From: Eledone cirrhosa
Lineage: Eukaryota
NCBI GenBank assembly: GCA_964016885.1
Contig: OZ024753.1
Location: 13,392,001 to 13,456,000 of the forward strand
Length of the DNA: 64,000 bases
Reading direction: 5' to 3'
Both the position numbers and the translations under genes were made by a program. Shown here piece after piece: positions 1 through 64,000 of this stretch. The notes under the pieces were generated by a model. That model was not told where the DNA came from. It was given only the letters and a program-made list of their open reading frames with translations, and searched no databases. Numbering within the stretch: the first letter of the stretch is position 1; each line of letters opens with the position of its first letter.

Positions 1-2220
1 TCACCAAACTATTAGCAGTGGTCCACCTCACAGCCATACAGATAAAGAGATTTCACCAAACTATTAGCACTGATCCACCTCACAGCTGTACAGATAAAGA
101 AACTTCACCAAACTACTAGCACTGGTCCACCTCACAGCTGTACAGATAAAGAAACTTCACCAAACTACTAGCACTGGTCCACCTCACAGCTGTACAGATA
201 AAGAAACTTCACCAAACTACTAGCAGTGGTCCACCTCACAGCTGTACAGATAAAGAAACTTCAAACTATTAACACTGGTCCACCTCACAGCCGTACAGAT
301 AAAGAAACTTCACCAAACTATTAGCAGTGGTCCACCTCACAGCCGTACAGATAAAGAAACTTCACCAAACTACTAGCAGTGGTCCACCTTACAGCCGTAC
401 AGATAAAGAAACTTCACCAAACTATTAGCAGTGGTCCACTTCACAGCTGTACAGATAAAGAAACTTCAAACTATTAGCCGTGGTCCACCTCACAGCCGTA
501 CAGATAAAGAAACTTCACCAAACTATTAGCAGTGGTTTCCTCACAGCTGTACAGATAAAGAAACTTCACCAAACAATTAGCAGTGGGCCACCTCACAGCT
601 GTACAGATAAAGAAACTTCACCAAACAATTAGCAGTGGGCCACCTCACAGCTGTACAGATAAAGAAACGTCACCAAACTATTAGCAGTGGTCCACCTCAC
701 AGCTGTACAGATAAAGAAACGTCACCAAACTATTAGCAGTGGTCCACCTAATAGCTGTACAGATAAAGAAACTTCACCAAACTACTAGCACTGGTCCACC
801 TCACAGCTGTACAGATAAAGAAACTTCACCAAACTATTAGCAGTGGTCCACCTCACAGCTGTACAGATAAAGAGACTTCACCAAACTACTAGCAGTGGTC
901 CACCTCACAACCGTACAGATAAAGAAACTTCAAACTATTAGCAGTGGTCCACCTCACAGCCATACAGATAAAGAGATTTCACCAAACTATTAGCACTGAT
1001 CCACCTCACAGCTGTACAGATAAAGAAACTTCACCAAACTATTAGCACTGGTCCACCTCACAGCCGTACAGATAAAGAGACTTCACCAAACTATTAGCCG
1101 TGGTCCACCTCACATCTGTACAGATAAAGAAACTTCACCAAACTATTAGCAGTGGTCCACCTCACAGCCGTTCAGATAAAGAGACTTCACCAAACTATTA
1201 GCCGTGGTCCACCTCACAGCTGTACAGATAAAGAAACTTCACCAAACTATTAGCAGTGGGCCACCTCACAGCTGTACAGATAAAGAGACTTCACCAAACT
1301 ATTAGCAGTGGGCCACCTCACAGCTGTACAGATAAAGAAACTTCACCAAACTATTAGCAGTGGGCCACCTCACAGCTGTACAGATAAAGAAACTTCACCA
1401 AACTATTAGCCGTGGTCCACCTCACAGCTGTACAGATAAAGAAACTTCACCAAACTATTAGCAGTGGGCCACCTCACAGCCGTACAGATAAAGAAACTTC
1501 ACCAAACTACTAGCAGTGGTCCACCTCACAGCTGTACAGATAAAGAAACTTCACCAAACTACTAGCACTGGTCCACCTCACAGCCGTACAGATAAAGAAA
1601 CTTCACCAAACTATTAGCCGTGGTCCACCTCACAGCTGTACAGATAAAGAAACTTCACCAAACTACTAGCACTGGTCCACCTCACAGCTGTACAGATAAA
1701 GAAACTTCACCAAACTATTAGCAGTGGTCCACCTCACAACCGTACAGATAAAGAAACTACACCAAACTATTAGCAGTGGTCCACCTCACAGCTGTACAGA
1801 TAAAGAGACTTCACCAAACTATTAGCACTGGTCCACCTCACAGCTGTACAGATAAAGAAACTTCACCAAACTACTAGCACTGGTCCACCTCACAGCTGTA
1901 CAGATAAAGAGACTTCACCAAACTATTAGCAGTGGTCCACCTCACAACCGTACAGATAAAGAAACTACACCAAACTATTAGCAGTGGTCCACCTCACAGC
2001 TGTACAGATAAAGAGACTTCACCAAACTATTAGCACTGGTCCACCTCACAGCTGTACAGATAAAGAAACTTCACCAAACTACTAGCACTGGTCCACCTCA
2101 CAGCTGTACAGATAAAGAATCTTCACCAAACTATTAGCAGTCATCCAATTCATAGCTGCACAGATAAAGAAACTTCACCAAACTATTAGTAGTGTCCACC
2201 TCATAACCGTACAGATCCAG
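1..2220. repeat. 52-bp minisatellite (~43 copies, runs off the left edge)
   Basis: Unit TCACCAAACTATTAGCAGTGGTCCACCTCACAGCTGTACAGATAAAGAAACT recurs every 52 nt, with occasional 49-nt variants. Confidence 0.97.
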
Positions 2221-2359
2221 AAATTTCTACTTAAAGGGTGTACAATGAAACATATCCTATTTAAACAATATAACACTTCAGCTATTTCTAGATGCATTAA
2301 CTTGATGAATATGAAATGAATGAAAATGAAAATACATCTTAGCTAATGTTTTTGTATTT

Positions 2360-2859
2360 TTAACCCTTTAACATTCATATTACTCTATATATACTATTAT
2401 ATTTTCATGGTAAAGGCTTTACCTCATAATATCTCACATAACATTTACATTACTCTATATATACTATTATATTTTCATGGTAAAGGCTTTCCCTCACAAT
2501 TATCTCACATAACATTCACATTACTCTATATATACTATTATATCTCATGGTAAAGGCTTTACCTCACATAATATCTCGCATAACATTCACATTACTCTAT
2601 ATATACTATTATATCTCATGGTAAAGGCTTTCCCTCACAATTATCTCACATAACATTCACATTACTCTATATATACTATTATATTTTCATGGTAAATGCT
2701 TTACCTCGCATAATTATCTCTCATAATATCGAATCCATGAGATTTTGAAAGTATCTATTTTGAGAACAATACCTTAACATCAGTTTGAGCGACCAGTTAC
2801 AACCAGTTTCAACAGAAAGAGGTAGAGAATTCTGGCCGGTTTGAACATTAAACGGTTAA
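2360..2859. mobile_element. piggyBac-like MITE with internally amplified ~62-bp unit
   Basis: Ends TTAA|CCCTTTAACATT...ATTAAACGG|TTAA. Related copies at 8388-8948, 21761-21975 and a partial one at 9626-9705. Internal unit repeated about 5-6 times at 2371-2730. Confidence 0.7.
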
Positions 2860-2914
2860 AGGAGATTTTCCTTTGTATAAAGAGTTGTGATGTTTTAACA
2901 GAAAATAAACTGAC

Positions 2915-2989
2915 GTCACCAGTGATGCCGTTATGTTTGTGGGGTCGTGCTAACTTTGATTTAAAAGGAGTCCGTTTCAACGCCGCCAT
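2915..2989 (-). CDS. Probable first coding exon of an unidentified gene (MAALKRTPFKSKLARPHKHNGITGD) continuing left of the window
   Basis: ATGGCGGCG start in a locally CpG-rich patch; 25 codons, then donor-like GAC|GTCAGT. Confidence 0.5.
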
Positions 2990-3189
2990 TAACAGTTTCA
3001 GCTTTATATGTATTATTTTCTGATATTTTCACTAATTTCGTTGAAAACACACAATAAATAAATAAATATTGTAAAAAAAAAAAAAGCACCGAGTGTTGTA
3101 AGCTTCTTTTAGCGTTCCCACGACACACACACGCACGCGGGCACTTGTTTCCCTAGATACACACACACATGTTTTCTAAAATAACCGAG

Positions 3190-3421
3190 TCTTTTCCAAA
3201 AGGCTTTGTTGGAGAATACCCGTAACTTCAGAAAAATACTATCTTGCTTTTCAACCATTTCATTGCTGTGAATTTACCTTCTCTTACCTAACCAAAATCA
3301 AAACAACTTTGACATTACAAATGGCGGATGCTCATCTCGAGGCTCAGTTGAAACTTCGGATCATGTTGCATCCAAATATCAAAATACTTTCCTTCAACAT
3401 GCAGTCACAACAAAATCATTA
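3190..3421 (+). mobile_element. Decayed hAT (Charlie/GTF2IRD2-like) transposase C-terminus
   Basis: Translates HCCEFTFSYLTKIKTTLTLQMADAHLEAQLKLRIMLHPNIKILSFNMQSQQNH*, fitting the hAT dimerisation end CExxFSxxxxIK...L.D.HL...LR...P.I...Q.Q..H*. Confidence 0.65.
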
Positions 3422-3519
3422 AAACGTAGTTAGCGTCAATTTTTTTTTTTTTTCGATTTTTAGATGATTAGTACATAGTGATTTGATTTTTACAAAATTT
3501 AGATTTTGAAAACAATGAT

Positions 3520-3725
3520 AATGAAAATTGTGTTCAGGTGCACTACAACTCATCAAAAGTGTATGTATAGTACCTAGAATAATATACAATGTCAGGAAAG
3601 TGAACACAGTGTATGAGTCATGAGACACGCTGACACATACACACACATAGTCCGTGTGTATGGAGGAGGAATATCGGGTGTAGTGTTTGCGAATTTCTGG
3701 AAACATGGAAGTTTTGAAGGATGAA
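3520..3725 (-). mobile_element. 3' end of CR1/L2-like LINE
   Basis: Reverse complement of the LINE tail at about 16640-16840 (shared GTGCACTACAACTCATCAAAAGTGTATGTATAG). Confidence 0.75.
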
Positions 3726-4214
3726 GTAATAATTTATCTTAGGATAAAGAAGACGAATTGATACTAAATTTGAGCAACAAATTTATATAATCTAATTTTT
3801 TAATAATATGTAAACAAAAACGAAATATATGGAAAAGAAAAAAAATTGTAACAAATTAAAATTTTAATAAATCCTAAAAAAAGAATTAAATTATCATAGT
3901 TATCTCGCACCCCCTGGAATGCTATTTCGCACCCCCCAGAGGGTTAGAGTGTAATCTGGAGTAAAATTTACATTGTGTACAATATAAATTTGATCGCAGA
4001 GTAGATAATGAAAGACAACGATTTAATCAGGTGTATATAACTAAATGTATTGAATAAAGTTACACAAACCTTTAACACTGTCTCGTTCACCAAAATAAAC
4101 TATTATTTTATCGTCGTTAACCTTCTGAACAATATCTTACATGGAAAACCAAATGTTTTCTCCACTTTAGGTCTGTTTGAATTCTGGTCATATTGACAAG
4201 ACCGTTAAGAATGG

Positions 4215-4500
4215 TTTCTGGTTTAGGCACAAGGCCAGCAATTTGGGGGGAGAGTAAAGGTCATTAAATCAACTCAGTGCGTTACTGGTATTTTATTTTA
4301 TTGACCTGGTAAGGATGAAAGACAAAGCTAACCTCGGCAGGATTGAAACTCAGACTCTAAAGGGATGTAACTCTTTGCTGCAAATCATATTGAGTTTAGT
4401 CCCTTTAAATTATCGATCTAAATGCCGTTGAAGTGAGCTTTATTTTCCATCTTTACGGGGTCGATAAAATAAAGTACCAGTAACACACTCAGGTTGATTT
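4215..4500. mobile_element. Two opposed fragments of tRNA-derived SINE family B
   Basis: Match the consensus seen at 28883-29068 (CTTTCATCCTTACGGGGTCGATAAAATAAAGTACCAGTAA; GGCACAAGGCCAGCAATT). Confidence 0.65.
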
Positions 4501-4829
4501 AATCGAATGTAAACACACGACACCACCATTTTCAATGCAGGCGACTTTTATTGAAATGTTAAAATTACTTTGACCAGTTTGACATTTAAGTCTTCAGATG
4601 AACAACAATGCAAACTAGCTGATAAAAAGAAATACAGACCAACCGTTAAATGAAGCGATACCTACCATATTAAAAACAGGAAAACTCCATTGAAAAATGT
4701 CGTCGTAGATATACTAAAAAGTCGGATAGTCACGGCTGGAATGTCTTTCATCATAAGTTTGTTTAATGAGGTTTGGCCTAGGGTTAAAACTCCACGATAA
4801 AGAAATATTTATGAATAACAAAAATCCTA

Positions 4830-5328
4830 TACACGGCCAGTCGTCGGTGAACGGTAGTTTTGACAGTAAATGAGGTGGTAGGGTTGCCACACACTTCAGG
4901 CTTCTTCTTCTTCTTCTTCCTTCTCGTCTCGTTCGCGCAGGCGTAGAAAGGGGGGGTGGAGATTTGTGCGCGTGCGCGTGCGTGCGGCATTCCCCTTTCT
5001 CGCTCGACTGTTTCTTTTCGTCGTCCAGTCTCTCGTGTCGGCGGCAGCCACTCACAGTTTTCCCATCAAAGGGCAGAGCAGAGTGGAAGCAATGGCAGTG
5101 ATTTCTTTTACGACATTCAGCTCGTAGTTGGAGCAAACACCATGGCACCACACCTGGAACAACAGCTTTGGGCTCCTCGCTGGCCCGTCGGTTTTTCCTC
5201 CCTGCTGCCTCTCTCAGAGGTGGTGTTGCCATGACATGTGACAGACGATGTACAGTCGACTCTGAACTATGAGTCTGACTGTCTAATTAAAACACATTGC
5301 AAAGCTGACCGAGCGACATAGGAACGAT
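4830..5328 (+). promoter_or_regulatory. CpG-rich promoter and 5' leader with multiple uORFs
   Basis: GC/CpG-rich patch in AT-rich DNA. uORFs at 5092-5127, 5142-5234, 5231-5272, 5236-5241, 5248-5265 and 5269-5286 (MSLTV*). Confidence 0.6.
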
Positions 5329-5390
5329 ATGATTTCTGTCCAGTATTCTGAATGTCAAAGTGTAGAAATTCAACCAAGCACGGCTAAATG
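5329..5390 (+). CDS. Probable first coding exon (MISVQYSECQSVEIQPSTAK); candidate ornithine decarboxylase antizyme ORF1 start
   Basis: ATG at 5329, then two phase-2 donors (G|GTGGGT at 5391, GT|GTAAGT at 5397). Identity rests on recalled similarity of the leader motif ATGAGTCTG..GTCTAA..CACATTGCAAAGCTGACCGAG to invertebrate antizyme mRNAs; the frameshift site is not in the window. Confidence 0.4.
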
Positions 5391-5615
5391 GTGGGTGTAA
5401 GTGTGACTGTTGTGGTTTAAAAGCTTGATTACCCAGTAATGGGATGTGGTGTTGTGGCTGGCATCACCGTTGAAGGATGCATGAGAGGCTTGTTGTCTAC
5501 CAGTTACAGAGGGTCGTACTGTCTCTAAACCAGCATTTGCCTAATACTTTAAATATTTACCTTAGTGCAACAGTATGGATTGACTGAGTCCTAAATCACA
5601 CTTGTGCTTGGATTT

Positions 5616-5868
5616 TATACCTGTAGGGCTTGGGTTTCATACCTGTAGGGTTGGCTCTCATACCTGTAGGGTTGGATCTCATACCTGTAGGGCTTGGCTC
5701 TCATACCTGTAGGGTTGGATCTCATACCTGTAGGGCTTGGCTCTCATACCTGTAGGGTTGGATCTCATACCTGTAGGGTTGGCTCTCATACCTGTAGGGT
5801 TGGATCTCATACCTGTAGGGCTTGGCTCTCATACCTGTAGGGCTTGGCTCTCATACCTGTAGGGCTTG
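5616..5868. repeat. 21-22-bp minisatellite
   Basis: CTCATACCTGTAGGG(C)TTGG(A/C)T repeated about 12 times. Confidence 0.92.
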
Positions 5869-5994
5869 AGTGCTACCACAAGCAGGATGGAATATAGTCG
5901 GAGTCCTCCTGTTATTCTTCCCAGGACCCTAAGACCCTAGCTTATGGGCCTTGTAGTGAGCAGGTCATTATTACTAACTTCTGACATTAGTAAT

Positions 5995-6252
5995 ACTAAT
6001 GGATGCTCATAGAAGATAACTGTTGGGTAAAGAAGTGCCAAGAAATCCTGGTGGAAGGAAATCGCAGTAGAGGAAGACCACAAAAAACATGGGCAGAGAT
6101 GGGCAGAGAGCTGACATCAGATTGCTGAAGCTCACAGAGGAGATGATGAAGGACCGTCCGTGACGAATGGAGAGATGCTGTGCTGAATAGGACCCGTCCC
6201 ACCCTTACAAGCAGGGAAAAGCAGACATAAAATGATGATGATGATGATGATG
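5995..6252 (+). mobile_element. 3' end of RTE-type LINE with (ATG)n tail
   Basis: WVKKCQEILVEGNRSRGRP-type RTE C-terminus, then CAAGCAGGGAAAAGCAGACATAAAATGATGATG; similar to 49730-49935. Confidence 0.75.
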
Positions 6253-6264
6253 AATGGATTTCCA

Positions 6265-6660
6265 GTGGAGGCACATGGCTTAGTGGTTAGAGCATTGGCC
6301 TTGCAATCGAAAGGTTGTGAGTTCAATTCTCAGACCGGCTGATGTGTTGTTTCCTTGAGCAAGACACTTTATTTCACATTGCTCCAGTTTGCTCAGCTGT
6401 AGAAATGAGATGATAGGGACTGGGGTCCCTATCATTCCACTGCAAAGTGGTCGTGGAGGTGCCACGGCAAAAAGGCACCCAGCCCACACTGCAAAGTGGA
6501 CGTGTAGGCACCACGGAAAAAAAGCACCCAGCACTCACTGTAAATGAGGTTGGTGTTAGGGAGGGCATCCAGCTGTAGAAATCAAGCCAGAATCAGTTCC
6601 CGTCCCACCCTTGCAAGCAGGGAAAAGCGGACGTAAAATGATGATGATGATGATGATGAT
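6265..6660 (+). mobile_element. tRNA-derived SINE family A, full length
   Basis: Head GGAGGCACATGGCTTAGTGGTTAGAGC (A box) and GAGTTCAATTC (B box); tail shared with the RTE LINE; many copies in the window. Confidence 0.85.
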
Positions 6661-7066
6661 GCCAGCAGGTTATTGTCTATTTTTTGGTTATGTTTTGGAA
6701 GTCACTTTTGAAGGCAAGAAAATTAGGTGAAGTAAGAGGTGAAGTTGAGTGGAGTAGTGAGAGATGAGGTTGAGTGAAGTAGAGAGAGAGGTGAAGTTGA
6801 GTGGAGAGGAAGTAAGTTGAGGAAGACAAACAAGAACCAGAGATGTTACATTAGAAAAATATTTATTAGAGCCAATATATTTCCAAAGTATGGTCCATTA
6901 TGAGAGGATCCAATGGGAGTGTTGGAGAATGAGGAACCTTTCTAGGCTTTTGTGTGGCTCATTTTCCACAATGCTTCAAACAAACTACAATATTTAATAA
7001 AAGACAGAGTTTCAAAAAGGTGGTACAATGCTGGAAAAATATGCAATGGATGACAAACAAAGTAAT

Positions 7067-7142
7067 GTTGTTACCAAGTATTTCAACATGATATTTCAGG
7101 GCTATAGTCCTGAAATATCATGTTGAAATACTGGGTAACAAC
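7067..7142. repeat. Near-perfect 76-bp palindrome
   Basis: GTTGTTACCAAGTATTTCAACATGATATTTCAGGGCTA|TAGTCCTGAAATATCATGTTGAAATACTGGGTAACAAC. Confidence 0.85.
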
Positions 7143-7289
7143 TCTTTTCAAATGTAAAACAGAAATGGTTCAAAACAAAATCAAATAATCGATTTGTTCT
7201 TCTTTAACTGATCTATGTCTTAAATACACGTGCCATAGAAACCAAGCCAAAATCAGTTCTGTGTGAATAAAACACAGTTCTTTGACCTG

Positions 7290-8050
7290 GCTTGTCTAAC
7301 CCATGCTAGTGTGGAAAATGGACGTTAAATGATGATGATGTTGATGATGATGATAGTGATGAAGTCAGTTTTGTTTTGTCATTGTTTAACAACTATCTTC
7401 CACACTAGCATGGGTTAGACAGGAATTGTCTCACTTGAGGCAAGATTGATTAGGTGACCATGTCTCGCTCATATAGGACTGTCTGGCAGGTTTTCTAAAG
7501 ATGGATGCCCTTCCTAACACCAACCACATTTACAGTGTGGACTGGGAGCCTTTTTACCGTTACCTACACGACCACTTTACAGCGTGGACTGGGAGCTTTT
7601 TACATTATTACCTACATGACCACATTACAGGTTGGACTGGGAGCCTTTTTACCGTGTTACCTACACGACCACTTTACAGCGTGGACTGTGTCTTTTTTGT
7701 CGTGACACCTACACGACCTCATTAGTGTGGACTGGATGTTGTGGTACCAACATAACTTTACAGAGAAAGGGTGGTGTGGGTGGGAGTGGGAGGATGGAGT
7801 AGGGGTAGTGGGTTGGGGTGTATATTTGGTTAAGAGGTGCCTACTGACTGTAGGTTTAACTTTGTACTTAAGAGAAGGCGGGTCTTCTGTATTACTGCAT
7901 AGCACCAAAGATCTCGATCCAATGACATTGTCTTAGAGAGGTGTAAGTGTGCAAGGTCGGATTTTATCATGTCGTCCAAGGTTTTTCTGGGTCTACCTAC
8001 TCCGTAACTTCCATCAATTTTGATCACCCTGCACTTTTTTATACAGCTTC
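7290..8050 (-). mobile_element. RTE LINE 3' end with SINE-A-like tail
   Basis: CIKKCRVIKIDGSYGVGRPRKTLDDMIKSDL is an RTE C-terminus; same arrangement at 57010-57990. Confidence 0.7.
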
Positions 8051-8189
8051 CTAAATATTTTTTCAACAGTCTCAGCTTATAAAATCTTTCTCTCTCCAAA
8101 AAAAAGAAGCAAAAAATCTCAACAACAATAGATGTTTTGTTAATTTAATATAATTAAAATTGTAAAAAAAAGTGAAAAAAATATGCATC

Positions 8190-8349
8190 TCAGGATTTTG
8201 GTTTTGTTTCTTGATCAGTGACATTACGGATGAATACAGCGTCTTCAAGGTATTCCTTCATTTCATCAGATTCAAACATATATGAAGAGGCTATGGCAAG
8301 GGTGCTACCATCATGACTGAAAGCCAATGAAGATATACTTGTTGGATAT
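8190..8349 (-). CDS. BUB3: BUB3 coding exon 6 (last)
   Basis: Acceptor TTTTTCAG; (K)YPTSISSLAFSHDGSTLAIASSYMFESDEMKEYLEDAVFIRNVTDQETKPKS*; TGA at 8190-8192. Confidence 0.93.
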
Positions 8350-8387
8350 CTGAAAAACAATAAAAATATTTACTTTAGATTTTTTGT

Positions 8388-8948
8388 TTAACCCTTTAAC
8401 ATTTAAACCGGCCGTATCTGGCCAGAATCTTCTTACCTCTTTCTATTCAAATCGGCTGTAACCAGCTGCTCATACTTATGTTAGGGTATTGTTCTCAAAA
8501 TAAATAATTAATTCTACTTTTAGCACAAGGCTAGCTATCTACCTAGCTCTCTCTATATCAATACATTATAAAATATATATCAATAATTGTTTTTACTTTT
8601 TGGCACAAGACCAGCAATTACCCCAGTACATTACTGGTGCTTCATTTTACCGACCTCGTAAGGATGAAAGGCAAAATTAACCTTGGTGGGATTTGAACTC
8701 AGATCGTAAAGGGCCATAACTCTATGCTGCAAAGCAAGGCGTCCGACCTTCTACCGATACTGCCAATCCACAAAATCTCATAGCTTCGATATTATGTGAG
8801 ATAATTATATGAAGTAAAGCCTTTACTGTGAAAATACAATAGTATATATAGAGTAATGTAAATGTTATGTGAGATATTATGTGAGGTAAAGCCTTTACTG
8901 TGAAAATACAATAGTATATATAGAATAATGTAAATGCTAAAGAGTTAA
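8388..8948. mobile_element. piggyBac-like MITE with nested SINE B (8585-8770)
   Basis: TTAACCCTTTAACATT...AATGCTAAAGAGTTAA; inverted relative to 2360-2859. Confidence 0.7.
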
Positions 8949-9288
8949 GCATTTGAATTCATTTATACAAGCTTTTGCTGTCATGCACTTATATAGTGAG
9001 AACTATCAGTAGTCCAAAGCACAGCTATTAATCTATTAACTAGTCTTGAAAATTTGATCTACAAATGTAGGATGAAAAAGTTCATAGATTGACTAGGAAG
9101 GATTGATGCTAGAGATGTGAAATTTTGCATGCATTAATTTCAACCTCATTTGGTCATTCCATGAGAGTATCTTGGTCAGCCTATGAACTTTTCAGCTGAC
9201 CTCGTATAATAGTTTTATGTTTTAACCTGTAAACTAAAAGTAGAATTATTTAAAATGGCAATCTGCATAAAATTTTGTAAGAACTTAC

Positions 9289-9508
9289 TTATGAAACTGA
9301 CAGAGTCTTTTCTTGTGGAAGCCATCCCAGATATTTACAAACCCATCAGACCCACCAGTTGCAAATGTGTTATGAGTGTTGTGGAATGCAATGGAATTCA
9401 CAGGATAAATTTTCTCAACGCCATTTTCTTTAATTCGATGGCACTTGAAAGCATATTTCTTCTTCTGGACTTCAGGACTAGGATCAAGGTATTCTACAGC
9501 GACTCGGC
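9289..9508 (-). CDS. BUB3: BUB3 coding exon 5
   Basis: [25 protein letters not shown]...YPVNSIAFH...[25 protein letters not shown]; AG and GTAAGT boundaries, phases consistent. Confidence 0.97.
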
Positions 9509-9705
9509 CTAACAAAAAGATCAGGTAAAGTTTATGTTAAAAAATATGTATTAACCAGTTACTAACAAAACTCACTGAAACAGAATTAAATTTCACGCAT
9601 ACGTTATTTCAGACATGTTGGTCAGTTAACCCCTTAGCATTTACATTACTCTATATTTATTATTGTATTTTCACAGTAAAGGTTTTATCTCACATAATAT
9701 CGAAT

Positions 9706-12560
9706 CTATCTTACCTCCACACTACTGAAATATGGACTAACTTACCTCCACACTATTGAAATATGGACTAACTTACCTCCACACTATTGAAATATGGACT
9801 CTCTTACCTCCACACTATTGAAATATGGACTAACTTACCACCACACTATTGAAATATGGACTATCTTACCACCACACTACTGAAATATGGACTATCTTAC
9901 CTCCACACTACTGAAATATGGACTAACTTACCACCACACTACTGAAATATGGACTATCTTACTTCCACACTACTGAAATATGAAATATCTTACTTCCACA
10001 CTACTGAAATATGGACTATCTTACTTCCACACTACTGAAATATGGACTATCTTACTTCCACACTACTGAAATATGGACTAACTTACCACCACACTAATGA
10101 AATATGGACTATCTTACTTCCACACTACTGAAATATGGACTATCTTACCACCACACTACTGAAATATGGACTATCTTACCTCCACACTACTGAAATATGG
10201 ACTAACTTACCACCACATTACTGAAATATGGACTATCTTACTTCCACACTACTGAAATATGGACTATCTTACTTCCACACTACTGAAATATGGACTATCT
10301 TACTTCCACACTACTTAAATATGGACTAACTTACCACCACACTACTGAAATATGGACTATCTTACTTCCACACTACTGAAATATGGACTATCTTACCACC
10401 ACACTACTGAAATATGGACTATCTTACCTCCACACTACTGAAATATGGACTAACTTACCACCACATTACTGAAATATGGACTATCTTACTTCCACACTAC
10501 TGAAATATGGACTATCTTACTTCCACACTACTGAAATATGGATTATCTTACTTCCACACTATTGAAATATGGACTAACTTACTTCCACACTACTGAAATA
10601 TGGACTATCTTACCACCACACTACTGAAATATGGACTATCTTACCTCCACACTACTGAAATATGGACTAACTTACCACCACATTACTGAAATATGGACTA
10701 TCTTACTTCCACACTACTGAAATATGGACTATCTTACTTCCACACTATTGAAATATGGACTAACTTACCACCACACGACTGAAATATGGACTATCTTACT
10801 TCCACACTACTGAAATATGGACTAACTTACCACCACACTACTGAAATATGGACTATCTTACTTCCACACTATTGAAATATGGACTAACTTACCACCACAC
10901 TACTGAAATATGGACTATCTTACTTCCACACTACTGAAATATGGACTAACTTACCACCACACTACTGAAATATGAAATATCTTACTTCCACACTACTGAA
11001 ATATGAACTATCTTACTTCCACACTACTGAAATATGGACTAACTTACCACCACACTACTGAAATATGAAATATCTTACTTCCACACTACTGAAATATGAA
11101 CTATCTTACTTCCACACTACTGAAATATGGACTAACTTACCACCACACTACTGAAATATGGACTATCTTACTTCCACACTACTGAAATATGGACTAACTT
11201 ACCACCACACTACTGAAATATGGACTAACTTACCACCACACTACTGAAATATGGACTAACTTACCACCACACTACTGAAATATGGACTATCTTACCACCA
11301 CACTACTGAAATATGGACTATCTTACCTCCACACTATTGAAATATGGACTACCTTACCTCCACACTACTGAAATATGGACTATCTTACTTCCACACTACT
11401 GAAATATGGACTATCTTACCACCACACTACTGAAATATGGACTATCTTACCTCCACACTATTGAAATATGGACTAACTTACCACCACACTACTGAAATAT
11501 GGACTATCTTACCTCCACACTACTGAAATATGGACTAACTTACCACCACACTACTGAAATATGGACTATCTTACCTCCACACTACTGAAATATGGACTAA
11601 CTTACCACCACACTATTGAAATATGGACTATCTTACTTCCACACGACTGAAATATGGACTAACTTACCACCACACTACTGAAATATGAAATATCTTACTT
11701 CCACACTATTGAAATATGGACTAACTTACCACCACACGACTGAAATATGGACTATCTTACTTCCACACTACTGAAATATGGACTATCTTACTTCCACACT
11801 ACTGAAATATGGACTAACTTACCACCACACTACTGAAATATGGACTAACTTACCACCACACGACTGAAATATGGACTATCTTACCTCCACACTACTGAAA
11901 TATGGACTATCTTACCACCACACGACTGAAATATGGACTATCTTACCTCCACACTACTGAAATATGGACTAACTTACCACCACACGACTGAAATATGGAC
12001 TATCTTACCTCCACACTACTGAAATATGGACTAACTTACCACCACACGACTGAAATATGGACTATCTTACCTCCACACTACTGAAATATGGACTAACTTA
12101 CCACCACACGACTGAAATATGGACTATCTTACCTCCACACTACTGAAATATGGACTATCTTACCTCCACACTACTGAAATATGGACTAACTTACCTCCAT
12201 ACTATTGAAATATGAAATATCTTACCACCACACTACTGAAATATGGACTAACTTACCACCACACTACTGAAATATGGACTATCTTACCACCACATTATTG
12301 AAATATGAACTATCTGACCTCCACACTACTGAAATATGGACTATCTGACCTCCACACTACTGAAATATGGACTATCTTACCACCACACTACTGAAATATG
12401 GACTAACTTACCTCCACACTACTGAAATATGGACTACCTTACCTCCACACTATTGAAATATGGACTATCTTACCACCACACGACTGAAATATGGACTATC
12501 TTACCACCACATTATTGAAATATGGACTATCTGACCACCACACTATTGAAATATGGACTA
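9706..12560. repeat. 31-bp minisatellite (~92 copies) in a BUB3 intron
   Basis: Unit ATCTTACCTCCACACTACTGAAATATGGACT, period 31. Confidence 0.97.
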
Positions 12561-12595
12561 TAGTAGAGAAGAAAAAGAAGGAAAAGAAAGCTGAC

Positions 12596-12779
12596 CTTCA
12601 ATTGAGCTTAAGACATATCCTTGTTTGTTTGGAAAACATCGAATACACCGAGTTTGAAATTTTAAACTTGATTCTCTTCTTTGTTGTACGTAGCCAATGT
12701 TTCGCAAATCCCAAACAAGAACTCTTCTTCCAGCAGTGCCAACAACCAACCTGTCACCACATACAGCTAAGGTGTACAC
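12596..12779 (-). CDS. BUB3: BUB3 coding exon 4
   Basis: VYTLAVCGDRLVVGTAGRRVLVWDLRNIGYVQQRRESSLKFQTRCIRCFPNKQGYVLSSIE(G); acceptor TTTTAG, donor G|GTCAGC. Confidence 0.97.
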
Positions 12780-12951
12780 CTAAAAATGTAACGTATATAA
12801 CATTTGTATACATTTTTAGAATCTAACCCATTTAATATCAATCCACTTGAAACTGCTGAACTTTTATGATATAAAACTACAACATTTTAAAATATTTGTA
12901 CTTCTCGATATTAAAACATTCCCTTATTTTATGTCAGAAATATTCGCCAAT

Positions 12952-13557
12952 TACCGTATTTCCCGGCCTCGAAGACGCAACTTTTTTCCTAAAATAAGTC
13001 TCAATATATGAGGTAACTAGTGTGGTAGGGTGGGTATATGCAGAATGTGTCACCAATATGCTGACTACTTTCAGAAACCTCAGATGCAACAGGATCATCA
13101 AAATTCATTACTTATTCTCACATATGGATCAGTTTCCTGAGAATCTGGGATCAATTAGCGAGGGGAGAAATTGTATGAGGACATGAAAGAGATGTAGACC
13201 AGGTATCAGGGACGATGGGATGCTGTCATAATGGCTGATTACTGTTGGACTTTGGAGACATCCCTGCCACTCAGCATTCTACGAGAAGAAACGGAAGTTC
13301 AAGCCCTGAATTCTGAACAATAATGGCCTAACATCCCCCCAAAATGACGTCTTTCGTTTATTTCTATCAAATCTAAATCTAAAGTACTGTAATTCCCAGC
13401 GTCAAAGACGCTACTTTTTTTCCTAAAATAAGTCTCAAAAATCTACCATGCATCTTGGAGGCTGAAGGTTGTTTATTATTTTATTTCAAATTTTTGGTTG
13501 TCAAAATTAGGGTGTGTCCTCGAGGACAAAGCGTCTACAGTGCAGGGAAATACAGTA
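12952..13557. mobile_element. pogo/Tigger-like MITE ends enclosing a fragment of another transposase (Chapaev3-like)
   Basis: TIRs TACCGTATTTCCCGGC...GCAGGGAAATACAGTA and a second left end at about 13384. Internal KIHYLFSHMDQFPENLGSIS...TRYQGRWDAVIMADYCWTL. Confidence 0.6.
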
Positions 13558-13851
13558 ATTAAGTAATGTTCCAAATATCTGCTTAATAATGAAACAGTTA
13601 ATTATTTTATTAAATTCCTCTAAATTTTGTATTATTTTCAAAAGTAATTGAAATACAAAGGCAGTATCTCTAATTAGCAATGAAAAGGGCTAGAGCAGAG
13701 ATTCCCATAATGGATGATATTCCTCTTCCTCAAAGGAGCTGAGAATCTCAAAAGAGCCACTAAAAGGTAAGGGGGTTGTTGAAGGGTAAGGAGTGATGAT
13801 ACCACATTAGCAAGACATTCCTGACACGTACAAAAATAGCACTGTGAGTGT

Positions 13852-13852
<1 letters not shown>

Positions 13853-13887
<35 letters not shown>

Positions 13888-14057
13888 GTTTAACGTCTTT
13901 CTTCCACGCTAGCATGGGTTAGACTTGATGCGGAATTGGTCGGGAGACCGTGTCTCACTCGTACAGAATGCCTCTGGCAGGTTTTCTATGGCTGGACGCC
14001 CTTCCTAACACCAACCACATTTACAGTGTGGACTGGGAGCCTTTTTATTGTGTCACA
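13853..14057 (-). mobile_element. SINE/RTE 3' tail fragment with (CAT)n
   Basis: (CAT)n followed by CGTTTAACGTC...GCTAGCATGGGTTAGAC, shared with other copies. Confidence 0.7.
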
Positions 14058-14212
14058 TTAAAAATTAAAGTCATTAATCTAACACAGTAAATGTTCACAA
14101 TGATCTGTCCACTAGTAAAGATACTATAAACATTTGAATTAACAAACCTGTTTTAGATATTTTCTACTAAATCACTACAGGACACCTTTATCAAAACATT
14201 AACTCTTAATGT

Positions 14213-14850
14213 CTTGTACCACATGTCTGTGTTTAGGTCCTGTACCACATGTCTGTGTTTAGGTCCTGTACCACATGCCTGTTTAGGTCCTGTACCACAT
14301 GTCTGTGTTTGTGTTTAGGTCCTGTAGCACATGTTTGTGTTTAGGTCCTGTAGCACATGTTTGTGTTTAGGTCCTGTAGCACATGTCTGTGTTTAGGTCC
14401 TGTAACACATGTTTGTGTTTAGGTCCTGTACCACATGTCTGTGTTTAGGTCCTGTAGCACATGTTTGTGTTTAGGTCCTGTAGCACATGTTTGTGTTTAG
14501 GTCCTGTACCACATGTCTGTGTTTAGGTCCTGTAGCACATGTTTATGTTTAGGTCCTGTACCGCATGTTTGTGTTTAGGTCCTGTACCACATGTCTGTGT
14601 TTAGGCCATGTGCCACATGTTTGTGTTTAGGTCCTGTACCACATGTTTGTGTTTAGATCCTGTAGCACATGTCTGTGTTTAGGTCCTGTATCACGTTTGT
14701 GTTTAGGTCCTGTACCACATGTTTGTGTTTAGGTCCTGTAGCACATGTATGTGTTTAGGTCTTGTACCACATGTTTGTGTTTAGGTCTTGTAGCACATGT
14801 CTGTGTTTAGGTCCTGTACCACATGCCTGTGGTTGTGTTTAGATCCTGTA
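14213..14850. repeat. 26-bp minisatellite (~24 copies)
   Basis: GTTTAGGTCCTGTA(C/G)CACATGT(C/T)TGT in tandem. Confidence 0.95.
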
Positions 14851-15038
14851 ACTTAGCAGTTCGACAAGAAAGAGATTGATAAAATAAGTACCAGGGTGAA
14901 CATGATAAACTAAATCAAGATGGCGCAGCAGTTTAAAAACTAAAACAAATGAAAGAGTTAAAAAAAAAACATTAACAATACATGGACCTTCAATTTTGGC
15001 AGTAACCAAAGTACAAGATTCTAAAATAATCAACTTAC

Positions 15039-15190
15039 TTTATCTGGTTGGGCAAGTCCCCCAGAACTTCCTGGAGATCGAGGATCCCAGAGTTTGACGC
15101 TGTGATCCCAACTTCCAGTTACAATAACATTCACACTGGAACAATACTCTACGCAACGTATCGGAGCATCATGTTTACCAACAATAGTCT
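15039..15190 (-). CDS. BUB3: BUB3 coding exon 3
   Basis: (E)TIVGKHDAPIRCVEYCSSVNVIVTGSWDHSVKLWDPRSPGSSGGLAQPDK; acceptor TTCCAG, donor GTAAGT; 152 nt. Confidence 0.97.
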
Positions 15191-15299
15191 CTGGAATAAA
15201 GCAAAGTATAAATATCATTACCATCATCATCGTTTATGTGTAAAAGTAAAATCAATTCATCAAACAAGGAACACAGCATACAAATAAAAACCACTTTTT

Positions 15300-15640
15300 A
15301 TTTAGACTGAAGAAGTGCCAGAAGATGATAGCGGGAAGAAGGTGTAGTAGAGAAAGACTACCCTTTCCAGAACAGCCTCACTCCCCTGTGAAGTTCAGCA
15401 TTTTGAGATCAGTTCTAACCACCTCTACTCAGGTTTTCTTGATCTTCCTTTAACTCAGCTTCCTTCCAGTTGCCTCACTCTGGCACTTCTTCATCCCAGC
15501 GTTTATTGTCCATATGCATCAAGTCCATACCAGTGCAGTCTTCTCTCCTCTTCTGCATACTGCATCTAATTCCGCTTATACCCAGCTTTTCATTCTCGCT
15601 CTGTCGTTCATGCACACTAATATGAGCAGATATATACAGC
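15300..15640 (-). mobile_element. RTE LINE fragment
   Basis: ISVHERQSENEKLGISGIRCSMQKRR resembles the RTE C-terminal region at 49600-49760. Confidence 0.6.
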
Positions 15641-15764
15641 AGTAGGCGGTGAATTGGCAGAATCATTAGAACGTCAGATAGAATGTTCAAGGGAATGCTT
15701 TGCAGCATGTGTTCCGACTCTGTACTAAGACTTTGACGCTAAACACCGCCAGTTGCAGACTAAG

Positions 15765-16845
15765 CATCAACATACATTAATGACATAGATGCCAACTTAA
15801 AGAATGCCACAGTACTGAAATATGCAGATGACATCAAGCTGTACCTTGAAATCAAAAGGACAGATCCTGAAATCTATAACTCTTTCCTACAATCAGACCT
15901 GGACACATTGCAGTAATGGATCACAGACTGGCAACTGAAGCTGGCTGTGGACAAGTGTACTACCATGTATTTTGGGAGGAAAAATCCAGCGTCCACATAC
16001 TCCCTCCACAACACTGATATCAAGAAGTCCTCTTGTGAACGTGACCTGGGCATTAATGTCAGCAGCGATTTGCGTAGGACAAAGCACATCTCTAAAATTG
16101 TCAAGAAGGCCGAGGGTATCTTGGCATCACTCAGCAAGACCTTTGTTAGCCGCTCTCCAGCCATCTATTTAAAGCTGTATACAGCTATGGTACGGCCACA
16201 CTTGGAATTCACATCATCAGTCTGGAACCCCTATCTTGCTCAGAACATTAACCTCCTGGAAACTGTTCACAGACGTGCAACCAAGCGCATACCCTCCATC
16301 AGACACCTACCATACTCTGAACGCCTTGCTTCCCTGGACATGGATTCATTGAAGCTCCGAGGTCTGGCAATGGACTTGGTAAACACCCACAAAGTTATTA
16401 ACCATCTCGCCAACAACAACCCTGAGCACCTTTTTGATCTCCATGTGTCTAACACACGTGGACATGCCTACAAAGTCAGAAAACAGCACAGCTCCTATGA
16501 CTTTTGGAAACATTTTTTCACGCTTAGAGTTGCTGAAGCATGGAACAAACTGCCTGCATCAGTTGTTAGCTGTCGAGACACTGCTTCCTTTAAAACTTCC
16601 ATGGAACAAACTGTCTGCATCAGTTGTTAGCTGCCGAGACACTGCATCCTTTAAAACCTTCATGCTTCCCGAAATTCGCCAAAACTACACCTGATGTCTC
16701 CCTACCATACACATGCACACACGTGTATATCATGACTCATGCACTGTTCATTTTCCTGACGTTTGTACATTACCCTATGTACTATACATACACTTTTGAT
16801 GAGTTGTAGTGCACCTGAGCACTGTACACAATATTTTCATTATTA
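15765..16845 (+). mobile_element. 5'-truncated CR1/L2-type LINE (RT C-terminus, disabled)
   Basis: YINDID...LKYADDIKLY RT motif, internal stop, ERDLGINVS...LYTAMVRPHLEF...VWNPYL...RRATK, NTRGH, FFTLRVAEAWNKLP. Confidence 0.9.
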
Positions 16846-16849
16846 TTTT

Positions 16850-17515
16850 TATGAGATATTTTTGTCCACAAAGTTGGATCACCAACAGCAGAGTTTAAGG
16901 AGCAAAGATCAAGTCCAGTCCATAAGTTGACATTATCAAGCCATCGTTTTGGCTGCTGACCTCTGCTTCTCTTACCAGCCAACCTTCCTTCCAGGCATAA
17001 CCTACTCACACCACGAGTTGATCTTTTATATGACTGTATAATTTGAGTACTCTTGACTTGACAATTGATGTAATTGGTCTAAGTCTGGTAATGTTGAGCA
17101 GCTCACTGATGCAGATACGGTCGCTGAGCCACTTGCCAGTCATAAGTCCCATGATGTGGTTCTGGAATGTAGAGAGCTTCTGAAGTGACCTTCTCGTCCA
17201 ATTAACACAGTCAAGACCATATAACACAACTGGTAGGATGTAAGTATCGAGGATCTTAGCCTTTAAATGATAGGAAACTCATTTTGATGTTAGTACTTCC
17301 TTGTTCTTGTTGAAAGCTGCCCAACCTAGAGTGATGCGATACTGCGCAGCAACCATTCCATTGTGGTTTGATGATAGTTTGTGACCGAGATATACAAACT
17401 CCGTAACTTGAGCAATTTGCTGGTTGTAGATTGTGAGTTGGAGATTGACATTGTTTTTATCAGTTGTCATACACTTTGTTTTGGAGATGTTGATGTGTAA
17501 GCCAGCCTCCAGAGA
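16850..17515 (-). mobile_element. RTE-type LINE fragment
   Basis: QVTEFVYLGHKL...RITLGWAAF; LYGLDCVNWT; LEGRLAGKRSRGQQPKRWLDNV; frame-disrupted. Confidence 0.85.
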
Positions 17516-17934
17516 ATGTTTGGCCAGTACATTCAGACTCTCTGCTCTCTGAGTTCAAATCCCACTAAGGTCAACTTTGCCTTTCGTCCTTTTGAGGTCA
17601 ATAAAAAAAAAAGTACCAGTCTAGTACTGAAGGTCAATTTTTGCTCTATATATCTTTCCCACTTTCTATCCTTCTATGGAAGAAATCTGCTGTGTTCAGA
17701 CCTGGAGAGGAGATGGGCTCCACCAGGTTTAAAACAATGCCCCAGAAACACCATATGTCAATATGGCGCTCCTATGACTCCTTCAGGAGTTACAGGATCA
17801 TACTATACCATATATAGCAGTAAGTAGTAGGACAAGACAAGCATTATAAATAGAGCTAAAATAAAAAATAAATCAAATATGAAATAGTGAAGATACATTA
17901 AGTGTAATAATATAATAAATATTATTGACAGTCA

Positions 17935-18621
17935 AGATGTTACTGTATATACTGGAATATAAGACAAGGTAGATGTGACCCAGTGTATATACTGGAATAT
18001 AAGACAAGGTAGATGTGACCCAGTGTATATACTGGAATATAAGACAAGGTAGATGTGACCCAGTGTATATACTGGAATATAAGACAAGGTAGATGTGACC
18101 CAGTGTATATACTGGAATATAAGACAAGGTAGATGTGACCCAGTGTATATACTGGAATATAAGACAAGGTAGATGTGACCCAGTGTATATACTGGAATAT
18201 AAGACAAGGAATATGTGACCCAATATATATATACTGGAATATAAGTCAAGGTAGATGTGACCCAGTGTATATACTGGAATATAAGTCAAGGTAAATGTGA
18301 CCCAGTGTATATACTGGAATATAAGACAAGGAATATGTGACCCAATATATATACTGGAATATAAGTCAAGGTAGATGTGACACAGTGTATATACTGGAAT
18401 ATAAGACATGGAATATGTGACCCAGTGTATATACTGGAATATAAGACAAGGAATATGTGACCCAATGTATATACTGGAATATAAGTCAAGGTAGATGTGA
18501 CACAGTGTATATACTGGAATATAAGACATGGAATATGTGACCCAGTGTATATACTGGAATATAAGACAAGGAATATGTGACCCAATGTATATACTAGAAT
18601 ATAAGACAAGGATTATGTGAC
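17935..18621. repeat. 40-bp minisatellite (~17 copies)
   Basis: AGATGTGACCCAGTGTATATACTGGAATATAAGACAAGGT in tandem; each unit has a small palindrome CCAGTGTATATACTGG. Confidence 0.96.
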
Positions 18622-18806
18622 AAAAAAAATGGTAAAATGGGAGGTTGGTTTATGTACACCATCTAAACAATGTGTTGATTAGCTGCCTTAGTTTATAAAC
18701 AGGGTTTAGATTTTTGTCTATTTCTCAGACATAAAATGGGGAGTGGAGACTTATATTCAAGTATATACGGTAAGTCTTGCCATATTCAACAAAAATTATT
18801 ACCCAC

Positions 18807-18876
18807 CTGCATTAGCATTGAAGTCAAAGGACTTCAAAGTATCATCAATGCCACCACTGTAAACATGTGCTGAGTC
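18807..18876 (-). CDS. BUB3: BUB3 coding exon 2 (70 nt; absent from the ORF track)
   Basis: CCTAG|DSAHVYSGGIDDTLKSFDFNANA(E)|GTGGGT; bridges exons 1 and 3 in frame. Confidence 0.93.
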
Positions 18877-19004
18877 CTAGGAGGGAAAAGAAACTTGACA
18901 TTAGAATCAAACCAACTGCATCTGTTGCTTTCATAAAAAATATTTATTTCTAGAGAAGATAGCATTAACTGTTAGATACCTAAACAGGTTTAGAGATTTC
19001 ACAA

Positions 19005-20915
19005 TGCCCCCACGCCCCTACCACTGTAAAGTGGTCGTGTAAGTCGTCATGATAAAAAGCACCTAGTCCCCTCCCACTGTAAAGTGGTCATGTAGGTGTC
19101 ATGACAAAAAGCACCTAGTCCCCTCCCACTGTAAAGTGGTCATGTAGGTGTCATGATAAAAAGCACCTAGTCCCCTCCCACTGTAAAGTGGTCATGTAGG
19201 TGTCATGATAAAAAGCACCTAGTCCCCTCCCACTGTAAAGTGGTCATGTAGGTGTCATGATAAAAAGCACCTAGTCCCCTCCCACTGTAAAGTGGTCATG
19301 TAGGTGTCACAACAAAAAGCACCCAGTCCACATTGTAAAGTGGTCATGTAGGTGTCATGACAAAAGCACCTAGTACTCACTGGTCATGACAAAAGCACCC
19401 AGTACTCACTGGTCATGACAAAAAGCAGCCAGTACTCACTGTAAAGTGCTCGTGTAGGTGTCACAACGAAAAGCACCCAGTCCACACTGTAAAGTAGCCA
19501 TGTGTAGGTGTCATGACAAAAAGCACCAAGTCCACACTGTAAAGTGGTCGTGTAGGTGTCATGACAAAAAGTACCCAGCCCACACTGTAAAGTGGTCATC
19601 TACGTGTCATGACAAAAAGCACTCAGTCCACACTGTAAAATGGTCATGTAGGTGTCATGACAAAAAGCACCCAGTCCACACTGTAAAGTGGTCATGTAGG
19701 TGTCATGACAAAAGCATCCAGTCCTCACTGTAAAGTGGTCATGTAGGTGTCATGACAAAAAGCACCTAGTCCACACTGTAAAGTGGTCATGTAGGTGTCA
19801 TGACAAAAAGCACCCAGTCCACACTGTAAAGTGGTCATGTAGGTGTCATGACAAAAGCATCCAGTACTCACTGTAAAGTGGTCATGTAGGTGTCATGACA
19901 AAAAGCACCTAGTCCACGCTGTAAAGTGGTCATGTAGGTGTCATGACAAAAGCATCCAGTCCTCACTGTAAAGTGGTCATGTAGGTGTCATGACAAAAAG
20001 CACCTAGTCCACACTGTAAAGTGGTCATGTAGGTGTCATGACAAAAAGCACCTAGTCCACGCTGTAAAGTGGTCATGTAGGTGTCATGACAAAAAGCACC
20101 TAGTCCACGCTGTAGAGTGGTCATGTAGGTGTCATGACAAAAAGCACCTAGTCCACGCTGTAAAATGGTCATGTAGGTGTCATGACAAAAAGCACCCAGT
20201 CCACACTGTAAAGTGGTCATGTAGGTGTCATGACAAAAGCATCCAGTACTCACTGTAAAGTGGTCATGTAGGTGTCATGACAAAAAGCACCTAGTCCACG
20301 CTGTAAAGTGGTCATGTAGGTGTCATGACAAAAAGCACCTAGTCCACACTGTAAAATGGTCGTGTAGGTGTCATGACAAAAGCAGCCAGTACTCACTGTA
20401 AAGTGGTCATGTAGGTGTCATGACAAAAAGCACCTAGTCCACGCTGTAAAATGGTCATGTAGGTGTCATGACAAAAGCATCCAGTACTCACTGTAAAGTG
20501 GTCATGTAGGTGTCATGACAAAAAGCACCCAGTCCACACTGTAAAGTGGTCATGTAGGTGTCATGACAAAAGCATCCAGTACTCACTGTAAAGTGGTCAT
20601 GTAGGTGTCATGACAAAAAGCACCTAGTCCACACTGTAAAGTGGTCATGTAGGTGTCATGACAAAAGCATCCAGTCCTCACTGTAAAGTGGTCATGTAGG
20701 TGTCATGACAAAAAGCACCTAGTCCACACTGTAAAGTTGTTCTGTAGGTGCCACTGTAAAAAGGCACCCAGTACTCACTGAAAATGAGGTTGCTGTAGAA
20801 ATCAAGCCAAAATCAGTTCCATATGAGCAAGGCATGGTCACAACAGGACAACCTGTCTAACCCATGCTAACATGGAAGAATGGACGTAAAACGGTGATGA
20901 AGATGATGATGATGA
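19005..20915 (+). repeat. SINE-A body with its internal ~48-bp unit amplified about 36 times
   Basis: CACTGTAAAGTGGTCATGTAGGTGTCATGACAAAAAGCACCTAGTCCA in tandem, running into the SINE 3' part and (ATG)n tail at 20760-20915. Confidence 0.9.
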
Positions 20916-21030
20916 TATGTAAATATGTATAAATAAGACCATCATTGCTCCAGTCTGTCCACAAACACTCAGCCAACCCTAACCCAAACCGAACACCAAC
21001 ATGTACTCATCACTCCTGCCAAACCATATA

Positions 21031-21318
21031 TCATCATCATCATCATCATTTTACGTCCGCCTTTCCCTGCTTGCAAGGGTGGGACAGGAACTGATTCTGG
21101 CTTGATTTCTACAGCTGGATGCCCTTCCTAACACCAACCTCATTTACAGTGAGTGCTGGGTGCTTTTTTTGCCATGGCACCTCCACGACCACTTTGCAGT
21201 GGAATGATAGGGACCCCAGTCCCTATCATCTCATTTCTACAGCTGAGTAAACTGGAGCAATGTGAAATAAAGTGTCTTGCTCAAGGAAACAACACATCAC
21301 TCGGTCTGAGAATTGAAT
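21031..21318 (-). mobile_element. SINE family A (5'-truncated)
   Basis: Reverse complement of about 6325-6660. Confidence 0.85.
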
Positions 21319-21760
21319 GGTATAATGGTACAAATGTATTATTAGGCCATATATAATGGGAACAATTGCCCCATGCCCCCTGTAGTGAGGGCCCCACCAG
21401 TGACAACCATAGCAATTTATTTGTGCCCTCAGCTGAGCTTTTTAGTTTTAAGATGGTTAGAATTTTTTTATTTGATACCTGTATATATAACTTTTCAATT
21501 CCAATTACTTGCACCAAGCTTACTTTGATATGTAAAATTAGGGGGTTTGTTGTGTATTCTAATTTTTTGTGTATGAGGAGCCCCTCCAAACTTGAAATGC
21601 CTGGGCCCACCGAGGTCTAAATCCAACCCTTATTAGTATTAACCCTTTTGATACCAACCTGGCCAAAACTGACTTTAGCCATATGAAACAATTCCACACA
21701 TTTTAAAGAGGTTTTGTTTTATTAAAATCTCCCAACCTAATTTTATATAAATATCTTTTG

Positions 21761-21975
21761 TTAACCCTTTAATGTTCAAACTGGCCAAAACCGGCCAGAA
21801 TTCTCTACCTTTTTCTGTTGAAACTGGCTGTAACTGGTCACTCAAACTGATGTTACGGTATTTTTCTCAAAATAAATACTTTCAAAATCTCATAGATTCG
21901 ATATTATGTGAGGTAAAGCCTTTACCATGAAAATATAATAGTAAATATAGAGTAATGTGAATACTAAAGGATTAA
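21761..21975. mobile_element. piggyBac-like MITE, short form
   Basis: TTAACCCTTTAATGTT...ATACTAAAGGATTAA; homologous to 2360-2859. Confidence 0.7.
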
Positions 21976-22146
21976 AGTTATGCTATGAATACTATTTTGA
22001 TAATGAAATAATTAATAATTTTAGAATGGAGTTCCACTGAAGCAGCTGGAGAAGTTCAAGTATCTCAGGGCCCTTGTTCACAAATGATGGAAGGTAAGCT
22101 GAATTAAGTGCAAGAATTGCAGGAGCTAGTGCAGTAATGCAGAATC

Positions 22147-22484
22147 TTCAGACCGGGTGATGTGTTGTTTCCTTGAGAAGACACTTTATTTCACATTGCT
22201 CCAGTTTACTCAGCTGTAGAAATGAGGATGATAGGACTGGGGTCCATATCATTCCACTGCAAAGTGGTCGTGGAGGTGCCACGGCAAAAAAAGCACCCAG
22301 TCCACACTGTAAAGTGGACGTGTAGGTGCCACGGAAAAAAAAAAAAGCATCCAGCACTCACAGTAAATGAGGTTGGTGTTAGGAAGGGCATCCAGCTGTA
22401 GAAATCAAGCCAGAATCAGTTCCCATCCCACCCTTGCAAGCAGGGAAAAGCGGACGTAAAATGATGATGATGATGATGATGATG
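22147..22484 (+). mobile_element. SINE family A (5'-truncated)
   Basis: Matches 6330-6660; (ATG)n tail. Confidence 0.85.
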
Positions 22485-22555
22485 AACCCAGAGACAATTT
22501 CAGGCAGTTTTGGTATCAAAATAAATTTAAACAGTGATTTTAATATTTGACTCAC

Positions 22556-22753
22556 ATGGAAGCAACAATCCAAAACAGCACAACTATGATTATACATCAT
22601 TCTCATGTTGTTAGTCACAACATCGTAAAGACGTACACTGGTATCCCACGATGACACAAGTAAAAACTGATTAGAATTTGGGCCAAATTTTACAGCTGAA
22701 ATACCATCAGTAGGTGGATTCTTCAACTTAAACTCAATGGCTGGTTCTGCCAT
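22556..22753 (-). CDS. BUB3: BUB3 coding exon 1 (mitotic checkpoint WD40 protein; six exons total 984 nt, 327 aa)
   Basis: [45 protein letters not shown]...AVLDCCFH|GTGAGT; acceptor CTAG at 22763, 9 nt before the ATG. Confidence 0.97.
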
Positions 22754-22859
22754 AATGGATATCTAGATGTCAGAAAAGACAAAGTGAACAAAAATATATC
22801 TTTAGTAATAATATTCAATGATATTAAATAAATGGAAACTATATTTATAAAACCATATT

Positions 22860-22920
22860 TATTCTATTATATATATTTCAAGGGTACCAAAACTTTGGTA
22901 CGCTTTCATCAGATAAAATA
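22860..22920 (-). ncRNA. Type I minimal hammerhead ribozyme fold
   Basis: Minus strand: TATTTTAT-CTGATGA-AAGCGTACCAAA GT TTTGGTACCCTT-GAAA-TATATATA^ATAGAATA. Stems I and II pair; stem III is palindromic. Confidence 0.7.
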
Positions 22921-23114
22921 CAAAGTGTGTTTTATAAATTTTGACATAACCAAGGAAAATACCTTAACGGTTCAAGTTTTCCTTGGATAATGAAGGGATA
23001 GTAATAATATATATGCAAGCATGGAAAAATAGACGTTAAACAATGATGATGATCTATCATTAAATCTAATTCTAAAGTCTGTCTTAAGCTAAAAGGCTCG
23101 TTAGGCTGGTACAT

Positions 23115-23360
23115 ATCCCGGTTTCATGGCGTGAAGCGACTGAGAGTACAAGACTCCCCCCTGGACAGGACAACAGTCCATCGCAGGGTTAAACCTCCAG
23201 CTATTGCTGGTACTTATCCCGGTTTCATGGTGTGAAGCGACTGAGAGTATGAGACTCCCCCCCCCCCCTGGACAAGACACCAGTCCATCGCAGGGTTAAA
23301 CCTCCAGCTATTGCTGGTACTTATCCCGGTTTCATGGAGTGAAGCGACTGAGAGTACGAG
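23115..23360 (-). mobile_element. Short tandem (about 2.5x) of the SINE segment that forms the 125-bp satellite
   Basis: ATCCCGGTTTCATGGCGTGAAGCGACTGAGAGTAC...CCCCCTGGACAGGAC..CAGTCCATCGCAGGGTTAAA. Confidence 0.8.
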
Positions 23361-23509
23361 TTTTGATCTGTTTGTAATATAGCTAAACATTAACTCAGGT
23401 ATTATTTATCTAATAATTATTATTTTCCAACCTGTGATGTTTGAGACGTTTGGTGGAGTTGGACCGCTGACAGCAAAGTTCTTGTCATCGCTGGCAGTTC
23501 TCCTTACTG

Positions 23510-23684
23510 CAGACCTGTCAACTCTCCCCATCTGATGGGGAGATCTCCCACCCACTTTGAGGTGGCTGAAAGATGTCTTCTCTTGTGAAAATGGGTATAG
23601 CTTTCATTATGTAAAATCTCCCCATTTTGGGGACCTTTTTTTCATGGTACACTCCATTTGGGATTTTAGAGGTTGGCAGATCTG
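23510..23684. mobile_element. ~175-bp MITE
   Basis: TIRs CAGACCTGTCAACTCT / AGAGGTTGGCAGATCTG; flanking TACTG duplicated. Confidence 0.6.
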
Positions 23685-23685
23685 A

Positions 23686-24265
23686 TACTGAGGTGTCAGG
23701 TAATGCCCATGATGGTGCTTGGTTGTTTCAGCACCTTAGCCACGCCATCACCTGGCCTTACTGAGGTGTCAGGTAATGCCCATGAGAGTGCTTGGTTGTT
23801 TCAGCACCTTAGCCACGCCATCACCTGGCCTTACTGAGGTGTCAGGTAATGCCCATGATGGTGCTTGGTTGTTTCAGCACCTTAGCCTCGCCATCACCTG
23901 GCCTTACTGAATGTGTCAGGTAATGCCAATCAGGGTGCTTGGTTGTTTCAGCACCTTAGCCACGCCATCACCTGGCCTTACTGAGGTGTCAGATAATGCC
24001 CATGAGGGTGCTTGGTTGTTTCAGCACCTTAGCCACGCCATCATCTGGCCTTACTGAATGTGTCAGGTAATGCCCATGAGAGTGCTTGGTTGTTTCAGCA
24101 CCTTAGCCACGCCATCACCTGGCCTTACTGAGGTGTCAGGTAATGCCCATGAGGGTGCTTGGTTGTTTCAGCACCTTAGCCACGCCATCACCTGGCCTTA
24201 CTGAGGTGTCAGGTAATGCCCATGAGGGTGCTTGGTTGTTTCAGCACCTTAGCCTCGCCATCACC
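23686..24265. repeat. 73-bp minisatellite (~8 copies)
   Basis: CTGAGGTGTCAGGTAATGCCCATGAGGGTGCTTGGTTGTTTCAGCACCTTAGCCACGCCATCACCTGGCCTTA. Confidence 0.93.
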
Positions 24266-24511
24266 CTTGGTAATGCTGCGAGCGTATTGGCTTGCCTCAA
24301 AATATTCCATTGCCCCTTATGCTGTGATGTGTGGCCGTTCGTCGCACTTGGTGGTGAATTGATGATGGTTTGGGTTTTGTTTTTGCTTTCCCTTTTTTTT
24401 TTCTTTCTCTCGCTCTGGCCATATATTTTGGTGTTGTTTTGGTGATGTTCCGAACAATAGCTTAATTGTTTTTATTAAATATGTTTATATTTGTGTTTAT
24501 CAACGACATTA

Positions 24512-24692
24512 ATTGGCAGTATCAGTAGAGGGTCGGACGCCATGCTTTCTAGCATAGTTACGACCTTTTATGGTATGAGTTCAAATCCCGCCGAGGTTAA
24601 CTTTGCCTTTCATCCTTACCTGGTCAATAAAATAAAGTACCAGTAATGTACTGGGTAATTGCTGGCCTTGTGGCAAAAGTAGAAACAATTAT
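24512..24692 (+). mobile_element. SINE family B
   Basis: TTGGCAGTATC.GTAGAGGGTCGGAC...GAGTTCAAATCCC (B box)...GCTGGCCTTGTG..AAAAGTAGAAACAATTAT. Confidence 0.8.
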
Positions 24693-25148
24693 ATTTGTAA
24701 TGTTATTCTGAAAGTATTGTGAGCAATTTGAAATGTTATTTATATATATATATATATATTACTTAATACACTCTATTTCATTTTATCACCACGCCTTCTA
24801 ATATCATGCTGATAATGAATAAATATCAATTACTATGTCATACAATTTTTTTCTTTCTTTTAGGAACCTAATATTATTTCTATAACTATTATCTGCAAAA
24901 AAAACCTTTTTTTTAAGTTAAAAACCTTAATCCACACATTCGAAAATGTATCTCGACAAAAGATCTATTTCAGAATAAAAACATTTATTAAGGTAAGAAA
25001 GTTAGAAGGAAATAAATTTAGAAGAATCACTAAACTGTACTTATGACAAAAGGTTTATTGGAATACCTGATATTAATATATTTAAATTACAGAATTAATA
25101 AATATTAGTAATATTGATGAAAATATATTTCTATAAATATATACTTAC

Positions 25149-25350
25149 AACAATTTATCAAATGTTAGCGGTAAAAATCAAAATAATCCGACCGGATATT
25201 ATATTACACACGAGGCGAGTAACAGTTTTCCACAGAGGACTTTAGCTGAATGTCAGATTACATACATTCCAAATACACCGTTTCTCAACCGGTGTTACAC
25301 TTGCGGAATGCTAGGGTTCGGCGTTTCAAGGGAACACCGGTTGAAAAACG
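25149..25350 (-). promoter_or_regulatory. BUB3: Probable BUB3 promoter and non-coding first exon
   Basis: Donor GTAAGT at 25148-25143 next to a CpG-containing patch; the acceptor just 5' of the ATG implies a UTR exon. TSS not determinable. Confidence 0.45.
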
Positions 25351-25454
25351 CTAGGTGTGGAAGTAGAGGTCAATGTTAAAATTTCAGTATTCAGTAATCC
25401 ATACAAACGTAGAAGCTTCTAGGCATATACGTTAGAATCACAAACACAACAGTG

Positions 25455-25868
25455 TTCGGTGCCACGATAAAAGGCACCCAGTCCACACTGTAAAGTGTTC
25501 GTGTAGATGCCACGATAAAAAGCACCAAAGTGGTCGTTTTGGTGCCACGATAAAAGGTACACAGTCCACACTATAAAGTGGTCGTTTTGGTGCTACGATG
25601 AAAGGCACCCAGTAGACACTGTAAAGTGGTAATTTTGGTGCCACGATAAAAGGCACCCAGTCCACACTGTAAAGTGGTCGTTTTGGTACTTCAATAAAAG
25701 GCACCCATTCCATAGTGTAAATCTGGTTGGCATAAAGAAGGGCATCCAGTTGTAGAAACCAAACCTGCGTGAGCAAGACAGTCTTCAGCTCTGACTTGTC
25801 TAACAACAGCACAACTTATCTAACCCATGCTAACGTGGAAAATGGATGTTAAATGGTGAAAATGATAT
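25455..25868 (+). mobile_element. Diverged SINE-A-type body with about 6 internal units
   Basis: Repeated GTGCCACGATAAAAGGCACCCAGTCCACACTGTAAAGTG, then the CTAACCCATGCTAACGTGGAAAATGGA tail. Confidence 0.7.
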
Positions 25869-27303
25869 GGTATTTGAGATACTGGTCCCCTGTCGTTGTT
25901 GACTGCTGCCTTTACCAATATATCAGATGTGGTATTTGAGATACTGAGTGGGCCCCTGTCGTTGTTGACTGCTGCCCTTACCAATATATCAGATGTGGTA
26001 TTTGAGATACTGGGTGGGCCCCTGTCGTTGTTGACTGCTCCCCTTACCAATATATCAGATGTGGTATTTGAGATACTGAGTGGGCCCCTGTCGTTGTTGA
26101 CTGCTGCCCTTACCAATATATCAGATGTGGTATTTGAGATACTGAGTGGGCCCCTGTCGTTGTTGACTGCTGCCCTTACCAATATATCAGATGTGGTATT
26201 TGAGATACTGAGTGGGCCCCTGTCGTTGTTGACTGCTCCCCTTACCAATATATCAGATGTGGTATTTGAGATACTGGTCCCCTGTCGTTGTTGACTGCTG
26301 CCTTTACCAATATATCAGATGTGGTATTTGAGATACTGAGTGGGCCCCTGTCGTTGTTGACTGCTCCCCTTACCAATATATCAGATGTGGTATTTGAGAT
26401 ACTGAGTGGGCCCCTGTCGTTGTTGACTGCTCCCCTTACCAATATATCAGATGTGGTATTTGAGATACTGGGCCCCTGTCGTTGTTGACTGCTGCCTTTA
26501 CCAATATATCAGATGTGGTATTTGAGATACTGAGTGGGCCCCTGTCGTTGTTGACTGCTCCCCTTACCAATATATCAGATGTGGTATTTGAGATACTGAG
26601 TGGGCCCCTGTCGTTGTTGACTGCTCCCCTTACCAATATATCAGATGTGGTATTTGAGATACTGGGCCCCTGTCGTTGTTGACTGCTGCCTTTACCAATA
26701 TATCAGATGTGGTATTTGAGATACTGAGTGGGCCCCTGTCGTTGTTGACTGCTGCCCTTACCAATATATCAGATGTGGTATTTGAGATACTGGGTGGGCC
26801 CCTGTCGTTGTTGACTGCTCCCCTTACCAATATATCAGATGTGGTATTTGAGATACTGAGTGGGCCCCTGTCGTTGTTGACTGCTCCCCTTACCAATATA
26901 TCAGATGTGGTATTTGAGATACTGAGTGGGCCCCTGTCGTTGTTGACTGCTCCCCTTACCAATATATCAGATGTGGTATTTGAGATACTGAGTGGGCCCC
27001 TGTCGTTGTTGACTGCTGCCCTTACCAATATATCAGATGTGGTATTTGAGATACTGGGTGGGCCCCTGTCGTTGTTGACTGCTCCCCTTACCAATATATC
27101 AGATGTGGTATTTGAGATACTGAGTGGGCCCCTGTCGTTGTTGACTGCTCCCCTTACCAATATATCAGATGTGGTATTTGAGATACTGAGTGGGCCCCTG
27201 TCGTTGTTGACTGCTCCCCTTACCAATATATCAGATGTGGTATTTGAGATACTGAGTGGGCCCCTGTCGTTGTTGACTGCTCCCCTTACCAATATATCAG
27301 ATG
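25868..27303. repeat. 66-bp minisatellite (~22 copies, with 62-bp variants)
   Basis: TATCAGATGTGGTATTTGAGATACTGAGTGGGCCCCTGTCGTTGTTGACTGCTCCCCTTACCAATA; 66+66+62 sub-period of 194 at 26242-26682. Confidence 0.97.
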
Positions 27304-27485
27304 CCAACAAGGGTACTTGGTTATTCCAGTATCTTACCTCGCTATCACAGCAATCCTGCAAGAGTATCGACTTGCCTCAATAATTATTTGAGAGGAAAAT
27401 CTAGCATCTCATGTTATGTGTGAGGGTCTTCTCCCACTTTTTAAATATATATAAAGTTGTTTTGGGTTCAAACGGGGGTAACCAC

Positions 27486-27536
27486 AGCTTCCTGATGATT
27501 TCTCACGAATGAAACAGTTCTATTCCTGTAGAAGCT
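27486..27536 (+). ncRNA. Type I hammerhead ribozyme fold
   Basis: AGCTTC-CTGATGA-TTTCTCACGAAT-GAA-ACAG TTCTATTC CTGT-A^GAAGCT. Stem I AGCTTC/GAAGCT, stem III ACAG/CTGT, GUA triplet; stem II short with a U-U first pair. Confidence 0.7.
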
Positions 27537-27691
27537 TTTCTATATTAAATATCTAGATATATATATATATATATATATCCAAAATTAAATTAAGGGTGTC
27601 ATGTCAGAGAGACATGCGCCATATCCACTGTAGAATATGCTCCAAGCATTTTATGTCAACTAGAAATTGATTGACATATATATATATATAT

Positions 27692-27833
27692 AAGTTTTAA
27701 TATAGATGAGATTCTACAGGACTAGAATCTCATCTAGTCCTGTAGAATCTCATCTATATTAAAACTTTTATACTCTGCTATGTATTGAGTACCTTACTTA
27801 CTGTGGTTACCTCCGATTCAACCCGGAATAACG
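27692..27833 (+). mobile_element. (TA)n-flanked fold-back element: 35-bp arms plus tail
   Basis: Arms 27692-27726 and 27733-27767. The right arm resembles the 3' side of the 27486 hammerhead; tail 27801-27832 is an inverted copy of 27457-27488. Confidence 0.65.
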
Positions 27834-28249
27834 TATATATATATATATATATAAAATAAACATATGAAACAATCACAGGGAATAATTTGTAAAAGTGTGT
27901 AAGCACACATAGCTAGGTAGGTAACTAATTAAAGTTTAACTAGAACTTCAAAAATAGATACCTTATAAATTGATTAATCAATTTATAAGGTATATATCCC
28001 ATCCATGCTTTGCCGTTCTCACACATTAACTTTCTACAAGAATGCCCCATGTTTTGATAAGTGATGTTAAGTCAAAACCATTCAATGTGAGTGTCAGACT
28101 CTGCCAAGGGAAGAGTGTTATCACTTCTCCTGTTCATAATCTTCATGAATAGTTTTGACATGCCCAGCCAGGCTTGAAATGGTACCAAGACTGGCAGATG
28201 TAGGATCAGTCAACTAAAATTTTCAGATGACATATTACTTAACTCGTCA

Positions 28250-28680
28250 CAAGGGAATCTCCAATATGCACATTGATAGGTCTGTTGGTGAGTGCTGCAT
28301 GGCTGGAATGGAATGAAAATCAGTGTTGTGAAGACTGAGGCAATCGTCCTCTCAAGGAAGCCACACATTGCAATCTACGTGTGAGTGGAGTTCCACTGAA
28401 GCTGGTGAAGTTTAATTGAGAGATCACAGCCAAGATACTAAGGATATATCATTAGAATGTCTGAGGAAAGAATCACAGAACAAATTTTATGGGCAAAAGC
28501 AACTGGCAGGAGACCCCGAGCAACGTTAGATAACATCCATGATCCCAACTGGTCACACTTGGAAATCCAGCCGAATCAATTGGAGATGGTTGCTTCTGAG
28601 AAGACCCACTGGAAAAGGCATGCTTGAGGACTCTTCCCCTATGACCCTCCCAGGAGTATGTGTGCAAAGGAGAAGAGAAA
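28250..28680 (+). mobile_element. Degraded RTE LINE fragment
   Basis: GVPLKL and IRMSEERITEQILW..TGRRPR remnants; related fragment at 22025-22145. Confidence 0.45.
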
Positions 28681-28882
28681 TTAATCGTGTTGTATAATAA
28701 TAGTTTCTAACCTAAGTATATAACTGGTACTTTATTTTATTAAACCCTGGTTTTTTGCACTGCTGATGCTATTTGCAACTGCTAACAGAAGGAGCAATAT
28801 GAAATAAAGGTTCTTGCTCAAGAACACAATACACCAACCAGTTCAGGAATTGAACCTATGAACCTTAAACCTCACTCCATCA

Positions 28883-29068
28883 GATTGGCAGTATCGGTAG
28901 AGGGTCGGACGTCATGCTTTACAGCATAGAATTACGGCCGTTTATGGTCCGAGTTCAAATCCCGCTGAGGTTAACTTTGCCTTTCATCCTTACGGGGTCG
29001 ATAAAATAAAGTACCAGTAATGCACTGGGGTAATTGCTGGCCTTGTGCCAAAGGTAGAAACAATTATT
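28883..29068 (+). mobile_element. SINE family B
   Basis: Same consensus as 24512-24692. Confidence 0.8.
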
Positions 29069-29477
29069 TGTAACAAGAAACAAAACAAAATAAAAATAAA
29101 AGCAAAATCTCATATTTGTTTTTTTTTTAATATCATTCAAGATATTTTCATTTTTTCTTTTTTTTAAATATTACTGTAAATATACACGCAAAGATGGGCT
29201 GGCACTTCATAATATATCATGAAATTAAATAAATAAATAAAAAGGGTTATATCTGAAATATCTGCCAATTACAAAGATGTACACATGCCTAACATCTTTA
29301 GGAAATGAGAAGCATTTACAAAAGACTAAAATAGATAAAACAGTGCCAAAAATAGAACCAAATATAACATATTAACAACTGTTTCAACACAGTCTTAAAG
29401 GAATTGTGATGCACCAAGCAGAACTAGCTGTTTAGGCATCAGAAGAGGATAGTGAAGAGAAGATGGTCATCAGATGT

Positions 29478-32400
29478 CTAAAGTTTGTCTCAAGCCAGGA
29501 GGCACATCAGGCCAGTGTTTATCCCGGTTTCGTAGCGTGAAGCAACTGACAAACTGAGAGTACATGACTTCCCCCTGGACAGGACACCAGTCCTTTGCAG
29601 AGTTGAAGTCTGTCTCGAGCCCAGAGGCTTGTCAGGCCAGTGTTTATCCCGGTTTCGTAGCGTGAAGCAACTGACAAACTGAGACTACATGACTCAACCC
29701 TGGACAGGACACCAGTCCATTGCAGGGTTGAAGTCTGTCTCGAGCCCAGAGGCTTTTCAGGCCAGTGTTTACCCCGGTTTCGTAGCGTGAAGCAACTGAC
29801 AAACTGAGAGTACATGACTTCCCCCTGGACAGGACACCAGTCCTTCGCAGGGTTGAAGTCTGTCTCGAGCCCAGAGGCTTGTCAGGCCAGTGTTTATCCC
29901 GGTTTTGTAGCGTGAAGCAACTGACAGAGTACATGACTTCCCCCTGGACAGGACACCAGTCCTTTGCAGGGTTGAAGTCTGTCTCGAGCCCAGAGGCTTG
30001 TCAGGCCAGTGTTTATCCCGGTTTTGTAGCGTGAAGCAACTGACAGAGTACATGACTTCCCCCTGGACAGGACACCAGTCCTTTGCAGGGTTGAAGTCTG
30101 TCTCAAGCCCAGAGGCTTGTCAGGCCAGTGTTTATCCTGGTTTCGTAGCGTGAAGCAACTGACAAACTGAGAGTACATGACTTCCCCCTGGACAGGACAC
30201 CAGTCCATTGCAGGGTTAAAGTCTGTCTCGAGCTTAGAGGCTTGTCAGGCCAGTGTTTATCCCGGTTTCATGGCGTGAAGCAACTGACAAACTGAGAGTA
30301 CATGACTTAACCCTGGACAGGACACCAGTCCATTGCAGGGTTAAAGTCTGTCTCGAGCCCAGAGGCTTGTCAGGCCAGTGTTTATCCCGGTTTCGTAGCG
30401 TGAAGCAACTGACAAACTGAGACTACATGACTCAACCCTGGACAGGACACCAGTCCTTTGCAGGGTTGAAGTCTGTCTCGAGCCCAGAGGCTTTTCAGGC
30501 CAGTGTTTACCCCGGTTTCGTAGCGTGAAGCAACTGACAAACTGAGAGTACATGACTTCCCCCTGGACAGGACACCAGTCCTTTGCAGGGTTGAAGTCTG
30601 TCTCGAGCCCAGAGGCTTGTCAGGCCAGTGTTTATCCTGGTTTCGTAGCGTGAAGCAACTGACAAACTGAGAGTACATGACTTCCCCCTGGACAGGACAC
30701 CAGTCCATTGCAGGGTTGAAGTCTGTCTCGAGCCCAGAGGCTTGTCAGGCCAGTGTTTATCCCGGTTTCGTAGCGTGAAGCAACTGACAAACTGAGAGTA
30801 CATGACTTCCCCCTGGACAGGACACCAGTCCATTGCAGGGTTAAAGTCTGTCTCGAGCTTAGAGGCTTGTCAGGCCAGTGTTTATCCCGGTTTCATGGCG
30901 TGAAGCAACTGACAAACTGAGAGTACATGACTTAACCCTGGACAGGACACCAGTCCATTGCAGGGTTAAAGTCTGTCTCGAGCCCAGAGGCTTGTCAGGC
31001 CAGTGTTTATCCCGGTTTCGTAGCGTGAAGCAACTGACAAACTGAGACTACATGACTCAACCCTGGACAGGACACCAGTCCTTTGCAGGGTTGAAGTCTG
31101 TCTCGAGCCCAGAGGCTTTTCAGGCCAGTGTTTACCCCGGTTTCGTAGCGTGAAGCAACTGACAAACTGAGAGTACATGACTTCCCCCTGGACAGGACAC
31201 CAGTCCTTTGCAGGGTTGAAGTCTGTCTCGAGCCCAGAGGCTTGTCAGGCCAGTGTTTATCCTGGTTTCGTAGCGTGAAGCAACTGACAAACTGAGAGTA
31301 CATGACTTCCCCCTGGACAGGACACCAGTCCATTGCAGGGTTGAAGTCTGTCTCGAGCCCAGAGGCTTGTCAGGCCAGTGTTTATCCCGGTTTCGTAGCG
31401 TGAAGCAACTGACAAACTGAGAGTACATGACTTCCCCCTGGACAAGACACCAGTCCATTGCAGGGTTAAAGTCTGTCTCGAGCTTAGAGGCTTGTCAGGC
31501 CAGTGTTTATCCCGGTTTCATGGCGTGAAGCAACTGACAAACTGAGAGTACATGACTTAACCCTGGACAGGACACCAGTCCATTGCGGGGTTAAAGTCTG
31601 TCTCGAGCCCAGAGGCTTGTCAGGCCAGTGTTTATCCCGGTTTCGTAGCGTGAAGCAACTGACAAACTGAGAGTACATGACTTAACCCTGGACAGGACAC
31701 CAGTCCATTGCAGGGTTGAAGTCTGTCTCGAGCCCAGAGGCTTGTCAGGCCAGTGTTTATCCCGGTTTTGTAGCGTGAAGCAACTGACAGAGTACATGAC
31801 TTCCCCCTGGATAGGACACCAGTCCTTTGCAGGGTTGAAGTCTGTCTCGAGCCCAGAGGCTTGTCAGGCCAGTGTTTATCCCGGTTTCATGGCGTGAAGC
31901 AACTGAGAGTACATGACTTCCTCCTGGATAGGACACCAGTCCATTGCAGGGTTGAAGTCTGTCTCGAGCCCAGAGGCTTGTCAGGCCAGTGTTTATCCCG
32001 GTTTTGTAGCGTGAAGCAACTGACAGAGTACATGACTTCCCCCTGGATAGGACACCAGTCCTTTGCAGGGTTGAAGTCTGTCTCGAGCCCAGAGGCTTGT
32101 CAGGCCAGTGTTTATCCCGGTTTTGTAGCGTGAAGCAACTGACAGAGTACATGACTTCCCCCTGGACAGGACACCAGTCCTTTGCAGGGTTGAAGTCTGT
32201 CTCGAGCCCAGAGGCTTGTCAGGCCAGTGTTTATCCCGGTTTTGTAGCGTGAAGCAACTGACAGAGTACATGACTTCCCCCTGGACAGGACACCAGTCCT
32301 TTGCAGGGTTGAAGTCTGTCTCGAGCCCAGAGGCTTGTCAGGCCAGTGTTTATCCTGGTTTCGTAGCGTGAAGCAACTGACAAACTGAGAGTACATGACT

Positions 32401-35400
32401 TCCCCCTGGACAGGACACCAGTCCATTGCAGGGTTGAAGTCTGTCTCGAGCCCAGAGGCTTGTCAGGCCAGTGTTTATCCCGGTTTCGTAGCGTGAAGCA
32501 ACTGACAAACTGAGAGTACATGACTTCCCCCTGGACAGGACACCAGTCCATTGCAGGGTTAAAGTCTGTCTCGAGCTTAGAGGCTTGTCAGGCCAGTGTT
32601 TATCCCAGTTTTATGGCGTGAAGCAACTGACAAACTGAGAGTACATGACTTAACCCTGGACAGGACACCAGTCCATTGCAGGGTTAAAGTCTGTCTCGAG
32701 CCCAGAGGCTTGTCAGGCCAGTGTTTATCCCGGTTTCGTAGCGTGAAGCAACTGACAAACTGAGACTACATGACTCAACCCTGGACAGGACACCAGTCCT
32801 TTGCAGGGTTGAAGTCTGTCTCGAGCCCAGAGGCTTTTCAGGCCAGTGTTTACCCCGGTTTCGTAGCGTGAAGCAACTGACAAACTGAGAGTACATGACT
32901 TCCCCCTGGACAGGACACCAGTCCTTTGCAGGGTTGAAGTCTGTCTCGAGCCCAGAGGCTTGTCAGGCCAGTGTTTATCCTGGTTTCGTAGCGTGAAGCA
33001 ACTGACAAACTGAGAGTACATGACTTCCCCCTGGACAGGACACCAGTCCATTGCAGGGTTGAAGTCTGTCTCGAGCCCAGAGGCTTGTCAGGCCAGTGTT
33101 TATCCCGGTTTCGTAGCGTGAAGCAACTGACAAACTGAGAGTACATGACTTCCCCCTGGACAAGACACCAGTCCATTGCAGGGTTAAAGTCTGTCTCGAG
33201 CTTAGAGGCTTGTCAGGCCAGTGTTTATCCCGGTTTCATGGCGTGAAGCAACTGACAAACTGAGAGTACATGACTTAACCCTGGACAGGACACCAGTCCA
33301 TTGCGGGGTTAAAGTCTGTCTCGAGCCCAGAGGCTTTTCAGGCCAGTGTTTACCCCGGTTTCGTAGCGTGAAGCAACTGACAAACTGAGAGTACATGACT
33401 TCCCCCTGGACAGGACACCAGTCCTTTGCAGGGTTGAAGTCTGTCTCGAGCCCAGAGGCTTGTCAGGCCAGTGTTTATCCCGGTTTTGTAGCGTGAAGCA
33501 ACTGACAGAGTACATGACTTCCCCCTGGACAGGACACCAGTCCTTTGCAGGGTTGAAGTCTGTCTCGAGCCCAGAGGCTTGTCAGGCCAGTGTTTATCCC
33601 GGTTTTGTAGCGTGAAGCAACTGACAGAGTACATGACTTCCCCCTGGACAGGACACCAGTCCTTTGCAGGGTTGAAGTCTGTCTCGAGCCCAGAGGCTTG
33701 TCAGGCCAGTGTTTATCCCGGTTTCATGGCGTGAAGCAACTGACAAACTGAGAGTACATGACTTAACCCTGGACAGGACACCAGTCCATTGCGGGGTTAA
33801 AGTCTGTCTCGAGCCCAGAGGCTTGTCAGGCCAGTGTTTATCCCGGTTTCGTAGCGTGAAGCAACTGACAAACTGAGAGTACATGACTTAACCCTGGACA
33901 GGACACCAGTCCATTGCAGGGTTGAAGTCTGTCTCGAGCCCAGAGGCTTGTCAGGCCAGTGTTTATCCCGGTTTTGTAGCGTGAAGCAACTGACAGAGTA
34001 CATGACTTCCCCCTGGATAGGACACCAGTCCTTTGCAGGGTTGAAGTCTGTCTCGAGCCCAGAGGCTTGTCAGGCCAGTGTTTATCCCGGTTTCATGGCG
34101 TGAAGCAACTGAGAGTACATGACTTCCTCCTGGATAGGACACCAGTCCATTGCAGGGTTGAAGTCTGTCTCGAGCCCAGAGGCTTGTCAGGCCAGTGTTT
34201 ATCCCGGTTTTGTAGCGTGAAGCAACTGACAGAGTACATGACTTCCCCCTGGATAGGACACCAGTCCTTTGCAGGGTTGAAGTCTGTCTCGAGCCCAGAG
34301 GCTTGTCAGGCCAGTGTTTATCCCGGTTTTGTAGCGTGAAGCAACTGACAGAGTACATGACTTCCCCCTGGACAGGACACCAGTCCTTTGCAGGGTTGAA
34401 GTCTGTCTCGAGCCCAGAGGCTTGTCAGGCCAGTGTTTATCCCGGTTTTGTAGCGTGAAGCAACTGACAGAGTACATGACTTCCCCCTGGACAGGACACC
34501 AGTCCTTTGCAGGGTTGAAGTCTGTCTCGAGCCCAGAGGCTTGTCAGGCCAGTGTTTATCCTGGTTTCGTAGCGTGAAGCAACTGACAAACTGAGAGTAC
34601 ATGACTTCCCCCTGGACAGGACACCAGTCCATTGCAGGGTTGAAGTCTGTCTCGAGCCCAGAGGCTTGTCAGGCCAGTGTTTATCCCGGTTTCGTAGCGT
34701 GAAGCAACTGACAAACTGAGAGTACATGACTTCCCCCTGGACAGGACACCAGTCCATTGCAGGGTTAAAGTCTGTCTCGAGCTTAGAGGCTTGTCAGGCC
34801 AGTGTTTATCCCAGTTTTATGGCGTGAAGCAACTGACAAACTGAGAGTACATGACTTAACCCTGGACAGGACACCAGTCCATTGCAGGGTTAAAGTCTGT
34901 CTCGAGCCCAGAGGCTTGTCAGGCCAGTGTTTATCCCGGTTTCGTAGCGTGAAGCAACTGACAAACTGAGACTACATGACTCAACCCTGGACAGGACACC
35001 AGTCCTTTGCAGGGTTGAAGTCTGTCTCGAGCCCAGAGGCTTTTCAGGCCAGTGTTTACCCCGGTTTCGTAGCGTGAAGCAACTGACAAACTGAGAGTAC
35101 ATGACTTCCCCCTGGACAGGACACCAGTCCTTTGCAGGGTTGAAGTCTGTCTCGAGCCCAGAGGCTTGTCAGGCCAGTGTTTATCCTGGTTTCGTAGCGT
35201 GAAGCAACTGACAAACTGAGAGTACATGACTTCCCCCTGGACAGGACACCAGTCCATTGCAGGGTTGAAGTCTGTCTCGAGCCCAGAGGCTTGTCAGGCC
35301 AGTGTTTATCCCGGTTTCGTAGCGTGAAGCAACTGACAAACTGAGAGTACATGACTTCCCCCTGGACAAGACACCAGTCCATTGCAGGGTTAAAGTCTGT

Positions 35401-38400
35401 CTCGAGCTTAGAGGCTTGTCAGGCCAGTGTTTATCCCGGTTTCATGGCGTGAAGCAACTGACAAACTGAGAGTACATGACTTAACCCTGGACAGGACACC
35501 AGTCCATTGCGGGGTTAAAGTCTGTCTCGAGCCCAGAGGCTTTTCAGGCCAGTGTTTACCCCGGTTTCGTAGCGTGAAGCAACTGACAAACTGAGAGTAC
35601 ATGACTTCCCCCTGGACAGGACACCAGTCCTTTGCAGGGTTGAAGTCTGTCTCGAGCCCAGAGGCTTGTCAGGCCAGTGTTTATCCCGGTTTTGTAGCGT
35701 GAAGCAACTGACAGAGTACATGACTTCCCCCTGGACAGGACACCAGTCCTTTGCAGGGTTGAAGTCTGTCTCGAGCCCAGAGGCTTGTCAGGCCAGTGTT
35801 TATCCCGGTTTTGTAGCGTGAAGCAACTGACAGAGTACATGACTTCCCCCTGGACAGGACACCAGTCCTTTGCAGGGTTGAAGTCTGTCTCGAGCCCAGA
35901 GGCTTGTCAGGCCAGTGTTTATCCTGGTTTCGTAGCGTGAAGCAACTGACAAACTGAGAGTACATGACTTCCCCCTGGACAGGACACCAGTCCATTGCAG
36001 GGTTGAAGTCTGTCTCGAGCCCAGAGGCTTGTCAGGCCAGTGTTTATCCCGGTTTCGTAGCGTGAAGCAACTGACAAACTGAGAGTACATGACTTCCCCC
36101 TGGACAGGACACCAGTCCATTGCAGGGTTAAAGTCTGTCTCGAGCTTAGAGGCTTGTCAGGCCAGTGTTTATCCCGGTTTCATGGCGTGAAGCAACTGAC
36201 AAACTGAGAGTACATGACTTAACCCTGGACAGGACACCAGTCCATTGCAGGGTTAAAGTCTGTCTCGAGCCCAGAGGCTTGTCAGGCCAGTGTTTATCCC
36301 GGTTTCGTAGCGTGAAGCAACTGACAAACTGAGACTACATGACTCAACCCTGGACAGGACACCAGTCCTTTGCAGGGTTGAAGTCTGTCTCGAGCCCAGA
36401 GGCTTTTCAGGCCAGTGTTTACCCCGGTTTCGTAGCGTGAAGCAACTGACAAACTGAGAGTACATGACTTCCCCCTGGACAGGACACCAGTCCTTTGCAG
36501 GGTTGAAGTCTGTCTCGAGCCCAGAGGCTTGTCAGGCCAGTGTTTATCCTGGTTTCGTAGCGTGAAGCAACTGACAAACTGAGAGTACATGACTTCCCCC
36601 TGGACAGGACACCAGTCCATTGCAGGGTTGAAGTGTGTCTCGAGCCCAGAGGCTTGTCAGGCCAGTGTTTATCCCGGTTTCGTAGCGTGAAGCAACTGAC
36701 AAACTGAGAGTACATGACTTCCCCCTGGACAGGACACCAGTCCATTGCAGGGTTAAAGTCTGTCTCGAGCTTAGAGGCTTGTCAGGCCAGTGTTTATCCC
36801 GGTTTCATGGCGTGAAGCAACTGACAAACTGAGAGTACATGACTTAACCCTGGACAGGACACCAGTCCATTGCAGGGTTAAAGTCTGTCTCGAGCCCAGA
36901 GGCTTGTCAGGCCAGTGTTTATCCCGGTTTCGTAGCGTGAAGCAACTGACAAACTGAGAGTACATGACTTCCCCCTGGACAGGACACCAGTCCTTTGCAG
37001 GGTTGAAGTCTGTCTCGAGCCCAGAGGCTTGTCAGGCCAGTGTTTATCCTGGTTTCGTAGCGTGAAGCAACTGACAAACTGAGAGTACATGACTTCCCCC
37101 TGGACAGGACACCAGTCCATTGCAGGGTTGAAGTCTGTCTCGAGCCCAGAGGCTTGTCAGGCCAGTGTTTATCCCGGTTTCGTAGCGTGAAGCAACTGAC
37201 AAACTGAGAGTACATGACTTCCCCCTGGACAAGACACCAGTCCATTGCAGGGTTAAAGTCTGTCTCGAGCTTAGAGGCTTGTCAGGCCAGTGTTTATCCC
37301 GGTTTCATGGCGTGAAGCAACTGAGAGTACATGACTTCCTCCTGGATAGGACACCAGTCCATTGCAGGGTTGAAGTCTGTCTCGAGCCCAGAGGCTTGTC
37401 AGGCCAGTGTTTATCCCGGTTTTGTAGCGTGAAGCAACTGACAGAGTACATGACTTCCCTCTGGATAGGACACCAGTCCTTTGCAGGGTTGAAGTCTGTC
37501 TCGAGCCCAGAGGCTTGTCAGGCCAGTGTTTATCCCGGTTTTGTAGCGTGAAGCAACTGACAGAGTACATGACTTCCCCCTGGACAGGACACCAGTCCTT
37601 TGCAGGGTTGAAGTCTGTCTCGAGCCCAGAGGCTTGTCAGGCCAGTGTTTATCCCGGTTTTGTAGCGTGAAGCAACTGACAGAGTACATGACTTCCCCCT
37701 GGACAGGACACCAGTCCTTTGCAGGGTTGAAGTCTGTCTCGAGCCCAGAGGCTTGTCAGGCCAGTGTTTATCCTGGTTTCGTAGCGTGAAGCAACTGACA
37801 AACTGAGAGTACATGACTTCCCCCTGGACAGGACACCAGTCCATTCCAGGGTTGAAGTCTGTCTCGAGCCCAGAGGCTTGTCAGGCCAGTGTTTATCCCG
37901 GTTTCGTAGCGTGAAGCAACTGACAAACTGAGAGTACATGACTTCCCCCTGGACAGGACACCAGTCCATTGCAGGGTTAAAGTCTGTCTCGAGCTTAGAG
38001 GCTTGTCAGGCCAGTGTTTATCCCAGTTTTATGGCGTGAAGCAACTGACAAACTGAGAGTACATGACTTAACCCTGGACAGGACACCAGTCCATTGCAGG
38101 GTTAAAGTCTGTCTCGAGCCCAGAGGCTTGTCAGGCCAGTGTTTATCCCGGTTTCGTAGCGTGAAGCAACTGACAAACTGAGACTACATGACTCAACCCT
38201 GGACAGGACACCAGTCCTTTGCAGGGTTGAAGTCTGTCTCGAGCCCAGAGGCTTTTCAGGCCAGTGTTTACCCCGGTTTCGTAGCGTGAAGCAACTGACA
38301 AACTGAGAGTACATGACTTCCCCCTGGACAGGACACCAGTCCTTTGCAGGGTTGAAGTCTGTCTCGAGCCCAGAGGCTTGTCAGGCCAGTGTTTATCCTG

Positions 38401-41400
38401 GTTTCGTAGCGTGAAGCAACTGACAAACTGAGAGTACATGACTTCCCCCTGGACAGGACACCAGTCCATTGCAGGGTTGAAGTCTGTCTCGAGCCCAGAG
38501 GCTTGTCAGGCCAGTGTTTATCCCGGTTTCGTAGCGTGAAGCAACTGACAAACTGAGAGTACATGACTTCCCCCTGGACAAGACACCAGTCCATTGCAGG
38601 GTTAAAGTCTGTCTCGAGCTTAGAGGCTTGTCAGGCCAGTGTTTATCCCGGTTTCATGGCGTGAAGCAACTGACAAACTGAGAGTACATGACTTAACCCT
38701 GGACAGGACACCAGTCCATTGCGGGGTTAAAGTCTGTCTCGAGCCCAGAGGCTTTTCAGGCCAGTGTTTACCCCGGTTTCGTAGCGTGAAGCAACTGACA
38801 AACTGAGAGTACATGACTTCCCCCTGGACAGGACACCAGTCCTTTGCAGGGTTGAAGTCTGTCTCGAGCCCAGAGGCTTGTCAGGCCAGTGTTTATCCCG
38901 GTTTTGTAGCGTGAAGCAACTGACAGAGTACATGACTTCCCCCTGGACAGGACACCAGTCCTTTGCAGGGTTGAAGTCTGTCTCGAGCCCAGAGGCTTGT
39001 CAGGCCAGTGTTTATCCCGGTTTTGTAGCGTGAAGCAACTGACAGAGTACATGACTTCCCCCTGGACAGGACACCAGTCCTTTGCAGGGTTGAAGTCTGT
39101 CTCGAGCCCAGAGGCTTGTCAGGCCAGTGTTTATCCTGGTTTCGTAGCGTGAAGCAACTGACAAACTGAGAGTACATGACTTCCCCCTGGACAGGACACC
39201 AGTCCATTGCAGGGTTGAAGTCTGTCTCGAGCCCAGAGGCTTGTCAGGCCAGTGTTTATCCCGGTTTCGTAGCGTGAAGCAACTGACAAACTGAGAGTAC
39301 ATGACTTCCCCCTGGACAGGACACCAGTCCATTGCAGGGTTAAAGTCTGTCTCGAGCTTAGAGGCTTGTCAGGCCAGTGTTTATCCCGGTTTCATGGCGT
39401 GAAGCAACTGACAAACTGAGAGTACATGACTTAACCCTGGACAGGACACCAGTCCATTGCAGGGTTAAAGTCTGTCTCGAGCCCAGAGGCTTGTCAGGCC
39501 AGTGTTTATCCCGGTTTCGTAGCGTGAAGCAACTGACAAACTGAGACTACATGACTCAACCCTGGACAGGACACCAGTCCTTTGCAGGGTTGAAGTCTGT
39601 CTCGAGCCCAGAGGCTTTTCAGGCCAGTGTTTACCCCGGTTTCGTAGCGTGAAGCAACTGACAAACTGAGAGTACATGACTTCCCCCTGGACAGGACACC
39701 AGTCCTTTGCAGGGTTGAAGTCTGTCTCGAGCCCAGAGGCTTGTCAGGCCAGTGTTTATCCTGGTTTCGTAGCGTGAAGCAACTGACAAACTGAGAGTAC
39801 ATGACTTCCCCCTGGACAGGACACCAGTCCATTGCAGGGTTGAAGTCTGTCTCGAGCCCAGAGGCTTGTCAGGCCAGTGTTTATCCCGGTTTCGTAGCGT
39901 GAAGCAACTGACAAACTGAGAGTACATGACTTCCCCCTGGACAGGACACCAGTCCATTGCAGGGTTAAAGTCTGTCTCGAGCTTAGAGGCTTGTCAGGCC
40001 AGTGTTTATCCCGGTTTCATGGCGTGAAGCAACTGACAAACTGAGAGTACATGACTTAACCCTGGACAGGACACCAGTCCATTGCAGGGTTAAAGTCTGT
40101 CTCGAGCCCAGAGGCTTGTCAGGCCAGTGTTTATCCCGGTTTCGTAGCGTGAAGCAACTGACAAACTGAGAGTACATGACTTCCCCCTGGACAGGACACC
40201 AGTCCTTTGCAGGGTTGAAGTCTGTCTCGAGCCCAGAGGCTTGTCAGGCCAGTGTTTATCCTGGTTTCGTAGCGTGAAGCAACTGACAAACTGAGAGTAC
40301 ATGACTTCCCCCTGGACAGGACACCAGTCCATTGCAGGGTTGAAGTCTGTCTCGAGCCCAGAGGCTTGTCAGGCCAGTGTTTATCCCGGTTTCGTAGCGT
40401 GAAGCAACTGACAAACTGAGAGTACATGACTTCCCCCTGGACAAGACACCAGTCCATTGCAGGGTTAAAGTCTGTCTCGAGCTTAGAGGCTTGTCAGGCC
40501 AGTGTTTATCCCGGTTTCATGGCGTGAAGCAACTGACAAACTGAGAGTACATGACTTAACCCTGGACAGGACACCAGTCCATTGCGGGGTTAAAGTCTGT
40601 CTCGAGCCCAGAGGCTTGTCAGGCCAGTGTTTATCCCGGTTTCGTAGCGTGAAGCAACTGACAAACTGAGAGTACATGACTTAACCCTGGACAGGACACC
40701 AGTCCATTGCAGGGTTGAAGTCTGTCTCGAGCCCAGAGGCTTGTCAGGCCAGTGTTTATCCCGGTTTTGTAGCGTGAAGCAACTGACAGAGTACATGACT
40801 TCCCCCTGGATAGGACACCAGTCCTTTGCAGGGTTGAAGTCTGTCTCGAGCCCAGAGGCTTGTCAGGCCAGTGTTTATCCCGGTTTCATGGCGTGAAGCA
40901 ACTGAGAGTACATGACTTCCTCCTGGATAGGACACCAGTCCATTGCAGGGTTGAAGTCTGTCTCGAGCCCAGAGGCTTGTCAGGCCAGTGTTTATCCCGG
41001 TTTTGTAGCGTGAAGCAACTGACAGAGTACATGACTTCCCCCTGGATAGGACACCAGTCCTTTGCAGGGTTGAAGTCTGTCTCGAGCCCAGAGGCTTGTC
41101 AGGCCAGTGTTTATCCCGGTTTTGTAGCGTGAAGCAACTGACAGAGTACATGACTTCCCCCTGGACAGGACACCAGTCCTTTGCAGGGTTGAAGTCTGTC
41201 TCGAGCCCAGAGGCTTGTCAGGCCAGTGTTTATCCCGGTTTTGTAGCGTGAAGCAACTGACAGAGTACATGACTTCCCCCTGGACAGGACACCAGTCCTT
41301 TGCAGGGTTGAAGTCTGTCTCGAGCCCAGAGGCTTGTCAGGCCAGTGTTTATCCTGGTTTCGTAGCGTGAAGCAACTGACAAACTGAGAGTACATGACTT

Positions 41401-42750
41401 CCCCCTGGACAGGACACCAGTCCATTGCAGGGTTGAAGTCTGTCTCGAGCCCAGAGGCTTGTCAGGCCAGTGTTTATCCCGGTTTCGTAGCGTGAAGCAA
41501 CTGACAAACTGAGAGTACATGACTTCCCCCTGGACAGGACACCAGTCCATTGCAGGGTTAAAGTCTGTCTCGAGCTTAGAGGCTTGTCAGGCCAGTGTTT
41601 ATCCCGGTTTCATGGCGTGAAGCAACTGACAAACTGAGAGTACATGACTTAACCCTGGACAGGACACCAGTCCATTGCAGGGTTAAAGTCTGTCTCGAGC
41701 CCAGAGGCTTGTCAGGCCAGTGTTTATCCCGGTTTCGTAGCGTGAAGCAACTGACAAACTGAGACTACATGACTCAACCCTGGACAGGACACCAGTCCTT
41801 TGCAGGGTTGAAGTCTGTCTCGAGCCCAGAGGCTTTTCAGGCCAGTGTTTACCCCGGTTTCGTAGCGTGAAGCAACTGACAAACTGAGAGTACATGACTT
41901 CCCCCTGGACAGGACACCAGTCCTTTGCAGGGTTGAAGTCTGTCTCGAGCCCAGAGGCTTGTCAGGCCAGTGTTTATCCTGGTTTCGTAGCGTGAAGCAA
42001 CTGACAAACTGAGAGTACATGACTTCCCCCTGGACAGGACACCAGTCCATTGCAGGGTTGAAGTCTGTCTCGAGCCCAGAGGCTTGTCAGGCCAGTGTTT
42101 ATCCCGGTTTCGTAGCGTGAAGCAACTGACAAACTGAGAGTACATGACTTCCCCCTGGACAAGACACCAGTCCATTGCAGGGTTAAAGTCTGTCTCGAGC
42201 TTAGAGGCTTGTCAGGCCAGTGTTTATCCCGGTTTCATGGCGTGAAGCAACTGACAAACTGAGAGTACATGACTTAACCCTGGACAGGACACCAGTCCAT
42301 TGCGGGGTTAAAGTCTGTCTCGAGCCCAGAGGCTTGTCAGGCCAGTGTTTATCCCGGTTTTGTAGCGTGAAGCAACTGACAGAGTACATGACTTCCCCCT
42401 GGATAGGACACCAGTCCTTTGCAGGGTTGAAGTCTGTCTCGAGCCCAGAGGCTTGTCAGCCAGTGTTTATCCCGGTTTCATGGCGTGAAGCAACTGAGAG
42501 TACATGACTTCCTCCTGGATAGGACACCAGTCCATTGCAGGGTTGAAGTCTGTCTCGAGCCCAGAGGCTTGTCAGGCCAGTGTTTATCCCGGTTTCATGG
42601 CGTGAAGCAACTGAGAGTACATGACTTCCCCTTGGACAGGATGCCAGTCCATTGCAGGGTTAAAGTATGTCTCAATCCCGAAGTCCGGTGCTTATCCCAG
42701 TTTAGTGAAGTAACTGAGAGTACATGACTACCCCATGGACATGACACCAG
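29478..42750 (-). repeat. ~13.3-kb satellite of 125/119/117-bp monomers (~108 copies) derived from a SINE 3' half, with higher-order repeats
   Basis: Monomer ATCCCGGTTTCGTAGCGTGAAGCAACTGACAAACTGAGAGTACATGACTTCCCCCTGGACAGGACACCAGTCC(T/A)TTGCAGGGTTGAAGTCTGTCTCGAGCCCAGAGGCTTGTCAGGCCAGTGTTT. Identical ORF-track entries recur at offsets 625, 2206 and 3212. Confidence 0.98.
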
Positions 42751-42922
42751 TCCATCGCAGAGTTAAACCCTCAGCTATTGCTGGTACTCATTTTCAGCTG
42801 AATATACTGAAGCAAAGTGAAATAGTGTTTTGCTCAAGAACACAACACGCAACCCAATCAAGGAATTGACCGCACAACATTATAATCATAAGTCCAATAC
42901 CTTTATTACTAGGCCATACCCC
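42750..42922 (-). mobile_element. tRNA-like head of the SINE that seeded the satellite
   Basis: Array runs into GCTATTGCTGGTACTCATTTTCAGCTGA...TGCTCAAGAACACAAC...ACTAGGCCATAC (minus strand TGGCCTAGT A-box-like). Confidence 0.7.
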
Positions 42923-43599
42923 CTCCAGATGAAACCAAAGAAATAATATTTCTATTGGTCATTCCATTGCTGACATTATCTAATTTTAGACATTTTGATT
43001 TTTATTTTCTTCTCTTTTTTCACTTAACCAATATTCCAAGCCAATTATGGAATCATTATAAAGGTTGGCAAAATCGTTAGAGCATCAGACAAAATACAAT
43101 ACAGGGTTTTAGTTAGGACTTCTGTTCCGATTTCAATTCCTCCTGAGGTCAACCTTCAGTGTTTCTGGGTTGATCAAATACATTACAAGTCAAATATAAG
43201 GATCAATTTAATGTCAGTCATAACTCCTGGCAGATGAAGAGAGCCAATACTATCTGTTGGTCGCAACTCCTGGTAGAGAAAAGGAAAGATGCTAATCAGC
43301 CAATTTTCCATTGGCTTTTTCCATTGCTGGTACTATCTGCTGGTTGCAACTCCTGGCAAGGTGCCACATGAAATAAAGTATTTTGCTCAAGAAGCCAACA
43401 TACCATGAGGTCTGAGAATTGAAACAAAGACTTTATGATTACGAGTCCAACACACTGATTACTAAGCCTTTACAAATATGAAATGGTGGGACGAGTGGGG
43501 GAGGGGAGCAAAAATAAGTATCTCTGAATATCTTATCAATCTGATTTCAATAACAGAATCACATATGAACTATAATAAAAATCAATATTTACAATTACG

Positions 43600-43983
43600 A
43601 GTGACACGACAAAAAACACCTAGCCCAACATGTAAGGTGGTTGTAGTGGTGTCATGACAAAAAGCACCAGGTCCACCCTGTAAGGTGGTCATGTTGGTCA
43701 TGACAAAAAACACCCAGTCCACACTGTAAAGTGATCATGTTGATGACACAACAAAAAGCACTTGGTCCACCTTGTAAAGTGGTTGTGTTGGTGCTATAAA
43801 AAGCATCCATTCCACGCTGTAAATATGGTTGGCATTAGGAAAAGCATCCGGCTGTAGAAACTAGCCAGAAACAGTAGTGTATGAGCAAGACACAGTCACC
43901 TGCTCTGACTTGTCTTACAATGGGGCAACTCGGCTAACCCATGCTAGTGTGGAAAAATGGACGTTAAATGATGATGATGATGC
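43600..43983 (+). mobile_element. SINE-A-type body and (ATG)n tail
   Basis: About 5 diverged 48-bp units, then GCTAACCCATGCTAGTGTGGAAAAATGGACGTTAAATGATGATG. Confidence 0.7.
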
Positions 43984-44814
43984 TTTGAGTGGATTGACAA
44001 AGTTCTAATGTCATATTTTTCATTCAAGGAGGGATATTATAACACAACTAGATTAGAAAATTAAAATTAATAGAATTTGGGGGTTTTAATTTTTAAAAAT
44101 GACCAAGAATGACTAGCTTTGAAATGATTGCTAAGTGTAGTATAGGGGGAGCAACAGTTGTCAGCTAAAGGGTGGAATTCAGGAGGAGAAAACTCTAGGT
44201 TACTAGGATATTACATCCATCAAGGAGCACAAAATTCTTGGAGTCATAGAGAAGCCTTCAGGATACATCATCTTTAGTATTTTAAACCTAGTGGAGACCG
44301 TTTAGCTCAAGGTTGGAACACAATTTCTTCTAGAGAAAGAAAAAACTGGATGAGAGGACACTTTAGTTGCATTGAGATAACAACACCATTTCTAGTGTTA
44401 GTGGCACAATAAAACACACCCAGTACACTCTGTAAACCATGCATAATGCCCTACATGTAGTGAAATCAGAAGGTTAAGCCATGTATAATACTATACATGT
44501 AAACCTCCTTAGTACTGGTGCATGATAAAATGCACTCAGTACACTCTGGAGTGTGTGGGATTGTATGTAAGCGAGATGCAGCCCTAAACACTCACTAGGT
44601 GCTGACCTGGTCTGTGACGATCTATTCATCCCTTGCTAACAAGGAAAACAAACATTAAATGAAGATAAGAGGGAGGAAGAATCGAGTACTGGACTGGTAC
44701 CATATTTACAGGATATGAACTGAAAGCGCAGGATGTTGGGACAAATACCACAAACAATTCTATCTGGTGTTTCAACGACTCAGCTTTCAACCTAAAATGA
44801 CACACACTTCAGTG

Positions 44815-44975
44815 TAATGTCATGTTACACATGTAGTAATGTCAGGAATTTAAACCATGTATAATGCCCTACATGTAGTAAAGTCAGGATGTTAAACCAT
44901 GTATAATGCCCTACATGTAGTAAAGTCAGGATGTTAAACCATGTATAATGTCACACATGTAGTGAAATTTAACCA
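44815..44975. repeat. 43-bp short tandem repeat (3-4 copies)
   Basis: TAAACCATGTATAATGCCCTACATGTAGTAAAGTCAGGATGT; related units at 44433-44500. Confidence 0.8.
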
Positions 44976-45051
44976 TTTAGATTTCCTGAATAATCGAGAT
45001 GCTTTAATAAATTCATGTAGAGCAGTTAATAAATTCAGTGGAGAGGTGTAG

Positions 45052-45091
<40 letters not shown>

Positions 45092-45371
45092 GTGTGTGTG
45101 TGTATCTATCTATCCATATATGATTCTTTTTTTCAAATACCACTTTGGAAGAAGAATCAGGATGGAGAGAGAGGTGCTGTACCCCAGCAAGTTTTATGAA
45201 AGGTGGATGAAAGTGGCAAGAATGGCCCGAGTGAATGGGCCTTCTCTCTATATCAGCCTGTAGGTTGAAGAAAAGGAGGAGAGGAAAGGAGTACAAACTC
45301 TTCGTACTCCTGGAGGTGAGGGTTGCACATTTTTGCCCATATGAACTGTCTCCCCATATTGGGGGGAAAAG

Positions 45372-45415
<44 letters not shown>

Positions 45416-45534
45416 GACTAATTTTTAAATTGCATTTGTGATAATATTTTTACACGTTTTTATTATTGTATGTAAACTCCCCCCTTTGTATTTGTCCCCT
45501 TCTTTTGTGCCCCTGTGGCTAATAAAGAAACATA

Positions 45535-45567
<33 letters not shown>

Positions 45568-45573
<6 letters not shown>

Positions 45574-45840
45574 CAAGGACGATTTGTTATGCCTTCATTA
45601 CGTTTATTGATTGGTGATGTACATTTCGCTATTGGACCAGATCGATACAGATCGAACCGTGAGCTGATCAATAGCGAAACGTGCGTCACCAATCAATGAA
45701 TGTAATGAAGGCATAAAAATCGTCCTTGTATTATTATATTTACACTCTATTTAGCTTTACACCTCGCTACAGACGTGAATCTAAACATCGAGTGTTCACC
45801 TGGGTGAACCTACAGAAACTTTGCGTTACACCCCCTGGAG
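45568..45840 (+). mobile_element. (TA)n-flanked fold-back element with a hammerhead 3' half
   Basis: Imperfect palindrome 45568-45734; right arm has GAAACGTGCGTC^ACCAATC (GAAA, minimal stem III, GUC); unique tail runs to the (TA)n at 45841. Confidence 0.6.
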
Positions 45841-45871
45841 ATATATATATATATATATATGTATATATATT

Positions 45872-46240
45872 AGCATACAGAGAGAAGTACACACAGAGAT
45901 ATGTGTTAAATCATAGGGGATCAAAAACCACCAGATTGACAAACATTAACTACGGAAGAAATGGTGAATACAAATCAATTAAAAAGATATATTGAAGTGT
46001 CCAAACCATCTAATTATAACCATATAATATATTTTTTTAAATTGATTTGTATTCACCATTCCTTCTGTAGTTAATGTTTGTCAATCTGGTGGGTTTTGAT
46101 CCCTTATGATTTAACACATATCTCTGTGTACTTCTCTCTATATGCTGATTTATAAAGAGCCCGGAATCTATTCCTTGAGCTCATTAAATTATGGGGGATT
46201 AATGAGAGTCTTTAACTCCATTTTTTTTATTTGATATATA
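45872..46240. mobile_element. (TA)n-flanked fold-back element, ~115-bp arms
   Basis: 45872-45986 is the reverse complement of about 46033-46147 with scattered mismatches; tail ends at a short TA run. Confidence 0.65.
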
Positions 46241-46330
46241 TTATAAAGCAATATTAACTTTTTTTAATACTAATCTGCTTGAAACCATCCCTGCTTCCAT
46301 AATATATAGCTGTTTATTTTAAAGTGTTTA

Positions 46331-46667
46331 TGGAGGCACATGGCTTAGTGGTTAGAGCATTGGCCTTGCAATCGAAAGGTTGTGAGTTCAATTCTCAGAC
46401 CGGGTGATGTGTTCTTTCCTTGAGCAAGACACTTTATTTCACATTGCTCCAGTTTACTCAGCTGTAGAAATGAGATGATAGGGACTGGGGTCCCTATCAT
46501 TCCACTGCAAAGTGGTCGTGGAGGTGCCACGGCAAAAAAGCACTCAGCACTCACTGTAAATGAGGTTGGTGTTAGGAAGGGCATCCAGCTGTAGAAATCA
46601 AGCCAGAATCAGTTCCCATCCCGCCCTTGCAAGCAGGGAAAAGCGGACGTAAAATGATGATGATGAT
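46331..46667 (+). mobile_element. SINE family A, full length
   Basis: A/B-box head and (ATG)n tail; matches 6265-6660. Confidence 0.88.
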
Positions 46668-47248
46668 ATCTATCTAAAAATTTTCCCTCATAATTTGATG
46701 TAAGAACCTTTCTTAAGTTATGTTCCAAACATTAGCTTAACACTTTTGATACCTGAAACCGCCCTTGGTTCTACAATACAAAGCTACATATTTTCAAGTG
46801 TTTTCATCAATCTAAAACCCCACCATCATAATTTTATGTCAAAACTTTTGTTATGTTCCAAACACCAGCTTAATAATGAAAACATTAGTTATATTACTAA
46901 ATCTCTCCTATTATTTGAAAATCCTGGCTAGTTTCCTTTATTAGAAATATGATAAGAAAGTTAAATTGTTGATATTATTCTAAACACCTTCCATCATAAT
47001 TTTATGTAAGCACCGAGCAATGAAGCTGATATTCAGATTAGCATCTGATAGGCACCTGTCCAAAAAGAAAGAAGGAATATAAGATGGCGATGGGGGGAGG
47101 GGGGGCCAGGGATTTGGGGGGTAAAAATAGAAATTATTAAAACAACTTTATAAAGAAAAACTATAGAACATTAACAAATCAAATGAAAAATAGACTTTTT
47201 TCGGTTTTTTTTTTACGTTTTTTTTTTTGTTCTGAGAATGTGTTTGAG

Positions 47249-47863
47249 TTATGAGGGATTCTCAATAAGGTGTCCGTTTATGCAGAACAACTGCAAAGAA
47301 TAAAGAATTCCTGTTTTAAAACCCTGAATGGTTTCTTTGTGGTTGACAGGAGAGTGACAAGCGGGACAACACACAAACGACAGGAGCGTGTTAAGACAGT
47401 CCATATTTACGGTGATGCCGCCTTTCTCTTTAGCTATTAGTTCTAGCGGGGTCAATATACTACTGGAACCGGTGCCAGAACCTGGTGTCAACATCGACGA
47501 TGGCACCTCGTTATTCTGTGGTAACAGTTCAAACGGTAATAACGACTGTGCAGACTGTTGCTGGTGTAGTGTGATCCGATTGAGGGCTTCCTGTTGGTTT
47601 AACTGGTGGATTTGCTGCTTGATAGCTGTGATGTTTGATAAATTCATGTCGTTGTTGTTGTTGGCAGAAATAACGTTGAGGTTTGCTGTGGAACTGTTTG
47701 AAGGGACAGTTGTGCTACTGAAGCCTCTTAACATCGACATGGAGTTGACTGAAGCAGAAGTTACAGACACCGGAGGTTCTAAAAAGTTATTCTCGTCACT
47801 TTCTTCTTTAATGATTGTCATCACACTCGGGTCACTCTTCAGAGAAAATGCCTGCATCACGTG
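47249..47863 (-). CDS. Last exon of BEN-domain gene: N/Q/S-rich linker plus C-terminal Cys/His motif
   Basis: Acceptor TTTCAG, phase 0; 204 codons HVMQAFSLK...VNMDCLNTLLSFVCCPACHSP...GILYSLQLFCINGHLIENPS*. Confidence 0.85.
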   Translation of the reverse strand, partial: HVMQAFSLKSDPSVMTIIKEESDENNFLEPPVSVTSASVNSMSMLRGFSSTTVPSNSSTANLNVISANNNNDMNLSNITAIKQQIHQLNQQEALNRITLHQQQSAQSLLPFELLPQNNEVPSSMLTPGSGTGSSSILTPLELIAKEKGGITVNMDCLNTLLSFVCCPACHSPVNHKETIQGFKTGILYSLQLFCINGHLIENPS

Positions 47864-47962
47864 CTGAAACAAAATTAAAAATTAAATAAATAAACAAGAC
47901 AAAATGGTTAACTGCGGAGAAGGAAGACTTTTCATTGACAGACAAGTAAAACATTAGAAATA

Positions 47963-48304
47963 TCATCAACATCATTTTACGTCTGCTTTTCCCTGCTTGC
48001 AAGGGAACTGATTCTGGCTTGATTTCTACAGCTGGATGCCCTTCCTAACACCAACCTCATTTACAGTGAAGGCTGGGTGCTTATTTTTTGTGGCGCCTAC
48101 ACGTCCACTTTATAGTGTGGGCTGGGTGCTTTTTTGCCGTGACACCTCCAGTCCTATCATCTCATTTCTACAGCTGAGTAAACTGGAGCAATGTAAAATA
48201 AAATGTCTTGCTCAAAGAAACAACACATCACCCGGTCTGAGAATTGAACTCACAACCTATCGATTGCAAGGCCAATGCTCTAACCACTAAGCCATGTGCC
48301 TCCA
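47963..48304 (-). mobile_element. SINE family A
   Basis: Reverse complement of the family A consensus. Confidence 0.85.
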
Positions 48305-49299
48305 TTCTAAACAACAATTACAAATTAAAATGGAAAAAGAAAATGAAATTTACAGTTCAACACCTATAAAGGTTTAGCTGGCCTTCTACAAGGGTGTATT
48401 TCATAGGTTTGTTGGGTGTTTTAATGATAGAGTCCCTAGTCATATCATGTGGTTAAAGCTCAACACCTATAAAGGTTTAGCTGGCTTCCTATAAGGTTGT
48501 ATCACATAGGAGATTTGTTGGGTGTTTTAATGATAGGCCCCCATCTTATAATTCAGGATTATAGCTTGTCATGCCACGAGGCACATTTGGTTACCATATT
48601 TGTAATACACGGACTACAATAAACGCAAGTTATTTTGATACTCGTTTTGAGAAACTCTTCATGCCTCAGTTATTACTTCAAATGTAGTGAGAGATAATTC
48701 TCACAAAAAGAAATTGTATGAAAAATTCTACTATATCTTATTTCTATTAAATTTAGTAGTTGGGATCCGGTGGTGCTTACTGGAGTAAGTAACCCTGGGA
48801 CCAACTCACTAAAATGTTGTGGCTACACCTCACACCTATGCAGATTTAGCTGGAAATTCTTAACCCTTAACTTAAAATGTAGATAAAAGTTGTAATATTT
48901 CATGAAGTAATTTCAAGCTTGGGCTACTACACTCTCTGATCTACACCGATGGCTTTAACTTCTAACATGGGAGATAACTCATGCTGCTCTAACTAGCTAT
49001 TATGACATGTTCACTCAACACCTACGGTATTCAATTACTCTTTTACTTGTTTCAGTCTTTTCTAACATAAACATTAAGCCATGCGTCTTCACACACACAT
49101 ATTTAAAATAGGGGGTGCACAGAACAAAGACAATGGAAAAAACAACGGAAAGACAGACAGTCCTATCTCCTCAGTCAACCTCTGGAAATCACTAGTTTTG
49201 GTAGATTAAGCAAACTAACAGGTAGGGAAAAATACATATGCAGTAGATGTACAGGGAAATTTGACAGTAGAAGTCGCAGTGGTAGACGCATTTTTCAAA

Positions 49300-49936
49300 T
49301 GCAGGTGGGTTCTATAGAAGTGGCTGATAGCTTCCAGAACCTAGGTGATCAGATTAGCATGGGGGGGGGGGGGGGGGGGGTTCCGAGGGCATAGTATCTA
49401 GAATAAGGACAAGTTGGAAGAAGTTTAGGAAGCTGCTTCCTCTGCTGACAAAGAAGAAAGAAGGATTTCTCCCTGCGTACGAAAGGCCGGTTATATGATG
49501 CCGAGGCGCGATGCTGCATGGTAGTGAGACATGGGCAACAACTGCAGAGGATATGCGACGGCTGGAGAGAAATGAAGCAAGCATGCTCCGTTGGATGTGC
49601 AATGTTAATGTACGTGAACGGCCGAGCATGGATGTGTTGAGAGAGAAACTGTGTCTGAGAGGGATAAGTTGTAGTGTGCGGGAGAGAAGACTGCGATGGT
49701 ATGGACATGTGATGATGCGCATGGAGGATGATCGCTGGGTAAAGAAGTGCCAAGAAATGCCAGTAGAAGGAAGACCACAAATAAACATGGGCGGAGGTGG
49801 TGAAAGCAGACTTTAGATTGCTGAAACTCATGGTGGAGATGAGGAAGGACCGTGACAAGTGGAGAGATGCTGTGCTGAATAGGACCTGTCCCACCCTTGC
49901 AAGCAGGGAAAAGCAGACATAAAATGATGATGATGA
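49300..49936 (+). mobile_element. RTE LINE 3' fragment
   Basis: MLHGSETWATTAEDMRRLERNEASMLRWMCNV...RERRLRWYGHVM; (ATG)n tail. Confidence 0.88.
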
Positions 49937-49974
49937 AGGTTGATACCTTTCAGTCCAATGCACATTAGGACATA

Positions 49975-50157
49975 GTTGTTTCTACTTTAGGCACAAGGCC
50001 AGCAATTACTCAGTGCATTACTGGTACTTTATTTTATTGACTCCGTAAGGATGAAAGGCAAAGTTAACCTCGGTGGGATTTGAACTCGGAATGGCAAGGG
50101 CCGTAACTCTATGCGTCAAAGCACGGCGTCCGACCCTCTACTGATACTGCCAATCCA
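49975..50157 (-). mobile_element. SINE family B
   Basis: Reverse complement of 28883-29068. Confidence 0.8.
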
Positions 50158-50229
50158 CATAATAAAACAGGTATAGACAAGGTGAGCCTTTAGGCAAATA
50201 ACACAAATAAGATTTAAAAAAGTATTGTA

Positions 50230-50570
50230 TGGAGGCACATGGCTTAGTGGTTAGAGCATTGGCCTTGCAATCGTAAGGTTGTGAGTTCAATTCTCAGACC
50301 AGGTGATGTGTTGTTTCCTTGAGCAAGACACTTTATTTCACATTGCTCCAGTTTACTCAGCTGTAGAAATGAGATGATAGAGACTGGGGTCCCTATCATT
50401 CCACTGCAAAGTGGTCGTGGAGGTGCCATGGCAAAAAAAGCACCCAGCACTCACTGTAAATGAGGTTGGTGTTAGGAAGAGCATTCAGCTGTAGATATGA
50501 AGCCAAAATCAGTTCCCGTCCCACCCTTGCAGGCAGGGAAAAGTGGACGTAAAATGATGATGATGATGAT
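50230..50570 (+). mobile_element. SINE family A, full length
   Basis: Family A consensus. Confidence 0.87.
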
Positions 50571-50792
50571 TGCAAGTGCATCAAATAACAAAGAAGTGAG
50601 CCACACAGGATGTGGTTTTTCAAAAGGCAGGCCATACTACTAAAAAATTCAAAGCAATTTTGAAATTAGTCGTGTCATCCAGAAAGCCAAACAAGCCACA
50701 GTTTTCCCATGGTTTATGGTACCTTTAATAGTGGACAGGCTGCTGCGGAAATCTGCTGGATTAAAGACTAAAATGTTTAATGTTTTGCAGTC

Positions 50793-50950
50793 CTCACATC
50801 CATACACACACACACATACATCCACTCACAAACACACACTTGCATACACTCAGATCCACACACATCTACATACATCTACACACACATACACATCCATCCA
50901 CCCACACACACACCAACATACACACATCCACACACTCACATACAAACATT
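50793..50950. repeat. Degenerate (CA)n microsatellite
   Basis: CA/CACATA-rich tract. Confidence 0.85.
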
Positions 50951-51015
50951 AACACAGAATGTTGTTTCATGTGATGGAGGATATTAAAAGTTAATAAAAT
51001 ACAATGAAATGTTAC

Positions 51016-51116
51016 CTCTTTCTTAGCTCTCCATTTATGATATGAAAGTTTTCTATACATTGCTTGACGTAAAGTAACTGGAGAACAGCTACCATCTTGA
51101 TTCTTTTGGACCCATA
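51016..51116 (-). CDS. BEN-domain gene exon 4
   Basis: TTTTTCAG|(L)WVQKNQDGSCSPVTLRQAMYRKLSYHKWRAKKE|GTAAC; phase 1 in and phase 0 out, matching both neighbours; resembles the basic last helix of a BEN domain. Confidence 0.8.
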
Positions 51117-52374
51117 CTGAAAAACAACAAAACTTTCACTGAATACAGCTGCATTATATTAACTAGCAGAAAAACCACCCTTTGGGTGATTTTTCTGCTA
51201 GTATGTGTGGTGTGCATATTGATATTATATGCAAATATACATACATGTAGATATGATACTCAAATAAAATCGTAATTGACAATATGCACAGAAATTGAAG
51301 AGAGACTGTGTTGCTCTGTCTTCTGTAATCAGTAAAGTAATCCATGATACATTTAAAAAAGACGATATTATATCATCATCTCATCATCATCTTCGTTTAA
51401 CGTCCATCTTCCACGCTAGCATGGGTTAGACGGGAGTTGTCCCATCTGAGGCAAGGTGGTCGGGTGACCATGTCTCGCTCATATAGGACTATCTGGCAGG
51501 TTTTACAGTGTAGAACTGGGAACTTTTTACAGTGTTACCTACACGGCCACATTACAGCGTGGACTGTGTTTTTTTTTTGTCGTGACACCTACACGATCCC
51601 GATCTCATTTATTTGGACTGCATTATATAAACTGCATTACGGTGAAATGTAATGAAAACGAAAGAGGAGAAAATTTAGTGAGGGAAATATAAACCTTATA
51701 TAACGATGCAAATATATGAAATTTAGTACAAAAATTATGTAATATTCATTCATTATTTATTCAAAGTAATCTAACTTATTTTACTAACAGGATAAAAGAA
51801 TATATTCAGGGCACAGTCCCGCACTCCTCCCTTTATTATATTATGATGAGAGTTTCTCCAAATGACATGCTTGATGAACAGTCCTTTTTTGAAAAGATGT
51901 GTGAAGTGAAGCATCTTGCTTAAGAACACAATGTGCTGTCTGGTCCAGGTACTAAACCCACAACCTGACAATCATAAGTCCAACACCCTGCCAACTAGGG
52001 CACTCACTTTCTCAATAATGATAATAATTTCTTTATTGACCATAATGGGGACAATTGAAGACCCTCTTCGGTCACGAATGACCGTGTGATTTGCACCCTC
52101 CGAGGCACAATTCCAAGCAAGGTTTGTGGAAGACCAGCAGTCGCCCATACATACCAGCCTCCACACTACCGATGTTGTCCAAGGGAAAGGCTAAGGCCAA
52201 TAGAGCTCGAAATAGCGTCACAACTCATTTCTACAGCTGAGTAAACTGGAGCAATGTGAAATAAAGTGTCTTACTCAAGGACACAACGCATCACCCGGTC
52301 TGAGAATCCTTACAATTGCAAACCCAATGCTCTAACCCCTAAGCCATGCGCCTTCACATGGGGACAATACAATA

Positions 52375-52797
52375 ATAATAGTGATTTCTAGTATAGGCAC
52401 AAGGCCAGTAATTATTTCTTTTGTGTGTGTGTGTGGGGGGGGGGGTGTCAATTAAATCGACCCCAGTGCATAACTGGTACTTTATTTTATCAACCTCATA
52501 AGAATGAAAGGCAAAGTTAACCTCGGTGAAATTTGAACTCAGTACGTAAAGGGCCATAACTCTGTGCTGCAAAGCATGGTATCTGGTGCTCTACCTATAC
52601 TATAATAATAATAATAATTGTTTCTACTTTTGGCACAAGGCCAGCAATGACCCAGTACATTACTGGTACTTTATTTTATCGACCCTGTAAGGGTGAAAGG
52701 CAAAGTTAACCTTGGCGGGATTTGAACTCAGAATGGCAAGGGCCGTAACTGTGCTGCAAAGCATGGCGTCCGACCCTCTACCGATACTGCCAATCCT
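52375..52797 (-). mobile_element. Two tandem SINE family B copies
   Basis: Two successive reverse-complement copies, 52375-52600 and 52615-52797. Confidence 0.78.
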
Positions 52798-52878
52798 TAT
52801 AATAATAATAACGAAAGGCAAAGTTAACCTCGGCAGGATTAATAATGATGATGATAATGATGATAAGTTGATACTTAC

Positions 52879-53074
52879 AGATAATTGCTTTGGTAAGCAA
52901 GGGATTTAACAATCTTCCACACCCTCGCAGAGACAAGGTACCACTTTTCATCTGGTCCTTGCTGAACAAAAAGTTCATTAAAATCCGTACCATTGCTTGA
53001 CCATCAGTTTTCTTACGAATCACTTCAAAATATTGGTCAGAATGTATGTACACACCAAAACCTATGTGTACCAT
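52879..53074 (-). CDS. BEN-domain gene exon 3 (core BEN-like domain)
   Basis: TTCCAG|MVHIGFGVYIHSDQYFEVIRKKTDGQAMVRILMNFLFSKDQMKSGTLSLRGCGRLLNPLLTKAII|GTAAGT; BEN pattern VHIG.GVYI...LM..LFS...M...TL...LNP...AI. Confidence 0.85.
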
Positions 53075-53701
53075 CTGGAAAAGAAAGGGGAACAAAACAT
53101 GAAACAATCTTTCTTTCCCAATCATACACACATATGTAAAAACCACTGCAAAATGGTTTAAGAGGATATTTGTACCCACAAAATGGCAGAAGATACTGGA
53201 ACAAAATAGTAATTATATCATAGATTGAATAGTTTTGTATTTAAACTTGTGTCTTATTTTCACTAAAATAAATGAACAGACGTTTTGGTCAAGCCAATAT
53301 ACAAGGGTGGGCTGAACAGTTCATAGCTGACTATGAAGGAGTGACGTAACATTTAAAGAGTATACTGCTATATCAGGAACTGCGACCCCTTAATATGTTA
53401 CCTGATTGATTATGTGAGTAATGAGTTTGACTCCTACTTCCCCAAAATATTTCAGCATCTCAGTCACTATCTCTGATGAACCTGTACCTTAACTATCTTT
53501 TATCTCCTTGATCAAAATTGATGGAAGTTACGGAGTAGGTAGGCCCAGAAAAACATGGGACGAATTGATAACATCTGACCTTGCATACTTACACCTCTCT
53601 AAGAGAATGTCACTGGATTGAGACCTTTGGCGCTACGCAGTAATACAGAAGACCTGCCATCCATACGTACAAAGTTAAACCTACAGTCAGTCTTCTTAGT
53701 C

Positions 53702-54290
53702 TTAGTTTCTTCCGCCCTGTTCGGCGCATCGAGCAGTAAGTACTCGCCAACGGTCACGATCAAGGGCAACTTTTTCGAGACCGTGCCAGGTGATATTGAC
53801 TGCCATTAGGTCCTTCCGGAACGTTCGTCGCCTGGTGATCCTTGAACAACCCCGCCTCCTTTTACTGCCAGGCGGAGTCCAGTTCATCGCTGTTTTCGAA
53901 TGCCGTTCATTTGGCAGACGCAGAATATGGCGGCCAGCCAGACGACACCGATGCTCCGTGACCCCTCTCTGTAGCGTCCACGACTCGGCTCTCCTCAGGA
54001 TCTCCTCGTATCGCACTCAGTCGAGCCAGGACACACGAAGGATCTTTCGCAGGCACCGCTGGTGGAAAGCATTCAGCCATCCTCTCTATTTTTGCCGTAC
54101 TCTTCCAGGTTTCGCTCGCATAAAGCACTGTCGGCAGCATGATGCTCTTGTACAGGCGGAGCTTTGGTCTTGGTGCTAATGCATGAAGACGACCAGACTG
54201 GGCACAGCCGCTGGGAAACTGCGGTTCCTTTGCCGATCCAACAGTTGATGTCAAGCTCCGCGTCACCGCTGCTTGTCAGTAGGCACCTCT
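53702..54290 (-). mobile_element. RTE LINE fragment nested within another RTE 3' end (53490-54680)
   Basis: KLRLYKSIMLPTVLYASETW; GRHILRLPNERHSKTAMNWTPPGSKRRRG...DRDRWR. Flanks continue the plus-strand RTE/SINE tail. Confidence 0.8.
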
Positions 54291-54684
54291 TAACTGCCCA
54301 GTCATTAGGCACCTCTTAACCAAATATACACCCCGACCCACACTCCATCCTCCGACTCCCACCAACACCACCCTTTCTCTGTAAAGTTATGTTGGTACCA
54401 CAACATCCAGTTCAAACTAAAGACGTTGTGTAGGTGTCATGACAAAAAAACACCCAGTCCACACTGTAAAGTGGTTGTGTAGGAGACCCGGTAAAAAGGC
54501 TCCCAGTCCACACTGTAAATGTGGTTGTTGTTAGGAAGAGCATCCAGCCATAGAAAACCTGCCAGATAGTCCTATACGAGCGAGACACGATCACCTGATA
54601 AATCTTGCCTCAAGTGGGACAATTCCTGTCTAACCCATGCTAGCGTGGAAGATAGACGTTAAACAATGATGATGATGATTGCTT

Positions 54685-55180
54685 GTATCACCCTATAACT
54701 ATCAATTTTGATAGCTGGTCCCTCTGGTGAGTCAGCTGGCAGACCCAACATTCATCAACCTGTCATAATAGCATTTCAAGGCCTCCTTCTTTTCAGCGTC
54801 AGTGATGTCACCAATGTCATTTTAAACACGCTTTTCCACAACAACATCCTAGTTTTCACTGATAGCTTTGAGATGAAGAAAACTTCACATCTCTGATCAT
54901 TACATCGCAAGACATTCGCAAACCTCCTGCTTTCAGCTTCTCTGTGTGCCCTGTATACCTGTCGTCTAGCTTCTAATTTAGCTACCTGGTAAAAATCTAT
55001 CTGTTCACATTTTTCTAGTCCTACACCAGTCTCTTGACTTTAACAGTTCTATCCACAATGCTGTTCCACCACCAGGTCACTCTTGCTCTGCTCCAACCGC
55101 AAGTCTTGTCAGTAGCCTGCAGAAGGTTGTCATGTAAGAACTTCGAATTGTCATCTATATCAGGCATGTCAAACTGAGGG
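54685..55180 (-). mobile_element. RTE LINE internal fragment
   Basis: LLQATDKTCGWSRARVTWWWNSIVDRTVKVKR...ARRQVYRA...AESRRFANVLR. Confidence 0.7.
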
Positions 55181-55875
55181 TTCCCCCGAGGGCCACATGA
55201 GTCACATATGTGTTGTCTGAGGGCCGCACACAACAACTAATTGCATACATTACAACACATTTTTTTTTTATTTTATATTACAAAGATAAAACATGCTTGT
55301 GCTGTAAAAACCTTGGGCGGGCCACATTTTTAACATGCTTGCTCAATATCATATATATCTTTTCTGAACCTTTTCTCAATTGTGTTTGTTAATTCAGATG
55401 TTTGTTGTACCTTTATTAGCGGTAGTAGAGTAGTCTATTTTTTAATGTGAAGCAGTCGTAATGTTCTTTTTCAAGAATGTCTTGCTAACATAGTTTGGTG
55501 TTTGGAACATAACAAAAGTTTTTACATAAAATTACGATGGAAGGCTTTTAAATATAAACACTTTAAAACAGCTCTGCATCCCAGGATAATGACCGGTTTC
55601 AGGTGGTTTGATATCAAAACGGTAAATGAACAACGATAACACACACACAGATGTTCAATGCAAATTGACAATAGAAAGGTGCTCCCGCTCGAGTTAGAAG
55701 AGAACTATTGACCTTCAAGAGAAGCAGCAACCCCTGATTGTATTCAGCAACCAAAACAAATATGAAGTACACCAAATCCAATGCTCCTAGGAGCGGCGGC
55801 CTTGGTTCTTCTTATTTGCGAGTGTAAACTCGGCCTGATTAAATTAGATTAGAGAACACACACACTGTAATATAC

Positions 55876-55951
55876 CTGATATTTTTCAGCTTCTTCAGCA
55901 GAAACTAAGCCAGCATTAGGTCTTCCATGCTTTGAAATATCCATGCGTTGG
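55876..55951 (-). CDS. BEN-domain gene exon 2
   Basis: TTATTTAG|(G)QRMDISKHGRPNAGLVSAEEAEKYQ|GTATA; 76 nt, phase 2 in and phase 0 out. Confidence 0.7.
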
Positions 55952-56018
55952 CTAAATAAGAAAATAAGAGAAAAAAGATATAGTTTAACATCAACATCAG
56001 AATAAATATAATATATTT

Positions 56019-56400
56019 ATCATCATCATTTTACGTCCGCCTTTCCCTGCTTGCAAGGGTGGTATGGGAACTGATTCTGGCTTGATTTCTACAGCTGAAT
56101 GCTCTTCCTAACACCAACCTCATTTACAGTGAGTGCTGGGTGCTTTTTTTCCAGGCCCCTACACGTCCACTTTAAAGTGTGGGCTCGGTGCTTTTTTGCC
56201 GTGGCACCTCCACGACCACTTTACAATGGAATGATATGGACCCCGTTCCTATCATCTCATTTCTACAGCATAGTAAACTGGAGCAATGTGAAATAAAGTG
56301 TCTTCCTCAAGGAAACAACACATCACCCGGTCTGAGAATTGAACTCACAACCTTTCGATTGCAAGCCCAATGCTCTAACCACTAAGCCATGTGCCTCCAT
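56019..56400 (-). mobile_element. SINE family A, full length
   Basis: Reverse complement of the family A consensus. Confidence 0.85.
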
Positions 56401-57009
56401 TTATACATTATGTAAATGTCTGTGTGTGTGTGACGCACAGTAAATAAAAGGGAAGGGCCCTCAATCGCCAATGGAGTCATAGATGTGCTGTCCTGACACT
56501 GCATGTCTTGGGCATTTTAAACCTAGCAGAGCCCATCCCTCACCAGCTGGGAACAATAAGCTAAAGTACTCGATGATATGCAAATAATCCATCGTAAATG
56601 TGGTATTCCATGGTTGGTGCAGGAACAGAGTAAAATATTTAAAAGACAACAGAAGGTTGGACTCCAAATATTCTTTTAATGTTGCAAAATCACAATCAAT
56701 ATTTCTATGGCCTGGTTATATCATCAGATCATGACGTAAGACTTTCGTGATGTCATCGGGTGTAAATTGCAAAGATTTGGGAATCAATAATAGGAATACA
56801 ACAAACATGAACCATGGGGGTCACATATTCCTCGGCTTATATTTAAGTATATACAGTCCACACTGTAAAGTGGTCGTGTAGGAGATGCGGTAAAAAGACT
56901 CCCAGTCCACACTGTAAATGTGGTTGGTGTTAGGAAGGGCATCCAGCCGTAGAAAACCTGCCAGAGACAGTTCTGTACGAGCGAGACTGTCTCCTGACCA
57001 ATCTTGCCT

Positions 57010-57990
57010 CATCATCATCATCATCATCATTTAACGTCCATCTTCCACACTAGCATGGGTTTGGACGGGAATTTTCCCACTTGAGGCAAGATTGGTTGTC
57101 TTGCTCGTATAGGACTGTCTGGCAGGTTTTCTATGGCTGGATGCCCTTCCTAACACCAACCATTTACAGTGTGGACTGGGAGGTTTTTACTGTGTTACCT
57201 ACACGACCACATTACAGCGTGGACTGTGTTTTTTTGTCGTGACACCTACACGACCTCATTTATTTAGGACTGGATGTTGTGGTACCAACATAACTTTACA
57301 TCGAAAGGTGTGGTAGTAGTGGGACGGGGGTCGGGGTGTATTTTGGTTAAGAGGTGTCTACTGACTGTAGGTTTCGCTTTGTACTTAGGCAAGGCGGGTC
57401 TTCTGTATTACTGCGTAGCGCCAAAGATCTTGGTCCAGTGACATTGTCTTGGAGAGGTGTAAGAGTGTGAGGTCGGAATTTATCAAGTCGTCCCAGGTTT
57501 TTCTGGGTCTGCCTACTCCATGGCTACCGTCTATTTTGATCGCCCTGCACTTTTAAATACAGCTGTCGTCATGCACATCATGTGACCATATCAAATAAGA
57601 GGGATCAGATGCTGTTTATTCTCGGATAAACAGCATCTGATCCCTCTTATTTCTAATTTCTCACTTAGTTCATTTATGCTTTGCCGTTTACGTATATTAC
57701 TATTACACATCGAACGGAGCATGCAAGCTTCGTTCCTCTCCAGTCTGCATATATCCTCTGCACACAATACCCAAGTCTCACTGCCATGTAACATTGCTGT
57801 TCGTATGCAGGCATCATACAGCCTGCCTTTCATTTTTAGAGAGAAACCTTTAGCGGCCAATAGTGGTATAAGCTCTCTGAACTTTTTCCATCCTGTTCCG
57901 ACTCTAGCTACTGTACTTTCAGAGCACCCTCCCCCACTGCTGATTTTGTCACCCAGGTAACGGAAGGTGTCCACTATTTCTATAGAACCA
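57010..57990 (-). mobile_element. RTE LINE 3' portion with (ATG)n tail
   Basis: DTFRYLGDKISSGGGCSESTVARVGTGWKKFRELIPLL...RLYDACIRTAMLHGSETW, then the same 3' region as 7390-8050. Confidence 0.88.
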
Positions 57991-58964
57991 GTGGAACAAA
58001 ACCGTCTAACCCATGCTAGCGTGGAAGATGAACGTTAAACGATGATGATGATGATAGAGTATTAACTTTGTTAATGATAATAACATTGACTGTTTCACCT
58101 TCTGTATCTTCATCTTCTTTACTTTTTACTTCATCTGTATTCTATGCTTCACTTGGATTCCTGACAAATATTTATGACGGAATTTCACTGAGGTCAACAA
58201 ACAAATGAAACACTAAATGCCCTTGGCACCTGTCCATGTAGGTACCTTTCATCAAAATGAATTCCACTGCATCTCTATATAAGATCCAGACATTTGGTCT
58301 CAGAATGGAACGGTTTTTTTAATTAGCCCTAAACTACCATTGTACAGTAAAAAATACAATTTTTTTTTTTACTTTTATTGTATTTTCTATTTTATTTTAT
58401 CTTATATTTGATTTATTTACAAACTGTAACTTTATATTTTATATTTCGACTTTTACCTTTATTATCTCTTATTTTTTTATTATTTTTTATTCTTTACTGT
58501 GTATTTATTTGATATATTCCATGATTTTGCTGCTACGGATCATGAGGCAATTTATATCAACATCAAGATAACTTCCTGAAGGTAGAATACAACTAAATAT
58601 GTTCAGGCAAGCAGCTAATGAACTAATTACATCAGAGTCAAGCAAAATGTTTACACAAGATTTGGATTCTGTTATGTAATTACAATTACCACTGAGTTGT
58701 TTAAAAAAGGAAGGGTCTATCTATCTGATAGACACCATGGGCTACAGCCAGAGTTAAGACAATTGTTAAGACAATTTGAAATATTTTCCACCATCAATTG
58801 TTAAAAAACAAGTTAAAATCATTAAGTCATCCATTCGTAACTTAAATTACACTTTAATTACATACACACACATCTACACATAAATACATAAACAGATACA
58901 GACAACAGAAGGAAGGGGCTGGTGAAACGCTATAGAGATGTGTGTTGCATCACTTTAGGGTTTA

Positions 58965-59645
58965 TGGGCACATGGCTTAGTGGTTTTGTGAGTTCAATTC
59001 TCAGACCGGATGATGTGTTTCCTTGAGCAAGACACTTTATTTCACATTGCTCCTATTACAGTCAGTAGGCATCTCTAACAAAATACACCCCCGTCCCACC
59101 ACCCCCACCCCATCCACACCGCCCCTTTCAAAGTTATGTTGGTGCCACAAAATCCAGGCCGAAACAAATGAGATCGTGTAGGTGTCACGAAAAAAAACAA
59201 AAAAAACACACAGTCCACGCTGTAAATGTGACCGTGTAGGCAACACGGTAAAAACGTCCCAGTCCCACACTGTAAATGTGGTTGGTGTTAGGAAGGGCAT
59301 CCAGCTGTAGAAAACCTGCCAGACAGTCCACGCTGTAATGTGGCCGTGTAGGCAACACGGTAAAAACCTCCCAGCCCCACACTGTAAATGTGGTTGGTGT
59401 TAGGAAGGGCATCCAACTGTAGAAAACCCGCCAGACAGTCCTATGCGAGCAAGACAACCACTCTTGCCTCAAGTGGGAAAACTCCCGTCCAAACCCATGC
59501 AAGCATGGAACACGGACGTTAAACGATGATGATGATGATGATGCTCCAGTTTACTCAGCTGTAGAAATCAAGCCAGAATCAGTTCCCGTCCCACCCTTGC
59601 AAGCAGGGAAAAGCGGACGTAAGAATGATGATGATGATGATGATA
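58965..59645 (+). mobile_element. SINE A with an RTE-tail fragment inserted
   Basis: SINE head to CACATTGCTCC (about 59053), insert to about 59541, then resumes GCTCCAGTTTACTCAGC. Confidence 0.7.
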
Positions 59646-60208
59646 GCCTATTCATCACCATTTAAGGTCCATTTTGTCCCATTGTGAGACAAGCCAGATC
59701 AGGTGGCCATGTCTTGCTCATACAGAACTCAATAAGAGATATTGTAATGAGAGTCACAATAAATACCAGGATAGCAGTTAGATTCAATTTTATCTGAAAG
59801 TTCTCATCATCACCATCACCATTTAACGTCCATTTTTGCACACTAGCATGGATTAGATGAGTTGTCCCATTGTGAGACAAGTCAGATCAAGTGGCCATGT
59901 TTTGCTCATACAGAGCTATTTCTGGCTTGGTTTCTACAGCTGGATGCCCTTCCTAACACCAACCATATTATAGTGTAGACTGGATACTTTTTATCATTGC
60001 ACCAAAATGACCCAACTGTCAGGTTGGACTGGGTACTTTTTCATCGTGTCACCAGCATGACCACCTTCATTCCAACATACAAAAAAAATGGATGTCCCCC
60101 GCTCCACCAGCCAACATGGAAAACTAGACATGCCCGCACCCTCACTCTACCTTGTACCTCGATAAAACAGTTGCAATTCGGAAAGGTAAATCCAGCCATG
60201 GAGGCCAT

Positions 60209-60240
<32 letters not shown>

Positions 60241-60631
60241 GAATGTATAAACTAAAGGTGACCTACTTACTGTCCAGTCTAGTATCAGAGCAGGACACTC
60301 CATCTGGCATGTGGGGGGTGAGGAATAGGTGTTAAACGATGATGAACTTCTCTCTCCCTTCCAGTTTTCCTATCCACCCCACGCATGGAAAACCAAACAC
60401 ACTTCACACCTGTTCACCTGACTTATCCAGCCGTCTAACCCATGCACGCATGGAAAATGGATGGACGCTAACTGATGTTGATGATAATGATATATATATA
60501 TATAATTATAAAGAACAGTGTTGCATCATCTCAACCGGCATACCACCTACGGACGTATTTACCTTGCAACCCTACAACTATATATGTGACCTCACCATCT
60601 TATTTTGTTATTTTTATTTATATTATCATTC

Positions 60632-60956
60632 CATTTTACGTCCGCTTTTTCCCTGCTTGCAAGGGTGGGACGGGAACCGATTCTGGCTTGATTTCTACAG
60701 CTGGATGCCCTCCCTAACACTAACCTCATTTACAGTGAGTGCTGGGTGTTTTTTTTGCCGTGGCACCTACACATCCACTTTACAGTGGAATGATAGGGAC
60801 CCCAGTCCCTATCATCTCATTCTACAGCTGAGTAAACTGGAGCAATGTGAAATAAAGTGTCTTGCTCAAGGAAACAACACATCACCCGGTCTGAGAATTG
60901 AACTCACAACCTTTCGATTGCAAGTCCAATGCTCTAACCACTAAGCCATGTGCCTC
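60632..60956 (-). mobile_element. SINE family A
   Basis: Reverse complement of the family A consensus. Confidence 0.85.
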
Positions 60957-60989
60957 ACACACACACACACACACATACACATACATACA

Positions 60990-61025
<36 letters not shown>

Positions 61026-61026
61026 T

Positions 61027-61220
61027 AGGAATGAGTAGGACCCCGACGGCTGAGCTCAAGCCGTTTCGACGGCTAATTCTGAGTCCAGAATTATCCGTCG
61101 AAACGGCTTGAGCTCAGCCGTCAGGCTCCTACTCGTTCCTATTACCCACTCTACTACCCTAAGTATTGAGTACTTTGGTGCGTTATGGTCCACCTGGTTC
61201 CTTACCACATTTCCTTCGTT
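61027..61220 (+). mobile_element. TA-flanked fold-back element with a hammerhead 3' half
   Basis: Palindrome 61027-61140; right arm GAAACGGCT-TGAGCTC-AGCCGTC^AGGCTCC; tail contains GTATTGAGTAC, also seen at 27782. Confidence 0.6.
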
Positions 61221-61353
61221 ATATATATATATAGTTAGCGCTATCTTTTTCATTTGTATTAATATTCTATATCCATACCTGCATTGTTCTAGCCTTCTAA
61301 CTTCAAACGTGTATACCTCACTACACTGCTTCAAGTAAACTACAATTTCCTTC

Positions 61354-61755
<402 letters not shown>

Positions 61756-61892
61756 CAAAGATTAATATGGTTCATTGATTACACAATGAATATAGTTTTA
61801 CAATAGATTTAAAGCACTCTACAGTAAGTTTTCTGGCGTTATTAATATTATTCAGAATATTAATAAATGAAGACATTCACATAATCAAAATG

Positions 61893-61954
61893 TTTTATTA
61901 TATATATTTCGAAGGTACTGTGCTGTTTTTTCAGTACGTCCTCGTCAGATAAAA
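61893..61954 (-). ncRNA. Type I minimal hammerhead ribozyme fold (mirror copy)
   Basis: Reverse complement of 62071-62132. Confidence 0.68.
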
Positions 61955-62070
61955 TACATGAATTGATGTATGACATACCTCAACTGTCTTGATGGTTCAA
62001 TTCCAGTATTGGCAGATAATGGAATTGAACCATCAAGACAGTTGAGGTATGTCATACATCAATTCATGTA

Positions 62071-62132
62071 TTTTATCTGACGAGGACGTACTGAAAAAAC
62101 AGCACAGTACCTTCGAAATATATATAATAAAA
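62071..62132 (+). ncRNA. Type I minimal hammerhead ribozyme fold
   Basis: TTTTAT-CTGACGA-GGACGTACTG..CAGTACCTTC-GAAA-TATATATA^ATAAAA; same family as 22860-22920. Confidence 0.7.
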
Positions 62133-62172
62133 CATATTTTGATTATGTGAATGTCTTCATTTATTAATATTC

Positions 62173-62232
<60 letters not shown>

Positions 62233-62234
<2 letters not shown>

Positions 62235-62500
62235 ATGTATAATAAACAATACAATATAATTACCTCATTACCAGAGGTTTCCCGAATAAGACGAATACAA
62301 GAAACGTCCGCATTCGTTCGTCAGACAAGGAATTGCCTTGTCTGACGAACGAATGCGACGTTTCTTGTATTCGTCTTATTCGGGAAACCTCTGGTAATGA
62401 GGTAATTATATTGTATTGTTTATTATACATTAAATTTAGCTCTGTAACTTACATGGAGCACTCTTCACTCTTCCAATTTTCAACGGAAACTTCAATACTT
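62233..62500. mobile_element. Fold-back element: ~98-bp arms, 5-nt loop, plus tail to a TA run
   Basis: 62233-62330 versus 62336-62432. Confidence 0.85.
62336..62402 (+). ncRNA. Type I hammerhead ribozyme fold (mirror copy on minus strand at 62263-62330)
   Basis: CCTTGT-CTGACGA-ACGAATGCGACG..CGTCTTATTCGG-GAA-ACC TCT GGT-A^ATGAGG. Stem I has G-U pairs and the first stem II pair is mismatched. Confidence 0.6.
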
Positions 62501-62664
62501 ATATATATATATGCGAGGGGGTTTCAAAGGGTTCGTGGAAAAAGTACATAGTTAAAAATCATATGCAGGGATTGTGATCTCAAATGAAATTGATAACAAA
62601 AACAAAATTGAAGGCCGTGCCCCAGTATGGTCGAGGTCTAATGACTGAAACCAGTAAAAATAAA

Positions 62665-62845
62665 TTAATTGTTTCTACTTTAGGCACAAGGCCAGCAATT
62701 ACCCAGTGCATTACTGGTACTTTATTTTATCGACCCCGTAAGGATGAAAGGCAAAGTCAACCTCGGCGGGATTTGAACTTAGATCGTAAAGGGACGTAAC
62801 TATGATGGAAAGCATGGCGTCCGACCCTCTACCGATACTGACAAT
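62665..62845 (-). mobile_element. SINE family B
   Basis: Reverse complement of the family B consensus. Confidence 0.8.
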
Positions 62846-63439
62846 TCACAAAATAAATGAATGTTTATATACAGACTTAAACTTCACACCGGCAGATAAG
62901 AAGATATTGAATTATATACAATTTTCTTTTGTTTTAATAGTCTTTACTGTCCCCAAAAATACTTTAAATCATTTGAGAAAATTGTTGACTCAATGAGGAA
63001 AATATATTTAAAATTGTAAATATAAATGGACAAATATTTCTGGGAAAAGACGAGAGAATCATGGTGGGCATTGGAACTTAAATAAGAAGTGGATTATAAT
63101 ATAAATATAGATACAGATTTATATATAAACTGCGTAATGACGTCGTTGGGAAATAAATTAAGTTAAATGTTCATCGAGAAAAATATTTGCAATGGTAATT
63201 AATATAGAAAATAGAAGAAAAATAAAACTAGCACGAAGCTGGCTATAAAGTGAGTGTTTGTTTCAACGTTATAATAAGGGTTAATTTGATCCCCGACTTT
63301 ATGGCATACTACGAAAACAATGACGTTAACATCGGTGAACGAACGTAAGCTCAGATCGTAGATACCTATCAAAGAAAGATGTTGATCTTTCTACTTCTAT
63401 AGACAAAGTATAAATTAGCGTAGATAACATTTTACTTAC

Positions 63440-63468
63440 CCTATATATCTATCCTGTTGAGAAAACAT
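63440..63468 (-). CDS. Probable first coding exon of the BEN-domain gene (MFSQQDRYIG)
   Basis: ATG with an in-frame upstream stop; strong phase-2 donor GG|GTAAGT matching exon 55876-55951; gives a 1017-nt CDS (338 aa). Confidence 0.55.
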
Positions 63469-63930
63469 AGGTTGGTCTTGTTAAAGAGCGAGTATGAGAC
63501 ATTATTGATAAAATAATGAAGATACAATTGCATCAACATCCACAGTTTCTGTACAGACACATATACACGTTTATCACAACGAGGCTTCAATCGATTAGTC
63601 ACGTCTCTCTCTCTTTAATTAATTAGTACTAGTTATGCAAGTTGGTTACTATTTTTCTCAATCACCGTACTCTGATACAGCACTTGTTTTATTTTATATT
63701 TTATTTTTGTACACTCTGTTCATAGGTATTTAATGCTGTCTGTTAATATTTGAATTGAATGCTTTAAGTACACTGTCATTTTAAACACCCACTTCAGTAT
63801 GTATATACATTTTTTATTATATACAGGTTCTTTTGTTATCTTAGCAATTTAATTTGCTTTCTTATGCATTGTTTAGTTTTCAAAATTATTTAAATTTGTG
63901 TTTCATATATATACATTTACTATAGAAATG

Positions 63931-63980
63931 GCTTCTACAGGATTAGAACTGTTTCATTCGGAGGAAATCATCAGAAAAGA
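63931..63980 (-). ncRNA. Hammerhead fold, degenerate stem I
   Basis: Minus strand TCTTTT-CTGATGA-TTTCCTCCGAAT-GAAACAGTTCTAATCCTGTA^GAAGC; core nearly identical to 27486-27536. Confidence 0.55.
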
Positions 63981-64000
63981 TGACTGTCAATGTAATATAG

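Follow-up and report, generated by a model that had tools for sequence, protein, structure and literature searches.

The closest described systems are Penelope-like elements (PLEs) of the Hydra clade, which, according to the accessible portion of PMC8557442, carry canonical hammerheads and lie nearly all in (TA)n. Named cases are Penelope-13_HM, Hydra-2_Ajap and Hydra-1_Obim, one of them from Octopus. Like the elements described below, they have a type I hammerhead ~100-200 nt from the 3' end, a (TA)n target and an extension at one end only, and in Penelope-13_HM a copy that is inverted and 5'-truncated places one hammerhead on either strand. The same portion of that paper states that the formation of PLE tandem and inverted structures, and the choice of microsatellites, are open questions. 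In an octopus repeat paper (PMC13282606, main text), active PLEs are reported, and the words 'ribozyme' and 'hairpin' do not occur.

Three other systems bear comparison, each as given in the accessible text of its source. Truncated PLEs with dual minimal hammerheads (min-HHRs) resemble our locus in having the two ribozymes on opposite strands, ~100-700 bp apart, with a palindromic helix III; they are reported from Schistosoma, and that text deals with neither (TA)n nor a tail nor the junctions (PMC4209133). There, minimal hammerheads are predicted to need dimers, and a self-complementary helix III is the dimer-type form. Non-LTR retrozymes are likewise short, non-coding and PLE-related, with a type I hammerhead; however, they are head-to-tail tandems of 150-450 bp, whereas the elements here are arranged head to head, with no two ribozymes on the same strand (PMC7229834; bioRxiv 10.64898/2026.07.22.740005). 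PAc, a Poseidon element from Anolis, informs the mechanism (PMC11167929) and is taken up below. Both hammerhead pairs on opposite strands and inverted copies within (TA)n have thus been published already (PMC4209133, PMC8557442), and the ribozyme biology of our locus is ordinary: opposite-strand double hammerheads are a known by-product of truncated PLEs.

The window, that is, the whole 64-kb stretch of DNA analysed, holds two long near-perfect palindromes side by side. These had been proposed in the original prediction and are real. Palindrome A (61848-62178) has arms of ~158 nt that are identical save for one 2-nt indel, with one mismatch and a 6-nt spacer (62010-62015) at its centre, while the arms of palindrome B (62233-62432) measure 98 and 97 nt, differ by a 1-nt indel and enclose the spacer AATTG. 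The predicted association with (TA)n stands as well: each palindrome touches (TA)n on a single side, and on the other a tail of 91 nt (A) or 68 nt (B) separates it from a second (TA)n. From one (TA)n to the other, an element consists of the short inverted arm, then the long arm and finally the tail. Table 1 lists the features.

Table 1. Positions and strands of palindromes A and B, other fold-backs and solo hammerheads in the window.
Feature	Positions	Strand	Basis
Left target flank of A: (TA)n with G interruptions	61354..61754	.	sequence, repeat analysis
A tail, found on long-arm side only	61755..61847	-	fold-back analysis; read depth rises at 61846
A long arm with type I hammerhead (core 61948-61942, predicted cleavage after 61899)	61848..62015	-	descriptor, covariation
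A short inverted arm with type I hammerhead (core 62077-62083, predicted cleavage after 62126)	62016..62178	+	
(TA)n between A and B	62176..62230	.	
B short inverted arm with type I hammerhead (core 62324-62318, stem I 6 bp, predicted cleavage after 62269)	62233..62330	-	
B long arm with type I hammerhead (core 62342-62348, predicted cleavage after 62396)	62331..62432	+	
B tail, bulged hairpin at 62439-62461	62433..62499	+	hairpin descriptor
Right flank of B: (TA)n	62500..62512	.	
Fold-back C, same layout; arms hold just the 3' half of the hammerhead; tail hairpin 61148	61025..61219	+	
Fold-back D; arms hold just the cleavage triplet and 3' side; tail hairpin 27772	27687..27833	+	
Fold-back F; partial hammerhead; longer tail hairpin, outside descriptor	45559..45840	+	
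Fold-back G; hammerhead not recognisable; tail hairpin 46159	45864..46233	+	
Non-palindromic form: inverted D-type tail end joined to hammerhead arm (core 27492)	27454..27556	+	
Solo diverged A-type hammerhead, compensatory stem II changes	22856..22924	-	strict descriptor, covariation
Solo hammerhead, 27492 family	63932..63978	-	relaxed descriptor

The layout is not confined to A and B. Among 13 fold-backs in the window, six (starting at 27687, 45559, 45864 and 61025, plus A and B) abut (TA)n on one side and have a tail of 62-99 nt leading to a second (TA)n; the remaining seven lie at least 101 nt from any TA run. All six show the general PLE layout of an inverted 5'-truncated copy with an extension at one end. 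The arms of C, D, F and G are only 83-91% alike, as expected for older copies, and the 3' part of the hammerhead is kept in three of these four (C, D and F) and absent from G. The element at 27454-27556 also sits between two (TA)n runs and has no arm duplication. Compared to published Hydra PLEs, the window elements are ends of 100-260 nt with no ORF or tandem pLTR, and their tails exceed the 30-40 bp given in the accessible text of PMC8557442. The centre of D (27720-27760) contains a second copy of the 12-nt stretch found after the predicted cleavage site of D, which suggests a templated insertion at the junction. Near-perfect short palindromes away from (TA)n occur at 7067-7142, 27954-27997, 51162-51202 and 57593-57652.

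A complete type I hammerhead had been predicted in each arm, and all four folds are there. Both A copies satisfy a strict descriptor, as does a third, diverged copy at 22912 (-). A relaxed descriptor, loosened once the sequence had been seen, adds both B copies, 27492 (+) and 63974 (-). In B, which passes only this version, an unpaired A and an unpaired G separate the core from stem II. Relaxed matches in the window number seven, versus a mean of 0.37 in 30 shuffles, or six versus none when stem I is at least 6 bp, and a core pattern gives six matches where 0.19 are expected (0 of 100 shuffles). The plus-strand cleavage positions put forward earlier, after 62126 and 62396, agree with the predicted descriptor folds. 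An Rfam hammerhead scan, which had been suggested as a check, gave no such support: the covariance models returned 42 matches up to E=10, with no hammerhead family among them. The A-type pattern had 0 matches in viral contigs and 0 in metagenome contigs.

Stem covariation, likewise named in the original prediction, was found for A. Between A and the 22912 copy, four of nine stem II pairs are changed on both sides, and all 54 cells of the A-type alignment are paired, compared to 37-63% in slid controls; the alignment has three rows from only two independent copies. For B there are just the two arms and no third copy. The B long-arm hammerhead has an 11-bp stem I that begins at the palindrome centre; a version of B without stem I (a long helix III register with a 2-bp stem I) was dropped once this register had been found. 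In the accessible text of PMC8557442, stem II of Hydra hammerheads is usually flanked by one additional base on either side, which also holds for B, 27492 and 63974; the 3-bp helix III with a 3-nt loop is shared with B. A lacks the extra bases, unlike most of those published forms, and differs from the dual min-HHRs in retaining a 3-bp helix III (PMC4209133, accessible text). Helix III of the A short-arm hammerhead is the self-complementary ATATATAT, with a computed duplex energy of -3.2 kcal/mol. As a monomer, neither the A nor the B hammerhead is the minimum-energy fold, and the long hairpin competes with the B fold. The hammerheads of A and B are credible as ribozymes.

The tails, in turn, have a feature of their own. 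A bulged hairpin (RCYC, 3-5 bp, loop, 2-nt bulge, GAGY) begins five of the six, and F carries a longer version. The descriptor was composed after the tails had been seen; in shuffles it matched 0-5 of 1000 per tail (0 of 1000 for A, 61814..61839 on the minus strand, and 4 of 1000 for B). MAFFT aligned the tail hairpins out of register. A and B had been called unrelated in primary sequence, and no blastn match at E<0.01 joins them, yet this hairpin is common to both. The 11-mer GAGCACTCTTC of the B hairpin occurs once in the 584-kb supplement of PMC8557442, at the 3' end of Hydra-2_Ajap. By eye, and within the material accessible from that paper, the hairpin can be seen at the 3' ends of Hydra-2_Ajap, Hydra-2_Amil and Hydra-1_Crog and at the 5' start of Hydra-1_Ajap. 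The tail hairpin may mark the start of copying. We also considered whether the A tail encodes a PLE N-terminus (34-codon frame from 61876, minus strand); a word search gave one candidate and no match, and a full search two matches, both repetitive unrelated proteins, so this candidate was rejected.

The tail hairpin proved useful as a search handle. Metagenome contigs were scanned with a pattern built from the B hairpin and the Hydra-2_Ajap consensus, with no hammerhead required, and ten of the 11 matching loci belong to one PLE family of another animal; the eleventh, L005, is a chance bacterial match and is excluded from the family counts. Because the pattern used the Hydra-2_Ajap consensus, this recovery of a Hydra family is not fully independent. 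In L011 and L004 an ORF ends 111 nt before the hairpin motif, with the hammerhead core at -60 and the predicted cut at -29. The ORF has RWK, DKT and CxCx5C motifs and by eye resembles the published Hydra alignment (PMC8557442, accessible portion). It has 3317 homologues among 7997 scored, many of ~700 aa on contigs of 2.3-2.8 kb, and the closest named ones are from a coral; against Pfam and PDB it gave nothing significant. In L003, the hairpin runs into the start of the next ORF, with RWK and DKT motifs, so that the tail in this family is the 5' start of the following unit. A partial tandem (pseudo-LTR) is seen in L003 and none in the window. At oriented positions 110-228 of L003, two consecutive hairpins, each ending in TAGAGCACTC, stand ahead of the ORF start.

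Three of the ten loci end at contig ends, and seven have upstream sequence. Two of these seven have the ORF there, and the other five an inverted piece that begins at (TA)n. Of these five, L007 and L010 form palindromes resembling A and B, the inverted arm is directly joined to the tail in L006 and L008, and L009 is irregular. All five inverted pieces end at -38 to -73, in or just 5' of the hammerhead. The A and B arms have no blastn match to this ORF-bearing family, and their tie to it is therefore one of structure and layout, not of sequence descent.

Reads tell how family A is represented elsewhere. They were placed on 61756-62040, the left half of A only, in four of 14 runs: X1 (contigs, possibly from the source sample), X4, X5 (another organism) and X12 (raw reads under the same species label, from another sample). 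Matches came to 2381 X1, 132 X4 and 10 X5 contigs and 1591 raw X12 reads; thousands of matches indicate that family A is abundant, although depth is not copy number. Summed X1 depth falls from 82,750 (61996-62005) to 360 (62016-62025), and past 62015, 20 X1 and 2 X5 contigs go on in different sequence, from which it follows that the centre of A is a break in a longer element. At the other side, 227 X12 reads, 21 X1 contigs and one X5 contig stop at 61845 in (TA)n, which is the end of the A short arm; family A thus has two 3' ends, one tail-less at this position and one tailed. In the tail hairpin, the A copy has a private mismatch at 61837, where the pairing base is present in 183 of 190 X12 reads.

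Among the best 40 of 85 variant rows from the reads, all seven that fall inside the A hammerhead preserve the fold: one is a C/U change at N7, two are stem II wobbles, one lies in the loop, two in stem I and one in helix III. Since these figures come from the best 40 of 85 rows, core-breaking variants of lower support may exist. The CpG sites at 61910-61911 and 61943-61944 in the A hammerhead vary at the tolerated base (11.1 and N7). Changes at their partner core bases are absent from the 40 best-supported rows, a hint of selection on the core.

The layout, the abundance, the tail hairpin and an ORF-bearing related family with the same fold-backs together make it likely that A and B derive from the ends of Hydra-clade PLEs, truncated at the 5' side and inverted, which bears out the Penelope-like origin of the original prediction. 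Neither a motif scan nor a Pfam search of 82 of the 153 ORFs found a PLE reverse-transcriptase or GIY-YIG ORF in the window, which is what truncated ends would lead one to expect, and the L011 protein gave a best tblastn match to the window of E=0.14. With the parent ORF not in the window, it is a short hairpin and the form of the hammerhead that carry the link, and Hydra-clade membership is likely. Neither of the two A/B hammerhead motifs occurs in the supplement of PMC8557442; A and B thus belong to families other than those published there. We consider it most probable that A and B are two separate insertions of Hydra-clade PLE 3' ends into one TA microsatellite, formed as set out below. 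The label 'non-autonomous' of the original prediction finds no support, given that most family-A copies extend past the centre and that in the related family fold-backs exist alongside ORF-bearing copies.

In the mechanism we propose, a PLE protein would cut both strands of (TA)n, and each cut end would prime reverse transcription, one at the tail end and the other at an internal site immediately 5' of the tail hairpin. An inverted arm joined to a tail would result where the first cDNA stopped at the second start site; if it ran on, both cDNAs would stop near the hammerhead and a palindrome would form. Joining of the cDNAs could make use of a very short complementarity, AATT for B and GATC for L007, and the product would be a tailed copy and an inverted tail-less copy, head to head, with the double hammerhead as a passenger. 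Such fold-back copies are probably dead on arrival. As described in the accessible text of PMC11167929, PAc is similar in that both strands of an AT-rich target are cut and extended, two start sites bound the tail, a stem-loop lies at the start region and the RNA template is uncut. It is dissimilar in that its tail lies in the ORF start, whereas the tail-ORF test of A was negative and the hairpin of L003 precedes the ORF. More tentatively, and as a possibility that we would not yet favour, the hairpin may be a conserved RNA signal of the Hydra clade, from corals to molluscs, with two reverse-transcription start sites and with cDNAs that stall at the uncut hammerhead. If this mechanism is true, the fold-backs are a direct genomic record of how inverted PLE structures form, and the hammerhead acts as a stop signal and not as a cutter. 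The fixed pair of 3' ends, the intervening hairpin and the hammerhead junctions would offer a precise template and clear mutants with which to study this in vitro.

As an explanation of the palindromes, the strongest competitor keeps the PLE origin and has a single cDNA snap back and copy itself to a TA-like site. This would account for the small distance, 0-6 nt, between the points at which the two arms stop in A and in B, and at the A centre a snap-back of 3 bp around a 6-nt loop could form; AATT at the B centre and GATC in L007 also lend themselves to it. It seems unlikely to us, however, because the unduplicated arm-tail forms (27454-27556, L006 and L008) would need later loss of one arm and because the short-arm end is a site at which many other copies end.

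It is improbable that A and B are instead non-autonomous hairpin elements that move as whole palindromes with PLE protein supplied in trans. What suggests this are contigs that cross the A centre with variants, 3 + 3 from X1 and one from X4 (11 differences, 7 gap positions), which indicate that the same junction may recur at several loci and to that extent count against our main reading; these could be a small fold-back subfamily moving as a unit. Retrozymes, too, are reported as derived from PLE pLTRs (bioRxiv 10.64898/2026.07.22.740005, accessible text). Against it, X1 depth past the A centre is only ~0.4% of the adjoining arm bin, and centres vary: they are not the same among the six window fold-backs, nor between L007 and L010. 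Repeat analysis of the 64-kb window found no head-to-tail tandem of A or B, and the head-to-tail hammerhead units characteristic of retrozymes are absent, the A/B copies being head to head. The read-through RNA is also predicted to be fully paired, with hammerhead helix probabilities of 0.000; this agrees with the earlier suggestion that a full transcript would form a long hairpin sequestering the ribozyme.

A third possibility, to which we give little credence, is that hammerhead cleavage defines the RNA template, with reverse transcriptase stopping at or jumping the cut. In its favour, junctions cluster at the hammerhead: of the seven in the window (the six fold-backs and 27454-27556), five fall within it or at the stem I foot, as against five of five at the hammerhead in the related family. 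Taken alone, the window count is weak, since short arms must end around there anyway. All junctions are 5' of the predicted cut (by 9-44 nt in the related family), so that the triplet is always kept, and hammerhead mutants of the Anolis element left in vitro insertion unchanged (PMC11167929, accessible text). The distal ends likewise speak against the idea that A and B are ribozyme-processed: no cleavage triplet is cut, and the elements terminate at two fixed sites located 36-144 nt 3' of the intact triplets, which means that cleavage does not set these ends. From the core, the distance is 100 nt (A) and 90 nt (B) to the tail-less end and 193 nt (A) and 157 nt (B) to the tail end. In searches of the openly readable literature, neither the Hydra tail hairpin nor a clustering of junctions at the hammerhead turned up in any published description.

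We regard it as very improbable that the palindromes are artefacts of assembly or of read fold-back. No record has 31 letters on both sides of the A centre, in part because the examined stretch reached no further than 62040; the reads cover A only, and X1 is possibly the source sample. The arms nevertheless differ by indels and the flanks differ, four other fold-backs have visibly diverged arms, the raw X12 reads contain a separate strand-switch joint at 61959/61991 (60 reads, 2 starts), and the same layout recurs in another animal. Fold-back DNA transposons or TA-targeted MITEs that resemble a hammerhead by chance would also have long inverted arms within TA repeats, and plant TA-microsatellite MITEs exist as far as the accessible sources go, but they are hardly credible here given the asymmetric ends with a one-sided tail, mostly non-palindromic copies, a covarying hammerhead and a reverse-transcriptase ORF in the related family.

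The suggestion that the elements yield a ribozyme whichever strand is transcribed is not supported: the hammerhead on both strands is a by-product of inversion, and the antisense arm comes first on either strand. With the two hammerhead copies on opposite strands, dimerisation in cis is impossible. At six fold-backs per 64 kb, such elements would presumably be a large source of long dsRNA wherever they are transcribed.

The host is an animal whose genome is rich in repeats. LINE reverse-transcriptase end-like fragments lie at 15917-16630 (+), 53706-54315 and 57586-58034, with no reverse-transcriptase Pfam match among the 82 of 153 ORFs searched. A tRNA-like head at 60891-60948 (-) belongs to a dispersed repeat of ~345 nt with several copies in the window, which is probably a SINE. 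Among the same 82 ORFs, WD40 exons of a host gene, at 22379-22762 (-) and 9288-9536 (-), were the only ones above or near the Pfam cut-off. The one at 22379-22762 reads like BUB3. The 22912 (-) hammerhead is ~150 nt upstream of the start codon of this WD40 exon, in the same sense, and may therefore be in the transcript. A 13-kb GC-rich satellite with a 125-bp unit (~107 copies, 94% alike) occupies 29481-42673, and the window is rich in further minisatellites.
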